Shown: positions 1 through 32,000 of the stretch, one piece after another | How positions within the stretch are numbered: position 1 is the first letter of the stretch | Layout of the letters: each line of letters opens with the position of its first letter | Assembly: GCF_000014785.1 (NCBI RefSeq) | Contig: NC_008340.1 | Location: forward strand, 2,670,001 to 2,702,000 | Source of the DNA: Alkalilimnicola ehrlichii MLHE-1 | GTDB lineage: Bacteria; Pseudomonadota; Gammaproteobacteria; Nitrococcales; Halorhodospiraceae | DNA: 32,000 nt | Direction of reading: 5' to 3' | The notes under the pieces: generated by a model | What the model was told of the DNA's origin: nothing | Databases searched by the model: none | Seen by the model: only the letters and a program-made list of their open reading frames with translations | Made by a program: the position numbers and the translations under genes

Positions 1-1
1 T

Positions 2-565
2 GGGGGTGACCCCGGGCCCGACCTGGTGGCCGGCGCCATCGCCCTGCAGCCTGCCGACCCGGCCCGCCCCAATCTCTACGAGCAGTTCGACCTGCTGACC
101 GGCATGCGCCAGGCCCGTTACGCCCGGCGCGGCTACGGCGCCACCGCCAACCTGCTGGTCCGGCGTGCGGTGTTCGAGGTCGTGGGCCCCTTCGATGCCG
201 GTCGCTACTCGGGGGGCGACGCGGAGTTCTGCCGCCGGGCGGTGGCCGCCGGGCACGCCCTGCACTACGCTGCCGGGGCCGTGGTGGCGCACCCGGCCCG
301 CGACAGTTGGCCTGCGCTGGCCGCCAAGGCCCGTCGGGTGAAGGGCGGCCAGATCGTCAACGGCCCCTACTGGCGGCGCGCCCTGTGGCTGCTGCGCACC
401 CTGGCGCCGCCCGTCGACCACTGCGCCCGCCTGCTGCGCCATCCGCGTCCACCGGCCGCCCCGGCCCGCCGACTGCGGCTCTGCGGCCTGCGCCTGGGCC
501 TGTGGGGGGTGGAACTGGCCGAGGTGATCCGCCTGAGCACCGGCGGCCGCCCCCGGCGCGGCTGA
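2..565 (+). CDS. Glycosyltransferase (GT2-like) C-terminal fragment; 5' end lies outside the window
   Basis: The frame of ORF 26..565 is open back to the window edge. Composition looks like a real protein (…YGATANLLVRRAVFEVVGPFD…GGDAEFCRRA…). It is followed by glycan-type genes. The family call is by recall only. Confidence 0.45.
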   Translation, partial: GGDPGPDLVAGAIALQPADPARPNLYEQFDLLTGMRQARYARRGYGATANLLVRRAVFEVVGPFDAGRYSGGDAEFCRRAVAAGHALHYAAGAVVAHPARDSWPALAAKARRVKGGQIVNGPYWRRALWLLRTLAPPVDHCARLLRHPRPPAAPARRLRLCGLRLGLWGVELAEVIRLSTGGRPRRG

Positions 566-638
566 GGCAACGACGGCCCAGCGAGGCGATAATCATTCAT
601 GGCCCCGCCCCACTCGCGGGCCGGCAGAAAAGGACAGC

Positions 639-2450
639 ATGCCCGAGATACTGCGCAAAACCCTGGACCTGCTCACCGCCCGCGAGAAGCGCCGTGGCGC
701 GCTGGTGCTGGCGATGGTGGTGTGCATGGCGTTGCTGGAGACGGCGGGGGTGCTGTCGGTGGTGCCCTTTCTGGCGGTGCTGGGCAACCCGGAGGTGGTG
801 CACAACCAGCCGTTGCTGGCGGCCGCCTTCCGCTGGTCCGGGCTGGAGCGGGTGCAGGCGTTTCTGATCCTGCTGGCGCTGCTGGTCTTCCTGCTGCAGG
901 TGGTGGCGGCGGGTTTCCGTATGCTCACCCATTTCGTGCTCAACCGCTATATCGAGGGCCGCCGCCACAGCCTCAGCCAGCGGCTGCTGGAGACCTACCT
1001 GCGCCAGCCCTACACCTTCTTTCTCAACCGCAACAGCGCGGACATGACCAAGAGCATCCTCTCGGAGGTGGACATGTTCGTGCTGACGGTGATGCGCCCG
1101 CTGCTCTTCGCCACCGCCTACGCCATTGTCGCGCTGGCGATGATCGCCCTGCTGCTGTTCATCAACCCGTTGCTGGCCCTGGCGGTGGCGACCATCGTCG
1201 GCGGGCTGTACGCGCTGATGTTCCTGTCGGTGCGCGGCTGGCTGGGGCGGATCGGCCGCGAGCGCAGCCAGGCCAACCGCGAGCGCTTCGCCACCACCAG
1301 CGAGGTGCTGGGCGGGATCAAGGACATCAAGCTGCTGGGCCACGAGCAGGCCTATCTTTCGCGCTTCCGGCCGGCTTCGGCGCGCTTCACCCGCCACCTG
1401 GCCACCAGCGAGACGCTGGCCCAGATCCCGCGCTTCGCCATCGAGACGGTGGCGCTGGGCGGGGTGTTGATTCTCACCGTGGTGCTGATGGCCACCCACG
1501 GCGACGTGGGCGCCATGCTGCCCACCCTGGGGCTGTACGTATTCGCCGGTTACAAGCTGCTGCCGGCCATGCAGCATATCTATGCCGGGGTCAGTCGCAT
1601 GCGCTTTTCCGGTCAACTGGTGGCGGACATCCACGACGACCTGCGCGAGCGCCCGCGCCTGGCGCCCATCGACGGCGCACCGCCGGCACCGTTGCGGCCG
1701 CGGCGGGAGATCGCCCTGGAGGGCATCGATTTCACCTACCCCCAGGCCGATACCCCGGCCCTGCAGGGGATCGACCTGCACATCCCGGTGGGCCGGACGG
1801 TGGGGGTGGTGGGCAGCTCGGGCGCGGGCAAGACCACGCTGATCGATGTGCTGCTGGGGCTGCTGCTGCCCCAGGCGGGGCACATCCGGGTGGATGGCAC
1901 CGCCATCGATGACCGGCAGCGCCCGGCCTGGCGGCGGGCGTTGGGCTACGTGCCCCAGCATATCTTCCTGAGCGATGCCAGCGTGGCGGAGAACATCGCC
2001 CTGGGGGTGCCGCTGGAGCGCATCGACCACGCCGCGGTGGTGCGCTGCGCCCGGCTGGCGCACATCCACGAGTTCGTCTCGGGGTCGCTGCCCCGGGGTT
2101 ACGACACCCCGGTGGGTGAGCGGGGGGTCCGGCTCTCCGGTGGCCAGCGCCAGCGGCTGGGCATCGCCCGGGCGCTCTACCGCGACCCGGCGATCCTGGT
2201 CTTCGACGAGGCCACCAACGCCCTGGACAACGAGACCGAGCGGGAGGTGATGGCCGCGCTCTACGGCCTGGCGCGCAGCAAGACCATCATCATCATCGCC
2301 CACCGGCTCTCCACGGTGGAACGCTGCGACCACATCGTGATGCTGGAGCAGGGCCGGATCATCGACAGTGGCACCTTCGCCGAGCTGCTGCACAACCCGC
2401 GCTTCCGCCGTCTGGCCCAGGCCCGGCCGGGCGAGCCCGCCACCGGATGA
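639..2450 (+). CDS. Fused permease/ATPase ABC exporter (MsbA/PglK-like half transporter); no N-terminal C39 peptidase domain
   Basis: N-terminal half is hydrophobic. Walker [13 protein letters not shown] signature LSGGQRQR, Walker B ILVFDEAT and H-loop IIIAHRLS are all present. AAGGA lies 5 nt upstream of the ATG. Confidence 0.9.
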
Positions 2451-2453
2451 GCC

Positions 2454-3449
2454 ATGCTCCACCTGGTCACCCGCGCCGACTGTGATCACACCGCGCGCCG
2501 CTTCCTGTCGGCGGCGGGCCGCCGCCTGCGCGGGGTGCGCTTGCTGCACTATGAAACGCTGCTGCGGCGCCGGCGCGCCCCGTTGGGCCATTACATCTTC
2601 ACCGATTACGACCGGCTGACCGGCGCCGACGTGGACGCGGTGATCGCCCTGGCCGACGCGCTGGCGGCGCGCCGGCCGGACCTGCGCCTGCTCAACCACC
2701 CGCGCCGGGTGCTCGAGCGGGTGCCCCTGCTCTGCCGGCTGGAGGCGCTGGGGCGGAACGATTTCGGCGTGGTGCGGCTGGACACCGGGGCCCGGCCCCG
2801 GCGCTACCCGGTGTTCATCCGCAGTGAGGACGGCTGCGGCGGCCCGGAGACGGGGCTGATCCACGACGAGGCCGAGTTCGATGCCGCGCTGCGCGAGCTG
2901 GACCGCCGCGGGCTGACGCTGAAGCGGCGGATCGCCGTGGGCTTTTGCGCCGAACCCGACGCGCAGGGGCGCTATCGCAAGTACGGCGCGATGAACATCG
3001 GCGGGCGCATCATCCCGCAGCACCTCCATTGCAGCACGGACTGGAACGTGAAGTGGGGCCAGACCCGCTACCAGGCGGCGCTGGCGGCCGAGGAGGTGGA
3101 CTATCTGCGCGATAACCCCCACCGGGAACAGTTGCTGGAGATCTTCCGCATCGCCGGCATCGATTACGGGCGCATCGACTACGGCTTCGCCCGCGGCCGA
3201 CTGCAGACTTACGAGATCAACACCAACCCGGCCCTGCCGCGCTTTACCAGCCGCCATGGGCTGCGCGCCGGCCGCCACGACCTGATCCGGCCGGCGATGA
3301 TCGAGGCCTTCCAGGCCCTGGACGATCCGCCGGTGCCCCGGGGCCGGGTGCGCTTCCGCTGGGCGGACGACGGCGGGCCGAGCCTCTCCGCGCTGCGGCG
3401 CTCGATCCTCTACCGCCGGCTGCGCCAGCTCTACCACCGCTGGCTGTAG
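2454..3449 (+). CDS. ATP-grasp-like protein, paralog A (paralog of 11475..12446)
   Basis: ATG is 3 nt after the ABC stop codon. C-terminal block GIDYGRIDYGF…YEINTNP resembles the ATP-grasp Mg/ATP-binding E-x-N region. It aligns by eye with the second copy over most of its length. Confidence 0.55.
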   Translation: MLHLVTRADCDHTARRFLSAAGRRLRGVRLLHYETLLRRRRAPLGHYIFTDYDRLTGADVDAVIALADALAARRPDLRLLNHPRRVLERVPLLCRLEALGRNDFGVVRLDTGARPRRYPVFIRSEDGCGGPETGLIHDEAEFDAALRELDRRGLTLKRRIAVGFCAEPDAQGRYRKYGAMNIGGRIIPQHLHCSTDWNVKWGQTRYQAALAAEEVDYLRDNPHREQLLEIFRIAGIDYGRIDYGFARGRLQTYEINTNPALPRFTSRHGLRAGRHDLIRPAMIEAFQALDDPPVPRGRVRFRWADDGGPSLSALRRSILYRRLRQLYHRWL

Positions 3450-3496
3450 CGGGCGACGGGCGACCGTGCGCCCGGCCCGGGGGTGGACTAGGGTGA

Positions 3497-4897
3497 ATGG
3501 ATGACCACACCGCCCCAGGAGGGAGCATGCGCCGTCCAGACGAGGGCACCCTTGCCCGTATCGCCGAGGCCCTGGCATTCACGCCCACGGCAGCCTACTC
3601 GGCCCCCCACGATTACCCGCACGCCGCGAACACCTTCGAGCCGGCGCCCCGGCTGGCCCGGGAGCGGGTGGACGCGGACGTCTACCGACTCTATGCCCAT
3701 GTGCCCTTCTGCAACTACGCCTGCTCCTTCTGCTGCTACGCCAAGAAAGTGGGTGTGGAGCGCGAGCAGATGGCGCGCTACGTGGCGACCCTGAAGCGGG
3801 AGCTGGAGTGGATTCCCGAAGGCACCCCGGTGAACCAGTTCTTTATCGGCGGCGGCACCCCCACGGCGCTGCCCGCCGACCTGCTTGATGAACTACTGGG
3901 CGCCATCGCCGGGCGGATGCCCTACCACGGCGACCCGGTGCACACGGTGGAGGCCTCGCCGGAGTCCATCAGCGACGCCCATCTGGCGGTGTTGCAGCGC
4001 CACGGGGTGCGGCGGGTGAGCATGGGGGTGCAGAGCCTGGATGATGAGGTGCTGGATTCGGTACGCCGCAGCCACGGGCCGGATCTGGCGCTGGAGACCT
4101 GCCGGCGGATTATCGATGCCGGCCTGATCCTCAACATCGATCTGATATACGGCCTGCCGGGCCAGACCCACGCCGGCTTCCGGCGCGATTTCCAGCGGGT
4201 GGCGGACGCCGGGGTGCACGCGGTGACCGCCTACAACCTGCGCCTGAATGAACGCACCCCGGTATCCCGGGCCCTGAGCCCGGGGGAGCGGTTCGACATC
4301 GCCGGGCTGATGGGGTGGCGGGCCTTCGTCCGTGACACCGCCGCCGAGTTCGGCTTCTCCCAGACCCGCTGGCATACCTTCAAGCGCCTGGACACCATCG
4401 CCGCCCGCCACCAGTGGCTGCCCACCGCCGGGGCGGACATGCGGGGCCACCAGTTCGGCATCGGCATGAGCGCCCGTTCGTCGCTGGGCCACAACGTCTA
4501 CCGCAACCACCACAATCTGGAAACCTACATGGCGCGGGTGCGGGACGGCGAAAGCCCGGTGCAGGAGGTGATCCGCCTGGGGCCGCAGGACCTGCGCACC
4601 CAATTCATCGCCCGCAGCCTGGGCGACGGCCAGGTGCTGTCCAAGGCCCGCTACGCCGAGGTGTTCGGCAACGCCATCGAGGCCGACCACGGCGAGACGC
4701 TGGCCCGGTTGGCCGCCGGCGGGCTGTTGGCCGACACCGAATCCTCGGTCAGCCTCACCGAGGACGGCCGCCTGTTGCACGACCTGGTCACCCTCTCCTT
4801 CTACCCCGGGCCGGCCCGGCAGCGGCTGCTGCAGCGGCTGGACACCTTCCAACTCACCGATCTGAGTGACCGCCGGCCCCGGCCAGCCCTTCAATAA
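3497..4897 (+). CDS. HemN-like radical SAM enzyme (coproporphyrinogen dehydrogenase / class C methyltransferase family)
   Basis: CxxxCxxC motif in VPFCNYACSFCCY and HemN-type FFIGGGTP motif. An alternative start at ATG 3527 is preceded by AGGAGG. Confidence 0.85.
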   Translation: MDDHTAPGGSMRRPDEGTLARIAEALAFTPTAAYSAPHDYPHAANTFEPAPRLARERVDADVYRLYAHVPFCNYACSFCCYAKKVGVEREQMARYVATLKRELEWIPEGTPVNQFFIGGGTPTALPADLLDELLGAIAGRMPYHGDPVHTVEASPESISDAHLAVLQRHGVRRVSMGVQSLDDEVLDSVRRSHGPDLALETCRRIIDAGLILNIDLIYGLPGQTHAGFRRDFQRVADAGVHAVTAYNLRLNERTPVSRALSPGERFDIAGLMGWRAFVRDTAAEFGFSQTRWHTFKRLDTIAARHQWLPTAGADMRGHQFGIGMSARSSLGHNVYRNHHNLETYMARVRDGESPVQEVIRLGPQDLRTQFIARSLGDGQVLSKARYAEVFGNAIEADHGETLARLAAGGLLADTESSVSLTEDGRLLHDLVTLSFYPGPARQRLLQRLDTFQLTDLSDRRPRPALQ

Positions 4898-6044
4898 AGC
4901 GCCGGGCACCGCGGGCCCCGTCCAGATCGACGCCGGGGTCCGCGGGCGGCGCGTCCCGCAGCGCCCGCAGCTCATCGGCCACTGCCGCCACCGAGAAGGC
5001 CTCCGGGCGAAGCAGCCGCGCCAGCCCCCGTGCCTGCAGCCGTTCCGCCCGGCGTAACTGGTCGGACATGGCGGTATTGGGGACCAGTAGGGCCGGCCGG
5101 CGAAGCTGCAGCAACTGAGCACAGGTGTTGTAGCCGGCACAACTGATGGACAGCGCCGCCCCGCGCAGCCAGGCGCTGTACGCTGGGCCGAAGGGGTGCA
5201 ACGACAGCGCCGGCTGCCCCGCCACTGCGCGCGCCAGGGCCGGGTCCGGCGGGCCCAGGCCGCTGAACAGCGCCAGCGGCAGATCATCCAGGCCGGCCCG
5301 ACGACGGATGGCCGGCCAGTGCGCCGCCAGCCGGGCGAGCAGCGCCGCGGCGTCGCGCCCGCCGCCGATGCTGGCCACGGCGTAGGGCGACGGACCGGCA
5401 GTGGCGCCGGCCGCCCCTGCCGGCGCATCCGGGGCCAGGTCCGGACCTGGTGGGACCAGCCCGGTATGGCCCACCGACAGGCGGATGCGGCCGGCGGCCG
5501 GAAAGGCCTCCTCCAGCCGGCACAGGCCGGGGTCGGCGTGGACCATCACGGCGTCGAACCACTGGTGCAGCCGCGCCAGCACCTCCCGGACGTAGTCGCC
5601 GGCCGGGACTGGCTCGTGGCGGGTCTGCAGCGGGATATCCCGCACCGAGCAGACGGCGAGCAGGGCCGGGTTGCGCCGGCGGGCGGCCGCCAGCAGCCCG
5701 GTGACCTCCGCCCCCAGGCCCCACTTGCTGAAGGGGTAGTGCTCGACGATGACCACGTCCGGGGCCAAGCGGGCCACCGCGCCGGCCAGCCGCCGGGCGC
5801 GCTCCGGCCAGACAGCGGCGGCGGGCCTGCCGTCCAGGGTCTCCAGCCGGCCCTCCCGGCGCCGGAGGCGGGGCAGTGCCAGCAGCCGTCCGCCACCGGG
5901 GTCGGCGCCGGGAATGGACCGACCGCCGTCGCTGAGCCAGACCGTGTGGTGGCGCGCCAGCTCCCGGGTCAGCGCGAGGCCGCGCATGTAGTGGCCGACC
6001 CCGCTGAGGTGCTGGCAGTGGAAGAGGATGCGCAGGCGGGTCAC
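4854..6044 (-). CDS. GT-B fold glycosyltransferase (MurG/GT28-like C-terminus; resembles COG4671-type predicted glycosyltransferases)
   Basis: N-terminus ILFHCQHLSGVGHYMR and C-terminal CAGYNTCAQLL…PALLVP pattern. GTG start lies 10 nt after the Rieske stop codon. Confidence 0.65.
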   Translation of the reverse strand: MTRLRILFHCQHLSGVGHYMRGLALTRELARHHTVWLSDGGRSIPGADPGGGRLLALPRLRRREGRLETLDGRPAAAVWPERARRLAGAVARLAPDVVIVEHYPFSKWGLGAEVTGLLAAARRRNPALLAVCSVRDIPLQTRHEPVPAGDYVREVLARLHQWFDAVMVHADPGLCRLEEAFPAAGRIRLSVGHTGLVPPGPDLAPDAPAGAAGATAGPSPYAVASIGGGRDAAALLARLAAHWPAIRRRAGLDDLPLALFSGLGPPDPALARAVAGQPALSLHPFGPAYSAWLRGAALSISCAGYNTCAQLLQLRRPALLVPNTAMSDQLRRAERLQARGLARLLRPEAFSVAAVADELRALRDAPPADPGVDLDGARGARRFIEGLAGAGGHSDR

Positions 6045-6054
6045 CGGGTCGCGC

Positions 6055-7287
6055 TCAGGGCTGGAGCAGCGCGATGATCTGCTCTTTGAGCGGGCTGTAG
6101 CGCACGTGGCTCATCTCGATGGCCTCGCGCAGCAGCCGGCGGCCGTCGCCGAGCTTGTTCCGCTCTTGGGCGAAGCGGATGACCCGGTTTTCCGCCTCAT
6201 CGCGGATCACGCCCATGGGATCCAGCCCGTCGGCCACCCGCTGCGCCTGCTCCAGCAGCAGGCGCCGGTAGAGCACGATGCCCTTGTCCGAGGCCACCAG
6301 CCGCTCGCGGGTGCGGTCGGCGATGGCGCCCTGACTCACCCAGACCATGATGTCGCCGCCATCGACGAAGTCGACGATGTAGTCGCCGTGCTCATCCCGC
6401 CAGGGCACCGGGTAAAGGGGGATCTCGCGCTGGGGCGGCGCGCTGCGGCCCTCCGGCGGGAGGTAGCAGGCATACCAGTAGTGGCGGGTGTGGGTGTCAT
6501 CCATCGGCACGCGGAACTGGAAGCGGTGCTGGTTGCCGGTGCCCACCCTTAAGGCGCAGGGGAAGATCAGCGGATGGCCGGTGCGCCAGTCTTCGTCCTC
6601 CTCGCTGCCCCCCGCCACGATCCGCCGCTTGATGATGCCGTACTCAAAGACATCGAACCCGATGCGCTGGTGGTGCTTAAGGTACTGGGTGGGGGCGGGC
6701 TCGCCGCGCTCGCTGCGCACCCCGGCCAGGTGGTGGCCGTGGAGCCACTCCACGTGCGCCGGGTCGACGCTGTTCTCCATGATCTGCAGCCAATTGCAGG
6801 GCAACTCGGCGACACCGATGTCGCGCAGGGCATCGTCCTGCAGCAGCAGGTCGTAGCGGGGCAGCAACGGCGCGGGATCGGGCCCGATGTAGGCAAACAC
6901 CAGGCCGCCCAGCTCCTGGACCGGGAAACCCCGGGTGGCCGCGCGCCGGAGCAGCGCCGGCTTCTGTCGCGGCTCGGCGGGCATGGCCAGGCAATGGCCG
7001 TGGTGGTCGAACTTCCAGCCGTGGTAGGGGCAGGCGATGCCCTCCTCATCCACGTGGCCGCACCGCAGGGAGGCGCCGCGGTGGGTGCAGTGCTCGTCGA
7101 TCAGCCCCAGCCCGCCGGCCGGCGTGCGGAAGAGCACCAGGTCCTCGCCCAGCAGCCGGCGGGCCAGGGCCCGGCCGGGACGCACCTCCACGCTGGCGGC
7201 CAGCGGCCACCAGTAGCGGCGCAGCAGCTCGCCCATGGTCGTGCCGGGGCCGATGCGGGTGAGGGTCTCCTGGCGCTCCGGGGTCAT
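6055..7287 (-). CDS. Rieske [2Fe-2S] non-heme iron oxygenase, alpha-subunit type
   Basis: Rieske motif CTHRG…(17)…CPYHGW. Mononuclear iron motif ENSVDPAHVEWLH (E-x3-D-x2-H-x4-H). The ATG overlaps the methyltransferase stop codon (ATGA). Confidence 0.85.
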   Translation of the reverse strand: MTPERQETLTRIGPGTTMGELLRRYWWPLAASVEVRPGRALARRLLGEDLVLFRTPAGGLGLIDEHCTHRGASLRCGHVDEEGIACPYHGWKFDHHGHCLAMPAEPRQKPALLRRAATRGFPVQELGGLVFAYIGPDPAPLLPRYDLLLQDDALRDIGVAELPCNWLQIMENSVDPAHVEWLHGHHLAGVRSERGEPAPTQYLKHHQRIGFDVFEYGIIKRRIVAGGSEEDEDWRTGHPLIFPCALRVGTGNQHRFQFRVPMDDTHTRHYWYACYLPPEGRSAPPQREIPLYPVPWRDEHGDYIVDFVDGGDIMVWVSQGAIADRTRERLVASDKGIVLYRRLLLEQAQRVADGLDPMGVIRDEAENRVIRFAQERNKLGDGRRLLREAIEMSHVRYSPLKEQIIALLQP

Positions 7288-8027
7288 GGCCGCCCCTGCC
7301 CCCGCGCGCCGCTCTCCGGCGCGCCACCGGCTTCGGCACCCGGGAAGCGCCGGCGCAGCCCCTCCGGGTCACCGGGTCGACCCTGGACCAGGGTGAGCCC
7401 GCTGGCCACCGGCAGGGTGAACAGCTCCAGCCCGGGATCGGCGCGCAGGGCCGCCATCAAGTCGCAGACGCTGTGCTGGTAGGCCCGGTCCTCGCCGTAG
7501 AAGGTGCTGGTCCGGCGTACGGTGCTGTCGTGGAACAGGGTGATGGCGCCGGTATCCAGCTTGGGGAGGAAGGCCAGGTAGTCGTAACAGGCCTGTGCCG
7601 CGGTGTGCAGTCCGTCCACCATCAGCAGCCCCACCGCGCCCAGTCCGGCGTAGGCCGGGTCGGCCGCGAAGGACTGCGTGGTGTGGCGGTGGTGGCGCAC
7701 GTTGGGTGTGCCCAGGGCGTCGAAATGGGCCTCCACGGCGCCGGGATCGGCCCAGAAGCCGTCGGCGAAGGAGGGGTCGATGAAGTGGACCTCGCCGCGC
7801 TCCTGGTTGTCGTTCAGCGCGCGGGCGATGACGCTGGGCGCGAAGCCCCGGTAGGACCCGATGACCACCGCCCGCTCCGGCCTAAGGATGCGGCCCAGGG
7901 CGTAGTAGAGCCAGCCCAGGCCCAGGTTGTGGTCGGCCAGGCGCTGGCCGTGCCCCATGCGCAGCAGATCCGGCTGCTCGAACAGCCGGCCGATGAAGCC
8001 ATCCAGGGTGGTGGCGGGGTCGGTCAT
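7284..8027 (-). CDS. Probable class I SAM-dependent methyltransferase (CmcI/TylF-like)
   Basis: VVIGSYRGFAPS glycine-rich motif at the position expected for a SAM-binding loop. Size is about 250 aa. Translationally coupled to the Rieske gene. Family call is by recall. Confidence 0.5.
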   Translation of the reverse strand: MTDPATTLDGFIGRLFEQPDLLRMGHGQRLADHNLGLGWLYYALGRILRPERAVVIGSYRGFAPSVIARALNDNQERGEVHFIDPSFADGFWADPGAVEAHFDALGTPNVRHHRHTTQSFAADPAYAGLGAVGLLMVDGLHTAAQACYDYLAFLPKLDTGAITLFHDSTVRRTSTFYGEDRAYQHSVCDLMAALRADPGLELFTLPVASGLTLVQGRPGDPEGLRRRFPGAEAGGAPESGARGQGRP

Positions 8028-8136
8028 CTAGGGTGTTTTCCCGGCATTGGCGGTGAATGGGTTGGAATCAGGCCTTCTAGGACTAATCGACCATGGGCCC
8101 ACCGCTGTCAAGCGGTTGCGGCCCGCCACCCGCGGC

Positions 8137-10188
8137 TCAGTGGGCGTCATCGCCCGGGCCCGGGTCGTCCGGCGGCGCGTAGACGGCCTGCGCCCGGGTG
8201 TAGAACAGCGGGTCCCAGACGCCGTGCTCCGGGGGGCCGATGGCGGAGGCCTTCCAGCCGCCGAAGGGTGCCCGCGGGTCGATGGCCGCGCCGGCGCCGT
8301 TGAGTCGCAGGAGACCGGCCTGCGCCTGGGCCAGGAAGCGCCGCTGCACCGCCGGATCGTTACTGTACAGGGTCGCGGCCAGCCCCTGGGGCACGCCGTT
8401 GAGCCGGTCCAGCGCCTCGTCGAGGTCCGCCACCGGCACCAGCACCACCACCGGGCCGAAGCTCTCCTGCTGCATGCACTCGGCGTCCGGGGGCAGGCCG
8501 GTGAGCACAGTGGGGGCGTACCAGTTGCCCTGGGCCCAAGCCGGCGGCACCCGGCCGCCGCAGAGCACATTGGCGCCCGCGGCGCGGGCGCGGGCGACGA
8601 TGCCCTCGATCCGCGCCTGCGCGGCCCGGGAGACCAGCGGACCGACAACGGTGTCCGGCGCCTCCGGCCGGCCCGGGCGCAGCGCCTGCACCCGGGCCAG
8701 GAAAGCCTCGGTGAAGCGGTCCAGCACCGAGGAGGCCACCAACAGGCGGCGCACCGCGGTGCAGCGCTGGCCGGCGAAGCTGAAGGCGGCCCGGGCGAGT
8801 TCCCCGGCGGCCCGTTCCGGGTCGGCGTCGGCCATGACCAGGGCGGCGTTGTTGCCGCCCAGCTCCGCCTGCAGGGGCGTGCCGTGCAGCGCGCAGGCGG
8901 CCGCCACCTGGCGCCCGGCGGTGATGGAGCCGGTAAAGCTCACCGCCTGCACCCGGGCATCGGCGGCCAGGGTGTCGCCGGTGGCCGCCCCGCCCTGCAC
9001 CAGGTTCAGCACCCCCGGGGGCAGGCCGGCGTCCAGACCGGTCTGCATCAGCATCCGCGCCAGTTCCGGGGCCTCCGGCGCCGGCTTCCAGACCACGCTG
9101 TTGCCCCAGCGCAGGGCCGGTCCGATCTTGCCCAGGGGCAGCGCCAGCGGGTTGTTCCAGGGGGTGATGGCGGCCACCACCCCCCGGGGCCGGTGGCGCA
9201 CGCTCACCCCCGGCGCCAGGGCCCCGGGCGGGGTCGGTGCCATGGGCTCGAGGCTGGTGGCCAGCAGGGCCAGGGCGTAGTCGAACTCCGCCCCGGCCTC
9301 GAGGGAGGGCTTGCCCACCTCCCGGATCAATGCGGCCACCAGTTCGTGGCGCTGCTGTTGAAGCCGCGCTTCCCAGGCCTTCAGCATGGCAATGCGCTGG
9401 CTGTCCGGCAGTGCCGCCCAGCCCGCCCCGGCCGCCCGGGCGGCCTCCACCGCCGCGCCGACCAGGGGGGCGTCGGCGGCGCCGGTCCGGCTGAGGATCC
9501 GCCGGTGGTCACAGGGGTCGTGGCGGGTGAGCTGCTCCGGCGCGGCCGCCCGATGCCATTGCCCGGCGATGCAGGCGGCGGGCTGCAGGTCGCGCCCGGG
9601 TGTCGGCCTGCGCGTTGCCGCCCCGCCGTCATCCGGCTCACCCAGGCGCGCCCGGATGTCCGCCGTGGTCAGCGCGGCGCAGGCCCGATCCGCTAGGTGC
9701 CTCAGCGCCAGGCGGGCGTGCAGCGGGTCGTAGGAGGCCACCGCATCCACCGCCAGCCAGACCTGGAAACCGGCCTGGTAGGCGTCCAGCACGGTGGCCT
9801 GGACACAGGCATGGGTGTGCAGGCCACTGACGACCACTGTGTCCACGCCCTGCTCGCCCAGCCACGCCGCGGTCCCGGCCCCGCCGAAAGCACTGTAGTA
9901 GGGCTTGGCCAGGACGGCTTCACCCGGTGCCTCGGCCAGGGCCGGCGGTGGGGCCGCCCCGGGGGTGCCGCCGACGCAGGCCCAGTGGGCCCGGCGCTGC
10001 CAGTGGGGCATGCGGTTATGGCCGTCCGCGGCGATAAGGGTGCGGACATGGCACACCGGCAGGCTGCGGCGACGGAAGCCGTCCAGCAGCGTCCGGGCCT
10101 GCCGGATGGCGGCCCCGGCCTCGGCCGCATCAACCCCCCGGTCCAGGTAGTCCTGTTGCCAGTCCACCAACAACAAGGCGGCACGCAT
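8137..10188 (-). CDS. Fusion protein: N-terminal isochorismatase-family cysteine hydrolase plus C-terminal aldehyde dehydrogenase
   Basis: N-terminus has LLLVDWQQDY and VSGLHTHACVQATVLDA, typical of the isochorismatase fold. C-terminus has ALDH motifs ELGGNNAALV and FSFAGQRCTAV (catalytic Glu and Cys). I prefer ATG 10188, 2 nt after the upstream stop codon, over the track start at 10233. Confidence 0.8.
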   Translation of the reverse strand: MRAALLLVDWQQDYLDRGVDAAEAGAAIRQARTLLDGFRRRSLPVCHVRTLIAADGHNRMPHWQRRAHWACVGGTPGAAPPPALAEAPGEAVLAKPYYSAFGGAGTAAWLGEQGVDTVVVSGLHTHACVQATVLDAYQAGFQVWLAVDAVASYDPLHARLALRHLADRACAALTTADIRARLGEPDDGGAATRRPTPGRDLQPAACIAGQWHRAAAPEQLTRHDPCDHRRILSRTGAADAPLVGAAVEAARAAGAGWAALPDSQRIAMLKAWEARLQQQRHELVAALIREVGKPSLEAGAEFDYALALLATSLEPMAPTPPGALAPGVSVRHRPRGVVAAITPWNNPLALPLGKIGPALRWGNSVVWKPAPEAPELARMLMQTGLDAGLPPGVLNLVQGGAATGDTLAADARVQAVSFTGSITAGRQVAAACALHGTPLQAELGGNNAALVMADADPERAAGELARAAFSFAGQRCTAVRRLLVASSVLDRFTEAFLARVQALRPGRPEAPDTVVGPLVSRAAQARIEGIVARARAAGANVLCGGRVPPAWAQGNWYAPTVLTGLPPDAECMQQESFGPVVVLVPVADLDEALDRLNGVPQGLAATLYSNDPAVQRRFLAQAQAGLLRLNGAGAAIDPRAPFGGWKASAIGPPEHGVWDPLFYTRAQAVYAPPDDPGPGDDAH

Positions 10189-10190
10189 GG

Positions 10191-11339
10191 TCAGGCCCGC
10201 GCCCCCTGCAGTACTTCGGTCAACGACGCGCACAGGGCCTGGCCCATGGCCCGGGTGCCCACCGCGGTGGGCTGCGCGCCCTGAATATCGGCGGTGCGCA
10301 CGCCCCGGGCGAGGGTCCGGGCGATGGCCGTCTCCAGGGCATCGGCCAGTGCCGGCAGGCGGAAACTCTCGCGCAGCATCATGGCCAGCGAGCAGACCTG
10401 GCCGATGGGATTGGCCCGGTCCCGGCCGGCCAGGTCCCAGGCGGCACCGTGGGCGGTCTGGTAGACCGCCTGGCCGGCGGCGCCGTAGTTGCCGGACCAG
10501 GACATGCCCCGCGAGCCCATGAGCAGGCTGCCGCAGTCGCCCAGGATATCGCCGAACATGTTGGGGCAGACGATGACGTCGAACTGCCGGGGGTCGGCGA
10601 TGAGCTGGTAGGCGGCGTTGTCCACCTCCAGGGTCCGGCAGCGCACGGCGCCGTGCTCGCCGGCGACCGCGGTCAGGGCGTCGTGCCAGAGGGCGCTGAT
10701 GGCAGGCACGCCGCCCGGTTTGGTGACAACGACCAGGTCACCGCGCCGCTGCCCGGCCAAGCGGAGGGCCGTGCGCAGGATGCGCTCCACCTCGTCGGCC
10801 CGGTAGCGGCAGACCTGGTAGGCGCTGCGCGCCGCACCCTCGCCTTCACTGCCCCACTCGCCACAGTAGAGCCCGCTGGCATTCTCGCGCACGATGAGGA
10901 CGTCCGCCGAGCGGGCGGCCTCCGGGCGCAGCACGCCGGCATCAGCCAGGGCGGGCCAGTGGCGCAGCGGGATCAGCTTGCAGTAGAGGTCGAAGTGCCG
11001 GCGCAGGTCGTAGACGAAGCGCCCGCCCCCGGGGCCACAGAGCACCGCCCCGCCCTGAGCGAAGACCTGAGCGCAGAAGTCGCGCACCTCCGGGGTCAAG
11101 CCGCGACCAGTGAGGCGCTCGGCCTGCCGGCCGATGGGCCCGCCGGTGCGCACCTCGAAGCGCTGGCCGGTGGCCTCGCCGAGGAGCCGCAACAGCGAAA
11201 GAGCAACGTCGATGACTTCCGGGCCGACGCCCTCCCCCGGCAGCACCCCGACCAGAAAGGCCTCACCGCGCTCCGTGCCCGTGCCACGGGGCGGTGCATG
11301 GTCGGTGCCGGGGTGCGACGGGCAGGCTTCGGGGTGCAC
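10191..11339 (-). CDS. Isocitrate/isopropylmalate dehydrogenase family oxidative decarboxylase (IPMDH/tartrate-DH-like)
   Basis: VLPGEGVGPEV N-terminal motif and family signature NMFGDILGDCGSLLMGSRGM. The GTG start at 11339 gives an extension of about 20 aa, so the start is uncertain. Confidence 0.8.
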   Translation of the reverse strand: MHPEACPSHPGTDHAPPRGTGTERGEAFLVGVLPGEGVGPEVIDVALSLLRLLGEATGQRFEVRTGGPIGRQAERLTGRGLTPEVRDFCAQVFAQGGAVLCGPGGGRFVYDLRRHFDLYCKLIPLRHWPALADAGVLRPEAARSADVLIVRENASGLYCGEWGSEGEGAARSAYQVCRYRADEVERILRTALRLAGQRRGDLVVVTKPGGVPAISALWHDALTAVAGEHGAVRCRTLEVDNAAYQLIADPRQFDVIVCPNMFGDILGDCGSLLMGSRGMSWSGNYGAAGQAVYQTAHGAAWDLAGRDRANPIGQVCSLAMMLRESFRLPALADALETAIARTLARGVRTADIQGAQPTAVGTRAMGQALCASLTEVLQGARA

Positions 11340-11474
11340 GGGCTGCGCTTCTCCTCGAGGCAGTGGCGTTCGCGGTGACGGTGGCCCGGCGCCGGAGCGC
11401 CCGCCGTTGTCGAAAGCATAGTCGGGCGGGGACCGGGGTAAAGCGCCCGCGCCGGGCTTGGGGGCCGCGCCCGT

Positions 11475-12446
11475 TCAGGGCAGACGCGGGGTGCGCCGCC
11501 ACTCCCGGCCACGCCAGAGGTCGGCGAGACGGTCACGCAGCGAGCGCGGGTCGTGCAACGGCACCGGCCGGCCCGAGGCGGGCCCGTCGATCTCCGCCAT
11601 GGCCGCGATGAGCTGCCGCTGGGCGCTGCGGTAGCTGTCGAGACGAATGGGATAGGGGTGGGTGCGCAGCCGCCCCACGTGGGGGTTGGTGTTGATCTCA
11701 TAGACCTGGGGCCGGCCGCCGATTAGGGCGAAGTCGGCCCGGCCGTAATCGATATGACCGGTCTCGAAGGCGGGCGCGAGTGCATCGGCAAAGGGATTGT
11801 CGTTGACCAGCCGGAGCTCATCCTCGTACAGCGCCTGGCCGGCGATGCCGTTCTGGCCGTATTTCGCCGCCCAGTGATCCTGGTGGGCGCACAGCGCCGG
11901 GACGATTCGCCCGCCCACCCGGTAAGCGGCCAGCTTGCGGTAGAGCCCGTCGGCCACCGGCTCGGCGTGGAACTGGACGACCATCAGCTCGCGGCGGGGT
12001 ATCCCCCGGTCGATCGCCTCGGCCACCGCCTGCGCCAGGGACTCGGGGGTGTCCAGGCACCCGGTCAACGGGCCGCGGTGGGCGGACTCGGTGCGCAGGA
12101 AGACGGGGTACGCCCCGTCCGGCGGCGTCTCATCGACGCGCCAGACACCGAAGTCGTTGAACCGCCGGGCATGCAGATCGCGCAGCAGTTCGAAGCGTGA
12201 GCGCACCCGTGCCGGGTCGTTGAGCACGCACGCGCCGGCCTCGCGCAGTTGCCGGTGGATCCGCCCGGCCATCTCCAGGTCCCAGAAGTTGAGGCGGTCG
12301 AAATCGGTGAAGATGTAGGTGGCACGAGGCAGCCGCCGCCGGCGGAACAGCCGGTGGTAGGACATGACCCGGAAGTCGAAGGCATCGGATTGCTGCAGCG
12401 GGCGGTGGGTGTGCGCGTGCGCCTGGGTGCTGAACAGGACAATCAT
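11475..12446 (-). CDS. ATP-grasp-like protein, paralog B
   Basis: Shares blocks with 2454..3449: YIFTD[YF]DRL, NDFGV, YPVF[IL]R, AEP…YRK…GGRI[IV]P, IDYGR.D, YEINTNP. Its start overlaps the HExxH gene stop codon by 4 nt. Confidence 0.55.
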   Translation of the reverse strand: MIVLFSTQAHAHTHRPLQQSDAFDFRVMSYHRLFRRRRLPRATYIFTDFDRLNFWDLEMAGRIHRQLREAGACVLNDPARVRSRFELLRDLHARRFNDFGVWRVDETPPDGAYPVFLRTESAHRGPLTGCLDTPESLAQAVAEAIDRGIPRRELMVVQFHAEPVADGLYRKLAAYRVGGRIVPALCAHQDHWAAKYGQNGIAGQALYEDELRLVNDNPFADALAPAFETGHIDYGRADFALIGGRPQVYEINTNPHVGRLRTHPYPIRLDSYRSAQRQLIAAMAEIDGPASGRPVPLHDPRSLRDRLADLWRGREWRRTPRLP

Positions 12447-13438
12447 CCGGTGGCGTGGTCCATGTACGCTTTGGCGTTGGCCATGAGGGCGCGCCCGTGC
12501 CGGCTCAGAAGGCCGTGGGCGGCGACCACCTCGTGGCCGGCGCGGAAGTTGGCGGCGTCCTCCGCCATGGCCTGGCGCGCACCGGCCCGCTCGGCCTCGT
12601 CCAGCAGCCCCGAGTCCAGCAACCGGCCCATGGCCCAGTGCATGCGGGCGGAGACGAAGGTGGCGTGGTAGATGCCGTCCATGGGCCGGGGGTCTTGGCG
12701 CAGCGGCGAGGGGTAGAGCTCCTCGTCATGATTGAGGACCAGCGGGGCCTCGGTGCAGAAGCCGAACAGCAGGCTGTGCGCGCTCTCGTGGGCGATGACC
12801 TCGGCCATGGCAATGCGGTCGGGATGCGCCCCGGCGTTGAGAAACAGCGCCCCCCAGAGCTGAAAGTGGGAGCCGCCGTGGAACTCGCCGGCGTCATGGT
12901 CGCCACCGGCCACGCCGACCACGTGGTGGACGATGGCCTCCACCTCGCCGGCCAGCTCCGGCGCGGCCTGCCGCAGCAGCCCAAGGCCCTCGTGGTAGCG
13001 CTGCACGAAGGCCGTCTCCAGTTCCGCCGGCGGCGGATGCAGCGTCAGCCCCGTCGGCATCTCCGCCATCATCTTATCCTGGTAGAGGCGACTGGTGGCG
13101 CACGCCGATGGCGGTCGCAGCCCCTCGACCCGCTGGCCATCCGGCAATGGCGGTTCGTTGCCGATCCTCTGAAAGGCGGTCCGGGCCTGCGCCAGGTCGC
13201 CGTCCAGCAGGTCGATGACCAGGTCGTAGTAGCGGCCGAACAGGCTCGGGGCGTGCGCCTGTCCCGTGGCGAGCCGGCTGAGCAGGGGATCCAACGACAG
13301 GTCGGGCAGCGGGGTGTGGGCGTTGAAGCGCTCGAAGACGTACCCGAGGCTGGCGCCCAGCTCACGGTGCATGGCCTGATCCAATTGCCCCGCCCGTTCC
13401 GGATCGGGCTCGAACCCATAGTGCACCGTGGCCGTCAC
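12443..13438 (-). CDS. HExxH-motif protein (putative metal-dependent peptide-modifying enzyme, possibly aKG-HExxH / TIGR04267-like)
   Basis: VIAHESAHSLLF motif in a soluble protein with real-protein composition. GTG start with AGGGAG 6 nt upstream. Family membership was not verified. Confidence 0.6.
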   Translation of the reverse strand: MTATVHYGFEPDPERAGQLDQAMHRELGASLGYVFERFNAHTPLPDLSLDPLLSRLATGQAHAPSLFGRYYDLVIDLLDGDLAQARTAFQRIGNEPPLPDGQRVEGLRPPSACATSRLYQDKMMAEMPTGLTLHPPPAELETAFVQRYHEGLGLLRQAAPELAGEVEAIVHHVVGVAGGDHDAGEFHGGSHFQLWGALFLNAGAHPDRIAMAEVIAHESAHSLLFGFCTEAPLVLNHDEELYPSPLRQDPRPMDGIYHATFVSARMHWAMGRLLDSGLLDEAERAGARQAMAEDAANFRAGHEVVAAHGLLSRHGRALMANAKAYMDHATG

Positions 13439-13491
13439 GCGCCACTCCCTTGCTGTTGTTACTCGGTTGTCGCGCTCGGTCCCGCCGGTGG

Positions 13492-13653
13492 TCAGGTGAC
13501 CTTCATGCCCACCTTGCCGCCGACTTTCGCCCCGATGGTGGTGGTCCGGTCGAGTACCTTGTCGCCCACCTTTGCGCCGGTTCTGACGCTGCTGTCGAGC
13601 CGGAAGCCCAGCAGGCGGCGGGCATCCAGATTGATGCCGTCGGTCTTGTCCAT
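13492..13653 (-). CDS. Unlisted small ORF (53 aa), candidate precursor/scaffold peptide: MDKTDGINLDARRLLGFRLDSSVRTGAKVGDKVLDRTTTIGAKVGGKVGMKVT
   Basis: Hand-translated, ATG 13653 to TGA 13492. GAGGGGA (13660-13666) lies 6 nt upstream of the ATG. About 47 of 53 codons end in G or C. Same strand as the HExxH gene and 53 nt upstream of it. Confidence 0.5.
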   Translation of the reverse strand: MDKTDGINLDARRLLGFRLDSSVRTGAKVGDKVLDRTTTIGAKVGGKVGMKVT

Positions 13654-13706
13654 GGTCGATCCCCTCAGGTTACCGGCCGTCCGGCCGGGGAATTGTTATC
13701 AAACCT

Positions 13707-13741
13707 CGCTTCAAGACTAGCCGGCTGCGGGATCAACGCAA
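13707..13741 (-). promoter_or_regulatory. Possible sigma70-like promoter for the small-ORF operon (TTGCGT-16 nt-TAGTCT on the minus strand)
   Basis: Motif match only, in the 170-bp lower-GC divergent intergenic region 13654-13823. -35 at 13736-13741 and -10 at 13714-13719. Confidence 0.2.
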
Positions 13742-13823
13742 GGCAGCGGGGAGGATCAACCTGTACTAATAGGGTAAACCGTCTAGGCTTGCGCAAAAGT
13801 GACAACGCCCAAGGGGATCGGCG

Positions 13824-15023
13824 ATGACGGCGCGCCGCGTGCAACTGCTCAAGGTGGTCTCGGGGCTGGATATCGGGGGGGTGCGTAGCGCAGAGCTCGG
13901 TTTCACCGCCGAGTTGCAGGCGCGGGGGGTCGGCGTTGGCGGCGTAATCGTGACCGGGGGCGCCATGGCCGCCCGTTACGCCCGGCTGTTTGACGGCCAC
14001 TGGCTGCTGGACACCCGTCTGCCCGAGTTCCGAGGCGGACGGTGGGAGCGGCTGCGCCGAACGGTGGTAAACCTGGGGCGCAGCCGGCAGGGCGCCCGGC
14101 GGCTGGCCGGTGACCTTCGCGGGACCCGGTGGGCGTCGGCGGGCACGGTGGTGGCGGTGCGCCATGCGCCGCTGCTGCCTCTGGCCGCGCTGCTGGCCCG
14201 CCGGCTCGACCTCCCGTTGCTCTGGCACATGCCCAACCCGGTCCACGACCGGCTCGGCCGGGCCTATTTCCAGGCCCTGCTGCGTCTGGCCGGCGGCACG
14301 GCGGTGGGCAATAGCCGCTACACCCTGGCCAGCCTCGGCGCCGGCGATGGCCCGGTGATCTATCCCGGCTTCTCCCCCGCCCGGGTGGCCCTCGACGAGA
14401 CCGCCCCCGAGCTGCGGGCGTCGCTGGGCATCCCGGCCGCGGCGCCGGTATTCGCGGTGGTGGCCCGGCTCACCCCGGACAAGGCCACTGACTGGGTGCT
14501 GGCGGCCTTTCTCGATTCGGCGGCCTTTCGCAACGGGGCGCATCTGCTGATCGCCGGCGGCCCGCTGGACTCCCGGTTCGCCCTTGACCTAAGGGCTCAC
14601 GCCGGTGAGGCGGGCGACGGCCGGGTGCACTTTCTCGGCGAGGTCGAGCAGGTGGCGCCGGTTTACCGGGCCGCGGATGTGCTGGTGGCGGGCCGGCGCA
14701 CGGTGGAACCCTTCGGGATCTCGCTGGTGGAGGCCATGGCCTCGGGACTGCCGGTCATCGCCCCGGGCGGCGGGGGGCCGGACGAGGTCGTCACCGACGG
14801 GGTGACCGGGTGGTTGCTGCCGGACCGGGGCGTGGCAGCCTATACCCGGGCGCTGGACCGCGCCTGGTCGGACCGCGCCCGCTGGCCGGTGATGGGTGGG
14901 CAGGCGCGCACCGCCGCCGCGCCGTTCAGCCTGGCGCACCAGGCCGGCCGCTACCTGCAACTGGTGCGGGCGGTGCTGGACCCGGACGGCGACGACCCGG
15001 CGCCCATGGTGAGGGCGCGTTGA
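13824..15023 (+). CDS. Glycosyltransferase family 4 (GT-B, retaining type)
   Basis: EPFGISLVEAMASGLPVIA (E-x7-E motif). Confidence 0.85.
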   Translation: MTARRVQLLKVVSGLDIGGVRSAELGFTAELQARGVGVGGVIVTGGAMAARYARLFDGHWLLDTRLPEFRGGRWERLRRTVVNLGRSRQGARRLAGDLRGTRWASAGTVVAVRHAPLLPLAALLARRLDLPLLWHMPNPVHDRLGRAYFQALLRLAGGTAVGNSRYTLASLGAGDGPVIYPGFSPARVALDETAPELRASLGIPAAAPVFAVVARLTPDKATDWVLAAFLDSAAFRNGAHLLIAGGPLDSRFALDLRAHAGEAGDGRVHFLGEVEQVAPVYRAADVLVAGRRTVEPFGISLVEAMASGLPVIAPGGGGPDEVVTDGVTGWLLPDRGVAAYTRALDRAWSDRARWPVMGGQARTAAAPFSLAHQAGRYLQLVRAVLDPDGDDPAPMVRAR

Positions 15024-15029
15024 AGACCG

Positions 15030-15737
15030 ATGGGGGACGACGTGACGGACAGCATCGCCGTGTTACAGGCCCGGACCACCTCCCGCCGACTGCCCGCCAA
15101 GGTGCTGCTTCCGGTGGGGGGACTGCCGCTGGTGGTGCTGGCCGCCCGGCGCGCGGCGAACACCGGCCGGCGGGTGCTGGTGGCCACCTCCACCGATCCC
15201 TCGGACGACGAGCTGGCGCGGGTGGTGCGCGCGCATGGGCTGGCCTGTGCGCGCGGCAGCCTGGAGGACACCCTGGGGCGGTTCGTCCAGGTGCTGACCG
15301 ATTACGCCGATGACACGCTGGTCTTCCGCCTGACCGCGGACAACGGACTGCCCGACGGGCGCCTGCTGGATGACCTGGCCGACGACCTCCACCGGCGGGA
15401 CCTGGACTACCTGGCCTGCAACGGGGCGCCCTGTGACCTGCCCGACGGTTTCAGTGCCGAGGTGACCCGGCTGCGGCACCTGCGCGCCGCCCACCGCGGG
15501 CCCACCACGCCCTACGACCGCGAGCACGTCACGCCCGCGGTGATCCGCGCCCGGGGACAGGCCTGGTTCACCGGCTACGCCGGTCGCGGGCTGGCGGGCC
15601 AGCGCTGCACCATCGACACCCTGGATGACTACCTGGCCGTCTGCCGGCTGTTTGTGGGCTACGCCGACCCGGTCGGCACGCCAGCGACGCGCCTGCTGGA
15701 GGCCTTGGCCACCCCGGCCCGCGATGCCCATGCCTGA
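15030..15737 (+). CDS. SpsF-like cytidylyltransferase (acylneuraminate/CMP-sugar cytidylyltransferase family)
   Basis: N-terminus IAVLQARTTSRRLPAKVLLPVGGLPLV is typical of the SpsF/COG1861 family. Lies in the same operon as PseG-like and NeuB-like genes. Confidence 0.7.
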   Translation: MGDDVTDSIAVLQARTTSRRLPAKVLLPVGGLPLVVLAARRAANTGRRVLVATSTDPSDDELARVVRAHGLACARGSLEDTLGRFVQVLTDYADDTLVFRLTADNGLPDGRLLDDLADDLHRRDLDYLACNGAPCDLPDGFSAEVTRLRHLRAAHRGPTTPYDREHVTPAVIRARGQAWFTGYAGRGLAGQRCTIDTLDDYLAVCRLFVGYADPVGTPATRLLEALATPARDAHA

Positions 15738-17049
15738 GACCGGATTCACCGCCTACCGGGAACTGGAGCGACGCCTGCAGCGGTGTCACGGGGCGCATTA
15801 TGCGCACTACCCCCACGCCATGATGACCCTAGACCGGGAGTTGCGGAACGTGCTGGTCCAACGCCCCTGGCTGGCCGAGCGCAACCTGGCCCGCTATGCC
15901 CGGCAAGCCCTGGTCCGGGCACTCTATGGCCGGGTGCAGGACCACGCCCTGGCCCGGCACCCGCCCGGACAGGGGCGCCCCACCTGGCTGGTGGAGTTGC
16001 GCAAGTTCCCCGCCCTGCGCCGCGCCCTCGACCGGTCGCGGGATGCCGGGGTGCACTGGGTGCCGATGGGCGAACGGCCACGCTCACCCTGGGCGCTGCT
16101 GCGACCCGAGGCGGTCAGCGTGGATGCCATGATCAGCGGCTATCCCATGAAGCGCTGCTTCGCCCGGCTGCGCCGCCGGGGCGTGACGCCGCTGCTGGAG
16201 GACCCGGCCTTCATGGCCCGGCTGGAGCACCTGGCCCGGGCGGGGCTGGAGAACGCCACCCGGCACCTGCGGGCCATGAACGTGACCGCCGTGATCACCA
16301 CCGGGGACGCCGGGCCCGCCCCGCGCCTGCTCTGTGCGGCGGCACGGCGGCTGGGCATCCCCTACCTGGTGGTCTGCCACGGCTACCTGCAGGACCCCAA
16401 CCTGGTCTCTGTCTGTCCGGTGCATGCGGATGCGCTGCTGGTCTGGTCTGCGGCACAGCAACGGCAGCTGCGGACGGTGTTGCCGCCGGATCAGGCGGAC
16501 CGGGTGCACTACTTCGGCAACCCCTGCGCGGACGGCCGCCGGGGCACCGGGACGGGTGATGCGGTACTGATCGCCCTGGAGCCGCAGGAGGCGATGGCCG
16601 CCGCCCCCCGGCAGGCGGAGCTGCTCTCCCGCCTGGTGACCCAACTGCAGGCAGCGGGCCGGCGGGTGGTGGTGCGCCCCCACCCCAAGAGCCGGGCGTG
16701 CGCGCAGACCCGGCGGCTGATCCAGGACTGGGGCTGCGAGGCCTCCCGGGGCACGCTGGAGCGGGACCTGGACGAAGCGGCTGCGGTGGTGGGCGCCAAC
16801 ACCAGTGTCTTGTTCGAGGCCGCCACCCGGGGGGTTCCCGCCTTCCAGGTGGCCGAACTGGCCCGGCTGACCATCGAGGGCGCCCGGCGCCGGCCGCTGG
16901 CCGAACTGCCGGCGGCCGTGGCGCAGCCGGCGGGCACGGGACCGGACACCGCGCCGCCGCCCGGGGCGGCCGCCTGCGCCCGGGGTCTGATCGAGCTGAT
17001 CCGACACCACGGGGCCCGCGCCCCCGGGGAGCGGGCGGCCCATGGCTGA
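15724..17049 (+). CDS. Hypothetical protein, possibly a GT-B sugar transferase (VVRPHPKS 'HP' motif)
   Basis: In-frame ATG at 15724 (or 15730) overlaps the upstream stop codon; the track start at 15625 lies inside the previous gene. The C-terminal half resembles capsule/sialyl-type transferases only loosely. Confidence 0.35.
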   Translation: MPMPETGFTAYRELERRLQRCHGAHYAHYPHAMMTLDRELRNVLVQRPWLAERNLARYARQALVRALYGRVQDHALARHPPGQGRPTWLVELRKFPALRRALDRSRDAGVHWVPMGERPRSPWALLRPEAVSVDAMISGYPMKRCFARLRRRGVTPLLEDPAFMARLEHLARAGLENATRHLRAMNVTAVITTGDAGPAPRLLCAAARRLGIPYLVVCHGYLQDPNLVSVCPVHADALLVWSAAQQRQLRTVLPPDQADRVHYFGNPCADGRRGTGTGDAVLIALEPQEAMAAAPRQAELLSRLVTQLQAAGRRVVVRPHPKSRACAQTRRLIQDWGCEASRGTLERDLDEAAAVVGANTSVLFEAATRGVPAFQVAELARLTIEGARRRPLAELPAAVAQPAGTGPDTAPPPGAAACARGLIELIRHHGARAPGERAAHG

Positions 17050-18079
17050 GCCCTGGCCGAACAGCGGGGGTTGGCTGATCCGGGCGGATGCCGCCCCGGC
17101 CATCGGCATCGGCCATGTCAACCGCGCCCTGGCCCTGGCCCGGGCGCTGGCCCCCCGGCCGGTTCTGATCGCCACCCGCCGCGATGGGGACTACCGCCTG
17201 GGCTACCAGTGGCTGGCGGAGTCAGGCCGGCCCCTGTGCCCACTGGACGGCGAGGCGGACTTCCTCGACCTGCTGCGACGTTGCCGGCCCGAGACCCTGT
17301 GCCTGGATATCCTCGACACCGGGCGCCGGGAGATGGGGGTCTACCGTACCCTGGCACGGCGGGTGGTGAGTTTCGAGGACCTGGGGCCCGGGGCGGCATT
17401 GGCCGATGTGGTGATCAACGACCTCTACGGCCCCGCGCCGGGGCAGGCCCACGTGCTCGCCGGGGTGGAACACGCCCTGCTGTCACCGGCCTTTGACGAC
17501 GCCTCGCCCGCCCCCGGGGCCACCCCGGAACGGGCGGAACGGTTGCTGCTGCTGTTCGGGGGCACCGACCCCGCCGGTCTGGTCCACCGCTGCCTGGACG
17601 CCCTGGGCCGGCTGGCGCTTCCGGTTCGGGTGGAGGTGGTGGTGGGGCCGGGCTGGCGCCGGCGGCGGATCCGGTTGGCGGACTGGGGCCTGTGTGGCCG
17701 TGTCCACCGGGACGTGCAGGACATGCCGGCGGTGATGCGAAACGCCGACCTGGCGCTCTCCAGCGCCGGGCGCACGGTCACCGAGCTGATGGTGATGCGG
17801 GTGCCCACCCTGGTGCTCTGCCAGAATGAGCGCGAGTTGCGCCATACCCACGCCAGCGCCCGCCACGGGGTCTGCAACCTGGGCCTGGGCCGGGCGGTGC
17901 CGGTGGACCGGCTGGCGCGGGAGATCGCGGCGCTGGTCGCGGACCGGGCGCGGCGCGAGCAGATGCGGGCCCTGGCGGACCGCGCCGTTCGCGGGCGCAG
18001 CAACCGTGCCATTGTGGCGCGAATCGACGGCCTGCTGCAGGGCCGGTCACGACGGCTGGACACGGGAGTGACGCCATGA
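17042..18079 (+). CDS. PseG/SpsG-like UDP-sugar hydrolase / glycosyltransferase 28-like protein
   Basis: LIRADAAPAIGIGHVNRALALARAL N-terminal motif is typical of PseG/SpsG. 8-nt overlap with the upstream ORF. Confidence 0.65.
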   Translation: MAEPWPNSGGWLIRADAAPAIGIGHVNRALALARALAPRPVLIATRRDGDYRLGYQWLAESGRPLCPLDGEADFLDLLRRCRPETLCLDILDTGRREMGVYRTLARRVVSFEDLGPGAALADVVINDLYGPAPGQAHVLAGVEHALLSPAFDDASPAPGATPERAERLLLLFGGTDPAGLVHRCLDALGRLALPVRVEVVVGPGWRRRRIRLADWGLCGRVHRDVQDMPAVMRNADLALSSAGRTVTELMVMRVPTLVLCQNERELRHTHASARHGVCNLGLGRAVPVDRLAREIAALVADRARREQMRALADRAVRGRSNRAIVARIDGLLQGRSRRLDTGVTP

Positions 18080-19122
18080 CGGAGCTGCATATCGACGGCC
18101 GGGCCATCGGCCCGAACCACCCTCCTTACGTCATCGCCGAGGCAGGCGTTCATCACTACGACAGCCTGGAGCTGGCCCGGGCCTATGTGCTGGAGGCCCG
18201 CAAGGCGGGCGCCGACGCGATCAAGTTCCAGACCTATACGGCGGACGAGCTTGTGACCCGGTGGGCCCCGCTCTACTGGACCGACGCACGATTCGAGACC
18301 CAGCACCAGGTCTTCAGCACCAAGCGCGGCTTGAGCCCGACGGAGTACCGGTCGCTGTTCGACTACGCCCGCGAGCTGGGCATCACGCCATTGTCCACGC
18401 CCTTCGACCCCGCCTCGGTGGACCTGCTGGACGGCCTGGGGATGGCCGCCTTCAAGGTGGCCTCGGCGGACATCACCCACCGGCCGCTGCTCCAGGATAT
18501 CGCCGGCAAGGGCAAGCCGGTGCTGTTGTCCACCGGTGCGGCGTCGATGGCGGAGGTGCGTTCGGCGCTGGAGGTGCTGGAGTCCGAAGGGGTTCCGGTG
18601 GCCCTGCTGCACTGCTCGCTGGCCTACCCCACCCCGGTGGACCAGGCGAACCTGTCGCGGCTGGGGCTGCTCGCCGAACAGTTCCCCGGGCGGGTGCTGG
18701 GCTATTCCGACCACACGCCGCCCCGGGATTCGGCACTGCCCTGCCCGGCCAGCGTCCTGCTGGGCGCCCGGGTGATCGAAAAGCACTTCTCGCTGAACCG
18801 GCACCTGGCCGGGGACGATCACTACCACAGCGTGGACCCGGACGGTCTGGCGCGGCTGGTGCGCGACTGCCGGGATGCCTGGGCGATGAGCCGGCCAGCG
18901 GCAGAGATCACCGCCGCCGAGGAGAGCGCCCGCACCCAGGCCCGCCGCAGCGTGGTGGCCGCCACCGATCTGCCCGCGGGCACCACGCTCGCAGCCGGGC
19001 ACCTGGCCTACAAGCGGCCCGGCACGGGGGTGCCCCCGACGCAGGCGGAGGACCTGATCGGGCGACGGCTGGCCGTGGACCTGGCCCACGATGAGCTGAT
19101 CACGCCGGACAAGCTGGCCTGA
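18076..19122 (+). CDS. N-acetylneuraminate synthase family enzyme (NeuB/PseI/SpsE-like nonulosonic acid synthase)
   Basis: YVIAEAGVHH…GADAIKFQTY motif and a C-terminal SAF-like domain (RRSVVAATDLPAGTTL…KRPGTG). ATGA overlap with the upstream gene. Confidence 0.85.
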   Translation: MTELHIDGRAIGPNHPPYVIAEAGVHHYDSLELARAYVLEARKAGADAIKFQTYTADELVTRWAPLYWTDARFETQHQVFSTKRGLSPTEYRSLFDYARELGITPLSTPFDPASVDLLDGLGMAAFKVASADITHRPLLQDIAGKGKPVLLSTGAASMAEVRSALEVLESEGVPVALLHCSLAYPTPVDQANLSRLGLLAEQFPGRVLGYSDHTPPRDSALPCPASVLLGARVIEKHFSLNRHLAGDDHYHSVDPDGLARLVRDCRDAWAMSRPAAEITAAEESARTQARRSVVAATDLPAGTTLAAGHLAYKRPGTGVPPTQAEDLIGRRLAVDLAHDELITPDKLA

Positions 19123-19131
19123 CGAGCGCGC

Positions 19132-20253
19132 TCACCCGGCCAGTGCCTCTCGCAGGCGCGCCAGCGGCACCTGGATGTCGGCAGTCAGGCCGCCCCCGGC
19201 ACCCGTTGCCGGACAGAGGATGGCGCGGTAGTCCAGGCCGGACTGGGCGGCCAGGTCACGGAAGCAGGGGTTGCGGTGGCCCTCGGGGACCAGTTCCACC
19301 ACCCGGGTACCCGGGCGGCACCAGACGAGGTTGGTGAGCGCCGCACCGTGGGGCGCCACGATGACCTCGGCGTCGGCGAACAAGGCCTGCTGGCGGGGCA
19401 CGCTCAGGCCGCTGCACTGGTGACTCTCGAAACCCGACTCATCCACCAGCAGCCGCTCCACCGCCGCCTCGTTGGCCGCCTGCCGGCGAGGGGCATCGCG
19501 CCGCGACAGGTAGATGCGACGGCCCGGGGTGGTGACGGCCGGCGGCCGCCACCCGGTCAGCTCCCGCAGCGCCCTCGCCAGCCAGACCGGCGACACCCAA
19601 CTCCCCCTGCTCCGCACCGGTACAAGCGCCTGCTCCGCGGTCAGCGCGGGGTGGTCGGCAAAGGCCACCACCCGCTCCTGGTCAATGCCGCACAGGGCCA
19701 GGGACTGTTGTTGCCAGGGGTAGCCGCCATAGGCCATCAGGAAGCTGTCGACCCGGCCCAGGTCCACGCCGGACTCGCGCAGAAACCAGAGGTCGGCGAG
19801 GGTGTCCGCCCACCAGTGGTAGTAGTTGTTGCAGCCGGGATCGTGGTTGCCGAGGACGGCGACGGTGCCCAGCCGGACAGCCGGGCGGGCGGCGCGGCCC
19901 AGCCGGGCACTGTAGCGCCAACCGCCGCGCAGCAGATGGCGCAGGGCCGGGGCAGACTTCGGATAGCGCACGGGCCGCCCGCCGCTGGTGAGGATGACGG
20001 CGCGGCGCCGCAGCGGGTCATGCGCCAGTTGCGGGGCCGGACTCGGCAGCAGGATCAACGGCCGGCGCACCCGCCCCACCCCAACCGGCGCGATGGGGGG
20101 CGTCTGCCGCCAGTTTACGGCCTGGTCCACGGCCCCGTCGCCGGCCTGCTCGATGGCGTGCAACGGCACCGGGCTGGGCTGCCAGGCGCAGGCCGGGTGG
20201 CTATTGAAATCGGTGCCCAGGAGCCGATCCACGGCCCTGACCCAGGGCGACAT
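19132..20253 (-). CDS. DUF563 / GT61-like glycosyltransferase
   Basis: NYYHWWADTLADLWFL and EVIVAPHGAALTNLVW motifs. I prefer ATG 20253, 1 nt after the upstream stop codon, over the track start at 20340. Confidence 0.65.
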   Translation of the reverse strand: MSPWVRAVDRLLGTDFNSHPACAWQPSPVPLHAIEQAGDGAVDQAVNWRQTPPIAPVGVGRVRRPLILLPSPAPQLAHDPLRRRAVILTSGGRPVRYPKSAPALRHLLRGGWRYSARLGRAARPAVRLGTVAVLGNHDPGCNNYYHWWADTLADLWFLRESGVDLGRVDSFLMAYGGYPWQQQSLALCGIDQERVVAFADHPALTAEQALVPVRSRGSWVSPVWLARALRELTGWRPPAVTTPGRRIYLSRRDAPRRQAANEAAVERLLVDESGFESHQCSGLSVPRQQALFADAEVIVAPHGAALTNLVWCRPGTRVVELVPEGHRNPCFRDLAAQSGLDYRAILCPATGAGGGLTADIQVPLARLREALAG

Positions 20254-20254
20254 C

Positions 20255-21061
20255 TCAGCCCTCCTCAGGGGCCCGGAAGGGCAGGCCGGCGAACTGCTCG
20301 ATATCACTGAGCATGGCCCGGTGGCGCTTCTCAGCGACACCGCTGTAATCCTTGAGAATGGGAACGGTCGTACCGTCCCGCAGGACGAGCAGCGGCCGGA
20401 CCTGGCGTTGCCGCCCCTGCTTGCGATAGCGCACCTGCAGGGTGGTGTGATCGATTCGGGCCAGTGGCCAGTCCTGCTGACGCCGGCCCCAGATCCAGCG
20501 TCGCCCGAGGCTCAGCCGGTCCCGTACGCGATCGACCGCCAAACGGCGCTGTGGGGCGCCCCAGAGCAGGCCATACAAGGCGAAACCGCCAAGCAGCCCG
20601 GCCACGGCCAGAACATAGCGGTGATCCTGATAGCGCACGGTGAACGCGCCCCGGGGCGTGTCCAGGTGGGCGTTAATCGCCCGCTGGATCTGTTGCAATT
20701 CGCTGCGCCGGTTGAGCGCGCCGTGGTGCAGGGTCAGCGGGATGGGTTCCCCACTGTGCGGCTGCAGTTCCACCCGAACGCCCGGCGGCGCGGGCAATGC
20801 CCGCTCGCGGCGGGCTCGGCTCTCGCGCAGCACCGCCCCGGACAGGCTGTCGGCCCGTAGCGGGTGGCGGGAGAGCGGCGCCCCGATCGGGCTCTCCCTT
20901 ATCAGCATGCCCTCGTCGTCGACGAAGGACAGAATGCCGCCCGAGGGTACCGCCACCAGCAACGAAACGGCCCCGAGCAGCAGCAGACCGAAGAATATCA
21001 ACTTGCCGGTGAAGCCATTGTGGTACTCCAGCCGGCCACCCATTTCCCTTCTCTTCCGCAT
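20255..21061 (-). CDS. Membrane protein of unknown function (two predicted TM segments)
   Basis: Hydrophobic stretches LIFFGLLLLGAVSLLVAV and YVLAVAGLLGGFALYGLLW. ATG 21061 has GGGGAG 5 nt upstream. Confidence 0.5.
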   Translation of the reverse strand: MRKRREMGGRLEYHNGFTGKLIFFGLLLLGAVSLLVAVPSGGILSFVDDEGMLIRESPIGAPLSRHPLRADSLSGAVLRESRARRERALPAPPGVRVELQPHSGEPIPLTLHHGALNRRSELQQIQRAINAHLDTPRGAFTVRYQDHRYVLAVAGLLGGFALYGLLWGAPQRRLAVDRVRDRLSLGRRWIWGRRQQDWPLARIDHTTLQVRYRKQGRQRQVRPLLVLRDGTTVPILKDYSGVAEKRHRAMLSDIEQFAGLPFRAPEEG

Positions 21062-21085
21062 AGGCACTCCCCTGCCACTAAACGA

Positions 21086-21140
21086 ACGCACCCCGCCGCG
21101 ACGGGCCACACGCGGTGACCCGGATCACGGCGGGGTGCGT
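21086..21140 (-). terminator. 13-bp perfect GC-rich inverted repeat (ACGCACCCCGCCG / CGGCGGGGTGCGT, 29-nt loop); possible intercistronic attenuator or RNA-processing hairpin
   Basis: Read directly: arms at 21086-21098 and 21128-21140. On the minus strand it is followed by TCGTTTA. It lies between the lipoprotein stop codon (21163) and the next start (21061). Confidence 0.3.
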
Positions 21141-21162
21141 GATCGTAGTACAGCTTGGGCGA

Positions 21163-23766
21163 TCAGTTGCCGTCGTCAAGCACCCGGCAACGGATGTCGT
21201 AACGCCAGGCGGTACCGGACTGCGGGCCGATGACCGTGATCTTGAAGCTGTCCACGGCCCCCTTCATGAAGATGGCGTCGGCCTGGCCCCGACCCGGCCC
21301 GGCGATGCCCCCGGGATAGAGGGGATCACCCTCGTAGCGGGAGGCGCCCCGCCAGCCAGTGTCGTGCACCACGGCGCCGGCCGGGTACTCGACGATGTAC
21401 TTGTCCGGGATGGAGTAGGCGTCGAAACGCAGGTCGAAGACCGCCCCGGTGGGGATCTCGCTGATGTCCCAGTTGTCCACGGTGACGCCCTGGCCACCCT
21501 GGTCCGCGGCACGCCAGACGTTGCAGATGTCCAGCTCTTCGTCGCGCTCCTCCACCTCGCCGATGGTCACCACGGCACTGGAGTCCGCCAGTTGGCCATC
21601 CTCGCCGCTCAGCGTGGCCACAAGGCCGTAGGCCCCCTCCTGCCCGTAGGCGTGGGAGATGGTGGTGCTGGCGGTGTTATCCGCCCCCACGCTGACCTGG
21701 GTCGACCCGCTATTGCCGTCACCGAAGGCCCAGTCGAAGGTCACGGTGTCCACGTCGGGCGGGATGCGCACGGCATTCAGATTGAAGCTGTACTGCACCC
21801 CCACTTCGCCATCACTGAGGCCCGGCGGGTCGATGCGCAGGATCACATCGCTGGAGACCTCCACATTGGCCGGATTCTCCGCCGCATAGGGGAAGCCCAG
21901 GGCACCAAACAGGCCGTCATAGACACGGACATTCATGGCGTAGACCCCTGCCTCTTCCGTGGCGGGCACCCAGGTTTCAGTGGCATTGCCGTTGCCGTCG
22001 TTGCTGGCCTGGGCCACCACCTCGCGGGTCCACGGGGCATCGTTGGCCTGGTCGGTACGGAAGGCGACAAAGTCGGTATCCAGGCTGCCGATGCTTTGGC
22101 CGGCGCTCACCTGCAGGGAGAGGGGCTCTTCCACCTCGACCTTGGCCGGTGCCGCCTGAACCTGGGGATTGGGCGACTGCAGCAGCGAGCGATGGATATC
22201 CACCAGGTTCACGTTGGTGGAGACAAATCCGCTGATGTTTGCCGCCCCCGGCACCCCCATCCGATCAAGAATGCGCTCAAAGGCCTTGATGCTGTCCAGC
22301 AGGGGGCCGAAGCCGGCCTTGCCCTCAGCGAAGAACGACCACCGCGGGCCCCGATAGTCTTGCTCCTCCGAGTCGAAGGGGTACGTCATGCTCAGGTCTG
22401 AGCCGCCCCCGATCTCCAGGCCAACCAGGCCGGTGCTCGCCAGCTCCCAGCGCAACACCCGAACGTCCAGGTTCAGAGCGGCACCCATGTAGGGCCCCAC
22501 GCTGGCGGAAAACTCATTCTCGAGGCCGCCGCCAAGGTTGGCGAAATCGACACCATCGCCGAAGGTCTCGAACTCGTTGATACCCCGAAAGCCTTGGACG
22601 CCGGTATAGCCAATGCCCAACTCCATCGAAGCACCCTGGTCGAGTTCTATCCCGCTCAGGGAGAGCTCACCCGCCTGATAGCTGCCCGCCACCTTGAACC
22701 CTACTGAAGGCTCCAGGCTGGGGGTGAGCAATACCGGCCCAACCACCGGCACGGCGGCAAAGGGCACGGAACGAAGGCCCCGGCTGCAGTTCACGTCGGC
22801 GCTGCCGCCCCCGGAAAGCGTGACACCGCCCAGGCTGGCGTTAAGGTGGCCCTGCCCGTCCAGGTAGATGTCAAAGCGGTTCAGCGAGCGGTTGCTGATA
22901 TCCAGATCCACCCGCGGGACCAGCGCGTAATTGTGGTTGATGCTCAAACCGGTCACGCCGATATTCAGCACGCTGCCGCCGAGTTTGCACTCCAGGCCAC
23001 CCTGGATTTGTTGAACGGCCGCACCGCTGACCCGGTCTTCCGCGGCCGCGCCCGACACGCCGGCACCCTCCGGGCGCCCGTCGTCGTGCCCGTCTTCATC
23101 CAGCACCCCGCCATAGTTCAGGGGCGTGCCCTGAGCCTGGATGCTCAGATTCTCGAAGGCGTCGGTGAGCTCGGCCGGTTCGGTCTCAAGCACCACGCGA
23201 TTGCCGTGCACCGTGACCTCGGTGACCCGGTCCAGCAGACCGGCCCGGTCGCCACTGACCAGCACGTCACCGGGCGCCAGGCCCTCGGTCTGCTCATTGC
23301 GCTGCAGGACCACCCGGGCGGTCAGCTCGTCCTCGTCGGTGAGTCGGTCGTCCACCACCCACCCGGCATCGACGTAGAGCGCACCGGGGGCCAGGTCGGC
23401 GATAGCGGCCAGGGCCATCACCGGCTCCACGCCCTCGGCGGAGAGCTGGATATTGGCCGACCCGATGGTGTGCGTCAGTGCGGTGATCCGGCCGCTGGCG
23501 TCCACCCCGATCAGATCCGGGTTGGTGGATTCGTACTCGATGGTGGCGGTTCGATCGACGCGGCCGTTATCCAGTACGACGTAGGCCTCGATCTCCGCGC
23601 TGTCCCCGGCGCCGGAAAGGATGATGGATTGGTCGGAGACAATCTCGATGCGTTCCGGCTCGCCCCCCAGGCCCCCACCGAAATCCTCATCCTCGACACA
23701 CCCGGCCATTAATACTAGAACAAGTAAAATAATTAGCAGTTGGATGAATCTGCTTAATCGATACAC
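21163..23766 (-). CDS. Large secreted lipoprotein with a Big_2-like Ig domain and a PKD domain
   Basis: Signal peptide plus lipobox (LVLMAGC). Big_2-like segment (…AEIEAYVVLDNG…STNPDLIGVDASGRITAL…). PKD motif FDWAFGDGNSG…ISHAYGQEGAYGLVATL. GTG start with AAGGAGGA 4 nt upstream. Confidence 0.75.
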   Translation of the reverse strand: MYRLSRFIQLLIILLVLVLMAGCVEDEDFGGGLGGEPERIEIVSDQSIILSGAGDSAEIEAYVVLDNGRVDRTATIEYESTNPDLIGVDASGRITALTHTIGSANIQLSAEGVEPVMALAAIADLAPGALYVDAGWVVDDRLTDEDELTARVVLQRNEQTEGLAPGDVLVSGDRAGLLDRVTEVTVHGNRVVLETEPAELTDAFENLSIQAQGTPLNYGGVLDEDGHDDGRPEGAGVSGAAAEDRVSGAAVQQIQGGLECKLGGSVLNIGVTGLSINHNYALVPRVDLDISNRSLNRFDIYLDGQGHLNASLGGVTLSGGGSADVNCSRGLRSVPFAAVPVVGPVLLTPSLEPSVGFKVAGSYQAGELSLSGIELDQGASMELGIGYTGVQGFRGINEFETFGDGVDFANLGGGLENEFSASVGPYMGAALNLDVRVLRWELASTGLVGLEIGGGSDLSMTYPFDSEEQDYRGPRWSFFAEGKAGFGPLLDSIKAFERILDRMGVPGAANISGFVSTNVNLVDIHRSLLQSPNPQVQAAPAKVEVEEPLSLQVSAGQSIGSLDTDFVAFRTDQANDAPWTREVVAQASNDGNGNATETWVPATEEAGVYAMNVRVYDGLFGALGFPYAAENPANVEVSSDVILRIDPPGLSDGEVGVQYSFNLNAVRIPPDVDTVTFDWAFGDGNSGSTQVSVGADNTASTTISHAYGQEGAYGLVATLSGEDGQLADSSAVVTIGEVEERDEELDICNVWRAADQGGQGVTVDNWDISEIPTGAVFDLRFDAYSIPDKYIVEYPAGAVVHDTGWRGASRYEGDPLYPGGIAGPGRGQADAIFMKGAVDSFKITVIGPQSGTAWRYDIRCRVLDDGN

Positions 23767-24020
23767 AACGTCCTCCTTGAGCCCGGTCCCCCGGGCCTGT
23801 AACCATTATTCTTAAGGCTTCTTAAAGGTTTCCCTGATACCCGCCGAGCGGCGGACGGCCTGTTATACACCGCCTTGGGTTCCGCGGTAAATACCGAGAA
23901 AAGGCACCTGTAAAGGAAGCCGACATTCGCGAAGAAACGCCTATTGATCAAGAAGCATTAATTAAAAACACGCGAGAAAAATCTGTCTTTTCTCCATAGA
24001 GGCAAGGGCCGTCCCCTCCC

Positions 24021-24562
24021 GTGCTTGCGAGCCCCACGCCCCGCTACGCGGGCCCGACTCAACGAGGAACGGCGCTCCCCGTCATCGCGAGGGCCGAAGG
24101 CCACACCCCCGTCATCGCGAGGGCCGAAGGCCCGTGGCGATCCAAGCGGCGTATGGACTGCCGCGTCGCTGCGCTCCTCGCAGTGACGGGGGAGGCGCCC
24201 CCACCGTCATCGCGAGGGCCGAAGGCTTTCCCCGTCATCGCGAGGGCCGCGGGCCCGCGGCGATCCAAGCGGCGTATGGACTGCCGCGTCGCTGCGCTCC
24301 TCGCAGTGACGGGGGAGGCGCCCCACCGTCATCGCGAGGGCCGAAGGCTTTCCCCGTCATCGCGAGGGCCGCGGGCCCGCGGCGATCCAGGCGGCGGGTG
24401 GACTGCCGCGTCGCTGCGCTCCTCGCAGTGACGGGGGAGGTGCCCCCACCGTCATCGCGAGGGCCGAAGGTTTTCCCCGTCATCGCGAGGGCCGAAGGCC
24501 CGTGGCGATCCAGGGCGGTAGACTGCCGCGTCGGCTTCGCCTCCTCGCAGTGACGGTGGGGT
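24021..24562 (+). repeat. REP/BIME-like tandem array 1: four copies of a composite unit of about 122-123 bp
   Basis: GTCATCGCGAGGGCCGAAGG half-sites start at 24081/24111, 24206/24234, 24328/24356 and 24451/24479. Each long module pairs GTCATCGCGAGG with CCTCGCAGTGAC as an imperfect hairpin. Degenerate GCAATGAC remnants continue to about 24642. Confidence 0.9.
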
Positions 24563-24766
24563 GGTGCAATCACGGAATCGGGAGCCCGCAATGGCGGAGT
24601 GCGGGGCCTTGCAATGACGACGAGACGACTCCTGGCAATGACAGCTTATTCAATATTTCCTTAACAGATCTCCGCATTTAATGAGCTCACGGGCGTAACG
24701 CCCGGGGCACCAGCTATTGCGGCCCATGGCTCTTGATTTCTGCCCACCAGTGGTAGAGTAAGGCTC

Positions 24767-25591
24767 ATGAACAACCTGCTCACGACCCTGCACACGGCGA
24801 TGGACGAGGCGGCCCATCGGGTGATGGCCATCTACGCCGATCCCGACCGCTTCGATACCCGGCGCAAGGCCGATGACAGCCCGGTCACTGCCGCCGATCT
24901 CGCCGCTCACGACTGCCTGGTGGCGCACCTGCGGGCGGTGGCGCCCGACATCCCGGTGGTGTCCGAGGAGGCGCGCCCGGCCCCTTGGTCGGAACGGCGT
25001 CATTGGTCGCGCTGCTGGATCATCGACCCGCTGGACGGAACCAAGGAGTTTCTCAAGCGCAACGATGAGTTCACCATCAATGTGGGACTGGTGGAGGGCG
25101 GCCAGCCGGTGCTGGGCATGGTGGACGCCCCGGCCCTGGGCGAGCGCTATTACGCCATACGCGGTGAGGGGGCCTGGCGCCAGAGCGCTGGGGCCGAGCC
25201 GCGAAGCATTCGGGTGGTGGAGCCGCCCCGGGCCGGCGACCGCCCCTGGCGGGTGGTGGGCAGCCGGTCCCATGCCTCGGCGGAGACCCAGGCCTTCATC
25301 GAGCAGCTTCCTGAGGTGGAGTTGGTGCCCATGGGCAGTTCCATGAAGGTCTGCCTGGTGGCCGAGGGCCGAGCCGATCTCTACGCCCGTCTGGGCCCCA
25401 CCGGCGAGTGGGATACCGCCGCCGCGCAATGCGTGCTGGAGGAGGCGGGCGGCTGCCTGCTGAGCGCTGAGACCGGCGAGCCGCTGCGTTACAACGAGCG
25501 CGAGTCGCTGATCAACCCCTGGTTTATCGCCTGCGCCCGCCCCGACCCCGCCTGGCAGTTGCCACACGTCCCCCTGGCCGAGGCCCGTTAA
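24767..25591 (+). CDS. cysQ: 3'(2'),5'-bisphosphate nucleotidase
   Basis: Inositol monophosphatase family motif WIIDPLDGTKEF. The length and overall sequence pattern match CysQ. Confidence 0.85.
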   Translation: MNNLLTTLHTAMDEAAHRVMAIYADPDRFDTRRKADDSPVTAADLAAHDCLVAHLRAVAPDIPVVSEEARPAPWSERRHWSRCWIIDPLDGTKEFLKRNDEFTINVGLVEGGQPVLGMVDAPALGERYYAIRGEGAWRQSAGAEPRSIRVVEPPRAGDRPWRVVGSRSHASAETQAFIEQLPEVELVPMGSSMKVCLVAEGRADLYARLGPTGEWDTAAAQCVLEEAGGCLLSAETGEPLRYNERESLINPWFIACARPDPAWQLPHVPLAEAR

Positions 25592-25671
25592 TCTCGATCG
25601 ATTACTAATCCCATCGTCTAGACTGATTATTGAGACTCGGATTCGATTGAGGCCGCCTGCACCCTCCCCGG

Positions 25672-26424
25672 GTGCGGGCCAAACAGGGGATGCAGCGCAT
25701 GGGGCAGGCACTGTCGCGGTTCGACGAGGACCTCCGCAAACTGGCGCGGTTTGTGGAGGAGACGGAATCGGCGGAGCGGGGGCTGACCCAGCTCTCGCAG
25801 CTGGTCAGCCATGCGATGGGCTGCCGGCACTGCTCCATCATGCTCGTCAAGCACGACCCGGACAGCGGCGAGCCGCAGCTGCGGGTGCAGGCGCACCACG
25901 GCGACCTGCCCGAGGCGGCCTACGACGACGCCCAGCCCCTCGGCAGCGGCATCGCCGGGCGCGTGGCCAGTTCCGGCAAACCGCTGCTCATCTCTGATGT
26001 GGACCACTCGGAGTTCGCCGGCCTGGCCCTGCGCCAGTCGGGGAAGGGCCCGGACAGCATCTCGGTACCCATCGTGCTGGAGGATGAGGTGGTGGGGGTG
26101 ATCAACGTGGACAGCCCGGAGGGCGGCCGGCGGCTGGGCGAGGATGACCTGCGGATGGCCTCGATCCTGGCCCTGGTGGTGGCCAAGTCGCTGCACATCC
26201 AGCGGCTGCGCGGGTTGCTCAAGACCCACTTCATCAAACTGGCCCTGGCCCGCGCCCGCGCCGAAGGCAACGGCCCGGTCACTCACGCCCCGGAAAAGGT
26301 CGCCAAGCTGATGGCCCGCACCCTCTACCAGGAGATGGACAAGGCCGGCTTCTCCCGCGACCACATCCTGACCGCCGCCACCGAGATCATCAGCCAAGTC
26401 AGCGACGCGATGGACACGCGCTGA
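25672..26424 (+). CDS. GAF domain-containing protein
   Basis: GAF-like core (…GIAGRVASSGKPLLISDV…SISVPIVLEDEVVGVINVDS…). The start is uncertain: GTG 25672, ATG 25690 or ATG 25699. Confidence 0.65.
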   Translation: MRAKQGMQRMGQALSRFDEDLRKLARFVEETESAERGLTQLSQLVSHAMGCRHCSIMLVKHDPDSGEPQLRVQAHHGDLPEAAYDDAQPLGSGIAGRVASSGKPLLISDVDHSEFAGLALRQSGKGPDSISVPIVLEDEVVGVINVDSPEGGRRLGEDDLRMASILALVVAKSLHIQRLRGLLKTHFIKLALARARAEGNGPVTHAPEKVAKLMARTLYQEMDKAGFSRDHILTAATEIISQVSDAMDTR

Positions 26425-26439
26425 CAGACTCTCCCCTCT

Positions 26440-26640
26440 CCGTCGTCGCGAAGGCCGGGTAAACACTCCCACCGTCATCGCGAGCCCCCCTTCCCCGCTG
26501 CGCGGGCCCGAATCAACGAGGAACGGGGCACCCCTGTCATCGCGAGGGCCGAAGGCTTTCCCCCCGTCATCGCGAGGGCCGAAGGCTTTCCCCCCGTCAT
26601 CGCGAGGGCCGAAGGCCCGTGGCGATCCAGGCGGCGCTCG
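26440..26640 (+). repeat. REP/BIME-like array 2 (three short half-site modules plus a truncated long module)
   Basis: GTCATCGCGAGGGCCGAAGGCTTTCCCC repeated, then …GGCCCGTGGCGATCCAGGCGGCG. Same family as array 1. Confidence 0.85.
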
Positions 26641-26661
26641 GCACGACCGCGGCATACACCG

Positions 26662-26997
26662 CTATCGGTCGCGGTGGTTAGGGTGATCCCGTTGCAGTTT
26701 ATCCAGGGCCCGCTTGACCGATCGTTGATGTGAGCGGCCCAAGGCACGACGGATTTCCAGGGTGCCCACACCAATCGCCAGCAGCGCCACCGGGGCCAGG
26801 ATGACGCCGATGAGCGCAATAATGCCGGCGACCTCATCACGCAGAGACAGCACCAACCCGGCTATCACCCCCACCGCCAGCCCGCCGGTGACTACCACCA
26901 GCACTTTGACACGAGGCGGTTGCTCCTTGACCCACCACAGCAGTGGCGCTACTAGCAATAACGCTAACAGTTCCCAGGAACTTTCCGGCAGAGTCAT
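26662..26997 (-). CDS. Small integral membrane protein, unknown function
   Basis: Three hydrophobic segments. Lies 9 nt downstream of the lipoprotein gene on the same strand and shares its lower GC. Confidence 0.5.
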   Translation of the reverse strand: MTLPESSWELLALLLVAPLLWWVKEQPPRVKVLVVVTGGLAVGVIAGLVLSLRDEVAGIIALIGVILAPVALLAIGVGTLEIRRALGRSHQRSVKRALDKLQRDHPNHRDR

Positions 26998-27006
26998 GGC
27001 GTTAGC

Positions 27007-28560
27007 TCATCCCTGGAAAACGAGTTGTCGCTGCTTTCGGTCCAATACCTCGTCCCCTCTGCGAAGTTCAGCGACCACGGTATCCCGCACGCCGGATTCT
27101 GCCCCGGGCACAGTCATGGCATACCTTTGATCAGGTTGGATAGAGAACGTCCGGCTTGCAGAATACCCGTCAGTCCCCTCTACACTGAAATGGATGCTCA
27201 TCTCCGGGGCCTCGTCACAATCGACCCCAAGCTCGATACGATATGACTGACCCCGGCCCGGGGCCGACGGACTCAAGATCAGCTCATGCAGATGCGCATC
27301 CTTTCCGTCTTCCAACTCCAACTCTACGACAGCCGGTTGGCTGCCCGGCTCCGCGATGGATACCGCACCTGTTTCCGTCGTGCCGGCACCGCTGTACCGC
27401 GCCTCTACCATCACGGGGAAGTTGTCGTCCGGCCCCTTACGCATGTGCACTAGATCATTGCCGGCCTTATACAGCTTGACGGTGCCGTCAATCATCCCCT
27501 TAACTTCGGTGATTACCTGCCACACTCGCTTGACTCGGGGTACATTCGCTAGCAGCAGGACCGGCAGCCCGATCTTCGGAAAGGCCAGCAATAACCGAGT
27601 GACCGCGGCCACAAGGGTCTTTTCGGTTACAGCAGAGGCAACCTCATTCAAGGCAAAATTAAGACCACCAGACGCCAGCACTTCGCCAACCGTGGGAAGG
27701 TCATCCAGGCCAACTTCACCATAGAAACCGTCCTTATCAACGTCGGGCTTCAAGTCGATATGGACGCTAGGCGGTCGCAGCCAGTCCAACGCGATTGGGG
27801 GCACGCCGGGGCCGAAGCTGACCCTTCCGTCAATCTGCATTGCAGCATCAGCAGCCACCACGGCGGTTGCCTTACCACTGAATACGAGTCCGCATGCGCC
27901 CCTGGCCTGAACCAATATCTGTTGGCTGCTAAAGCTGCTAGCGAACAGACTAGCTTGGCCCATGACTGAGCCGCTGTCCGCATTTAGCGTCTTGACGGTG
28001 ATCCCCTCACCACCACGGGGAGCGTGCATCAGAGTTGCAGCGTGGACCGCATTCCCATTGCCATCGTCCGCTTCTTCTGCTTCCTGCTCGGCCTTCGCTA
28101 GTGTACTGCTATACGATTCGCCCTTACCAAGGTCACTGAACGTGAAGGCAACGTCGTCCTCTAGCTGCTCCAACTGCAGCCTTATGCCAGCGTTTTCCAG
28201 TTGTAGATCCAAATGGTCATCATCGACGACCAGCACTGTATTGTTCATGGGATCTACAGGGTCATTGACGACAACACGCCGGATGGCAACCACATTACCC
28301 GCTTCGTCACGGTCACCATAATAATGCGTGTAGGCTCCCGCTTTGGACTCCATAAACAAGATGCGCCCTTGCGGGTCGTCTGGGTAGAACGTTAAGCCTG
28401 CCCCGAATACTTCATTCTCCTTTAGGGCGGGACCATCTCCCGATTCAGTAGACTCCTCGTCGGTAACACACCCCACCAACAATGGTATGACCGGCATTGA
28501 CAGGGTTCCTGTCAATGCCTGGAGCAGGCGACGCCTTATCTTGTTGACTTCCTTGCCCAT
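27007..28560 (-). CDS. Secreted lipoprotein of unknown function (twin-arginine-like signal plus lipobox)
   Basis: N-terminus KIRRRLLQALTG…PLLVGC. AGGAAGG SD lies 5 nt upstream of the ATG. G+C is clearly lower than in the flanks. Confidence 0.65.
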   Translation of the reverse strand: MGKEVNKIRRRLLQALTGTLSMPVIPLLVGCVTDEESTESGDGPALKENEVFGAGLTFYPDDPQGRILFMESKAGAYTHYYGDRDEAGNVVAIRRVVVNDPVDPMNNTVLVVDDDHLDLQLENAGIRLQLEQLEDDVAFTFSDLGKGESYSSTLAKAEQEAEEADDGNGNAVHAATLMHAPRGGEGITVKTLNADSGSVMGQASLFASSFSSQQILVQARGACGLVFSGKATAVVAADAAMQIDGRVSFGPGVPPIALDWLRPPSVHIDLKPDVDKDGFYGEVGLDDLPTVGEVLASGGLNFALNEVASAVTEKTLVAAVTRLLLAFPKIGLPVLLLANVPRVKRVWQVITEVKGMIDGTVKLYKAGNDLVHMRKGPDDNFPVMVEARYSGAGTTETGAVSIAEPGSQPAVVELELEDGKDAHLHELILSPSAPGRGQSYRIELGVDCDEAPEMSIHFSVEGTDGYSASRTFSIQPDQRYAMTVPGAESGVRDTVVAELRRGDEVLDRKQRQLVFQG

Positions 28561-28694
28561 TTTAGCCTTCCTTGTGTATTCATCAGATAATCCGAAATTG
28601 ATCCGGTCAGCGGAGTATAGCCCACAAGCAAACAGGTGAGAGGAGACTACGCTCCCTAAATCACAATGCTGTGGCCACGCGGGGTGCCAACCGC

Positions 28695-28895
28695 AGCTTG
28701 GACTGACGCGTCGCTTTGCTTCTCGCAGTGACGGGGGGAGACGCCATCCCCGTCATCGCGAGGGCCGAAGGCCCGCGGCGATCCAGGGCGGTAGACTGCC
28801 GCGTCGGCTTCGCCTCCTCGCAGTGACGGTGGGGGAGGTGGCCTCCTCGCAGTGACGGTGGGGGAGGTGGCCTCCTCGCAGTGACCGGTGGGGGG
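28695..28895 (+). repeat. REP/BIME-like array 3
   Basis: One full long hairpin module (28751-28826), a partial right arm upstream of it, and three tandem CCTCCTCGCAGTGACGGTGGGGGAGGTGG modules. Confidence 0.85.
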
Positions 28896-28918
28896 TGGTG
28901 CCGCCGCCCCCGGGGCGG

Positions 28919-30100
28919 TTACGCAGGGTCCAGTGTGCGTAACGTGTGCCGGGCGATCATCAGCTCTTCGTTGGTGGGGATGATGTAGGCCGGGATGCGG
29001 CTGTCGGTGGTGGTGATGCGCCCGGCGTTGTGGGCGTTGGCCTCCCGGTCCAGGGTGATGCCCAGCCAGCCCAGTTGCTCGCAGATGGCGGCGCGCACCG
29101 GGGCGGCGTTTTCGCCGATGCCGGCGGTGAAGACCAGGGCGTCCAGCCCGCCCAGGGCGGCGGTGAGGCTGCCCACCTCGCGCACGGCGCGGTAGACGTA
29201 GTACTCCACCGCCTCGGCGGCCTCGCGGCGGTCGCTCTCCAGGAGCTGGCGCATGTCGGCGCTGATGCCGGACAGGCCGAGCAGGCCGGAACGGCGGTAG
29301 AGCAGGTCCTCAATCTCAGCGGCGTTCATCCCTTCGTTCTGCAGCAGGTAGAGGATGACGCCCGGGTCGATGTTGCCGCAGCGCTGGCCCATGGGCAGGC
29401 CGTCCAGGGCGGTAAAGCCCATGGTGCTGGCCACGCTCTGCCCGCCGTGCAGGGCGCACATGCTGGCGCCGTTGCCCAGGTGGGCGACGATGGTGCGCCC
29501 CTCGGCGGCTTGCCGGTCATGATCTGGCAGCACGGAGGCGATGTACTCGTAGGACAGGCCGTGGAAGCCGTAGCGCAGGACCCCCTTGTTCTCGTACTGG
29601 CGCGGCAGGGCGAAGCGCTGGGCGACGCGCGGCTGCTGGCGGTGGACGGCGGTGTCGAAGCAGGCCACCTGGGGCAGATGCGGGCGGACCCGGGCCACGG
29701 CGTGGATGGCGCGCAGGTTGTGAGGCTGGTGCAGCGGTGCCAGTTCGCAGAATCCGTCCAGCCGCTCAAGGATGTCATCGGTGATCCGCACCGGGTGGCT
29801 GAACTCCGGCCCGCCGTGAACCACGCGGTGGCCGGCGCCGATCAGGTCATGGCCCTCCAGCCTTTCCTCGAGCCAGCTCAACGCCCGGTCCAGGGCCTCA
29901 TCATGCCCATCGGACTCCGGTAATTCCTCGTGCAGCAGGCGTTTGCCCTGGTCGTCCTTGATCTGCAGCGAGCCGATGCTGGCACCCAGACCGTCGGCCT
30001 GCCCCCGGTAGCAGGGGGTCGGCGCCCCGCCGGCCACGGTGTACAGCGCAAACTTGATGCTGGAGGAACCTGCGTTGATGACGAGCAGGGCCTGGGTCAT
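28919..30100 (-). CDS. ackA: Acetate kinase
   Basis: N-terminal LVINAGSSSIKFALY motif and full-length AckA-like sequence. GGAGG lies 6 nt upstream of the ATG. Confidence 0.92.
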   Translation of the reverse strand: MTQALLVINAGSSSIKFALYTVAGGAPTPCYRGQADGLGASIGSLQIKDDQGKRLLHEELPESDGHDEALDRALSWLEERLEGHDLIGAGHRVVHGGPEFSHPVRITDDILERLDGFCELAPLHQPHNLRAIHAVARVRPHLPQVACFDTAVHRQQPRVAQRFALPRQYENKGVLRYGFHGLSYEYIASVLPDHDRQAAEGRTIVAHLGNGASMCALHGGQSVASTMGFTALDGLPMGQRCGNIDPGVILYLLQNEGMNAAEIEDLLYRRSGLLGLSGISADMRQLLESDRREAAEAVEYYVYRAVREVGSLTAALGGLDALVFTAGIGENAAPVRAAICEQLGWLGITLDREANAHNAGRITTTDSRIPAYIIPTNEELMIARHTLRTLDPA

Positions 30101-30200
30101 GGGGGGCCTCCGCGTGGTTCGTACTGTTTATGGTTGAATCGTCATTGTGACGGGCAAGGCGTTGAAGTGATAGGTACGCTGCTGCTCGCCATGATGTTAT

Positions 30201-30888
30201 GGATTGCTTCGCTGCGCTCGCAATGACGGGGGTGGCACCTCCCCGGCCCTCTTGATGAACATGGCCAGACGCTGCGGGCGCCCCCTACCCTCACTGCGAG
30301 CGCGGCCCCACCCCCACCGTCACTGCGAGGAGGCGAAGCCGACGTGGCAGTCTACCGCCCTGGATCGCCGCGGGCCTGCGGCCCTCGCGATGACGGTGGG
30401 GGCGTATCCCCCGGCCCTCGCGATGACGGTGGGGCACCTCCCCCCGCCACTGCGAGGAGCGCAGCGACGTGGCAGTCCATGCGCTGCCTGGATCGCCGCG
30501 GGCCTGCGGCCCTCGCGATGACGGTGGGGGCGTATCCCCCGGCCCTCGCGATGACGGTGGGGCACCTCCCCCGTCACTGCGAGGAGCGCAGCGACGTGGC
30601 AGTCCATGCGCTGCCTGGATCGCCGCGGGCCTGCGGCCCTCGCGATGACGGTGGGGGCGTATCCCCCGGCCCTCGCGATGACGGTGGGGCACCTCCCCCG
30701 TCACTGCGAGGAGCGCAGCGACGTGGCAGTCCATGCGCTGCCTGGATCGCCGCGGGCCTGCGGCCCTCGCGATGACGGTGGGGGCGTATCCCCCCGGCCC
30801 TCGCGATGACGGTGGGGGCGTATCCCCCCGGCCTGCGCGATGACGGGGGGACGGCTCCCCCCGCCTAGCGATGACGGTCGGCGGCCTT
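30201..30888 (-). repeat. REP/BIME-like array 4: inverted orientation, four near-identical units of about 127-128 bp plus degenerate ends
   Basis: G[TC]CACTGCGAGGAG starts at 30318, 30446, 30573 and 30700. Units 30446-30572 and 30573-30699 differ at a single position by eye. This is the reverse complement of the array 1-3 consensus. Confidence 0.9.
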
Positions 30889-30891
30889 TCC

Positions 30892-32000
30892 TTAGAGATG
30901 AGCCAGGCCCTTGCGCTTGCGTTCGGCCACCAGCAGGGCGATGGCGCAGGAGGCCAGGCGGGCCACTACGTCGTCGGCGCGGCTGGTCAGCACGATGGGC
31001 ACCTTGGCGCCCAGCACGATGCCGGCGGCCTCGGCGTCCGCCAGGTAGTAGAGCTGCTTGGCCACCATATTGCCCGACTCCAAGTCCGGCACCAGCAGGA
31101 TGTCCGCCTGCCCGGCCACCTCGGAGCGGATGCCCTTGGTGCGTGCGGCAGCGCGGGAGATGGCGTTGTCGAAGGCCAGCGGCCCGTCCAGCAGGCCACC
31201 ATGGATCTGCCCTCTGTCGGCCATCTTGCAAAGCGCGGCGGCATCCAGGGTGGACTGCAGATCGGGGTTGACCGACTCGGTGGCGGAGAGGATGGCGGCG
31301 CGCGGCTCCGGGTTGTCCAGGGCGTGGGCCAGTTCGATGGCGTTCTGCAGGATGTCGCGCTTGGCCAGCAGGCCGGGGTGGATGTTGATGGCCGCGTCGG
31401 TGACCAGCAGCGGGCGCGGGTAGGTGGGCACGTCCATGCAGTAGACATGGCTGACCCGCCGCTCGGTGCGCAGGCCGTCGCGCCGGACCACCGCGCCCAT
31501 GAGCTCGTCGGTGTGCAGCGAGCCCTTCATCAGGGCCTCCACGTCGCGGTTCTTGGCCATCGCCACGCCCTGCTCCGCCGACTGGTGGCTGTGCTCGGTG
31601 GCCACCAGTTTGAATTGGGAGATGTCCAGTTCCGCCTCCTCGGCGGTGGCACGGATGCGGTGCTCCGGCCCCACCAGGATGGGCACCAGCAGGTTGTGTT
31701 CGGCGGCCCGCACCACCCCCTCCAGCGACAGGGCGTCCACCGGGTGGACCACCGCCGTGAGGATGGGGTCCAGGTCGTGGGCCAGGTCCAGCAGGCGTTT
31801 GAGCTGGCGGCGCTGGCGCCCCTTGGTCTGCAGCTCGGCCTCTGCCGGAGAGATCTGGGTGTGCTCCCGGCTGAGCTTCTCGGTGGGCGCACGCACGATG
31901 TAGATACCGCGCAGCACGTCCTCGCCATGTTCGTTCACACACTGGCAATCGAGCATCACCTGGCGGTCGCCCTGCTTCTCGTGGACCCGCACGGTGACGG
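30892..32000 (-). CDS. pta: Phosphate acetyltransferase, bifunctional MaoC-hydratase/PTA type; 5' end lies outside the window
   Basis: PTA_PTB-type domain (…VVHPVDALSLEG…LMKGSLHTDELM…LVTDAAINI…) preceded by the end of a hot-dog/MaoC-like segment. The frame stays open to the window edge. Adjacent to ackA. Confidence 0.85.
   Translation of the reverse strand, partial: VTVRVHEKQGDRQVMLDCQCVNEHGEDVLRGIYIVRAPTEKLSREHTQISPAEAELQTKGRQRRQLKRLLDLAHDLDPILTAVVHPVDALSLEGVVRAAEHNLLVPILVGPEHRIRATAEEAELDISQFKLVATEHSHQSAEQGVAMAKNRDVEALMKGSLHTDELMGAVVRRDGLRTERRVSHVYCMDVPTYPRPLLVTDAAINIHPGLLAKRDILQNAIELAHALDNPEPRAAILSATESVNPDLQSTLDAAALCKMADRGQIHGGLLDGPLAFDNAISRAAARTKGIRSEVAGQADILLVPDLESGNMVAKQLYYLADAEAAGIVLGAKVPIVLTSRADDVVARLASCAIALLVAERKRKGLAHL

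Follow-up and report, generated by a model that had tools for sequence, protein, structure and literature searches.

To our knowledge, graspetides stand alone among established RiPP classes in being built by ATP-grasp ligases. Among other ligases of this fold, RimK, LysX and ArgX act on the C-terminus of proteins, and PGM1 of the pheganomycin pathway joins a free non-ribosomal acid to the N-terminus of a ribosomal peptide. In Ddl, the arginine of the GRxD motif stabilises the acyl-phosphate step. The aKG-HExxH hydroxylases have only recently been recognised as RiPP enzymes. All characterised members act on ribosomal peptides, in which the residues they are known to modify are Asp, His, Gln and Pro (PMC12636437, PMC13060819). 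The corallotide pathway uses the ATP-grasp ligase CorB (TIGR04187) together with the 2OG oxygenase CorC, and its precursor has a lysine-centred KxxxD repeat with an acceptor Asp (PMC13097080).

The window analysed here, a stretch of 32,000 nucleotides from Alkalilimnicola ehrlichii MLHE-1, contains two ATP-grasp proteins, copy A and copy B (Table 1). We read it as two independent systems that lie back to back and each include one member of the same ATP-grasp family; set 1 (13653..11475, minus strand) is the peptide module of copy B, and set 2 (copy A and genes 3497..11339) is the cluster of copy A. The probability of this whole explanation, peptide module and copy A cluster together, is about 0.7. 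Of this, the data show that the copies are paralogs of ATP-grasp fold with conserved catalytic motifs, that their clades are separate and which genes they co-occur with. An earlier note on this DNA had described a convergent layout, and the precursor-side and copy A-side gene strings indeed converge, with their 3' ends overlapping at 4854..4897. The junctions it pointed out are also present. The gap between the stop of the fused ABC exporter and the start codon of copy A is 3 nt (TGA-gcc-ATG), and the two genes are probably co-transcribed. Copy B and the HExxH gene overlap by ATGA, and the 53-aa ORF lies just upstream of the HExxH gene, preceded by a GAGGGG Shine-Dalgarno sequence.

Table 1. 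Features of the two gene sets in the window (positions counted from the first nucleotide of the window)
Feature	Position	Strand	Remarks
Fused TMD+NBD ABC exporter, MsbA/PglK/HepA type	639..2450	+	Pfam ABC_membrane + ABC_tran; NCBIfam
Copy A, A-type ATP-grasp enzyme, 331 aa	2454..3449	+	ABI57696.1 / Q0A641; set 2; sister clade of copy B
HemN-like radical SAM protein	3497..4897	+	Pfam Radical_SAM + HemN_C; 76% ortholog in L081
GT28_C-like glycosyltransferase	4854..6044	-	Pfam; 52% ortholog in L081
Rieske non-haem iron oxygenase (LigXa_C/VanA_C-type catalytic domain)	6055..7287	-	Pfam; 79% ortholog in L081
Methyltransf_24 SAM methyltransferase	7284..8027	-	Pfam; 71% ortholog in L081
Isochorismatase-aldehyde dehydrogenase fusion	8137..10233	-	Pfam; 42% ortholog in L081/L092
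Isopropylmalate/isocitrate dehydrogenase-family enzyme	10191..11339	-	Pfam Iso_dh 8e-73; 50% ortholog in L081
Copy B, B-type ATP-grasp enzyme, 323 aa	11475..12446	-	ABI57703.1 / Q0A634; set 1; predicted peptide-module ligase
Stand-alone aKG-HExxH-type peptide hydroxylase, HESAH motif	12443..13438	-	ABI57704.1 / Q0A633; set 1
53-aa precursor-like peptide MDKTDGINLDARRLLGFRLDSSVRTGAKVGDKVLDRTTTIGAKVGGKVGMKVT	13492..13653	-	Set 1; SD + ATG; GC3 0.85; apparently unannotated

The two ATP-grasp proteins had been taken for paralogs that align along their length, and BLASTP gives 38% identity over 273 aa with an E-value of 3e-43. The shared blocks listed at that time (YIFTD[YF]DRL, NDFGVxRxD, YPVF[IL]R[ST]E, AEP, YRK, GGRI[IV]P, DNP, IDYGRxD and YEINTNP) are all in the alignment. 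Coding bias is strong, with GC3 of 0.93 in copy A and 0.80 in the stop-to-stop frame holding copy B. The AF2 models have a pLDDT of 89.8 and pTM of 0.87 for copy A and a pLDDT of 93.7 and pTM of 0.91 for copy B. Foldseek against the PDB gives 365 matches for copy A and 234 for copy B at E <= 1e-3, and the best 50 of these for each copy are all of ATP-grasp fold, with ~300-360 aligned columns. The best neighbours of copy B are RimK (5zct, 5.8e-9), LysX, ArgX and Ddl, and those of copy A are ArgX (3vpb, 2.2e-9), RimK, Ddl and LysX; the top matches of both copies have E-values of ~1e-9 to 1e-8 over ~320 aligned columns. From the models, both copies are confidently predicted to adopt the full-length three-domain alpha/beta ATP-grasp fold, in agreement with the identity first suggested for them. 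The N-terminal halves were then thought to be unlike RimK, which does not hold for the fold: each chain superposes on RimK/LysX over its entire length.

At the sequence level, copy A has no Pfam match and neither copy has an NCBIfam match (E <= 0.1), while copy B has a lone sub-threshold and unrelated Pfam match, DUF6743, with an E-value of 0.066. Single-sequence PDB searches returned nothing meaningful. The family-profile PDB search gave Ddl as the sole significant match (E = 0.007, across GRxD...ExNxxP) and LysX only at E = 1.7. Judged by sequence, both copies belong to an uncharacterised ATP-grasp family, much as the suggestion of a distinct clade had it. The family comprises about 2,200 sequence clusters, and relatives occur in 241 reference genomes. 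Residues R118, K171, K195, G235, R236, D238, E250 and N252 (copy B numbering) are at least 90% conserved in both clades described below. In profile alignments, G-R236-x-D238...E250-x-N252 of copy B aligns with GRxD...ExN of Ddl and D...ExN of RimK. The hhalign comparisons of the family profile with single RimK or DdlB sequences have probabilities of 1-4% (1% for E. coli RimK) and serve for residue correspondence only. Since the ATP-grasp catalytic residues are intact, acyl-phosphate ligation would be expected. Six of the 10 long family members carry C-terminal TPR repeats, and a GT2 fusion occurs in one member of the family. TPR repeats bind peptides or proteins. The long members were also considered as Rosetta-stone fusions to the HExxH or the methyltransferase-like (MT-like) partner, which they are not.

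A check by phylogeny resolves the family into two clean NJ clades, with identities of 53% within B, 42% within A and 32% between them, and copy A sits in its own subfamily, apart from copy B. The clades are old and separate, which rules out a recent duplication of copies A and B. Their gene partners are different. Outside the Alkalilimnicola lineage, each of the seven distinct A-type contexts encodes a homologous ~290-305-aa MT-like protein beside the A-type gene, and none of the 80 B-type loci has one. At the eight other A-type loci examined (seven distinct contexts) there is no HExxH gene and no precursor. Unannotated A-type neighbours were considered as cryptic HExxH proteins, and they have neither the motif nor any similarity. 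With the copies in old sister clades and their partners mutually exclusive, action of both on the same peptide is unlikely. Thioalkalivibrio thiocyanodenitrificans has a stand-alone cluster in synteny with genes 3497..11339 of the window (42-79% identity); it includes a syntenic copy A ortholog (54%) and is bounded by a divergent Mur-ligase-domain gene. Set 2 would thus be a different cluster, conserved across genera, in which copy A is the ATP-dependent ligase and acts on a substrate other than the set-1 peptide.

In the window itself, set 1 and six set-2 genes follow one another on one strand without interruption; gaps are short, no terminator is predicted, and the 10191..11339 gene lies 135 nt downstream of copy B. 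Promoter and terminator scans found nothing marking operon boundaries. Co-transcription is therefore possible, and set-2 enzymes might act on the peptide in A. ehrlichii. In such a hybrid cluster, the radical SAM, Rieske, methyltransferase, dehydrogenase and glycosyltransferase enzymes together with copy A would further tailor the modified peptide or build the acyl donor of copy B, and the ABC protein would export the product. The same-strand string with its overlaps and short gaps, which runs from the precursor to the glycosyltransferase, is consistent with this, as are an identical 13-nt string at both ATP-grasp junctions and the absence of the usual MT-like partner from copy A here. The order of the exporter, copy A and the radical SAM gene is the same in L089, an 89% relative, and no ABC exporter stands next to the copy A ortholog in T. 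thiocyanodenitrificans. The exporter is operonic with copy A in the window, but its nearest ortholog elsewhere (54%, in Thioalkalivibrio sp. ALJT, L005) sits with set 1, adjoining precursors, a HExxH gene and a B-type gene, which also favours a hybrid. The pathway membership of the exporter, set 1 or set 2, is ambiguous. However, set-2 genes are absent from the 80 B-type loci, two lone weak matches aside, set 2 in T. thiocyanodenitrificans is a free-standing cluster with boundaries of its own, and the two clades keep their exclusive partners, which makes the hybrid unlikely. Two paralogs in one neighbourhood need not mean one pathway, and comparative genomics splits them here.

The two-system reading assigns the 53-aa peptide to copy B. 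Its leader contains LDxxRLLGFRL and its core includes K-V-G-x-K units. The exact sequence is absent from a collection of 15 billion proteins, Pfam and NCBIfam scans of three precursors gave no match, and tblastn with the peptide finds only 4 loci, so motif-based ORF scanning was needed to call precursors. With a strict regex, 62 of 81 loci have a homologous small ORF upstream of the HExxH gene, and inspection by eye adds more. By the same regex, the precursor adjoins the HExxH gene in 58 of the 72 HExxH-bearing loci. Some loci have tandem precursors in 2-5 copies. The leader profile is [IV]xL[DN]xx[KR]LLGF, with the first L and the G at 100%, both being required by the search pattern. The core repeat is (K-Phi-G-x)n; position +1 is Phi, and in 86% a Lys stands at +4, whereas the anchor Lys (position 0) and Gly at +2 are fixed by construction. 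Asp and Glu are both missing from 28 of 73 related cores, counted from the first unit through to the C-terminus. C-terminal residues differ between precursors (A, S, T, V, L and others). A short precursor with conserved leader and variable core beside modifying enzymes is the generic mark of a RiPP, and it is found here. Annotation pipelines would gain a new precursor family, as the small ORF is currently uncalled.

The HExxH protein matches NCBIfam TIGR04267 at 9e-35 (120 bits against a cutoff of 40) and ChlH (PDB 8s5f) at E = 6.7e-7 with the HExxH motifs aligned. By these sequence matches, the partner of copy B is a bona fide aKG-HExxH family member. At least 71 of 80 loci have it next to the B-type gene, and such loci occur in Gamma-, Beta- and Alphaproteobacteria, Cyanobacteria, Gemmatimonadota, Myxococcota, Verrucomicrobiota and Planctomycetota. 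B-type loci without it are mostly contig-edge cases. One locus (L039) has a precursor and a B-type gene with no HExxH gene within 10 kb, suggesting that hydroxylation may not be obligatory. A search of a literature library found no description pairing HExxH (IPR026337/TIGR04267) enzymes with an ATP-grasp partner, and likewise none of the set-2 gene combination or of Alkalilimnicola RiPPs. The copy B module looks like a widespread, undescribed RiPP-type family, whose chemistry we infer. At B-type loci an exporter of ABC, MFS or MOP type is often nearby, and in 18 loci the operon itself includes a Wzx-type MOP flippase. Glycan genes are also found around the module (RmlC/D in L001, GT2 and Bac_transf in L005, nonulosonic-acid genes in the window). 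This repeated setting, with the GT2 fusion, would agree with a HExxH/ATP-grasp pair that modifies a cell-envelope or polysaccharide-linked component, the lysine-repeat peptides being unrelated secreted or structural products. Such a role is decidedly improbable: every characterised aKG-HExxH enzyme has a ribosomal peptide as substrate (PMC12636437, PMC13060819), the leader/core architecture, tandem precursors and strict adjacency are typical of RiPP substrates, and the TPR fusions point to peptide or protein binding.

The earlier note had proposed a microviridin-type layout, in which one ATP-grasp ligase makes ester and the other amide cross-links between side chains within the 53-aa peptide, which the ABC protein exports. 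The window does resemble such a graspetide cluster in having a small ORF, an ABC exporter and a pair of ATP-grasp paralogs inside 13 kb, and the core of the window peptide contains Asp, Thr and Lys. However, neither copy matches a graspetide-ligase model in NCBIfam or Pfam (E <= 0.1), and the Foldseek top 50 of each copy is free of graspetide synthetases. The set-1 precursors do not have the graspetide core of conserved acceptor Asp/Glu and donor Thr/Ser/Lys, and with 28 of 73 homologous cores free of acidic residues, a side-chain lactam or lactone is unlikely as the general reaction. The LDxxKLLGF leader and (K-Phi-G-x)n core are, we take it, unrelated to microviridin motifs. Microviridin has two ligases encoded together for one precursor; two ATP-grasp copies occur in only 2 of 80 B-type loci, and the clade of copy A, with partners exclusive of those of copy B, has no precursors or HExxH genes at the loci examined. 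The conserved partner of copy B is instead the aKG-HExxH hydroxylase, previously named only as a neighbour. The exporter, for its part, is ambiguous in pathway and has no C39 peptidase domain by Pfam/NCBIfam. Taken together, the microviridin-type proposal is very improbable and does not stand.

For the two-system reading, we infer substrate, step order and chemistry as follows. A precursor of ~53 aa with a leader and a lysine-rich tetrapeptide-repeat core (K-Phi-G-x)n would enter the set-1 pathway and would probably be hydroxylated by the stand-alone aKG-HExxH enzyme. Copy B would then modify the hydroxylated peptide in an ATP-dependent step, several sites per peptide would be modified, and the product would be exported. 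Because many cores have no Asp or Glu, we prefer a nucleophile on the peptide side and a free carboxylate, rather than a peptide side chain, as acyl donor. The nucleophile may be the epsilon-amine of the repeated Lys or an enzyme-installed hydroxyl. We offer this reading, nucleophile and acyl donor together, tentatively and at odds well below even. Alternatively, copy B might be a kinase for the hydroxyl that the HExxH enzyme introduces, with phosphorylation being the end state or leading to elimination to a dehydro-amino acid attackable by a neighbouring Lys. ATP-grasp kinases (ITPK1; 7tn3, 2q7d, 9dn3) have Foldseek E-values similar to those of the ligases for copy A, the cores can lack a carboxylate substrate, and the hydroxylase is a near-obligate partner. 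Phosphorylation is improbable all the same, as the conserved Gly-Arg-x-Asp aligns with GRxD of Ddl, the top structural neighbours of both copies are ligases, and L039 has precursor and ATP-grasp gene with no hydroxylase nearby. Returning to ligation, the triad of precursor, aKG-HExxH enzyme and B-type ATP-grasp enzyme may represent a new broad RiPP class with a ligase that needs no core side-chain carboxylate, a free acid iteratively decorating or cross-linking Lys residues or installed hydroxyls, and the A-type clade with its MT-like partner doing likewise on a non-peptide substrate. For this wider claim we would give somewhat less than even odds. If true, ATP-grasp ligation onto a peptide with no peptide carboxylate would be a new enzyme logic. 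We know of no ribosomal peptide for which ATP-grasp decoration of Lys or hydroxyls in a repeat core by a free acid is known. The new ATP-grasp clade is also a potential supply for biocatalysis.

Among known systems, graspetides (microviridin MdnB/MdnC and corallotide) likewise rely on an ATP-grasp enzyme as key maturase, their ribosomal precursors have a leader and repeated core motifs, and corallotide shares the lysine-centred repeat and an Fe/2OG hydroxylase. However, CorB is a TIGR04187 protein, and copies A and B match no graspetide-ligase model in NCBIfam or Pfam. The corallotide hydroxylase is of PF13640 type, whereas that of set 1 is of HExxH (zincin-like) type, and the acceptor Asp of KxxxD is missing from K-Phi-G-x. 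The aKG-HExxH RiPP pathways (ChlH/ChlBH triceptides, PflC/PosC, BpmH of biphenomycin, nitrilobacillin) share the hydroxylase family of set 1, and PflC and BpmH are stand-alone enzymes like the partner of copy B. Unlike set 1, none of the described pathways has an ATP-grasp enzyme or a lysine-repeat precursor, and the Asp, His, Gln and Pro targets are not conserved in the set-1 core. RimK, LysX and ArgX are the best full-length structural matches, and they share the Mg/ATP and acyl-phosphate motif with both copies. RimK has the Lys of PLVVKLVEG where copy B has an Arg (R118), and neither copy matches a RimK-type sequence model in Pfam/NCBIfam. The precursors have no conserved acidic C-terminus as RimK/LysX substrates do, and because this end is variable, a RimK-like C-terminal extension is unlikely. 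Ddl offers a model for activation of a free carboxylate followed by amine attack. Its sequence similarity to the family is limited to ~55 residues, and its substrates are cell-wall precursors, whereas those of the two copies differ, judging from gene context. PGM1 has the same polarity as proposed for copy B; it acylates the N-terminus of its peptide, whereas copy B would act on repeated Lys side chains.

The gene map of the window (G+C ~72%), built by GC3-based gene calling with Pfam and NCBIfam scans, contains two ATP-grasp genes in convergent strings that overlap at 4854..4897. Copy A (331 aa) is 100% identical to ABI57696.1/Q0A641, copy B (323 aa) to ABI57703.1/WP_011630096.1/Q0A634 and the HExxH protein encoded before copy B to ABI57704.1/Q0A633. 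The two copies share 38% identity over 273 residues in BLASTP (E = 3e-43), and all motif blocks that the earlier note had picked out by eye are present in this alignment. The gene junctions described there are also correct: TGA-gcc-ATG joins the ABC exporter to copy A, and copy B overlaps the HExxH gene by ATGA. The same 13 nt, CGCCACCGGATGA, precede each ATP-grasp gene, at 2438..2450 (+) and 12455..12443 (-), up to and through the stop codon; the ABC and HExxH proteins both end Ala-Thr-Gly-stop. The identity stops there, with no extension further upstream, and was reached in 0 of 2000 shuffles. The word is partly kept in L089, a metagenomic locus encoding an 89% relative of copy A, and T. thiocyanodenitrificans lacks it; possible explanations are a recombination relic and a translational-coupling element.

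Coordinates of features in the window and in compared loci (L numbers) from other genomes
Feature	Position	Strand	Remark
ABC exporter	639..2450	+	GC3, Pfam/NCBIfam
Copy A, ATP-grasp	2454..3449	+	GC3 calling
HemN-like radical SAM	3497..4897	+	GC3, Pfam/NCBIfam
53-aa ORF	13653..13492	-	first in minus-strand transcription order
HExxH gene	13438..12443	-	second
Copy B, ATP-grasp	12446..11475	-	third
Iso_dh-family gene	11339..10191	-	fourth
Isochorismatase-ALDH fusion (Iso-ALDH)	10233..8137	-	fifth
Methyltransf_24	8027..7284	-	sixth
Rieske oxygenase	7287..6055	-	seventh
GT28_C-like	6044..4854	-	last
GT1	13824..15023		
CMP-sugar cytidylyltransferase	15030..15737		
Unassigned 474-aa ORF	15625..17049		
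GT28_C-like, possibly PseG type	17042..18079		
NeuB + SAF	18076..19122		
GT61	19132..20340	-	
PKD-domain protein, 867 aa	21163..23766	-	
517-aa ORF without Pfam match	27007..28560	-	
Acetate kinase + phosphotransacetylase-family gene	28919..31992		after low-G+C region
Type-2 precursors	~7240..7420		L027, L029, L030, L040, L043, L048, L065, L069, L023, L028, L052; position in 10-kb-flank loci
T. thiocyanodenitrificans set-2 cluster	L092 849..10999		counterpart of window 2454..11339
Mur-ligase-domain protein, 904 aa	L092 1..472		adjoins set-2 cluster
Peptidase_S15/PepX + ATP-grasp_4 pair	L092 16350..19687		further from set 2
LLGF precursor + B-type ATP-grasp	L039 9704..10957		divergent; Myxococcota
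MNIO gene set	L082 12889..15721; L085 10680..13524		Myxococcota

Neither copy matches a Pfam or NCBIfam model above threshold, in line with the distinct ATP-grasp clade suspected earlier, and single-sequence searches of PDB sequences gave no match. In a search with a profile of 37 family members, the sole significant match was to D-Ala-D-Ala ligases, within their C-terminal GRxD...ExNxxP region (E = 0.007). The AlphaFold2 models have pLDDT 93.7 and pTM 0.91 for copy B, and 89.8 and 0.87 for copy A. In Foldseek searches of the PDB, the top 50 matches listed for each copy are all ATP-grasp folds aligned over full length, and no graspetide synthetase is among them. The best are RimK 5zct (5.8e-9), LysX, ArgX and Ddl for copy B, and ArgX 3vpb (2.2e-9), RimK, Ddl, LysX and an L-amino-acid ligase for copy A. 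Alignment of the family profile with authentic RimK and DdlB of E. coli places G235-R236-x-D238...E250-x-N252 opposite GRxD...ExN of DdlB and D...ExN of RimK, and R118 opposite the lysine of RimK 'PLVVKLVEG'. The DdlB residues are GR255xD257...E270xN272, and the RimK lysine presumably binds ATP. The aligned catalytic residues, including R118, show at least 90% conservation in each of the A-type and B-type clades, the sister groups to which the two copies belong. Because of the confident models, the Foldseek matches and these conserved residues, the ATP-grasp assignment of both copies, which the earlier note had left to structure prediction, is secure, and each appears capable of catalysis. In UniRef the two carry the label 'ATP-grasp domain-containing protein', and in NCBI they are hypothetical. 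In the copy A search, ITPK1 kinases and synapsin score E-values similar to those of ligases. Phosphorylation is a less likely alternative chemistry. The intact ATP-grasp site, as read from sequence, would imply activation of a carboxylate as acyl-phosphate.

The B-type family has 782 matches in a 90% clustered database. Its profile, which also picks up A-type proteins, reaches 2,200 representative clusters (E <= 1e-3), 1,288 of them with E <= 1e-30, in a library of 1.84 billion representatives. A reference-genome scan found relatives in 241 genomes, from which 80 loci of many phyla were kept (best locus only 64% identical to copy B); the scan did not return the window's own genome, so absence of a genome there is weak evidence. 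Every window protein was compared with the 80 loci by tblastn. The HExxH gene accompanies the ATP-grasp gene in 71 of them, the Iso_dh and Iso-ALDH genes in one each, and the radical SAM, GT, Rieske and methyltransferase genes in none; only HExxH therefore travels with the B-type gene. It immediately precedes the ATP-grasp gene, in most cases overlapping it by ATGA or GTGA, or is separated from it by a ~1.5 kb gene, or is divergent across a gap of ~400 bp. Among the nine loci without an HExxH match, three have pieces of HExxH at the edge of a contig, and in four the ATP-grasp gene is no more than ~1.7 kb from where the contig ends (three on short contigs). Only L039 and L074 look genuinely without it. 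In L039, no HExxH gene was found within 10 kb and the flanks are ordinary dehydrogenases, suggesting that a ligase-precursor pair is workable without a nearby hydroxylase. The HExxH protein scores 120 bits against TIGR04267 (cutoff 40) and matches ChlH (PDB 8s5f) with E = 6.7e-7 and its HExxH motif aligned; by these matches it is a true aKG-HExxH hydroxylase.

Small homologs of the 53-aa ORF occupy the stretch right before the HExxH gene or the gap of the divergent layout; a strict regex detects them in 62 of 81 loci (more by eye), with two to five tandem copies at some. The leader follows [RK]-[IV]-x-L-[DN]-x-x-[KR]-L-L-G-F, with F at 89%; the first L and the G were fixed by the search pattern. 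The core (16% Gly, 15% Lys) is built from tetrapeptide repeats. With K-Phi-G as the anchor, the residue at +1 is I in 36%, V in 31% and L in 20%, and Lys is found at +4 in 86%, +8 in 45% and -4 in 40%. Asp and Glu are absent from the first unit to the C-terminus in 28 of 73 type-1 precursors, and the C-terminal residue is not conserved. Type-2 precursors, mainly from Hyphomonas and relatives, read ...KLLGFSN...KNDTMVGxKG and continue into a strongly cationic and aromatic tail rich in Arg, Lys, Trp and Phe (for example GSGKRRKKWWRWWW). They always occur with a MOP/Wzx-type flippase-family gene between HExxH and ATP-grasp, and share Phi-G-x-K with type 1. The tail resembles Trp/Arg-rich membrane-active peptides. 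No precursor matches an NCBIfam or Pfam model, and the 53-aa peptide was not found in a 15-billion-protein collection. Exporters adjoining B-type modules elsewhere are MFS (L001) or ABC (L005, L044).

Copy A belongs to its own subfamily of ~80 matches. The phylogeny proposed for the pair, a neighbor-joining tree of 41 B-type and 41 A-type proteins with the three most distant A-list sequences set aside, gives two clean clades; proteins share on average 53% identity inside B, 42% inside A and 32% across the two. A recent duplication was rejected, as clade separation and identities indicate an old split. Eight A-type loci besides the window (seven contexts: L081/L092, L082, L083/L084, L085, L086, L090, L091) contain no HExxH gene and no LLGF/K-Phi-G precursor. 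Outside the Alkalilimnicola lineage, all A-type genes examined have a homologous ~290-305 aa neighbor with faint methyltransferase (MT) similarity, which is absent from the window and all 80 B-type loci. Copy A is a member of an uncharacterised sister clade. The two-ligase microviridin-type system proposed in the earlier note is not borne out: the Foldseek top 50 of each copy lacks graspetide synthetases, the copies fall in separate clades and only HExxH travels with the B-type gene.

The T. thiocyanodenitrificans ortholog is 54% identical to copy A and its cluster is syntenic with the window (radical SAM 76%, Rieske 79%, Methyltransf_24 71%, GT28 52%, Iso_dh 50%, Iso-ALDH 42%). Its eight genes encode the Iso-ALDH fusion, a ~297-aa MT-like protein, Methyltransf_24, Iso_dh, Rieske, GT28-like, HemN-like radical SAM and A-type ATP-grasp proteins. 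The cluster is bounded by a divergent Mur-ligase-domain gene on one side and a methyltransferase/MerC gene with a sigma/anti-sigma pair on the other; it has no genes of set 1 (precursor, HExxH and copy B) and no ABC exporter adjoining the A-type gene. Because of this syntenic, bounded cluster without set 1, set 2 (copy A and the genes to 11339) is an independent cluster, common to two haloalkaliphilic gammaproteobacterial genera. The A. ehrlichii cluster no longer has the MT-like partner and is located between the ABC gene and set 1. The exporter may belong to either set: L089 keeps the ABC-copy A-radical SAM order, while the nearest ABC ortholog beyond this lineage (54%, L005) lies beside two precursors, HExxH and a B-type gene. 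The Mur-ligase-domain protein (possibly cyanophycin-synthetase-like) and the PepX/ATP-grasp_4 pair near this cluster are unrelated ATP-grasp systems. In L082 and L085, a RiPP-like set unrelated to the HExxH module lies a few kb from the A-type gene; it consists of an MNIO gene (MbnB/TglH family), a neighboring gene for a 259-aa partner, and a P450.

A surface-glycan/nonulosonic-acid gene set (13824..20340) directly adjoins the peptide module, and B-type modules elsewhere are often among polysaccharide genes (RmlC/RmlD in L001; GT2 and Bac_transf in L005). The region 27000..29000, with G+C ~58% against ~72% elsewhere in the window, may be horizontally acquired.

Known aKG-HExxH enzymes hydroxylate Asp and His side chains (ChlH) or Pro (nitrilobacillin pathway), hydroxylate Gln with oxidative cleavage (PflC/PosC), or act in the biphenomycin pathway (BpmH) (PMC12636437, PMC13060819). 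In the module, hydroxylation would likely fall on the repeated Lys or on the branched hydrophobic residue that precedes this Lys by three positions, since these are the core's only invariant functional residues. Copy B would then activate a free acid, as in Ddl, and transfer it to the repeated Lys epsilon-amines or the new hydroxyls, at several sites per peptide. This is the simplest general scheme because the C-terminus varies and many cores are devoid of side-chain carboxylates. Alternatives are a single Lys-to-C-terminus lactam and ester formation. L039 hints that the ligase does not strictly depend on the hydroxyl. Action on a non-peptide substrate is a further alternative; C-terminal TPR repeats in 6 of 10 long family members (P0220, P0226, P0265, P0267, P0268, P0275) fit a peptide or protein substrate. 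Other members are fused to a GT2 domain (P0252) or a TctC-like solute-binding domain (P0298), match DUF7024 marginally (P0236) or duplicate the ATP-grasp itself in tandem (P0201). We give the overall architecture of the explanation a probability of about 0.7; free-acid ligation onto Lys amines or hydroxyls is a tentative proposal and, taken singly, less likely than not.

The copy-B module looks like a RiPP-type system whose ATP-grasp maturase falls outside the graspetide synthetases. A search of one paper library found no report of an HExxH hydroxylase linked to an ATP-grasp enzyme, and the precursor, aKG-HExxH and ATP-grasp module is apparently widespread and undescribed. Among described systems, corallotide comes closest in logic; there, a graspetide synthetase and a 2OG oxygenase act on KxxxD repeats, forming the isopeptide and then 5-hydroxylating (PMC13097080). 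However, its enzymes belong to other families (TIGR04187 and PF13640), and its repeat includes the acceptor Asp, whereas copy-B module cores often lack Asp/Glu (28/73).

Follow-up and report, generated by a model that had tools for sequence, protein, structure and literature searches.

The minus-strand gene row of Alkalilimnicola ehrlichii MLHE-1 analyzed here probably consists of two independently conserved modules, A and B, which are arranged head to tail. Module A, a trio of genes for a short precursor peptide, an HExxH-type hydroxylase and an ATP-grasp ligase (grasp1), is a compact, widespread and apparently uncharacterized peptide-modification cassette, for which we infer a chemistry that combines hydroxylation of a lysine repeat with ATP-dependent amide ligation, probably on lysine side chains. 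Module B would be an unrelated pathway of small-molecule enzymes, transcribed from a promoter of its own.

The window, that is, the whole stretch of 32,000 nt that was analyzed, covers positions 2,670,001-2,702,000 of the forward strand of contig NC_008340.1 (assembly GCF_000014785.1). All nine minus-strand ORFs listed in a preliminary description of this DNA are present, with coding-type GC3 of 0.87-0.93, and the genes, family calls and junctions given there agree with our ORF, profile and sequence checks, except for one gap reported as 134 nt that measures 135 nt (Table 1).

Table 1. Features of modules A and B, in order of position in the window
Feature	Coordinates	Strand	Basis and remarks
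ABC exporter, PglK/MsbA/HepA-like	639..2450	+	no match reaches its cutoff; ends 3 nt before grasp2
Second ATP-grasp, grasp2	2454..3449	+	BLASTP against grasp1, 38% identity, E 2e-47
HemN/ChuW-like radical SAM enzyme	3497..4897	+	Radical_SAM and HemN_C; STM4012/ChuW-like; convergent with the GT gene
GT-B glycosyltransferase (GT28)	4854..6044	-	Pfam, Glyco_tran_28_C
Rieske non-haem iron oxygenase	6055..7287	-	Pfam, LigXa_C/VanA_C catalytic domain
SAM-dependent methyltransferase (MT)	7284..8027	-	Pfam, Methyltransf_24
Isochorismatase-family hydrolase-aldehyde dehydrogenase fusion (IsoALDH)	8137..10188 (ORF to 10233)	-	Pfam, both domains (Isochorismatase, Aldedh)
IPMDH/tartrate-dehydrogenase-like oxidative decarboxylase	10191..11339	-	Iso_dh, E 8e-73
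Promoter-like element, TTTACC, 16 nt, TATGCT	11415..11442	-	inside the 135-nt gap that precedes the IPMDH-like gene
ATP-grasp ligase, grasp1	11475..12446	-	AlphaFold model and Foldseek; start overlaps the HExxH stop
Fe(II)/2-oxoglutarate HExxH-type peptide hydroxylase	12443..13438	-	TIGR04267
Precursor peptide, 53 aa, MDKTDGINLDARRLLGFRLDSSVRTGAKVGDKVLDRTTTIGAKVGGKVGMKVT	13492..13653	-	GC3 0.87, RBS, family search

The precursor, hydroxylase and ATP-grasp genes of module A

The small ORF stands far beyond chance. It is preceded by a ribosome-binding site (GAGGGG) and belongs to a family that was recovered by a leader-motif search, which returned 68 matches across 53 related loci and a single match in the reversed-DNA control. 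Sixty-six of these matches, the window's own included, are true precursors, and a relaxed search located precursors in 15 further loci, so that at least 68 of the 80 trio loci encode one. The suggestion that the small ORF is incidental does not hold, and the trio is a real and tightly coupled unit directed at a peptide. Precursor genes are placed upstream of the HExxH gene, in up to six tandem copies per locus. The common leader motif is LDxxKLLGF (in its fuller form, [IV]xLDx[ST][KR]LLGF), with an invariant G and with L-D retained in 92-94%; in the window, it reads LDxxRLLGF. The cores take the form (K-[VIL]-G-x)n, a period-4 lysine repeat with 2-15 lysines each, and that of the window precursor contains six, embedded in G-x-K-[V]-G repeats.

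The HExxH protein scores 120.3 bits against TIGR04267 (aKG-HExxH-type peptide beta-hydroxylase, IPR026337; cutoff 40), with the match extending over profile positions 2-176 of 177, and is homologous to ChlH (PDB 8s5f; E 7e-7) in an alignment that spans the motif. Residues H217-E218-x-x-H221, R247, R251, H258 and R265 are invariant across 68 orthologs. Both the score and the motif place the protein in the aKG-HExxH peptide beta-hydroxylase family, and assignment to the zinc protease type was rejected in favor of the iron/2-oxoglutarate hydroxylase type.

The adjoining grasp1 protein has no match at E<=0.01 in Pfam or NCBIfam. Its AlphaFold (AF2) model (pLDDT 91.6) retrieves RimK, ArgX/LysX and Ddl in Foldseek at probability 1.0 and TM 0.45-0.58, and the ATP-grasp motif D238 / E250-x-N252 is retained; given these structural matches and the motif, the label of ATP-grasp enzyme is right, for a family that lacks a Pfam or NCBIfam model. 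K171, K195, R236, D238, E250 and N252 are invariant. At E<=1e-30, this family comprises 641 clusters. TPR repeats, which are peptide-binding modules, occur in 6 of the 10 long family members.

The trio loci were collected from Pseudomonadota, Gemmatimonadota, Cyanobacteria, Myxococcota, Verrucomicrobiota and Planctomycetota, and in 74 of the 80 genomes the HExxH gene adjoins the ATP-grasp gene. A census of 130 ORFs flanking these loci revealed no conserved fourth gene; no protease is conserved at the trio loci, and exporters (MOP flippase, ABC, MFS) are variable or absent. A short precursor with a conserved leader and a variable core, next to its putative modifying enzymes, is consistent with a RiPP-type cassette.

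Proposed chemistry and comparison with known systems

Under the model we favor, module A would be a self-contained three-gene RiPP-type cassette, in which the conserved leader mediates recognition of the precursor, side chains within the (K-[VIL]-G-x)n core are hydroxylated by the aKG-HExxH enzyme, and the ATP-grasp enzyme, the translation of which is coupled to that of the hydroxylase, uses ATP to build amide bonds on this peptide. Most likely, a free carboxylic acid would be joined to the epsilon-amines of the repeated lysines, since no functional side chain other than lysine is conserved and one core in three lacks an acidic residue. Export would be handled by variable transporters or by none.

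The hydroxylases of several RiPP pathways (ChlH/ChlBH of triceptides, BpmH of biphenomycins, PflC/PosC and PesO) belong to the same aKG-HExxH family and are likewise encoded beside a short precursor (PMC12636437, PMC13060819), with His, Asp, Phe, Gln and Pro reported as substrates (PMC13060819). Module A differs in that its hydroxylase is a stand-alone protein, the partner of which is an ATP-grasp protein rather than a radical SAM, MNIO or asparagine-synthetase-like enzyme, and in its new precursor family, the cores of which conserve only lysine, glycine and an aliphatic residue. A different resemblance is to the graspetides, in particular corallotide, in which five repeats acquire a Lys-Asp isopeptide and then 5-hydroxylysine (PMC13097080): both systems join a ribosomal peptide with repeated lysine motifs to an ATP-grasp enzyme, encoded beside the precursor in module A, and to an iron/2-oxoglutarate oxygenase. 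It is nevertheless highly improbable that module A makes an ordinary graspetide, with Lys-to-Asp/Glu lactams and hydroxylase decoration, given that 24 of the 66 cores are devoid of Asp and Glu beyond the first GxK, no acidic column is conserved to partner the lysines, and the oxygenase has an HExxH fold and belongs to a superfamily other than that of the cupin-type corallotide enzyme; the repeat, furthermore, is a Gly-rich tetrapeptide. The canonical graspetide class was rejected on the same acid-free cores, on the unconserved C-terminal residue, and on the lack of a match between grasp1 and any Pfam or NCBIfam ATP-grasp or RimK-type model.

The best structural matches of grasp1, which extend over the entire ATP-grasp, point to another comparison. 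In RimK and the LysX/ArgX-LysW systems, an ATP-grasp ligase attaches an amino acid to a carboxylate of a protein; these systems share with module A the logic by which such an enzyme modifies a small protein or peptide that is itself genetically encoded. However, the identity to RimK and LysX/ArgX is 11-17% at a TM of about 0.5, with no sequence-family match, and the conserved group of the module A peptide is an amine rather than a carboxylate. A C-terminal ligase of the RimK/LysX type was considered and rejected: such an enzyme calls for an acidic acceptor C-terminus, and the precursors end in A, S, V, L, G and other residues, with no pattern and no enrichment in Glu.

The surroundings of module A in Ectothiorhodospiraceae hint at a link to glycans, which our main model does not use. 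In the window, module A adjoins GT1, Pse-like and GT61 genes, and in a related locus (L090), it lies among GT1, GT2, GT4 and two GT61 genes. Module A could, then, belong to envelope or glycan biology and, instead of a free natural product, yield a conjugate of peptide and glycan that flippase-type exporters would move, either because the ATP-grasp enzyme links the lysine amines to the sugar-acid carboxylates of a glycan as amides, or because glycosyltransferases act on hydroxylated residues, as on the hydroxylysine of collagen. A Polysacc_synt_3 (Wzx-like) flippase gene between the HExxH and ATP-grasp genes in 16 loci, the PglK/MsbA-like character of the ABC transporter in the window, and a GT2 domain fused to one member of the grasp1 family are all in line with this scenario, which we nonetheless regard as quite unlikely: in the unbiased census, just 4 of 130 neighbors are GT2 and 4 of 130 are flippases, GT61 or NeuB matches occur in 0 of the 80 trio loci, and the glycosyltransferase neighborhood is confined to one bacterial family, where it may be inherited synteny.

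Module B and its gene neighborhoods

Module B would extend from 11339 to 4854 on the minus strand and from 4897 to 639 on the plus strand, and would deploy an oxidative decarboxylase, a hydrolase-aldehyde dehydrogenase fusion, one or more methyltransferases, a Rieske oxygenase, a GT-B glycosyltransferase and a radical SAM enzyme, together with an ABC exporter and an ATP-grasp paralog that forms amides; our best guess for the product is a methylated, hydroxylated and glycosylated small acid or amide. The radical SAM, grasp2 and ABC exporter genes lie outside the span of the preliminary description.

The IPMDH-like enzyme scores 237 bits with the leuB model, below the cutoff of 353. The next gene probably starts at 10188 and not at 10233, as its database entry is 683 aa long, and its Isochorismatase plus Aldedh architecture is common to more than 120 homologs. 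The pair formed by these two genes recurs in loci L081-L084 and L089. Among the loci retrieved via the Rieske gene (Rieske-type loci), 28 are at least 10 kb long, and 6 of these carry the pair. Metagenome contigs place orthologs of the Rieske protein (>=58% identity) together with IPMDH, IsoALDH, GT28 and radical SAM genes; of 80 Rieske-type loci, 25 have a GT28 gene 3' of the Rieske gene, as do nearly all of the long, close ones. The methyltransferase is 71% identical to its ortholog in L084 (Thioalkalivibrio thiocyanodenitrificans), where the Rieske protein shows 79% identity, and 89% identical to that in L089. The radical SAM enzyme, found in 12 Rieske-type loci, shares 76% identity with its counterpart in L084 and 88% with that in L091. 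Grasp2 forms an ortholog group of its own and adjoins module B genes in L084, L091, L082 and L120. The ABC exporter gene stays upstream of grasp2 in L091, from a relative without module A; its assignment to a module is uncertain, however, because a 54% homolog adjoins module A in L004 (Thioalkalivibrio ALJT).

Conservation of the two modules apart from each other

The spacing of the row is tight, with ATGA overlaps at the HExxH/ATP-grasp and MT/Rieske junctions, TGAccATG at the IPMDH/IsoALDH junction, 10 nt between the Rieske and GT genes, and gaps of 109 nt (8028-8136) and 135 nt (11340-11474). The last of these, at the boundary of the modules, holds a promoter-like element (Table 1) that falls below the threshold of a consensus scan; both of its hexamers are identical in L089, where the spacer has diverged, and it may serve as the module B promoter. 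No terminator was detected in this gap, and on a shared strand, read-through co-transcription is thus possible.

The reading of the row as one conserved operon or system is nevertheless not supported, as the trio and the downstream enzymes are not co-conserved; that the two never co-occur in relatives is the outcome that the preliminary description itself had named as contradicting it. IPMDH and IsoALDH each match 1 of the 80 trio loci, MT, Rieske, GT28 and radical SAM match 0 of 80, and the trio is found in 0 of the 80 loci retrieved via the Rieske gene. In T. thiocyanodenitrificans, IsoALDH, Methyltransf_24, Iso_dh, Rieske, GT28, radical SAM and grasp2 genes lie within 10 kb, and no trio was found within that distance. 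Across many metagenome contigs, the IPMDH-IsoALDH-Rieske-GT28 set recurs with or without radical SAM and MT, and HExxH, peptide, grasp1, NeuB and cytidylyltransferase all score 0 in the Rieske-type ones. Closest to the window are L089 and L091 (80-89% identity), which come from one metagenome and which, judging by the shared sample and the similar identity, we take to be one organism. They retain ABC-grasp2-radical SAM/GT28 and IPMDH-IsoALDH-MT, and upstream of IPMDH they carry a PseB/CapD-like gene and, of module A, just the last 8 codons of grasp1 (QRRTPRLP*). This close relative thus appears to have kept module B and lost the trio, and the remnant of grasp1 in L089 implies that the last ancestor shared by the two lineages already had A and B side by side.

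That ancestral adjacency, the shared strand with no detectable terminator, and the occurrence in both modules of paralogous enzymes from one uncommon ATP-grasp family speak against independence and are compatible with cooperation of A and B, which could occur in MLHE-1 alone. There, a hybrid cluster would make a specialized carboxylic acid in module B (the aldehyde dehydrogenase product), ligate it through grasp2 to the hydroxylated lysine-repeat peptide of module A, and export the conjugate through the ABC transporter, the gene of which is coupled to grasp2 here and has its homolog beside module A in L004. We consider this rather unlikely, because L084, the L089/L091 organism and all Rieske-type contigs have module B with no module A close by, module A occurs without module B in at least 74 genomes, grasp2 is missing from most module B loci, and a conserved promoter-like element precedes IPMDH. 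Such a cluster would amount to the peptide-plus-small-molecule idea of the preliminary description with its direction reversed. In that idea, small-molecule enzymes would use the peptide as their handle, as they reportedly do in the pearlin (PEARL) scaffold-peptide pathways (Ting et al. 2019, as cited in PMC13149037); unlike in those pathways, a LanB-like PEARL enzyme is absent here and the small-molecule enzymes are not co-conserved with the peptide.

Two separate modules also accord with one half of a more mundane proposal, in which the enzymes, unconnected to the peptide, would decorate the neighboring nonulosonic-acid glycan. The separation from the peptide stands; the nonulosonic-acid role is unsupported, because none of the 28 long Rieske-type loci contains NeuB or the cytidylyltransferase. 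Isolated hints of nonulosonic-acid genes are CTP_transf_3 in L083 and the PseB-like gene in L089.

Two ATP-grasp paralogs in separate gene sets

A preliminary description read the minus-strand genes at 4854-13653 as a single operon for a peptide-scaffolded pathway or a RiPP. Comparison with other genomes and metagenomes divides them into two separate conserved units, modules A (hereafter also the trio) and B, the latter including genes on the plus strand (see table). All ORFs named in that description are present, with coding-type GC3 of 0.87-0.93, and its junctions agree with the sequence: two ATGA overlaps, TGAccATG at the IPMDH/IsoALDH boundary, 10 nt ahead of the glycosyltransferase gene, and gaps of 135 and 109 nt. 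Five family calls are borne out by Pfam and NCBIfam, namely Glyco_tran_28_C (GT-B), Rieske/LigXa_C oxygenase, Methyltransf_24, the isochorismatase-ALDH fusion and the Iso_dh dehydrogenase. On the leuB model this dehydrogenase reaches 237 bits, short of the cutoff of 353, and so is not LeuB itself. The HExxH protein is of a type other than the proteases: it matches TIGR04267 (aKG-HExxH-type peptide beta-hydroxylase) with 120 bits against a cutoff of 40 and aligns over the motif with the ChlH structure 8s5f; by every criterion testable here, it is a member of the aKG-HExxH family.

Features of the window
Feature	Coordinates	Strand	Unit or remark
ABC exporter	639-2450	+	module B (tentative)
grasp2 (ATP-grasp)	2454-3449	+	module B
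Radical SAM gene	3497-4897	+	module B
GT28 (GT-B glycosyltransferase)	4854-6044	-	module B
Rieske oxygenase	6055-7287	-	module B
MT (methyltransferase)	7284-8027	-	module B
Hairpin	about 8100-8130	-	IsoALDH/MT gap
IsoALDH (isochorismatase-ALDH fusion)	8137-10188	-	module B
IPMDH (Iso_dh dehydrogenase)	10191-11339	-	module B
Putative IPMDH promoter	11442-11415		intergenic
grasp1 (ATP-grasp)	11475-12446	-	module A
HExxH protein	12443-13438	-	module A
Precursor	13492-13653	-	module A
Pse-like nonulosonic-acid set	15030-19122	+	
ORF	15625-17049		474 aa
GT61	19132-20340	-	
Low-GC region	27001-29000		GC 0.58
ORF	27007-28560	-	517 aa, GC3 0.62

The ATP-grasp protein of module A, grasp1, has 100% identity to a protein of Alkalilimnicola ehrlichii MLHE-1; it matches no Pfam or NCBIfam model and has no significant match among PDB sequences. 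The ATP-grasp call is nevertheless right by fold, as its AlphaFold model (pLDDT 91.6) pairs, at probability 1.0 and TM ~0.5, with RimK, ArgX/LysX and D-Ala-D-Ala ligases; Lys/Arg residues are invariant in the family, and the metal motif (D238, E250-x-N252) is kept. An ORF without family match between the ABC exporter and the HemN-like radical SAM gene, grasp2, is a paralog of grasp1 (38% identity, E 2e-47) with an ortholog group of its own. Together they represent a new ATP-grasp family (641 clusters at E<=1e-30, 1788 at E<=1e-3) that module A has in common with a small-molecule cluster unrelated to it. Of ten long family members checked, six carry C-terminal TPR repeats (P0342, P0348, P0382, P0385, P0402, P0409), which is consistent with a peptide or protein substrate; the other fusions are to one GT2 domain and one TctC-like domain (P0363; P0470). 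In two loci from Myxococcota (L085, L086), the operon of a grasp2-type gene also encodes an aminotransferase, two methyltransferases and a 271-aa protein without assignment, close to MNIO (MbnB/TglH-like), P450 and PALP enzymes, another unexplored cluster type.

A widespread cassette with Lys-repeat precursors

Relatives of the module A ATP-grasp protein were scanned in one genome per species, and the best 80 of 200 loci were used. An HExxH homolog adjoins the ATP-grasp gene, co-directional or divergent, in 74 of the 80, and a short ORF of one family lies upstream of the HExxH gene nearly always, which upholds the earlier view of peptide, HExxH protein and ATP-grasp protein as one unit. Five of the six exceptions are contigs ending close to the ATP-grasp gene; the sixth (L036) has full flanks and a precursor, with no detectable HExxH gene. 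Trio loci are spread over Gamma-, Beta- and Alphaproteobacteria, Gemmatimonadota, Synechococcus, Myxococcota, Verrucomicrobiota and Planctomycetota.

A motif search recovered 66 precursor peptides in 53 loci and the window, with 68 matches on real DNA versus 1 on reversed DNA, and a relaxed search added 15 loci. The leader, [IV]-x-L-D-x-[ST]-[KR]-L-L-G-F, has an invariant G and L-D in 92-94%, and the core repeats K-[VIL]-G-[AGS] with a period of four and holds 2-15 Lys (a further Lys at +/-4 in 53%, Gly at +/-2 in 58-67%). The peptide of the window, MDKTDGINLDARRLLGFRLDSSVRTGAKVGDKVLDRTTTIGAKVGGKVGMKVT, is typical of this family and has the ribosome-binding site GAGGGG. Given this family, the reversed-DNA control, the shared leader and core, and the ribosome-binding site, the small ORF is a genuine precursor and not incidental. 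In some loci the precursor gene is present in four to six tandem copies, and in some the ATP-grasp gene occurs twice (L038, L054, Verrucomicrobia; L028, L054, L060). The Hyphomonas clade (L024, L026, L027, L037, L040, L061) has divergent precursors, for example MNLKKEMLLGFSN..VGCKGG..RRRGGKKFFKFW, in which a Cys-Lys motif occurs once and the tail is basic/aromatic, and in every one of these loci a Wzx-like flippase lies between the HExxH and ATP-grasp genes.

Neither clustering of all ORFs within 8 kb nor a Pfam census of 130 flanking ORFs in 32 trio loci revealed a conserved fourth gene. The commonest neighbours were response regulators (5), Polysacc_synt_3 (Wzx-like) flippases (4), ABC ATPases (4) and GT2 (4). 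Overall, a Polysacc_synt_3 flippase is found between the HExxH and ATP-grasp genes in 16 loci, and in L001 an MFS transporter lies downstream of the ATP-grasp gene. PADLOC returned no defence-system match for the trio, and a search around module A for repeats that would mark insertion scars turned up the grasp1/grasp2 paralogy alone. In Ectothiorhodospiraceae (the window and L090), module A is located amid GT1 and GT61 genes, as might be expected of a glycan-linked role, which we consider quite improbable. The L090 locus, from Thioalkalivibrio, is rich in glycosyltransferases, with two GT61 paralogs (6284-7465 and 11061-12167 of that locus), each ~38% identical to the window GT61, flanking module A. 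Module A is a compact and widespread peptide-modification cassette, apparently uncharacterised.

Module B and its relation to module A

The 80 trio loci contain no MT, Rieske, GT28, radical SAM, NeuB or cytidylyltransferase gene, and one weak match each to IPMDH and the isochorismatase domain. Over 120 homologs share the architecture of the isochorismatase-ALDH fusion; in three unrelated genomes, IsoALDH is directly 3' of an Iso_dh gene, with AMP-binding/carrier-protein genes alongside, and in one Planctomycete an ATP-grasp family member adjoins Iso_dh-IsoALDH. In Thioalkalivibrio thiocyanodenitrificans (L084), homologs of IsoALDH (42%), Methyltransf_24 (71%), Iso_dh (50%), Rieske (79%), GT28 (52%) and the radical SAM gene (76%) all lie within 10 kb of the grasp2 ortholog, and the locus has no HExxH gene, precursor or grasp1. 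With the Rieske protein as metagenome query (80 loci), the set IPMDH-IsoALDH-Rieske-GT28 recurs around orthologs of at least 58% identity, the radical SAM and methyltransferase genes being variably present. The preliminary description had itself offered co-occurrence in relatives as a test of the single operon, and this test does not support the single operon, the trio and the downstream enzymes being apart in relatives.

HExxH, precursor, grasp1, NeuB, cytidylyltransferase and GT61 genes are all absent from the 28 Rieske-type loci of at least 10 kb. On these counts for NeuB and cytidylyltransferase, the alternative that module B decorates the neighbouring nonulosonic-acid glycan was rejected; module B has the look of a pathway for tailoring small molecules. 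In Rieske-type loci an NTP_transf_5 nucleotidyltransferase also recurs, as do additional glycosyltransferases and methyltransferases. Among 12 module-B-type loci (L092-L126), NTP_transf_5 occurs in 5 and Sulfotransfer_4 in 2, both absent from the window; a clean locus of low GC (L105) has in addition an Amidohydro_2 gene, an O-methyltransferase and a UbiE-like methyltransferase.

Two contigs of metagenome ERZ27301263, presumably from one organism, show 80-89% protein identity to the window. L091 carries the C-terminus of the ABC exporter, grasp2, and the radical SAM gene and GT28 in convergent orientation; L089 carries IPMDH-IsoALDH-MT, with the end of a PseB/CapD-like Polysacc_synt_2 gene upstream of IPMDH. 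At the DNA level, L089 is homologous to the window from 11499 on, a point 25 nt within the 3' end of grasp1, and upstream of IPMDH (L089 633-660) an eight-codon remnant, QRRTPRLP*, corresponds to WRRTPRLP* in grasp1. Since this C-terminal motif is conserved among grasp1 orthologs, the simplest reading is a deletion of module A in the L089 lineage, with module B retained. Comparison with L089 was also the sole means of recognising a promoter-like element: the intergenic hexamers TTTACC and TATGCT, 16 nt apart, are identical in both with a diverged spacer, which would fit a working promoter for IPMDH.

A consensus promoter and terminator scan of 4500-14500 gave no match, and the 135- and 109-nt gaps fold no better than shuffles, so that transcript boundaries cannot be set from sequence; Rfam had no match over the whole window. 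Directly after the IsoALDH stop lies a strong hairpin, GGGCCGCAACCGCUUGACAGCGGUGGGCCC, without a U-tract. Several points keep alive the unlikely possibility that the modules, separate in relatives, cooperate in Alkalilimnicola ehrlichii: the shared strand with no terminator detected between them, their adjacency in an ancestor, the paralogs of one ATP-grasp family in both, a 54% homolog of the grasp2-coupled ABC exporter adjoining module A in Thioalkalivibrio ALJT (L004), and the GT1/GT61 surroundings of module A in Ectothiorhodospiraceae.

Predicted chemistry of module A and other window features

The aKG-HExxH enzymes characterised so far hydroxylate the beta-carbon of His, Asp, Phe, Gln or Pro in leader-bound precursors, and one pair also cuts the backbone oxidatively (PMC13060819, PMC12636437). 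In the module A core, Lys is the sole conserved functional side chain, flanked by Gly and an aliphatic residue. Because 24 of 66 cores lack any acidic residue beyond the first GxK, and precursor C-termini are unconserved, the peptide's conserved reactive group is the Lys amine. In ATP-grasp ligases, a carboxylate is activated and then transferred to an amine. We infer for module A a combination of hydroxylation and Lys ligation in which, most economically, grasp1 would ligate a free acid to Lys, iteratively, and the HExxH enzyme would hydroxylate Lys or its aliphatic neighbour before or after ligation. The cassette may instead perform cyclisation, backbone cleavage at Gly or Ala, or C-terminal extension, the last, in a RimK-like manner, being less likely with unconserved C-termini.

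A canonical graspetide reading was rejected on core composition; module A differs from graspetides in lacking the conserved acidic partner and in having an enzyme that the modelled families do not include. Its repeated Lys motifs and oxygenase are a resemblance to corallotide (PMC13097080), and grasp1 resembles RimK and LysX in fold alone. The literature searched has no description of an HExxH and ATP-grasp cassette with Lys-repeat precursors, although an earlier bioinformatic mention is possible. We tentatively propose a new RiPP class in which an unmodelled ATP-grasp family of hundreds of clusters and an aKG-HExxH hydroxylase would modify every unit of (K-[VIL]-G-x)n, for instance by free-acid acylation of Lys epsilon-amines or hydroxy-Lys, unlike graspetide cross-linking, the grasp2 sister subfamily being a stand-alone amide ligase recruited to small-molecule pathways.

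Separating the modules avoids a misleading 'hybrid RiPP' annotation and gives two clean targets in place of an odd-looking operon. Module A, with one peptide and two enzymes, is small, its ligase and precursor have no match in curated family libraries, and it could bring aKG-HExxH enzymes a new substrate residue and RiPP ATP-grasp ligases a new reaction type. The module B gene set (decarboxylating dehydrogenase, hydrolase-ALDH, Rieske oxygenase, GT-B, radical SAM) is separately conserved and common in environmental bacteria.

Elsewhere in the window, the Pse-like set consists of a cytidylyltransferase, a PseG-like and a NeuB/PseI-like gene; PseB, PseC and PseH are absent from the window. Pfam, NCBIfam and PADLOC give no match for the 474-aa ORF, which overlaps the cytidylyltransferase ORF by ~110 nt, so its true start is probably later. 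The low-GC region (about 0.72 elsewhere), which includes the 517-aa ORF without family match, may be foreign DNA.

Follow-up and report, generated by a model that had tools for sequence, protein, structure and literature searches.

A genuine hydrolase-aldehyde dehydrogenase fusion, predicted to be bifunctional, and its Iso_dh-family partner in Alkalilimnicola ehrlichii and other environmental bacteria

One gene of Alkalilimnicola ehrlichii MLHE-1 is predicted to encode a genuine bifunctional enzyme, in which a cysteine hydrolase of the isochorismatase fold is tethered to an NAD(P)+-dependent aldehyde dehydrogenase (ALDH) of the hydrolytic type, and comparison of related loci indicates that these two activities and a neighboring dehydrogenase of the Iso_dh family are one evolutionary unit. 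The fusion occurs widely among environmental bacteria, with the three activities together ranging from Gammaproteobacteria to Planctomycetota, Bacteroidota and Melainabacteria, and these activities probably represent neighboring steps of a single pathway making a carboxylic or 2-oxo acid. The window, meaning the whole stretch of DNA that was analyzed, comprises 32,000 nucleotides, and the parts of it at the center of this article are:

8137..10188, minus strand: fusion gene, 683 aa plus stop, with a cysteine-hydrolase domain, a linker and an ALDH domain (ORF, Pfam, 100% identity to ABI57701.1, AlphaFold2)
9649..10188, minus strand: N-terminal isochorismatase-family domain of the cysteine amidohydrolase type, aa 1-180 (PF00857; triad Asp9, Lys95, Cys128)
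9559..9648, minus strand: interdomain linker, aa ~181-210 (low conservation, low pLDDT)
8137..9558, minus strand: C-terminal ALDH domain, aa ~211-683 plus stop (PF00171; Asn345, Glu442, Cys476)
10191..11339, minus strand: divergent IPMDH-family beta-decarboxylating dehydrogenase, the partner, 2 nt upstream of the fusion (PF00180, E 8.2e-73)

A preliminary description of this DNA had proposed one polypeptide of 683 aa with two domains, and this is borne out by the ORF and by Pfam: a single reading frame runs from the ATG at 10188 to the stop at 8137 on the minus strand, a strand which that description did not give, while an alternative GTG start at 10233 would yield 698 aa but runs into the upstream gene. 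The product is 100% identical to ABI57701.1/WP_011630094.1 of A. ehrlichii MLHE-1, whose sole database name is "aldehyde dehydrogenase family protein." Isochorismatase (PF00857) is matched at aa 4-176 (E 1.7e-40, 139 bits vs. a cutoff of 27, profile positions 2-174 of 175) and Aldedh (PF00171) at aa 213-669 (E 4.6e-123, 411.6 bits, profile positions 3-461 of 461), and E values of this size put both assignments far beyond chance. The motifs noted earlier (DWQQDY, HACVQAT, ELGGNN and GQRCTA) are all there, within LLVDWQQDY (Asp9), THACVQAT (Cys128), QAELGGNN (Glu442) and AGQRCTA (Cys476), and the description of both domains as apparently intact in their catalytic residues holds, since Asp9, Lys95 and Cys128 of the hydrolase and Asn345, Glu442 and Cys476 of the ALDH are invariant in a 39-sequence alignment and at least 97% conserved in 71 homologues. 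AlphaFold2 models the protein as two confident domains (mean pLDDT 90.8, pTM 0.79), with pLDDT below 50 at residues 188-198, within the linker, and Foldseek with the full model returned matches to the ALDH domain only (TM-score ~0.9 to ALDH targets) and nothing on the hydrolase or the domain arrangement. The linker has a mean conservation of 0.20-0.27 and about one third gaps across the 71 homologues, so that these roughly 30 aa are variable and predicted to be disordered or flexible; neither this flexibility nor the pTM of 0.79 (from AlphaFold2 pLDDT, pTM and secondary structure) carries information on a tunnel between the active sites.

The fusion is uninterrupted in all 91 related loci (77 non-redundant, median identity 43%), and the stop or frameshift between the domains that had been suggested as a check was found at the junction in none of the 91, with the catalytic residues retained on alignment. 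More than 120 database proteins share the same two-domain architecture, the family has roughly 500 members and amounts to at least 112 clusters at 50% identity, and 89 of the best 150 N-domain matches are full-length fusions, the others being mostly fragments; a contig search with the single protein gave locus L007 as the sole true fusion among the matches listed, alongside standalone actinobacterial ALDHs. A protein search of PLSDB found no plasmid-borne fusion, literature searches found no publication on the hydrolase-ALDH architecture or its gene set, and neither a specific family model for this architecture nor a PDB entry covering both domains was found. The fusion is therefore an uncharacterized variant, but one within a known class and not surprising in kind, as ALDH is fused to the enzyme of a neighboring step in ALDH1L (10-formyl-THF dehydrogenase), PutA and AdhE, and ALDH1L, like the present protein, carries its hydrolase/transferase domain at the N-terminus (PMC12041015). 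The partner domains differ (formyltransferase plus PCP in ALDH1L, proline dehydrogenase in PutA, Fe-ADH in AdhE), and an isochorismatase fusion is not mentioned in that review of ALDH fusions (PMC12041015).

The preliminary description had also noted that the fusion begins 2 nt from the stop codon of a dehydrogenase gene and had suggested a three-step module. The spacing is exactly that, the junction reading ...GCC TGA CC ATG CGT..., and the module has become a strongly supported one, in that an Iso_dh gene lies directly upstream of the fusion in 54 of 58 loci and was found in each of the 20 loci having at least 5 kb on both sides. Furthermore, the three activities are encoded in some cases by three genes (locus L102, where the hydrolase and ALDH genes are split and overlap by 11 nt precisely at the linker position), in others by two (here) or by one (P0200, a 1049-aa triple fusion identical in two independent samples and with a clean in-frame junction), and this series is strong evidence that the trio works as one unit. 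Two other apparent triple fusions, P0258 and P0259 from other metagenomes, were set aside as probable frameshift artefacts, with Arg/Gly/Pro-rich junk between the domain matches at the Iso_dh/hydrolase junction. The assignment of the partner, ABI57702, to the IPMDH family holds as far as the Iso_dh family is concerned (the E value given above), although it is not an orthodox IPMDH: it scores 237 bits against the leuB equivalog cutoff of 353 and has one substrate Arg replaced. It shares with LeuB the fold, the catalytic Tyr158 and Lys207, three metal-binding Asp (Asp240/264/268) and two substrate Arg, and differs from it in score, in the Arg of the "NLRP" motif, which is Thr, Val, Ser or Ile in 58 of 58 family sequences with an invariant Cys120-Lys121 instead, in the "KANV" motif, which reads "KPGG," and in a neighborhood where neither LeuA nor LeuCD was found. 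By its sequence, then, the partner is classed as an Iso_dh-family beta-decarboxylating dehydrogenase but not as LeuB, and because one canonical carboxylate-binding Arg is missing, its substrate may be no malate-type dicarboxylate.

The remaining genes of interest in the window surround this pair:

11475..12446, minus strand: putative ligase of 323 aa, ATP-grasp-like, in the same operon (listed in UniRef as "ATP-grasp domain-containing protein")
12443..13438, minus strand: gene of the aKG-HExxH-type beta-hydroxylase family, head of the minus-strand operon (TIGR04267, 120 bits vs. a cutoff of 40)
7284..8027, minus strand: SAM methyltransferase (Methyltransf_24), recurrent partner (PF13578, E 1.3e-17)
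6055..7287, minus strand: Rieske non-haem iron oxygenase, LigXa_C type (Pfam; PDB 7fjl, E 2e-49)
4854..6044, minus strand: GT28/MurG-like glycosyltransferase, recurrent partner in 17 loci (PF04101, E 1.1e-06)
3497..4897, plus strand: HemN/ChuW-like radical SAM enzyme, recurrent, convergent with the operon (Pfam)
2454..3449, plus strand: second ATP-grasp-like paralogue of 331 aa (34-38% identity with the L001, L005 and L007 copies, lowest E 6e-47)

The spread and the co-occurring genes, which the earlier description had proposed to query, show that the unit is accompanied by carboxylate-activating ligases and/or a Rieske oxygenase, a glycosyltransferase, a radical SAM enzyme and a methyltransferase. 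Every one of the 25 loci with at least 4 kb per side has a Rieske gene (13), an adenylating ligase (18) or both (6), and the operon of locus L100 brings together ATP-grasp, the trio, A-T-TE, Rieske and methyltransferase. The Rieske oxygenase is the commonest partner after Iso_dh (30 of 77 loci, usually directly downstream), the partners being 60-69% identical across phyla, and its closest PDB entry is 7fjl, named "Rieske (2Fe-2S) domain protein," which I take to be phthalate dioxygenase. The radical SAM enzyme recurs in 16 loci at 51-62% identity and reaches 190 bits against a cutoff of 380 for the NCBIfam STM4012 family, the methyltransferase recurs in 7 non-redundant loci as well as in L100, and ATP-grasp-like homologues adjoin the Iso_dh/fusion pair in L001, L005 and L007; the 323-aa ATP-grasp-like protein itself has no Pfam match. 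The aKG-HExxH-type gene is absent from all other loci and thus specific to the window, and a RiPP reading built on it and a 53-aa ORF was rejected as the core, as neither is conserved elsewhere. The adjacent NeuB/cytidylyltransferase cluster was likewise dropped, not being recurrent in other fusion loci (CTP_transf_3 only in L002), as was a hopanoid link, squalene-hopene cyclase occurring in the single case of L019. A promoter/terminator consensus scan of 3300-14000 found nothing, and the window gave no match in Rfam or tRNA scans, so that no riboswitch hints at the nature of the metabolite. Since the accessory genes vary among loci, several end products are possible.

Now considering these companions together with the predicted activities, the pathway that I regard as probable would begin with an amide hydrolyzed by the cysteine-hydrolase domain, unmasking an amine or a carboxylate, after which the ALDH domain would oxidize an aldehyde, the resulting carboxylate making the product a malate-like 2-hydroxy-dicarboxylate, and the Iso_dh partner would decarboxylate this oxidatively to a 2-oxo acid. 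Activation of the acid product would follow, by the ligases (ATP-grasp-like, NRPS-type A-T-TE or PaaK-like) that always accompany the unit where the Rieske oxygenase is absent; in the window, its further modification would fall to the Rieske oxygenase, methyltransferase, glycosyltransferase and radical SAM enzyme, with the adjacent ABC transporter as a possible exporter. The best mechanistic analogue is PaaZ, in which a hydrolytic step releases the aldehyde that the fused ALDH then oxidizes; its hydrolytic domain is a C-terminal MaoC-type hydratase acting on a CoA thioester. The full name of PaaZ is oxepin-CoA hydrolase/3-oxo-5,6-dehydrosuberyl-CoA semialdehyde dehydrogenase, and it is a bacterial precedent for hydrolytic and ALDH domains on one chain with a reactive aldehyde channelled between them (PMC6739347). 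The hydrolase of the present fusion, in contrast, has the isochorismatase/cysteine-hydrolase fold, is N-terminal and implies no CoA chemistry, and as only PF00857 and PF00171 are found, the likeness to PaaZ and ALDH1L is functional only. By this analogy, the most plausible benefit of the fusion is to prevent the escape of a reactive intermediate, an aldehyde or amino-aldehyde. The channelling, and the order of hydrolysis then oxidation that had been read from the fusion, I only infer; the two steps may not be consecutive, and the Iso_dh-first gene order says nothing of reaction order. Tentatively, and with appreciably less confidence than for a shared pathway as such, I suggest that the trio marks a biosynthetic pathway of wide distribution that is new to description, in which a new acid building block is passed to ATP-grasp/NRPS-like ligases and tailored by Rieske, methyltransferase, glycosyltransferase and radical SAM enzymes into an exported metabolite or glycoconjugate, with the fusion channelling an aldehyde.

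It is also conceivable, although I consider it rather unlikely, that both domains serve the same pathway at non-consecutive steps, the fusion existing for co-expression or stoichiometry with no intermediate handed over; the split hydrolase and ALDH genes of L102, which are presumably functional, and the long, variable linker with its predicted disorder are in keeping with this, but the fusion has been kept in most members (the 89 full-length proteins among the best 150 N-domain matches) and the Iso_dh triple fusion P0200 exists, repeated fusion being more typical of coupled steps.

A catabolic role, where the trio would break down an amide-containing hydroxy-acid or related nutrient, seems improbable, yet it has a parallel in enzyme class. 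Beta-decarboxylating malate dehydrogenase belongs to the IPMDH family, like the partner. In the carnitine pathway of Acinetobacter, CntA (Rieske), a malic semialdehyde dehydrogenase (MSA-DH, an ALDH) and a beta-decarboxylating D-malate dehydrogenase act consecutively and are encoded together, assembling the same three enzyme classes as are seen here, but for catabolism, in separate genes, with no amidase domain and with a Rieske enzyme to which the present partner is only distantly related (E 3e-7 to CntA; PMC11353897). Its sequence of Rieske, ALDH and beta-decarboxylating malate dehydrogenase steps equally serves the pathway that I favor as a chemical precedent. The A. baumannii MSA-DH, 8s33, is clearly related to the ALDH domain (E 3.5e-61; Foldseek rank 46), and its Arg166 and Arg284, the latter six residues before the catalytic Cys, bind the distal carboxylate of the substrate (PMC11353897). 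The fusion is a member of the ALDH superfamily by its full-length profile and its Cys, general-base Glu and oxyanion Asn, the residues Asn345, Glu442 and Cys476 aligning with the catalytic Asn/Glu/Cys of 4u3w and 3jz4; however, the Arg pair has no equivalents here, "FRNAGQTC" of GabD 3jz4 being "FSFAGQRC" (Ser470) and "itRK" being "plGK" (Gly353). With this pair of succinic and malic semialdehyde dehydrogenases missing, a catabolic route through such a substrate loses ground, and the "semialdehyde to dicarboxylate" step of the pathway that I favor is left without specific support. No named ALDH equivalog in NCBIfam was reached (best 301.7 bits vs. a cutoff of 750), all 25 families listed, including 2,5-dioxovalerate DH, KGSADH, SSADH, HMSD, BADH and P5CDH, being far below.

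The pantothenate route (EC 3.5.1.22, 1.1.1.106, 1.2.1.33 and 1.1.1.84) provides a second catabolic precedent. Its pantothenase still has no protein or gene assigned (PMC10393543), which leaves a vacancy that a hydrolase of this kind could fill. Nevertheless, the alcohol dehydrogenase for the pantoate step is absent, none of the transporters or regulators usual in catabolic operons recurs, and the accompanying enzymes (NRPS-type A-T-TE, ATP-grasp, glycosyltransferase, methyltransferase and radical SAM) have a biosynthetic character. A narrower variant of the biosynthetic proposal, in which the trio would supply the genes still missing from a pantothenate-type route, those of pantothenase, dehydropantoate dehydrogenase and dimethylmalate dehydrogenase, has only a very slim chance of being right.

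Hardly more credible is a true isochorismatase (EC 3.3.2.1) feeding a siderophore- or phenazine-like aromatic acid pathway in the manner of EntB and PhzD. In its favor are the name of the Pfam family, a detectable relationship to PhzD, EntB and VibB (E 1e-9 to 1e-10) and the adenylating enzymes and carrier proteins that lie nearby, as with EntE and EntB; but the query HACV aligns with HVGV of PhzD, placing Gly in the true isochorismatase where the family has its invariant nucleophilic Cys128, and the window and the recurrent partner clusters yielded neither a chorismate-utilizing enzyme nor a 2,3-dihydro-DHB dehydrogenase. The closest relatives are amidase-type members, the best PDB matches being 3hu5, NicF 3ot4 (second, E 2e-16), 3eef and PncA, and Cys128 aligns with the Cys of both NicF 3ot4 and PncA 1im5; the function of 3hu5 is not known. 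The Asp-Lys-Cys triad places the domain in the cysteine-hydrolase subgroup, and since the conserved Cys is Gly in PhzD, an amidase-type rather than a vinyl-ether hydrolase is indicated, which disfavors the vinyl ether listed among the originally proposed bonds. These observations point to a predicted acyl-thioenzyme kind of mechanism as in NicF, CSHase, RutB and PncA. Fold and triad are common to NicF, N-carbamoylsarcosine amidase, RutB and PncA, whereas these known cysteine hydrolases are only ~25-35% identical to the domain and are not known to be fused to an ALDH, and the fusion family has invariant residues of its own (Gln11, Asp13, Arg39, His47, His62, Cys71 and Glu90). Nicotinamidase PncA has an Asp/His/His metal site besides the catalytic triad; in the 1im5 alignment, where the loop is uncertain, the His of "rHCV" falls in an insertion opposite the query "WACV," and "DWH" is unaligned to the Asp/His.

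That the single ORF is spurious, with two genes joined through a sequencing or annotation error, is refuted by the continuous frame across both domains in the 91 independent loci, and with the protein coming from a finished 3.28-Mb genome record, over 120 proteins of like architecture and nothing found in its favor (P0258 and P0259 are artefact-like at another junction only), its probability is practically nil.

The immediate consequence for annotation is a correction, as the current name hides the hydrolase domain and "isopropylmalate dehydrogenase" is suggested for a protein that is not LeuB. PutA, PaaZ, ALDH1L and AdhE are the textbook cases for the handling of reactive aldehydes, and an isochorismatase-type cysteine hydrolase would be a new partner fold among them. 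The family is large and phylogenetically broad, and its series of three-, two- and one-gene forms with a fixed Iso_dh partner makes an unusually clear and testable unit, so that the fusion is a lead for enzyme discovery and a tractable entry to an uncharacterized pathway in cultured organisms such as A. ehrlichii.

The fusion gene runs on the minus strand from an ATG at 10188 to a stop at 8137, and its 683-aa product has the same sequence as ABI57701.1 / WP_011630094.1 from Alkalilimnicola ehrlichii MLHE-1, whose database name is only 'aldehyde dehydrogenase family protein'. The preliminary description of one polypeptide combining an isochorismatase-family hydrolase with an aldehyde dehydrogenase (ALDH) is borne out: the open reading frame (ORF) is real, holds all four motifs quoted from it (VDWQQDY, THACVQAT, ELGGNN and GQRCTA) and gives Pfam matches for both domains in one frame.

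Window 10191-11339, minus strand: Iso_dh-family gene, upstream of the fusion gene (Pfam, E 8.2e-73)
Window 8137-10188, minus strand: fusion gene
Fusion residues 4-176: Isochorismatase domain (Pfam, E 1.7e-40)
Fusion residues 213-669: Aldedh domain (Pfam, E 4.6e-123)

An artefactual fusion can be ruled out, since a search for stops or frameshifts between the domains found no junction stop in any of 91 loci assembled by a single tblastn alignment across both domains (the nine stops flagged are the C-terminal stops of the genes themselves), and both Pfam domains are present in all 120 of the best database homologues (41-85% identity). Removal of near-identical loci left 77 non-redundant loci with a median pairwise identity of 43%. 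An alternative GTG start at 10233 (minus strand), carried by MetaClust (the database protein P0121), would give a 698-aa product and a 43-nt overlap with the Iso_dh gene; alignments of the homologues begin at the 10188 ATG.

Both domains also appear catalytically intact, as first proposed: a 39-sequence alignment shows no variation at Asp9, Lys95 and Cys128 of the hydrolase or at Asn345, Glu442 and Cys476 of the ALDH, and across 71 sequences these residues are conserved to at least 97%. The closest relatives of the hydrolase domain are 3hu5 (no assigned function), the maleamate amidohydrolase NicF (3ot4), a carbamoylsarcosine-amidase relative and PncA, and because the Cys in its GLHTHACVQAT stretch is kept in NicF (GATTSGCVRAS) but is Gly in PhzD (GVYAHVGVLIS), the domain is predicted to be an acyl-thioenzyme of the amidase type, outside the true (vinyl-ether) isochorismatases; of the amide, ester or vinyl-ether hydrolysis originally suggested, the vinyl ether is thus disfavoured. 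Along its whole length the ALDH domain can be aligned with 2-aminomuconate semialdehyde and succinate semialdehyde dehydrogenases (~32-35% identity). It reaches no NCBIfam equivalog cutoff and lies outside the named ALDH equivalogs, and where succinic and malic semialdehyde dehydrogenases carry an Arg pair that binds the distal carboxylate, the fusion has Ser470 and Gly353. From general ALDH mechanism, Glu442 argues for a hydrolytic enzyme releasing the free acid. AlphaFold2, run on the 39-sequence alignment, gave a mean pLDDT of 90.8 and a pTM of 0.79, with pLDDT below 50 only in the C-terminal tail and at residues 188-198, in agreement with a poorly conserved, length-variable stretch at 181-210, and Foldseek matched only the ALDH domain in the PDB (~485 aligned columns, query-normalised TM-score ~0.65), so that the two-domain arrangement is without a solved structure.

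Two bases separate the Iso_dh TGA from the fusion ATG, as the preliminary description had it, and the three-enzyme module it proposed from this IPMDH-family neighbour is upheld by comparison across genomes. Iso_dh is an obligate partner: of the 58 non-redundant loci with enough upstream DNA, 54 have it as the next gene upstream in the same orientation, frequently overlapping the fusion start by 4 nt, and none of the 20 loci that extend at least 5 kb to either side lacks it. The database protein P0200 is a 1049-aa triple fusion (Iso_dh 27-359, Isochorismatase 387-546, Aldedh 594-1047), coded identically in two independent samples with a clean in-frame junction and all catalytic residues kept, while the comparison locus L102 carries the trio as three separate genes in unchanged order, its hydrolase gene closing with TGA and its ALDH ATG lying 11 nt before the end of that gene, in another frame and exactly in the linker; the L102 hydrolase protein was found also in a second sample. 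The three-gene, two-gene and one-gene forms make up a classical Rosetta-stone series, and the bifunctional cysteine hydrolase/ALDH and the beta-decarboxylating dehydrogenase are one evolutionary unit. Two metagenome proteins, P0258 and P0259, were left out of the count of triple fusions as likely frameshift or gene-calling artefacts of high-GC assemblies, their Iso_dh match running out into Arg/Gly/Pro-rich sequence before the hydrolase; they are a caution for automated counts of domain architectures.

Judged by its alignments, the partner is not LeuB or an orthodox IPMDH: its leuB score is 237 bits, below the cutoff of 353, and with motif positions read from alignments, Thr, Val, Ser or Ile replaces the Arg of the IPMDH 'NLRP' motif in every one of 58 Iso_dh partners, with an invariant Cys120-Lys121 two residues before it, and 'KANV' has become 'KPGG'. 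Invariant in the same 58 are the catalytic Tyr158 and Lys207, the metal ligands Asp240, Asp264 and Asp268, and the substrate arginines Arg113 and Arg151; the machinery for oxidative decarboxylation of a beta-hydroxyacid is intact, but 3-isopropylmalate is probably not the substrate.

De novo clustering of all ORFs from the 77 non-redundant loci gave the following recurrent partner genes:

Iso_dh: 67/77 loci
Rieske LigXa_C-type oxygenase: 30/77, mostly immediately downstream
NRPS-type A-T-TE protein: 20/77
GT28-like glycosyltransferase: 17/77
HemN/ChuW-like radical SAM enzyme: 16/77
PaaK-like ligase: 10/77
Methyltransf_24: 7/77
Short AMP-binding enzyme: 4/77
PhyH-like protein: 4/77

Among 25 loci with at least 4 kb per side, seven have the Rieske gene alone, 12 an adenylating ligase alone, six both and none neither. 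The window carries genes for a Rieske oxygenase, a methyltransferase, a glycosyltransferase and a radical SAM enzyme and, where other loci carry an AMP-binding ligase, two paralogous ATP-grasp-like proteins that flank the module:

Window 11475-12446, minus strand: ATP-grasp-like paralogue
Window 2454-3449, plus strand: ATP-grasp-like paralogue

Both share 'YEINTNP', neither has a Pfam or NCBIfam family, and homologues adjoin the Iso_dh/fusion pair in three other loci (L001, L005 and L007); these look like an unmodelled ligase family. A further locus, L100, joins ATP-grasp, triple fusion, A-T-TE, Rieske and methyltransferase genes in a single operon, its Rieske protein 64% identical to that of the window in a genome of 42% GC as against 73%. 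The A-T-TE-like gene there (7633-10080, plus strand), adjoining the triple fusion, has 'GECVAG' at the expected thioesterase GxSxG site, which suggests a Cys nucleophile in its terminal hydrolase-like domain. In one metagenomic locus (L019) a squalene-hopene cyclase gene (17068-19122, minus strand) lies three genes downstream of the Rieske/GT28/rSAM block, a single case and probably coincidence.

Other features of the window deserve mention. A 53-aa ORF at 13492-13653 (minus strand; MDKTDGINLDARRLLGFRLDSSVRTGAKVGDKVLDRTTTIGAKVGGKVGMKVT), with GAGGGG 7 nt before its ATG and repeated GAKVG[DG]KV motifs, lies directly upstream of a gene from the aKG-HExxH 'peptide beta-hydroxylase' family (12443-13438) and may encode a RiPP-like precursor; none of the ~100 fetched loci gave a significant match to it. 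A divergently transcribed sugar cluster at 13824-19122 (plus strand) encodes a GT4 glycosyltransferase, a CTP_transf_3 cytidylyltransferase, an unannotated 474-aa ORF, a PseG-like protein (107 bits, below the cutoff of 154) and a nonulosonic acid synthase of NeuB-like type (290 bits, below 400), with a GT61 gene on the opposite strand; the other fusion loci do not share this cluster. The 993-aa ORF at 597-3578 (minus strand) matches no family and is almost certainly an antisense shadow in 73% GC DNA, as the plus strand there encodes an ABC exporter (639-2450) and an ATP-grasp-like paralogue; numerous other long antisense ORFs occur across the window. Between 21000 and 29000, GC falls from ~0.73 to 0.58-0.66 and several ORFs lack a family match, and this region is possibly acquired DNA; two genes are annotated here and at its edge:

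Window 21163-23766, minus strand: 867-aa PKD-domain protein
Window 28919-30100, minus strand: acetate kinase gene

We infer that the trio performs neighbouring steps from an amide-bearing precursor to a carboxylic or 2-oxo acid, which the accompanying ligases would activate and which, in the window, oxygenase, methyltransferase, glycosyltransferase and radical SAM enzymes would tailor, with the product perhaps exported via the adjacent ABC transporter. A chemically economical order would be amide hydrolysis, aldehyde oxidation to a malate-like 2-hydroxy-dicarboxylate and oxidative decarboxylation to a 2-oxo acid. Such chemistry has precedents. Classical pantothenate catabolism begins with an amidase and leads via an ALDH step to dimethylmalate dehydrogenase. 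No protein has yet been assigned to the pantothenase activity (PMC10393543). When Acinetobacter breaks down carnitine, a Rieske oxygenase yields malic semialdehyde, an ALDH D-malate and a beta-decarboxylating dehydrogenase pyruvate (PMC11353897), and PaaZ illustrates that a hydrolytic domain-ALDH fusion can channel a reactive aldehyde (PMC6739347). The Iso_dh partner lacks one Arg and the ALDH the Arg pair, hence caution on ordinary dicarboxylate substrates.

Source names with the fusion include Alkalilimnicola, Phycisphaerales, Nitrotoga, Nitrosomonadales, Georgfuchsia, Smithellaceae, Obscuribacterales, Alphaproteobacteria and Rhodothermales, and the hydrolase domain by itself, as query of an exhaustive HMMER search, returned 112 clusters (50% identity) at E <= 1e-30, with fused length (580-720 aa) in 89 of the best 150 matches. 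By its domains the fusion is assigned to the isochorismatase-like cysteine hydrolase and ALDH superfamilies and is a member of neither the PaaZ nor the ALDH1L type. Literature searches found no published description of this combination, a 2025 review of ALDH fusion enzymes (PMC12041015) does not include it, and NCBIfam has no model specific to it; the domain families and bifunctional ALDHs are already known. The fusion and its partner are no surprise in kind, but they make a clean unit that is widespread and open to experiment, and their current annotation is uninformative.

Follow-up and report, generated by a model that had tools for sequence, protein, structure and literature searches.

A conserved gene for a Lys/Gly-repeat peptide is linked to genes for a putative HExxH oxygenase and an ATP-grasp ligase in Alkalilimnicola ehrlichii MLHE-1

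Introduction

The aKG-HExxH enzymes and the ATP-grasp enzymes are both known tailoring families of RiPPs. Several ATP-grasp enzymes (RimK, LysX, ArgX and the G domain of CphA) activate a peptide carboxylate and not a free acid, and precedents for ligation at a C-terminus are provided by RimK acting on S6, LysX acting on LysW and the CphA G domain acting on cyanophycin. Characterised aKG-HExxH members hydroxylate peptide side chains (PMC13060819, PMC12636437), and the substrate residues reported so far are His, Asp, Phe, Gln and Pro (PMC13060819). The outcome of the reaction is not predictable from sequence (PMC13060819), and this extends to the type of reaction, since the family members PflC/PosC cleave the peptide backbone oxidatively, leaving an amide at the terminus, and can also hydrolyse it (PMC12636437).

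A first-pass annotation of a 32,000-nucleotide stretch of the A. ehrlichii MLHE-1 genome (hereafter, the window) singled out an unlisted 53-codon open reading frame (ORF) on the minus strand, upstream of genes for an HExxH protein and an ATP-grasp protein, and proposed it as a candidate RiPP precursor, with graspetide chemistry in mind, or as a scaffold peptide. Searches of the literature for HExxH proteins together with ATP-grasp enzymes, for the sequence motifs of the precursor and for cyanophycin-like ligases in RiPPs returned nothing relevant, and no published description or curated family was found for the cassette. Here we describe the peptide gene, its homologues and the two neighbouring enzymes, and weigh what the peptide may be for.

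Results

The 53-codon ORF is a real and conserved gene

The ORF is present exactly as the first-pass annotation gave it (Table 1). Translation from 13653 to 13492 on the minus strand yields MDKTDGINLDARRLLGFRLDSSVRTGAKVGDKVLDRTTTIGAKVGGKVGMKVT followed by the stop codon, and the ATG is the first one past an in-frame stop. The proposed Shine-Dalgarno sequence, GAGGGGA, was read directly at 13666..13660 (-), 6 nt ahead of the ATG, and a 7-bp perfect inverted repeat (13673-13688) lies within the 5' UTR. The claimed preference for codons ending in G or C was also recovered, with a GC3 of 0.87 (47/54 codons including the stop) for the peptide and 0.88-0.93 for neighbouring genes; the opposite-strand ORFs that overlap the peptide ORF have values of 0.57 (13450..13827) and 0.76 (12455..13720). 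As described, the peptide stop is 53 nt ahead of the start codon of the HExxH gene (GTG, 13438), and a separate AGGGAG Shine-Dalgarno sequence precedes that GTG by 6 nt. On the other side, a GT4 glycosyltransferase gene (13824..15023, +) faces the peptide gene across 170 bp of lower GC content (about 0.61-0.63 vs 0.70-0.76 in the surroundings), in agreement with the divergent region originally reported. Consensus scans of positions 11000-14000 identified no sigma-70 site and no terminator-like site, the spacer behind the peptide gene included. A search of positions 13000-14200 against Rfam gave no credible family (the sole match, livK, had an E-value of 0.38 and 24.5 bits vs a gathering threshold of 65), and PADLOC found no defence family.

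The exact peptide sequence is absent from a public collection of 15 billion proteins, and small-ORF annotation thus missed a key gene of a finished genome. A word-index protein search with the peptide gave no match, an exhaustive phmmer search of 1.84 billion representatives with the single peptide as query yielded just four, and profile searches of NCBIfam and PDB with 53 precursors matched no family. Homologues were found by position instead: in 76 of 77 assessable loci the gene for the HExxH homologue is immediately preceded by a small ORF in the same orientation, which is the conservation of frame and position that the first-pass annotation had suggested looking for, and a single locus has no detectable peptide. 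At least six phyla are represented (Proteobacteria, Planctomycetota, Verrucomicrobiota, Gemmatimonadota, Myxococcota and Cyanobacteria), the peptide gene is duplicated in five of the loci, and nine close pairs show purifying selection on the peptide frame (dN/dS 0.11-0.46). The recurrence of a homologous co-oriented ORF together with purifying selection places the peptide ORF beyond chance. Taken with the leader/core organisation described below, these findings bear out the claim that the ORF is coding and show it to be a genuine and conserved gene, its product being a Lys/Gly-repeat peptide.

Table 1. Features of the cassette and its flanks in the window (positions are those of the window).
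Feature	Position	Strand	Basis or remarks
Precursor peptide gene (probable)	13492..13653	-	53 aa; translation, GC3, homologues, dN/dS
Putative leader recognition motif, residues 7-19, INLDARRLLGFRL	13597..13635	-	Logo of 79 precursors
Core repeat block 1, residues 26-33, GAKVGDKV	13555..13578	-	Fits G-[AGS]-K-[VIL]-G-x-K, the unit of the family
Core repeat block 2, residues 41-52, GAKVGGKVGMKV	13498..13533	-	Three consecutive KVG-type units
53-nt spacer between peptide gene and HExxH gene	13439..13491	-	Contains AGGGAG (13450..13445)
Putative aKG-HExxH-type peptide hydroxylase, 331 aa	12443..13438	-	TIGR04267, ChlH fold; motif H217-E-S-A-H221
Putative orphan short ATP-grasp ligase, 323 aa	11475..12446	-	AF2 and Foldseek; ATG overlaps the HExxH stop (ATGA)
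Divergent intergenic region, lower GC	13654..13823	.	Common to the peptide gene and the GT4 gene

A conserved leader-like segment precedes a variable number of Lys/Gly units

The division of the peptide into a leader-like N-terminal half and a repeat-bearing C-terminal half, first described for A. ehrlichii, is seen throughout the family. Across 79 precursors the N-terminal consensus is [IV]xLDx[ST]KL[LYF]GF[RK][IL], with Gly16 present in every sequence and L, D, L and F each reaching at least 80%. Position 6 of this motif co-varies with the type of ATP-grasp enzyme encoded nearby (see below), KLLGFR leaders being found with short-type enzymes and KL[YF]GFK leaders with long-type ones. A graspetide-type cross-link within the leader, among D10, S/T and K, was considered and discarded, as the A. 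ehrlichii peptide has A-R-R there and Arg replaces Lys in 18/79 homologues. No RRE-like domain was evident.

In the C-terminal half, the GAKVG[D/G]KV repeat that had been pointed out occurs twice (residues 26-33 and 41-48) and turns out to be the local form of a family-wide pattern. Cores contain between one and nine G-[AGS]-K-[VIL] (K-x-G) units that place Lys at every fourth residue, and a K-K spacing of four dominates (267 cases, compared with 29 for the runner-up spacing). The A. ehrlichii core has five Lys-bearing units, and core Gly is as periodic as core Lys. At least one Asp or Glu is present in 71/79 cores and none in the other eight, without positional conservation, and the sequences that follow the last Lys vary and are mostly neutral and non-acidic (KVT, KPG, KV, KA and others). 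The TTT run and the Asp residues that were originally stressed are specific to the A. ehrlichii sequence and are not family features. With a conserved co-oriented small ORF, a leader followed by a variable core, and purifying selection, comparative sequence evidence strongly supports the generic reading of these peptides as putative RiPP precursors.

The HExxH protein is assigned to the aKG-HExxH peptide hydroxylases

The HExxH protein scores 120.3 bits against TIGR04267 (cut-off 40; E 9e-35), and its profile matches the structure of ChlH (8s5f) at 7.6e-07. With its AF2 model (pLDDT 91), Foldseek returned only ChlH (8s5f; E 1.3e-10, TM 0.68) and SjiH (22ob); identity to ChlH is 16-17%. Eight residues (H217, E218, H221, R247, D249, R251, D254 and H258) are invariant in 16 HExxH homologues and align to ChlH and SjiH, and the block P-L-R-x-D-x-R-P-x-D-G-x-x-H is present downstream of the HExxH motif. 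The first-pass suggestion of an HExxH peptide hydroxylase is thus upheld by the TIGR04267/IPR026337 score and the ChlH fold, and, judging from profile and predicted structure, the product of 12443..13438 is a bona fide member of the aKG-HExxH peptide hydroxylase family. Longer homologues of 354-384 aa were considered as natural peptide-enzyme fusions, but these proved to be mis-called starts. Median net charge is -17 for the HExxH proteins and +6 for the precursor cores, making the two complementary.

Two unrelated ATP-grasp types occupy the same place in the cassette

The ATP-grasp fold proposed for the product of 11475..12446 holds up, with an AF2 model of pLDDT 94 and Foldseek matches to RimK, LysX, ArgX and Ddl (E about 1e-9) that fill the top 50 structures. 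Its GRADF...YEINTNP block aligns to the Mg/ATP site of Ddl, and the site residues D238, E250 and N252 are retained. In searches with sequence profiles, the protein has no match in Pfam or NCBIfam, nor to the RimK/LysX family HMM, and none of 40 family members matches a graspetide-maturase NCBIfam model at E<=5, weak Ddl matches being the only ones. These short enzymes are basic (median pI 9.25), so that binding of a polycationic peptide fits poorly.

In 21 loci, a long, cyanophycin-synthetase-like ATP-grasp substitutes for the short type. It is homologous to the N+G region of CphA (7lgn, 1e-47; NF010623, 4e-71, under the cut-off of that model); against the cyanophycin synthetase model it reaches 240 bits vs a cut-off of 877 and covers positions 117-573 of 871, and against TIGR00768 it reaches 47.8 bits, below the cut-off of 143. 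Comparison of the short and long profiles with hhalign found no relation between them. That two unrelated types serve the cassette suggests that ATP-grasp chemistry itself is required.

The conserved cassette is limited to three genes

In the window, each cassette gene has its own Shine-Dalgarno sequence and an ATGA overlap joins the HExxH gene to the ATP-grasp gene, consistent with the claim that peptide, HExxH and ATP-grasp genes form an operon: they are a translationally organised unit headed by the peptide ORF. To delimit this unit, neighbourhoods were compared by tblastn and called genes; greedy ORF calling gave rise to many antisense shadow ORFs at loci of high GC content. When the proteins of the window were searched against 80 loci, only the HExxH (80) and ATP-grasp (56) proteins were conserved. 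The short ATP-grasp gene adjoins the HExxH gene in these 56 loci, and 77/80 loci have exactly one ATP-grasp type (56 short, 21 long), none has both, and one locus with full flanks lacks an ATP-grasp gene. The cassette occurs in at least 185 species-level genomes, with over a thousand metagenomic homologues.

A wider operon does not hold as a unit. The Iso_dh, isochorismatase-ALDH, methyltransferase and Rieske genes of A. ehrlichii fall outside the conserved cassette: they are encoded on the same strand, beginning 135 nt beyond it without an intervening terminator-like site, and are absent from the 80 loci apart from two weak paralog-level matches. Some loci add an exporter, with a MOP flippase gene within the cassette in nine and an MFS gene in one; most have none, and no protease is conserved with the cassette in the 80 loci, an uncommon arrangement for a secreted RiPP.

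Discussion

We consider it probable that the ORF encodes the substrate peptide of a self-contained three-gene cassette consisting of the peptide, an Fe(II)/2-oxoglutarate HExxH oxygenase and an ATP-grasp ligase. In the pathway that we favour, the N-terminal INLDARRLLGFRL segment would serve as the leader by which the peptide docks on the enzymes, and the C-terminal tandem G-[AGS]-K-[VIL] units would be the sites of iterative modification. The strongly acidic HExxH enzyme may hydroxylate one side chain in each cationic unit, Lys being the likeliest target and the aliphatic residue the next, after which the ATP-grasp enzyme would carry out an acyl-phosphate-mediated ligation. This ligation is probably not the Lys/Thr-to-Asp/Glu cross-link of graspetides, because acidic residues are unconserved in the core. 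More likely, a nucleophile of the peptide (the epsilon-amine of Lys or a newly formed hydroxyl) would be joined to an activated free carboxylate such as that of an amino acid; less likely, the peptide would contribute its C-terminal carboxylate. Several observations count against this model, among them the basic character of the short ATP-grasp enzymes, the lack of an evident RRE-like domain, of a conserved protease and, in most loci, of an exporter, and the two loci that lack an ATP-grasp gene or a detectable peptide. In addition, Lys, Val/Ile/Leu and Gly of the core lie outside the reported substrate set of aKG-HExxH enzymes (PMC13060819), and acylation of side chains departs from the carboxylate activation practised by the nearest structural relatives of the ATP-grasp enzyme, RimK/LysX/ArgX/CphA. 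An extended form of the proposal, a new RiPP class in which (G-x-K-Phi)n cores are iteratively hydroxylated on Lys and then (amino)acylated on Lys or hydroxy-Lys to give a branched, cyanophycin-like polymer with an encoded backbone, two unrelated ATP-grasps having been recruited independently, seems to us doubtful.

An ATP-grasp gene that adjoins a small peptide with a conserved leader naturally recalls a canonical graspetide, in which the ligase would form omega-amide or omega-ester macrocycles between Lys/Thr/Ser and Asp/Glu and the HExxH enzyme would add a tailoring hydroxyl. The A. ehrlichii peptide could supply the residues (D31, D35, T37-39 and five core Lys), and most family cores have an Asp or Glu. 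These acidic residues keep no fixed position and are missing altogether from eight cores, however, and the TTT run is unique to A. ehrlichii; moreover, none of 40 short enzymes matches an NCBIfam maturase model at E<=5, the top 50 structures for the A. ehrlichii enzyme are RimK, LysX, ArgX and Ddl, and the short type is interchangeable with a cyanophycin-synthetase-like enzyme. The graspetide chemistry first suggested is therefore not supported, the conserved feature being a G-[AGS]-K-[VIL] unit in which Lys recurs at intervals of four, and we regard this reading as quite improbable. The nearest structures and the homology of the long enzyme to the cyanophycin synthetase N+G region are in line with a scaffold or primer peptide, to whose C-terminal carboxylate the ATP-grasp would add one or more amino acids before hydroxylation or processing, possibly with participation of the small-molecule-type genes that follow on the same strand. 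For the scaffold alternative raised at the outset, however, the C-termini are unconserved, variable and non-acidic, unlike the tails of S6 and LysW, the conserved internal repeat would be left without a role, and the downstream genes are missing from related loci; it is rather unlikely.

Oxidative backbone cleavage by PflC/PosC (PMC12636437) offers, by analogy, another use for the HExxH enzyme. In a multi-core precursor, attack on the backbone, through alpha-hydroxylation or oxidative cleavage at the periodic Gly or through hydrolysis, would release short Lys peptides, possibly as amides, for the ATP-grasp to ligate; Gly and Lys share their periodicity in the core, and no separate protease is conserved. 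Since this rests on analogy to enzymes from which the A. ehrlichii protein is distant, and since unit boundaries and spacer lengths are irregular, we think it very improbable. It is harder still to see the ORF as something other than a substrate, whether a small protein of accessory or regulatory function, an upstream leader ORF or part of a non-coding 5' UTR of the HExxH operon. Its absence from the public protein collection for the A. ehrlichii genome and the 7-bp hairpin in its 5' UTR could be taken that way, but amino-acid conservation across phyla with dN/dS well under 1 excludes a non-coding element, Rfam offers only a chance-level match, a variable repeat number behind a fixed N-terminal motif typifies substrates and not regulators, and the peptide gene is duplicated in five loci. 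This reading is extremely unlikely.

As judged from sequence comparisons, the three genes would make up a peptide-modification cassette that is widespread and uncharacterised and does not resemble a classical graspetide system. It is compact and easily cloned, consisting of two enzymes and a 53-aa peptide, and its substrate logo is very clear. It offers both an orphan ATP-grasp clade and a residue that is probably new as a substrate of HExxH oxygenases; hydroxylation of Lys by the HExxH oxygenase, if true, would be a new substrate for the aKG-HExxH family. The ligase swap is a natural non-orthologous replacement that constrains the possible reaction.

Among aKG-HExxH RiPP pathways, we compared the cassette with ChlH/ChlBH of triceptides, BpmH of biphenomycins, PflC/PosC, and PesO of nitrilobacillins. 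It shares with them the TIGR04267/IPR026337 hydroxylase, its fold, the HExxH...SPLRxDxRPxDGxxHA block and an adjacent small precursor. It differs in having Lys/Gly tetrapeptide repeats in place of cyclophane motifs, NHLP/Gln strings or R(V/T)DN, in having an ATP-grasp partner and no radical SAM, MNIO or asparagine-synthetase enzyme, and in its likely targets, which would be Lys or aliphatic residues and not the reported His, Asp, Phe, Gln and Pro (PMC13060819). With the graspetides (microviridins, plesiocin, thuringinin and others) it has in common a leader-bearing peptide beside an ATP-grasp gene and repeated core motifs, whereas conserved Asp/Glu acyl donors are lacking and the ATP-grasp does not match the maturase families and can be swapped for a CphA-like enzyme.

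The RimK-S6 and LysX/ArgX-LysW systems provide the best structural matches to the short ATP-grasp and likewise act on a small ribosomal polypeptide, as is predicted here, yet S6 and LysW have conserved acidic C-termini whereas the cassette peptides are cationic with variable ends. CphA1/CphA2, finally, resemble the cassette in the homology of their N+G region to the long ATP-grasp of the 21 loci and in a putative substrate that is polycationic and repetitive. In contrast to these synthetases, the long type falls far under the family cut-off without a full N+G+M match and is encoded alongside a ribosomal peptide and an oxygenase, while A. ehrlichii itself carries the unrelated short type.

A conserved small gene precedes the HExxH gene

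Translation of the minus strand from 13653 to 13492 gives MDKTDGINLDARRLLGFRLDSSVRTGAKVGDKVLDRTTTIGAKVGGKVGMKVT followed by a TGA stop, and its ATG is the first start codon past an in-frame stop. The first-pass annotation had described this ORF from sequence alone, and its description was confirmed as accurate: a Shine-Dalgarno sequence (GAGGGGA) lies six bases 5' of the ATG, 53 nt separate the TGA from the GTG (13438) of the HExxH gene, which has its own AGGGAG six bases upstream, and the divergent region of 170 bp has a lower G+C (about 0.61-0.63) and faces an opposite-strand glycosyltransferase gene. Codon bias was likewise as claimed, with a GC3 of 0.87 that is near the 0.88-0.93 of flanking real genes; the two opposite-strand ORFs that overlap the peptide have GC3 values of 0.57 and 0.76.

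Because spurious ORFs are abundant in high-GC DNA, a coding test of such a short ORF must be comparative. Sixteen HExxH homologs were aligned, a scan of one genome per GTDB species identified 185 stretches that encode a relative, and 80 of these loci (designated L0xx) were examined. The HExxH gene of nearly every locus is preceded by a small same-strand ORF that stops some 30 to 400 nt short of it. A six-frame motif scan recovered 79 peptides from 73 loci and the window, and variants were also seen among the ORFs upstream of the HExxH gene in L021, L039 and L061. After leaving out three loci that are cut off upstream as not assessable, the peptide ORF was found in 76 of 77 loci, and it is also kept in the closest relatives, a Thioalkalivibrio (L081) and a metagenome (L082). 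Within nine pairs of close relatives, dN/dS in the peptide frame was 0.11-0.46. By this comparison, the peptide ORF is a real gene.

Hosts include Alpha-, Beta- and Gammaproteobacteria, Planctomycetota, Verrucomicrobiota, Gemmatimonadota and Myxococcota, as well as a Synechococcus MAG and a Chitinophagaceae MAG. Five loci (L002, L003, L023, L038 and L078) carry two peptide genes each; the second copy in L003 separates the HExxH gene from the ATP-grasp gene and has the single-unit core IGSKIGAPK. The exact 53-aa sequence is absent from a collection of 15 billion proteins, in which several homologs from other genomes are labelled only 'hypothetical protein'. One locus, L076, has HExxH and ATP-grasp genes with no recognisable peptide ORF.

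Just upstream of the peptide Shine-Dalgarno sequence, the 5' UTR contains a perfect 7-bp inverted repeat, possibly an operator or a hairpin in the mRNA. A search of Rfam gave no credible RNA family at the peptide locus; the sole match, livK, is no better than chance (E 0.38; 24.5 bits, where the threshold is 65).

The peptides combine a fixed N-terminal motif with a repeat core

Aligning the 79 peptides on their shared motif gave the logo [IV]-x-L-D-x-[ST]-K-L-[LYF]-G-F-[RK]-[IL], to which the segment INLDARRLLGFRL of the window peptide conforms. The Gly is invariant (79/79), the L-D pair is present in 68/79 and 69/79, the Leu following the basic residue in 74/79 and the Phe in 64/79. Beyond this motif and a variable spacer lies a core of one to nine G-[AGS]-K-[VIL] units. 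Among 319 K-x-G sites, Gly occupies position -2 in 242, a small residue (Ala, Gly or Ser) position -1 in 202, an aliphatic one (Val, Ile or Leu) position +1 in 212 and a further Lys position +4 in 254; the spacing between core lysines is four in 267 cases, the next commonest spacing accounting for 29. The peptides pair a fixed N-terminal motif with a core of repeats, and the smallest cores, IGSKIGAPK for example, reduce the repeat to an irreducible G-x-K-Phi-G-x(0-2)-K. Cores are cationic (median net charge +6), and the tails past the last Lys vary (KVT, KPG, KV, KA, K and others).

The partners are an aKG-HExxH oxygenase and one of two ATP-grasp ligases

The HExxH protein reaches 120 bits against TIGR04267 ('aKG-HExxH-type peptide beta-hydroxylase', cut-off 40), and its family profile matches the ChlH and SjiH crystal structures. 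These two are also the only PDB matches of its AlphaFold2 model (pLDDT 91; ChlH, E 1e-10, TM 0.68), and the HESAH motif and a PLRxDxRPMDGIxHA block are invariant among the 16 aligned homologs. On every testable count, it is a member of the aKG-HExxH family. In characterised members the reaction is beta-hydroxylation, with His, Asp, Phe, Gln and Pro as substrate residues; one member additionally cleaves the backbone oxidatively (PMC13060819, PMC12636437).

The short ATP-grasp gene, whose start overlaps the HExxH stop (ATGA), encodes a protein with no Pfam or NCBIfam match. A model built from 40 homologs (pLDDT 94) has the ATP-grasp fold, with RimK, LysX, Ddl and ArgX as best structural matches (E about 1e-9); in alignment, its GRADF...YEINTNP segment falls on the Ddl Mg/ATP site, and D238, E250 and N254 are invariant. 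In 21 loci a protein of ~620 aa takes its place. Its central part shows homology to the cyanophycin synthetase N+G region (7lgn, 1e-47; CphA2 structures 7ta5 and 8fxh), and it matches NF010623 at 4e-71, below the model cut-off. Exactly one type is present in 77/80 loci and both in none; two of the remaining three loci are truncated. Profile-profile comparison detects no relatedness between them; the swap is a non-orthologous replacement, which argues that the pathway requires an ATP-grasp reaction, and one generic enough for two lineages to supply. Leader position 6 is Leu in 48/59 peptides with a short-type ligase and Tyr or Phe in 14/20 with a long-type one, so that the leader co-varies with the ligase type. 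Separately, L044 has peptide and HExxH genes and no ATP-grasp gene within 4 kb.

Little else travels with the cassette

When 15 window proteins were compared with the 80 loci by tblastn, only HExxH (80) and ATP-grasp (56) were conserved. The Iso_dh, isochorismatase-ALDH, methyltransferase, Rieske and glycosyltransferase genes were not, save for a few weak paralog-level matches in unrelated loci. The peptide gene has a near-obligate linkage to an aKG-HExxH oxygenase gene and one ATP-grasp ligase gene, and comparative genomics gives strong support to its reading as a RiPP precursor at the head of an HExxH/ATP-grasp unit. In nine loci (L006, L011, L013, L014, L015, L016, L019, L025 and L039) a MOP/Wzx-type flippase gene (Polysacc_synt_3; NF007773 at 8e-39, below cut-off) lies between the HExxH and ATP-grasp genes, a four-gene variant that suggests export of the product or of a lipid-linked intermediate. 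An MFS gene lies downstream of the cassette in L082; no other transporter or protease is conserved with it across loci, and the flanking genes of one locus are unrelated to those of the next.

In A. ehrlichii the cassette lies within a nonulosonic-acid and glycosylation gene island. Both Thioalkalivibrio loci (L081 and L083) are likewise bordered by GT4, GT61, epimerase and Wzm/Wzt genes; in Pseudomonas sp. N040 (L084) the cassette is not in such surroundings. This may be lineage synteny or a hint of a glycan link; hydroxylysine is a glycosylation site in collagen. Past the cassette, after a 135-nt gap without a terminator-like site, five same-strand genes look like a small-molecule or sugar-tailoring operon, and they are not conserved with the cassette in other loci. 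Plus-strand genes for an ABC exporter, a protein without family and a HemN-like radical SAM protein lie about 6.6 kb beyond the ATP-grasp gene. Elsewhere in the window, a 517-aa ORF with a GC3 of 0.62, unusually low for this genome, may be foreign DNA or a wrong frame. A few kb from the L082 cassette, a separate ATPgrasp_ST gene adjoins a 7TM transglutaminase gene (Transglut_i_TM/7TM_transglut); this pair is a different ATP-grasp peptide-modification system.

Features of the window and of selected homologous loci
Feature	Location	Strand
ABC exporter (ABC_membrane + ABC_tran, 603 aa); 331-aa protein without family; HemN-like radical SAM protein (466 aa)	639..4897	+
Isopropylmalate/tartrate-dehydrogenase-family; isochorismatase-aldehyde dehydrogenase fusion (698 aa); methyltransferase; Rieske oxygenase; GT28-like	4854..11339	-
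Short ATP-grasp ligase, 323 aa	11475..12446	-
HExxH oxygenase, 331 aa	12443..13438	-
HExxH Shine-Dalgarno	13450..13445	-
Peptide ORF	13492..13653	-
Divergent region	13654..13823	
Peptide Shine-Dalgarno	13666..13660	-
Inverted repeat CCGGCCG-GA-CGGCCGG	13673..13688	
Glycosylation island	13824..20340	
GT4 glycosyltransferase	13824..15023	+
Cytidylyltransferase	15030..15737	
NeuB-type synthase	18076..19122	
GT61	19132..20340	
Low-GC3 ORF	27007..28560	-
Flippase (example)	L019:4911-6401	
Second peptide copy	L003:5133-5267	
ATPgrasp_ST gene	L082:6260-7521	

Possible chemistry and comparison with known systems

We propose that the N-terminal motif would act as a leader docking on the enzymes, that the repeats would be iteratively modified units, and that the acidic oxygenase (median net charge of HExxH proteins, -17) would act on the cationic core. 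The periodic core residues are Lys, Gly and an aliphatic, and our guess for the oxygenase target is Lys first and Val, Ile or Leu second.

ATP-grasp enzymes turn a carboxylate into an acyl phosphate, and the C-terminus is the only carboxylate common to every core, which leaves three options for the ligase. The one that we tentatively rank first has Lys amines or new hydroxyls of the peptide as nucleophiles toward an activated free acid or amino acid; it agrees with the per-unit logic of the repeats and with the weak Ddl-like sequence signal, although the short ligase is basic (pI 9.25), a mild counter-argument. Extension of the peptide C-terminus in the style of RimK or the CphA G domain would probably come second, as the structural neighbours of the short ligase agree with it but the variable tails do not fit. 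Ranked last is the cross-linking of occasional core Asp or Glu as in graspetides, the chemistry that the first-pass annotation had suggested, pointing among other features to a TTT run and Asp residues. Neither this chemistry nor a role for those residues is supported, and the lack of conserved acidic residues contradicts it: Asp and Glu account for 6% of residues in the cores, at non-conserved positions, and are missing from 8/79 cores, the TTT run has no counterpart among the other peptides of the set, and none of 40 short ATP-grasp family members matches graspetide-maturase models at E<=5.

A literature search found no publication joining the elements of the cassette or containing the peptide motifs, and neither the peptide nor the short ligase has a curated model. 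Known HExxH RiPP pathways resemble the A. ehrlichii cassette only in the hydroxylase, whereas precursor and partner enzyme differ. Graspetides share a leader peptide and an ATP-grasp enzyme, but the cassette lacks two of their defining, testable features, maturase family membership and conserved acidic donors. The RimK/S6, LysX/LysW and cyanophycin systems share the ligase fold, but their acceptor signatures are missing from the cassette peptides. The cassette, widespread, unannotated and made of only three small genes, is a candidate new RiPP-like family assembled from known enzyme superfamilies.

Follow-up and report, generated by a model that had tools for sequence, protein, structure and literature searches.

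Tandem hairpin-repeat arrays at four intergenic sites of Alkalilimnicola ehrlichii MLHE-1: probable clusters of CGTC-tagged REP elements

In the window analyzed here, a 32-kb stretch of the Alkalilimnicola ehrlichii MLHE-1 genome, four gaps between probable genes are occupied by arrays of short palindromic repeats. Site 1 separates the divergent starts of a PKD-like 848-aa gene and an inositol-monophosphatase-family gene, site 2 lies between two convergent genes, a GAF-domain gene and a 111-aa ORF, site 3 is located downstream of acetate kinase, and site 4 falls between a MaoC-PTA gene and acetate kinase, which are co-directional. The head of the repeat, GTCAYYGCGAGG, was found 38 times with at most one mismatch, versus 1.16 matches expected and a maximum of 4 in dinucleotide-preserving shuffles, and 37 of the 38 heads fall in 24081-30875, at the four sites. 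Thus, both the presence of repeats at four intergenic sites and the placement of every array between genes, as claimed in the original prediction, are borne out. No tRNA or tmRNA was found.

The elementary part of the arrays is a self-folding arm of approximately 35 nt that consists of a CGTC tag, a 5-bp outer stem (AYYGC/GCRRT), a conserved 2x3 internal loop (GA/CGYG, also given as GAG with CGYG or CGAA), an inner stem of 4-5 bp with free sequence, a 3-nt loop and a CCA tail. Three types of full arms are distinguished: A (CGTC-ATCGC-GAGGGCCGAAGGCCCGYG-GCGAT-CCA), B (CGTC-ACTGC-GAGGAGCGCAGCGACGYG-GCAGT-CCA, with a version B2 that carries the inner part GGCGAAGCC) and C (CGTC-ATTGC-GAGCGCAGCGAA-GCAAT-CC). 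Truncated arms of type 'a' end after GGCCGAAGGC, and those of type 'b' end after GAGGAGGCC. The two-part unit of the original prediction resolves into these components: its long module of about 75 nt is a pair of different arms, A> <B, approximately 76 nt in total, whose CGTC tags face outward and whose CCA tails are separated by 9-10 nt, and its short module is 'a', an arm truncated past its inner hairpin. All dimers found in MLHE-1 and in the comparison strain SGAR-12 (19 of 19) have this A> <B, tag-outward organization, and A/C heterodimers are seen in other genomes. The coordinates and the module composition of the arrays are collected in Table 1.

Table 1. Repeat arrays and associated features in the 32-kb window of A. 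ehrlichii MLHE-1 (TRF, Tandem Repeats Finder)
Feature	Position	Strand	Details
Site 1 gap	23710-24766		module map D a AB a AB a AB a Ab c c
Leader 'D' module heading array 1	24021-24080	+	degenerate head, then CCCCGCTRCGCGGGCCCGAMTCAACGAGGAACGG
Array 1, tandem repeat (TRF)	24079-24556		period 123 x3.9, 92% matches
Array 1 core	24080-24555	+	four units, each a truncated A arm 'a' (~28-30 nt) and a tag-outward heterodimer A> <B (76-77 nt)
Two degenerate C-type heads, 3' edge of site 1	24607-24642	-	GTCATTGCAAGG, GTCATTGCCAGG
Site 2 gap	26425-26661		module map D a a A (also scored a a a A)
Array 2	26443-26594	+	degenerate head, D module (26473-26534), two truncated A arms (26535-26594, 30-bp period); families D3 and D7
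Array 2, tandem repeat (TRF)	26531-26616		period 30 x2.9, 98% matches
Orphan full A arm	26595-26636	+	CGTCATCGCGAGGGCCGAAGGCCCGTGGCGATCCA and 7 nt of the usual dimer spacer (GGCGGCG), no adjoining B partner; in register with intact dimers (family D2)
Low-GC segment	26637-28694	-	2.06 kb, ~58% GC (GC profile), between the orphan A and B arms
ORF	26662-26997		111 aa, hydrophobic and membrane-like by eye
ORF	27007-28560		517 aa, lipoprotein-like; LVGC motif taken by eye as a lipobox
Site 3 gap	28561-28918		module map b A b b b
Orphan degenerate B arm	28695-28733	-	GGACTGACGCGTCGCTTTGCTTCTCGCAGTGAC, faces the orphan A arm 2 kb off
Array 3	28751-28897	+	one A-B2 heterodimer (28752-28827), then two more truncated B arms (29-bp period)
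Array 3, tandem repeat (TRF)	28812-28894		period 29 x2.8, 98% matches
Site 4 gap	30101-30891		module map (inverted) C b bA a BA a BA a BA a a
Single C-type arm	30201-30228	-	GTCATTGCGAGCGCAGCGAAGCAATCC, stem ATTGC/GCAAT
Array 4, inverted	30290-30888	-	degenerate head, A-B2 dimer (30319-30394), three near-identical units of 'a' and A-B1 dimer (period 127-128), extra degenerate 'a' arms
Array 4, tandem repeat (TRF)	30309-30817		period 127 x4.0, 96% matches

The periods obtained with TRF for the two long arrays agree with those originally predicted, 122-123 bp for array 1 and 127-128 bp for array 4. Array 1 itself, which had been placed at 24021-24562, is present, but its start is to be corrected: the first 60 nt are a different, leader module, of which an 86% identical copy is found at 26486-26534 (family D7) and whose degenerate head has a counterpart, GTCATCGCGAGCCCCCCGCCCCGC, at site 5 of SGAR-12, and at the other end two degenerate heads extend site 1 to approximately 24642. 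Within the core, the first three dimers belong to type A-B1 and the last one (24479-24554) to type A-B2; the dimer of array 3 is 99% identical to the latter (family D6). Adjacent units of array 4 are 99% identical (family D1). The two shorter arrays, previously located at 26440-26640 and 28695-28895, exist as well, but the full composite unit that had been attributed to them does not; they are runs of truncated arms (a-a-a-A and b-A-b-b-b).

Two features, the regular spacing and the possibility of tracing ORFs of 95-147 aa across the arrays, would fit CRISPR or a repeat that encodes protein. However, the arrays are made up exclusively of palindromic modules that recur and alternate in orientation, with no part of the period being unique, and no cas genes or domains were detected nearby with Pfam. 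CRISPR is therefore excluded, as was originally predicted, by the lack of unique spacers and of cas genes. The coding interpretation is countered by the periods of 122/123 and 127/128 bp, which break the reading frame, and by the database searches, in which the translated array ORFs yielded 3 weak matches only; the one for which the locus was examined (P0002, in L044) comes from another REP array. Both interpretations can, for practical purposes, be set aside.

Which of the possible hairpins is conserved follows from covariation. On 40 distinct 35-nt arms, the structure ....(((((..(((((...)))))...)))))... is paired in 93.3% of the cells, compared to 79.6% in shuffles, and has a covariation score of 0.325 vs 0.115, a signal that is partly inflated by common descent of the subfamilies; none of the 500 shuffles reached either observed value, and the same structure slid along the arm as a control gives 23-52% pairing. 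Both sides have changed in 5 of the 10 pairs of the arm, and the compensatory changes back both stems: the outer stem occurs in at least four types and the inner stem in more than five, all of them complementary, with the inner stems including GGCC/GGCC, CCCC/GGGG, GCGC/GCGC, GACC/GGTC and CCGC/GCGG. The dinucleotides of head and tail are complementary in 120 copies from the window, SGAR-12 and 35 loci of other genomes (TC/GA in 70, TT/AA in 26, CT/AG in 22 and CG/CG in 2), mismatched combinations being few. Even a hybrid arm at site 5 of SGAR-12, with the stem of A and the loop of B, still closes with GCGAT. In the same 40 arms, G2, T3 and C4 of the tag are invariant and position 1 is mostly C, the first stem pair (5-32) is A-U in 40 of 40, the second (6-31) is U-A in 34 and C-G in 6 (the B arms), and in the tail C33 is invariant and CCA is the majority form, with CTC and CTA as variants.

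The original prediction had the repeat fold across the dimer, by pairing of GTCATCGCGAGG with CCTCGCAGTGAC. The dimer drawn as one long hairpin has a predicted folding energy of -50.2 kcal/mol as RNA (z -3.8) and -26.5 kcal/mol as DNA (z -3.1), but the pairing includes two non-Watson-Crick positions; the long hairpin is mismatched because the two heads of a dimer always differ (TC vs CT or TT). The covariation supports a separate hairpin in each arm, and the conserved structure is the single arm, not the long hairpin of the dimer. With its tag, internal loop and tail conserved in sequence, the arm would have the look expected of a protein recognition site.

The A. ehrlichii strain SGAR-12 (CP184336, our locus L001), represented by a hybrid Illumina and Nanopore assembly of modest long-read depth, is 99.1-99.9% identical to MLHE-1 in unique DNA and carries arrays at the same four sites. 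Nevertheless, the module maps differ at all four, although these copy-number differences come from two assemblies of different strains and assembly error could account for some of them. At site 4 (791 bp in MLHE-1 and 602 bp in SGAR-12), two units (B A a) of MLHE-1 stand against two extra 'a' of SGAR-12; at site 3 (358 and 387 bp), SGAR-12 has one additional 'b'; and at site 2 (237 and 487 bp), it has two additional (A b) units and lacks one 'a'. The differences in length at these three sites are whole modules. At site 1 (1000 and 1033 bp), the units are arranged differently and the length is not reconciled as modules.

Short-read assemblies cannot cross the arrays: at each of the four sites, the short-read (Logan) contigs of A. 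ehrlichii break off at the edge of the array or shortly after entering it. This behavior might be taken to indicate a collapsed or expanded repeat that is not real in the reported form. However, the arrays occupy the same four sites in two independently assembled strains and so are not an artifact of one assembly, the ends of the contigs confirm the junctions between unique and repeated DNA, although not the copy numbers, in several independent short-read sets, and related arrays are present in unrelated genomes and metagenomes. We consider an artifact very improbable.

The dimers of the two classes are distributed differently. The A-B2 dimer (76 nt) is present once at each of sites 1, 3, 4 and 5 and twice at site 2 of SGAR-12, and its copies are 95-100% identical between sites, whereas the A-B1 dimer (77 nt) is found in tandem at sites 1 and 4, with 96-100% identity within an array and 91-96% between arrays. 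Furthermore, site-specific sequence variants are common to neighboring units; at site 4, every A arm, including that of the A-B2 dimer, has the same GCAG loop variant, which points to local homogenization. Together with the whole-module differences between the strains, the higher identity within than between arrays and the site-specific variants uphold the earlier interpretation of near-identical neighbors as a product of recent amplification or gene conversion.

The element is also found elsewhere in the genome: two more arrays lie just outside the window, a fifth one in SGAR-12, 3.7-4.4 kb past the window end and flanked by a DUF432 gene and an MscS gene, and another that ends a short-read contig (L042) approximately 7-7.4 kb before the window start. 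The copies documented in A. ehrlichii thus occupy 6 sites over ~57 kb, with none in the first 24 kb of the window, and for this reason the repeat may be confined to one region of the genome.

Outside the species, the arm is widespread. The exact 21-mer GTCATCGCGAGGGCCGAAGGC was found at 35 loci in Alpha-, Beta-, Gamma- and Deltaproteobacteria, Acidobacteriota, Gemmatimonadota, Omnitrophota, Peptococcaceae (Firmicutes) and a Fibrobacter MAG; at most of these loci it runs on into CCGYGGCGATCC(A), which the search did not require, and forms a pair with a B- or C-type arm in inverted orientation. The 35-nt arm is near-invariant across very distant bacteria, from Gammaproteobacteria to the Fibrobacter MAG. 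A metagenome scan with a 34-mer added 25 loci, several of them from soda-lake samples with the same a>A><B arrays, and the same architecture is exemplified by four metagenome loci (L046, L050, L051 and L063). Elsewhere, one locus contains a phased array with a period of 116 bp (x3.9; L044) and another contains tandem truncated arms that are cut at the same point (L037). A blastn search of the repeat unit against 72,556 plasmids returned zero matches.

Searches of the literature for strings of the repeat sequence returned unrelated primers only. The features of the repeat are those of a described superfamily. The CGTC-tagged REPs (Di Nocera, De Gregorio & Rocco, 2013, BMC Genomics 14:522; PMC3733652), which include dRS3 of Neisseria and RPE-4 and RPE-6 of Rickettsia, are characterized by a CGTC tag (or TGTC/CCTC), a stem whose first two positions are complementary A-T, and a short unpaired tail that is mostly CCA. 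They are reported there from five phyla, mostly as tag-outward (HH) dimers among which heterodimers are common, and occasionally as clusters, called rare, in which singletons and dimers are reiterated in tandem; in the same paper, tyrosine transposase genes of the species with CGTC REPs are said never to be flanked by CGTC repeats, no associated RAYT was found, and A. ehrlichii does not appear in the strain list. The repeats of A. ehrlichii share with this superfamily the tag, the A-T start of the stem, the CCA tail, the HH heterodimers, the tandem clusters, the occurrence in several phyla and the lack of a flanking transposase.

There are also differences. Families 1-4 of the CGTC REPs are described in the text as having uninterrupted stems of 8-9 bp and loops of 4-5 nt (PMC3733652), whereas in the A. 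ehrlichii arm a 5-bp stem, a 2x3 internal loop, an inner stem of 4-5 bp and a 3-nt loop follow one another. Because of this interrupted stem, we place the arrays in the superfamily but outside families 1-4 as the text describes them. Furthermore, clusters are rare in the published set but dominant at the A. ehrlichii sites examined. Taking all this together, we conclude, with a probability of roughly 75%, that the four arrays are clusters of REPs of the CGTC-tagged superfamily with a BIME/NIME-like organization that were tandemly amplified in A. ehrlichii.

The likeness to BIMEs that had been noticed originally is thus upheld for the architecture of the arrays but not for the type of REP. As in the BIMEs of E. 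coli (in particular BIME-2, a tandem of Y-s-Z2-l), two REP variants alternate in orientation, head-to-tail and with a fixed period, at intergenic positions that include those within operons, and the copy number varies between strains. However, the true BIMEs are built from GTAG-type REPs with an associated RAYT (TnpA-REP, PDB 4ER8), whereas the A. ehrlichii units carry the CGTC tag with a CCA tail and an extra co-oriented truncated arm, and have no RAYT near the copies. A similar parallel exists with the REPIN-RAYT system (Bertels and Rainey, 2011): the inverted doublet of REPs has a short spacer and can form one long hairpin, and the ~76-nt heterodimer is the counterpart of the REPIN, the A-B2 dimer being near-identical at different sites. 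Unlike REPINs, most of the copies seen are in tandem arrays rather than singly dispersed, and no RAYT is linked to them. The NIMEs of Neisseria are likewise intergenic mosaic arrays, there built around CGTC-1 repeats (dRS3), but they differ in the sequence and structure of the arm, and their units are 50-150-bp RS repeats flanked by dRS3.

These parallels raise the possibility of a classical REPIN/BIME system, in which a RAYT (TnpA-REP, a Y1 HUH transposase) would mobilize the dimers from a single gene copy at another place in the A. ehrlichii genome, between arms of the same kind. The geometry is matched in that the hairpin arms are inverted and separated by a short spacer, their conserved tag is unpaired, and they cluster in tandem (abstracts of PMC3116915 and PMC2817692), and the absence of a target-site duplication at single dimers, as judged by eye, is expected of HUH-type single-strand transposition. 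However, no transposase domain was detected by Pfam in the ORFs of the window and no RAYT by phmmer with E. coli TnpA-REP, in line with the original statement that the window encodes none. Neither the window nor the SGAR-12 locus L001 contains a RAYT or IS200-like ORF, and phmmer searches with two single-sequence queries, E. coli TnpA-REP (checked against PDB 4ER8) and an unverified IS200 TnpA sequence, gave no hit at E<=10 in ~0.5 Mb of DNA surrounding ~65 copies that come from many phyla. An all-against-all comparison of the ORFs near the copies revealed no recurrent neighbor beyond REP-encoded pseudo-peptides and orthologous loci. The result agrees with the negative published for CGTC REPs, and, since no associated RAYT was found for that superfamily, the search was not expected to yield an answer. 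A. ehrlichii is also absent from the supplements of PMC2817692. Given, in addition, that the tag is CGTC and not GTAG and that tyrosine transposase genes flanked by CGTC repeats are lacking in the published account, a RAYT-driven system appears improbable.

Separately, the dimers were compared to a MITE, which was rejected: in addition to the missing target-site duplication, their flanks are C-rich and G-rich extensions of the palindrome.

A different proposal would make the arrays primarily functional RNA elements whose hairpins stabilize or terminate transcripts and, for example, adjust the relative amounts of the MaoC-PTA and acetate kinase messages. The predicted hairpins are indeed very stable (about -50 kcal/mol per dimer, as given above), at 4 of 5 sites the a>A><B modules run in the same direction as the neighboring gene, array 4 is located between the co-directional pta-like and ackA genes, and, according to abstracts, E. 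coli REPs act in mRNA decay and termination. However, near-identical strains differ freely in copy number, as would not be expected if the function were tuned, and site 1 lies between divergent gene starts, so that an RNA role cannot account for every array. In addition, a promoter and terminator scan of 23.6-31 kb was negative for promoter-like sites and yielded a single terminator-like site, fewer than the mean of the shuffles, with no intrinsic-terminator-like sites in the arrays; Rfam returned nothing at gathering thresholds on the whole window and only noise (e.g., miRNA and snoRNA models) at permissive E-values on array 1; and the same arms occur in unrelated gene contexts in many phyla. 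A primary RNA function therefore seems unlikely, even if it deserves more credit than the other alternatives.

The orphan arms at sites 2 and 3 enclose a segment of a different kind. Its junctions align in register with intact dimers (family D2), and from this alignment the 2.06-kb low-GC segment may be DNA that was inserted into the spacer of one dimer. Neither of its two ORFs has a Pfam match, and the sole homologue of the 517-aa protein among 5.8 billion proteins is Mlg_2376 of A. ehrlichii MLHE-1 itself. In Neisseria, foreign DNA also integrates at dRS3. By analogy, the low-GC segment between the orphan arms suggests a parallel to integration at dRS3. The two ORFs (26662-28560) were also considered as the missing mobilizing enzyme and rejected, one being a lipoprotein-like ORFan and the other a small membrane-protein-like ORF, with no transposase among them.

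If the arrays are clusters of CGTC-tagged REPs, their history might be reconstructed as follows. The A-B2 dimer, found approximately once per site and 95-100% identical between sites, looks from its sequence pattern like a dispersed founder. Close direct repeats are known to misalign through slippage or recombination. The identical heads of the arms, which form direct repeats of 21-35 nt, could have misaligned at each site in replication or recombination, to give either truncated arms (27-33-bp periods) or units of a truncated arm and an A-B1 dimer (122-128-bp periods), and neighboring units would then have been homogenized. Under this scenario, misalignment of direct repeats and homogenization would make for a fast turnover, in which arrays gain and lose whole modules quickly and come to differ between strains that are more than 99% identical in unique DNA. 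For the dispersal of the dimers, a weaker step of the scheme, the most likely and most economical candidate is a trans-acting enzyme that would recognize the single-stranded hairpin with the CGTC tag and the CCA tail and is not encoded beside the repeats. An effect on the host is probably secondary: where arrays are transcribed, e.g., in the pta-ackA-type pair, the stable hairpins could influence mRNA decay as structures between cistrons or at the 3' end of the RNA, which is likewise a weak step. Our position is that the arrays are probably selfish or neutral and that any effects they may have on mRNA are incidental.

A bolder, two-part extension, to which we give little credence, is that the arms are the substrate of an undiscovered enzyme (a "CGTC-REP mobilase"), widely distributed or horizontally spreading and never encoded beside the arms, and that the spacer of the dimer is a possible point of integration for foreign DNA.

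REP clusters have long been known and the CGTC-tagged superfamily was catalogued in 2013, so the arrays of A. ehrlichii are a routine, although well-resolved, example. In practical terms, they interrupt short-read assemblies of this species and are possible strain-typing loci. Their value is that of a natural case in which a dispersed founder dimer can be separated from locally amplified units, with turnover of whole modules between near-identical strains, and in which covariation identifies the single arm as what is conserved. No gene travels with the repeats, and the question of what mobilizes CGTC REPs is thereby restated; should a mobilase of the kind outlined above exist, A. ehrlichii, with its actively changing arrays, would be a tractable system for finding it.

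The low-GC segment in the window has borders that fit exactly to an orphan A arm on one side and an inverted orphan B arm on the other (the arms being the CGTC-tagged REP hairpins of ~35 nt), and the A arm retains 7 nt of the normal dimer spacer. The segment looks as if it were DNA inserted in the spacer of a single REP dimer. The version in strain SGAR-12 is identical, and the sole homologue of the ORFan encoded in the segment is Mlg_2376 of A. ehrlichii.

Coordinates of the features discussed (positions without an L-number are those of the window; L-numbers denote loci with arm copies)
Feature	Location	Strand	Remarks
Low-GC segment	26637-28694	minus (ORFs)	2.06 kb, ~58% GC vs ~68-70% GC in surroundings
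517-aa ORF	27007-28560	minus	Lipoprotein-like ORFan, inside the low-GC segment
111-aa ORF	26662-26997	minus	Hydrophobic, membrane-like by eye
Third repeated module, CCCCGCTRCGCGGGCCCGAMTCAACGAGGAACGG	24032-24080; 26486-26534; L001 ~3880-3930 (SGAR-12 site 5)		Copies 86% identical
REP array beyond window end	L001:3777-4448		SGAR-12
REP array before window start	L042:1-90		~7 kb before start
866-aa ORF	8137-10737	minus
Truncated A arms	L037:1216-1360		Uncultured Burkholderiaceae MAG; 27-bp repeat, preceding a full dimer
Full arms	L018:1501-1613		46-bp repeat
Heterodimer array	L044:9949-10399		Period 116 bp
Heterodimer array	L046:675-963		Period 95 bp

Arrays 1 and 2 each open, on their upstream side, with a degenerate head (a diverged arm start) followed by the third repeated module, so that both arrays have a polar "leader". 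The two further arrays that flank the window bring the number of array sites to at least six within about 57 kb. By comparison, REP arrays are missing from the initial 24 kb of the window, which carry a glycosylation and nonulosonic acid gene set (NeuB, cytidylyltransferase, glycosyltransferases and radical SAM).

In the long 866-aa ORF of the window, an isochorismatase domain and a complete aldehyde dehydrogenase domain are found together. Its start is probably set too far upstream, given that the same gene is called as 683 aa in the short-read A. ehrlichii contig L042.

The loci from other genomes and metagenomes show that local amplification of the same kinds as in A. ehrlichii is also present in other bacteria. 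In the Burkholderiaceae locus, the truncated A arms have the same cut point as those of A. ehrlichii, after GGCCGAAGGC.

An exact 21-mer scan of genome contigs yielded 35 loci from many phyla, none of them from A. ehrlichii. This species presumably has a GTDB representative genome; either its genome is masked in, or absent from, the collection, or the species has few copies beyond the masked stretch. Several sets of related organisms share a dimer at orthologous positions, with the same neighbor genes (L022, L029, L038 and L062 in Erythrobacter/Porphyrobacter; L035, L044, L057, L060 and L061; L028, L049 and L067). Thus, single insertions can persist across species, similarly to REPINs, for which such persistence of individual insertions has been reported.

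Follow-up and report, generated by a model that had tools for sequence, protein, structure and literature searches.

The locus analyzed here lies in a 32-kb stretch of the Alkalilimnicola ehrlichii MLHE-1 chromosome (hereafter, the window) and comprises two minus-strand genes, encoding a putative lipoprotein of 517 aa and a small membrane protein of 111 aa, with REP arrays on either side. As the original prediction had it, this island sits between housekeeping genes, with the Inositol_P (cysQ-like) and GAF genes on one side and ackA and pta on the other. The features are, in order of position:

24019..24562, (+): REP array 1, intact; built of ~four composite ~123-nt units, head and tail being distinct
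24767..25591, (+): cysQ-like gene of the inositol monophosphatase family (Pfam Inositol_P, 2.5e-49)
25672..26424, (+): GAF-domain gene, left neighbor (Pfam GAF, 6.5e-16; GC3 0.92)
26467..26636, (+): REP array 2; head and first half-unit of the putative split array, ending in ...GCGATCCAGGCGGCG
26637..28696, (-): putative inserted cassette; 2,060 bp, ±2 nt per junction
26662..26997, (-): 111-aa small membrane protein (by hydropathy), Mlg_2375 / WP_011630108.1
27007..28560, (-): 517-aa putative (Tat-like) lipoprotein, Mlg_2376 / WP_041718057.1; hypothetical in RefSeq
28561..28696, (-): cassette upstream region; low G+C (46–58%), with the Shine-Dalgarno sequence AAGGAAGG
28697..28900, (+): REP array 3; second half-unit and tail of the putative split array, beginning CTTGGACTGACGCGTCGC...
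28919..30100, (-): ackA (acetate kinase), right neighbor (Pfam 1.1e-110, TIGR00016; GC3 0.91)
30288..30878, (-): REP array 4; same family, inverted, between ackA and pta
30892..31998, (-): pta (phosphate acetyltransferase; PF01515, 9.5e-41), running past the end of the window

The cassette limits were set at the points where likeness to an intact REP unit ends and restarts. Between them lie, in order, a 25-nt 3' tail, the 111-aa gene, a 9-nt spacer, the 517-aa gene, and the 136-nt upstream region, which presumably holds the cassette promoter; a search of 26300–29000 for sigma-70 promoter and intrinsic terminator consensus sequences found none. The GAF gene is convergent with the cassette, and ackA lies on the cassette strand, upstream of it. 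An Rfam scan of the whole window, tRNA models included, matched no family, and a literature search returned no paper naming Mlg_2375 or Mlg_2376. The window also contains two 867-aa ORFs, which are unrelated.

The start of the 517-aa protein, which begins MGKEVNKIRRRLLQALTGTLSMPVIPLLVGC, agrees with RefSeq WP_041718057.1 and follows the Shine-Dalgarno sequence by 6 nt, and homologues align from residue 4–6; the GenBank start of Mlg_2376 should be corrected to this form. The signal peptide combines an RRR n-region with a G/T/S/P-rich, mildly hydrophobic h-region and ends in a lipobox, LVG-C31 (…PLLVG-C31), that matches the [LVI][ASTVI][GAS]C pattern. In a 60-sequence family alignment, Cys31 shows at least 90% conservation, in support of the claim, first made from the letters alone, that this is a lipoprotein; C223 and C448 are conserved to the same degree. 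A twin-arginine reading of the same signal, also part of the original prediction, is plausible by sequence: the RRR n-region, G/T/S/P-rich h-region, and L-V-G-C motif resemble those of Tat lipoproteins, and relatives carry RR-[DE]-F-L followed by a lipobox (several with RREFL or RRDFL motifs), one of them, P0016, passing TIGR01409 (22 bits vs. a cutoff of 16.7). Unlike in typical Tat lipoproteins, the MLHE-1 motif, I-R-R-R-L-L-Q, stays under the TIGR01409 and PF10518 thresholds (no match at E ≤ 0.01), so this part of the claim gains no Tat HMM match here, and no cofactor-binding domain was found to explain Tat export.

Beyond the signal, the protein is acidic and is predicted to consist of a beta domain (residues ~54–153), a disordered acidic linker (~168–208), a beta-sandwich (~212–284), a hydrophobic helical bundle (~291–371), and two further beta-sandwiches (~383–514). 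The structure prediction proposed as a check did yield a usable model when AF2 was run from the family alignment (pLDDT 76.5), the single-sequence model (pLDDT 36) having been set aside as unusable; Foldseek searches of the former against PDB and BFVD returned only generic Ig/FN3/ML-like single domains (TM-score per query ≤ 0.16) and no whole-protein match. A PDB sequence-profile search gave only matches at E > 0.1 (teneurin/Rhs YD regions, ribosomal L2), and Pfam, NCBIfam, PHROG, and PADLOC scans gave nothing above noise for this protein or for its 111-aa neighbor.

The smaller gene starts 9 nt past the stop codon of the larger one, as predicted, and its product has about three hydrophobic/TM segments and a basic C-terminal tail with 13 K/R/H in 31 residues. 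It forms a singleton cluster. Given the 9-nt spacer, the two genes are probably translationally coupled.

Base composition and codon usage set the two genes apart, the reference in every case being the 32-kb window. Sliding-window G+C and codon statistics had been chosen beforehand as the check on the island, and both deviate clearly. The insert (26637–28696) has 57.3% G+C against 71.0% for the remainder of the window, below all other 2,062-nt windows (minimum 63.1%; z = -4.7). The 500-nt windows at 27001–28500 contain 54–59% G+C against a window mean of 70.1%, and the lowest 100-nt windows in the island drop to 46%; the lower-G+C island first described from hand counts (45–57% inside, 77% for a line in ackA) thus agrees with the computed values. 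GC3 is 0.62 for the 517-aa ORF and 0.69 for the 111-aa ORF, compared to 0.882 ± 0.037 for the 21 other ORFs of the window (z = -7.2 and -5.3, respectively), and the synonymous-codon score deviates likewise (z = -5.3 and -4.3). Relative to the window, then, the pair shows both the deviating base composition and the deviating codon usage of a genomic islet.

The repeats around the pair have the features of REP/BIME elements, i.e., short G+C-rich imperfect palindromes, present in many copies, arranged in composite units, and, for all copies in the window, intergenic. REP motif matches number 20 and 33 where about 0–1 are expected, with none in the first 24 kb (1–24 kb); the composite units are repeated in tandem every 123–127 nt, and an intact REP unit has a folding z of -2.65. 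For the unsplit state, array 1 (24019–24562) provided the comparison. Array 2 aligns with its head (24019–24132) and array 3 with its tail (24399–24562), in the same orientation. Joining position 26636 to 28697 in silico gives CCCCGTCATCGCGAGGGCCGAAGGCCCGTGGCGATCCAGGCGGCG followed directly by CTTGGACTGACGCGTCGC..., which runs colinearly with units from the interior of arrays 1 and 4, and the reconstructed intact unit reads ...GATCCAGGCGGCG-NN-TGGACTG.... Since the join rebuilds a full unit, the cassette sits in the center of one palindromic unit and, by alignment, arrays 2 and 3 are the head and tail of a single REP array of the array-1 type. The repeat arrays predicted on both sides of the island are therefore there, but they are not two arrays that recombined: they are one array, with the cassette within the middle of one unit. 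The ‘empty site with merged arrays’ that had been proposed as a check could be rebuilt in silico, and an empty site with an intact array was found in no sequenced strain. That the array came first and the cassette second is suggested by a single argument, that of the split unit.

REPs are known insertion targets: strain-specific segments (‘loops’) of E. coli associate with BIMEs, and the IS elements IS1397, ISKpn1, IS621, and ISPpu9/10 insert into REP/BIME units (PMC1525189). As in those insertions, foreign DNA at the MLHE-1 locus would split an intergenic palindromic unit cleanly, and the unit is rebuilt on its removal. Unlike IS-type REP insertions, the MLHE-1 insert has no transposase, TIR, or target duplication and is a cargo-only two-gene cassette. 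The usual mobility hallmarks of a genomic islet (integrase or transposase, tRNA target, flanking direct repeats) were not seen: the list of window ORFs contains no integrase, transposase, or recombinase, and a TIR/TSD search on the insert ends gave alignment scores equal to shuffle means, with nothing significant. Nothing in the cassette marks it as an insertion sequence or transposon.

The corresponding site in relatives carries other cargo. In the relative L003 (ackA 86% and GAF 84% amino acid identity), the pair is absent from this site, and the ackA–GAF gap is 550 bp long, has 54% G+C, and contains an RHH (PF01402) and a ParE (PF05016) gene; in L018 (GAF 87%), ParE of such a pair likewise adjoins GAF; L003 is the one of the two that also retains ackA. 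Both carriers of the ParDE cassette are without a REP array at the site. The closest relative seen, L017 (GAF 95%), is represented by a 1.9-kb contig that breaks inside a REP 37 nt past GAF. The presence/absence comparison called for by the original prediction thus gave an answer at 84–86% identity, while at 95% it ended in the repeat. Like the L003 ParDE islet, the MLHE-1 cassette is a low-G+C, promoter-bearing two-gene unit between conserved convergent genes, with cargo that varies by lineage; unlike ParDE and other type II TA islets, its cargo is a large lipoprotein and a small membrane protein, with no recognized TA, defence, or resistance module. Because the cargo differs between members, the GAF–ackA gap looks like a minor hot spot for integration within the Alkalilimnicola lineage. 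The GAF homologues of Thioalkalivibrio and Ectothiorhodospira are not adjacent to ackA and therefore carry no information on this site.

Close homologues of the 517-aa protein are scarce. A word-indexed search of 5.8e9 proteins returned MLHE-1's own protein only, as did a profile search via the word index, while a full HMMER search of 1.84e9 representatives gave 146 matches at E ≤ 1e-3, with full-length relatives including P0002 (31%, E 2.5e-58), P0003, P0004, P0006, P0008, P0011, and P0013. By these sequence matches, the protein is a member of a sparse family of 450–550-aa lipoproteins without a Pfam or NCBIfam model; at 50% identity it comprises about 146 clusters, which are spread over Proteobacteria and, to go by their signal peptides, also include Bacteroidota-type lipoproteins. 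Most relatives have lipobox-like N-termini. Scans of 60 family members against Pfam, NCBIfam, PHROGs, and PADLOC returned nothing meaningful; NCBIfam ‘invert_tail’ matches fell on signal peptides, far under the cutoff, and were discarded.

The closest homologue is a ‘putative lipoprotein’ of Cellvibrio japonicus Ueda107 (ACE83656.1, CP000934.1; 523 aa, 31%, E 2.5e-58). It shares with the MLHE-1 protein an RRR and lipobox N-terminus, a tight downstream ~110-aa 3-TM gene, and a low G+C anomalous for its host. The downstream ORF, of 114 aa and three TM segments with a basic tail, has its ATG 8 nt past the homologue's stop, and the small proteins begin similarly (LPENS in C. japonicus vs. LPESS in MLHE-1). 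A BLASTP comparison of these small proteins gave no significant match, and their global alignment scored z = 3.7 against a lenient null; these scores do not establish homology, and by position the C. japonicus ORF may be regarded as an analogue of the 111-aa protein. The small 3-TM partner is kept only beside this closest homologue and is absent from the other subclades of the family. The C. japonicus locus differs in having a LuxR-type regulator directly upstream, recombinase and conjugation genes around it, and no REP array; the LuxR gene, homologue, and 3-TM gene have 36–39% G+C amid DNA of 51–58%.

Horizontal acquisition, as originally proposed, is well supported at the level of sequence: by composition and codon usage, by the splitting of a REP unit, and by the different cassette at the relative's site. 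The reading we consider likely is that of a foreign two-gene cassette inserted within one REP unit and serving as an accessory envelope module. A REP array would have pre-existed in the convergent GAF–ackA gap of the MLHE-1 chromosome; a promoter-bearing foreign cassette of 2,060 bp (~57% G+C; chromosome 70%) would then have entered the central spacer of a composite unit, dividing the array into a head (26467–26636) and a tail (28697–28900). For the integration itself, the palindromic REP unit may have been the site of illegitimate or structure-prone recombination, or a transposase or recombinase may have acted in trans; the mechanism is presumably not cassette-encoded. The 517-aa protein would leave the cytoplasm, possibly by the Tat route, receive a lipid on Cys31, and stay tethered in the envelope; there, its hydrophobic helical bundle would be surrounded by four displayed beta-rich domains, and a disulfide may link Cys223 to Cys448. 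The 111-aa protein would reside in the inner membrane, with about three TM helices and its basic tail in the cytoplasm. Transcription on a common message and translational coupling are probable for the two genes, whose products would work as an accessory module of the cell envelope; the role of the pair may lie in surface/adhesion functions or in a membrane-active protein with a protective partner.

A toxin/immunity-like module is a reading that we judge unlikely: a membrane-active or contact-dependent antibacterial lipoprotein, acting through an internal hydrophobic helical hairpin, and a 3-TM inner-membrane immunity protein. Pore-forming colicins are paired with immunity proteins of ~110 aa with three TM segments, and a small TM gene lies directly downstream in the two closest homologues (9-nt and 8-nt spacers). 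Residues 316–341 of the lipoprotein are as hydrophobic as its signal peptide and predicted to be helical, family members are distributed as accessory, HGT-prone genes of variable or mobile regions, and the relative's equivalent site carries a toxin-antitoxin pair. Against this stand the missing small partner in most family members, the oddity of lipid-anchored export for a released toxin, the lack of a pore-former fold by Foldseek, and the fact that neither protein matches a toxin, bacteriocin, immunity, TA, or defence model in the Pfam, NCBIfam, PHROG, and PADLOC collections. What the original prediction offered as an effector/immunity-like or envelope-stress module stays what it was, a speculation.

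Somewhat harder to defend is the view that a larger mobile element (an ICE, a prophage, or an integrative island) integrated here and eroded until these two genes were all that remained. It draws on the mobile surroundings of the family: the C. japonicus pair lies between serine recombinase and TraG genes, with a large serine recombinase, a resolvase, and a TraG/VirD4 coupling protein nearby, and KfrA, MqsA-like, and DNA methylase genes occur in the neighborhood of P0006 and P0008. At the MLHE-1 site, however, excising exactly 2,060 bp rebuilds one REP unit within 2 nt, which leaves no space for remnants of an element; no pseudogene fragments, att-like repeats, or recombinase remnants were found within or adjoining the insert, and tblastn of the 517-aa protein against plasmid and phage collections gave no match.

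A bolder proposal would make the locus an undescribed mobile envelope system, in which a Tat lipoprotein of new architecture with a membrane-acting helical hairpin, and a 3-TM partner that protects or controls it, would travel in a recombinase-less mini-cassette targeting the centers of REP palindromes; we regard this as quite improbable. Still less credible is a holin-like 111-aa protein (three TM, N-out/C-in, charged C-terminal tail) controlling lipoprotein release or envelope permeabilization. Class I holins are of similar size and have a three-segment hydropathy and a charged C-terminal tail, so that the 111-aa length, hydropathy, strongly basic tail, and topology are compatible; however, there is no PHROG or Pfam holin match, no endolysin or spanin nearby in the window, and the lipoprotein carries its own signal peptide. 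Finally, the two genes can hardly be native and vertically inherited, with low G+C from gene-specific constraints and REP arrays that came separately on each side: REP arrays do occur in several neighboring intergenic gaps, so flanking arrays by themselves are not special, but a GC3 of 0.62 vs. 0.88 is not explicable by amino acid constraints, the left piece is head only and the right piece tail only with break points that coincide in one unit, the genes are not at the site in a relative with 84–86% identical neighbors, and 5.8e9 proteins contain no close homologue.

The foreign two-gene cassette favored here is a clear acquisition but a fairly ordinary and small one. It does not change the understanding of such systems, and its practical value lies in annotation and in a testable two-gene module. 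The 450–550-aa (Tat-)lipoprotein family is unmodelled and could get a family model. As a case, resolved cleanly to the base pair, in which a cargo-only cassette landed in a REP unit, the locus adds support for REP/BIME arrays as entry points for foreign DNA, even where no insertion sequence is left behind.

The REP-type motif GTCATCGCGAGGGCCGAAGGC has 20 copies in the window where 0.01 would be expected; a partner motif, CCTCGCAGTGACGG, has 33 (expectation 0.8). Both are confined to 24079-30812, with no copy in the first 24 kb of the window. They make up four arrays clustered within 7 kb (24019-30878), in the gaps separating the PKD-protein gene, cysQ-GAF, ackA, and pta.

REP arrays and genes between 24019 and 31998 of the window
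24019-24562: array 1, complete REP block
24767-25591, + strand: cysQ-like gene, Inositol_P family
25672-26424, + strand: GAF gene
26467-26636: array 2, head piece of a REP block
26662-26997, - strand: 111-aa ORF in the GAF-ackA interval, 9 nt past the 517-aa ORF stop
27007-28560, - strand: 517-aa ORF in the GAF-ackA interval
28697-28900: array 3, tail piece of a REP block
28919-30100, - strand: ackA
30288-30878: array 4, complete REP block, inverted relative to arrays 1-3
30892-31998, - strand: pta

The cysQ-like, GAF, ackA, and pta genes are real genes, as judged by their host-typical GC3 bias and family matches. Another type of palindromic repeat, GTCATTGCGAGCGCAGCGAAGCAATCC, occurs as a single copy between array 4 and the ackA start (30201-30227, - strand).

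In arrays 1 and 4, composite units of 123-127 nt run between a head and a tail that are each characteristic. In alignments, array 2 matches array 1 only at the head (24019-24132), and array 3, in the same orientation, only at the tail (24399-24562). Array 2 ends at 26636 with ...GCGATCCAGGCGGCG, and array 3 begins at 28697 with CT-TGGACTGACGCGTCGC; in intact units, only two or three variable positions lie between the same stretches (...GATCCAAGCGGCG-TA-TGGACTGCCGCGTCGC...). Because the broken stretches are nearly adjacent in intact units, deleting 26637-28696 rebuilds one unit. The insert is 2,060 bp long (±2), and folding places the insertion point in the central spacer, which separates the unit's two palindromic halves. 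On the best-supported interpretation, a small cassette arrived by horizontal transfer and inserted at the centre of a REP unit. The original prediction of horizontal transfer is supported and can now be stated to the base pair, but recombination at the arrays, which it named as a possible aid, did not bracket the island: the island split one array instead. Insertion into a REP unit is a known kind of event, as REPs are documented targets of several IS families and strain-specific segments of E. coli associate with BIMEs (PMC1525189). Unlike IS insertions in REPs, the MLHE-1 insert retains nothing able to have catalysed its insertion.

The 517-aa ORF matches Mlg_2376 from Alkalilimnicola ehrlichii MLHE-1 exactly, and the window is thus part of the MLHE-1 chromosome. 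The insert carries 136 nt of low-G+C sequence upstream of this gene, including a strong Shine-Dalgarno sequence (AAGGAAGG) 6 nt ahead of the ATG, and ends in a 25-nt 3' tail. GenBank ABI57716.1 has 448 aa, begins at Met70 of the 517-aa form, and leaves out the signal peptide and lipobox. The longer start, recognized from the sequence alone in the original prediction, is that of RefSeq WP_041718057.1 and has further support from the Shine-Dalgarno sequence and homologue alignments.

The 517-aa protein begins with MGKEVNKIRRRLLQALTGTLSMPVIPLLVG-C31, in which a basic n-region containing three arginines precedes a mildly hydrophobic h-region and a lipobox. Its mature part is acidic (75 D+E versus 40 K+R) and has only two cysteines beyond the lipobox Cys, C223 and C448. 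No model in Pfam, NCBIfam, PHROG, or PADLOC matches it, and a PDB sequence-profile search was empty at E<0.1. HMMER, run in full against 1.84 billion representatives, delineated the family: 146 clusters at E<=1e-3, 12 of them at E<=1e-10. Full-length relatives (460-550 aa) include P0002, the Cellvibrio japonicus homologue (31%, E 2.5e-58), as well as P0003, P0004, P0006, P0008, P0011, and P0013, while many more matches mainly share the C-terminal ~100 residues. Across an alignment of 60 family sequences, the lipobox Cys, C223, and C448 each show at least 90% conservation, and a C-terminal GTDGY..DS / VPGA..GV.D motif reaches that level or stands out in the consensus. Lipoprotein signals stand at the N-terminus of many members, canonical Tat motifs (RRDFLK, RREFLR) occur in some, and one relative, P0016, passes TIGR01409. 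The only named members are a ‘putative lipoprotein’ (C. japonicus) and a ‘hypothetical protein’ (Endozoicomonas sp.). An AlphaFold2 model built with the family alignment (pLDDT 76.5, pTM 0.56) predicts several domains.

Regions of the 517-aa protein predicted by AlphaFold2 (residues)
54-153: beta domain, followed by a helix
168-208: disordered acidic linker
212-284: beta-sandwich
291-371: helical bundle
383-514: two beta-sandwiches

Within the bundle, residues 316-341 match the signal peptide in hydrophobicity. Foldseek searches of the PDB and BFVD returned only generic Ig/FN3/ML-like single-domain matches (TM-score per query <=0.16). C223 and C448 lie in different predicted domains; a disulfide linking these domains is possible, or else the two cysteines may have a functional role. 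Judging by its sequence, the product resembles a multi-domain envelope protein that is exported, anchored by lipid, and co-translated with a partner in the inner membrane.

This pairing recurs in C. japonicus Ueda107, where the 523-aa homologue is followed, 8 nt past its stop, by the ATG of a gene for a 114-aa protein that has three TM segments and a basic tail, and a LuxR-type regulator directly upstream is part of the cassette. Partners vary elsewhere: in the P0006/P0008 subclade, a secreted protein of 249-260 aa without a Pfam match takes the place of the small protein (L015 6568-7317; L019 6367-7149), near KfrA, MqsA-like, and DNA methylase genes, while no co-directional partner accompanies P0003, P0004, or P0013, and GerE-family regulators lie near P0003 and P0013. 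Differing partners and neighbourhoods among subclades indicate that the lipoprotein family is accessory, patchy, and often found in variable regions. That the two MLHE-1 genes form a toxin/immunity pair is unlikely.

The C. japonicus block (L004 5001-8000, CP000934.1) has 36-39% G+C inside DNA of 51-58% G+C and is flanked by genes for a TraG/VirD4-like protein, a resolvase, and a large serine recombinase; the same module seems to have been acquired horizontally there in an event of its own. The MLHE-1 insert contains no tRNA, integrase, or transposase, and neither inverted nor direct repeats at its ends score above shuffled controls; it is quite unlikely to be an eroded larger element. In the 111-aa protein, about three hydrophobic segments are accompanied by a 31-residue tail containing 13 K/R/H; a holin-like role for this protein is most improbable. 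Its N-terminus (MTLPESS) can be set beside that of the C. japonicus protein (MEGILPENS); BLASTP between the two was not significant, and a global alignment score reached by 8/2,000 shuffles leaves their similarity statistically unproven.

Base composition confirms the low-G+C island proposed earlier, with G+C, GC3, and codon score all far beyond chance. The window averages 70.1% G+C, and 500-nt windows within 27001-28500 fall to 54-59%. The insert has 57.3% G+C versus 71.0% for the rest (z = -4.7) and is the lowest of all equal-sized windows, the next minimum being 63.1%. GC3 is 0.62 for the 517-aa ORF (z = -7.2) and 0.69 for the 111-aa ORF (z = -5.3), against 0.882±0.037 for the 21 other ORFs; synonymous-codon log scores give z = -5.3 and -4.3, respectively. 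Native origin of both genes is hardly credible. Elsewhere in the window, an AT-rich stretch (23767-24000, 53% G+C) lies upstream of the gene for an 867-aa protein (21163-23766, - strand) that matches a PKD domain weakly and has a lipobox-like AGC close to the N-terminus; the gene has a GC3 of 0.82 and, with its neighbours at 20-23 kb, is somewhat G+C-poorer (63-67%) than the rest of the window.

A scan of relatives with ackA, at one genome per species, returned three loci. In L003, a soda-lake gammaproteobacterial MAG, ackA (86% identical) and GAF (84%) are convergent, as in the window, and their 550-bp gap (54% G+C) is filled by an RHH antitoxin (PF01402, DUF6290) and a ParE toxin (PF05016) at 353-836, with no REP copies and no trace of either cassette gene. 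ParE likewise adjoins GAF (87% identical) in a second contig, L018 (940-1267). The GAF|ackA gap thus holds differing low-G+C cargo across the lineage, ParE/RHH in relatives versus the lipoprotein cassette here, and, from the L003 gap content, behaves as a small integration hot spot. The closest relative seen, L017 (GAF 95% identical), retains cysQ-GAF with flanking REP-like sequence; its 1.9-kb contig ends inside the repeat 37 nt past GAF, and no true empty site was seen in a close strain. GAF homologues of Thioalkalivibrio and Ectothiorhodospira are not adjacent to ackA. For the 517-aa protein, a word-indexed search of 5.8 billion proteins found no copy but that of the strain itself, and the 111-aa protein forms a singleton cluster, which fits a strain- or species-restricted acquisition. 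Window positions 1-21000 form a glycan/surface-modification cluster (ABC exporter, radical SAM, GT28-like, Rieske oxygenase, methyltransferase, GT1, NeuB, GT61), and polysaccharide-synthesis genes also adjoin GAF homologues in L003 (1812-6826) and Thioalkalivibrio (L023 1-4860); the cassette thus sits at the edge of a typically variable region.

In practical terms, the analysis provides an annotation fix for Mlg_2376. It also delimits a lipoprotein family that had no existing model, and the cassette within the array 2/array 3 unit is a tidy example of REP-targeted acquisition.
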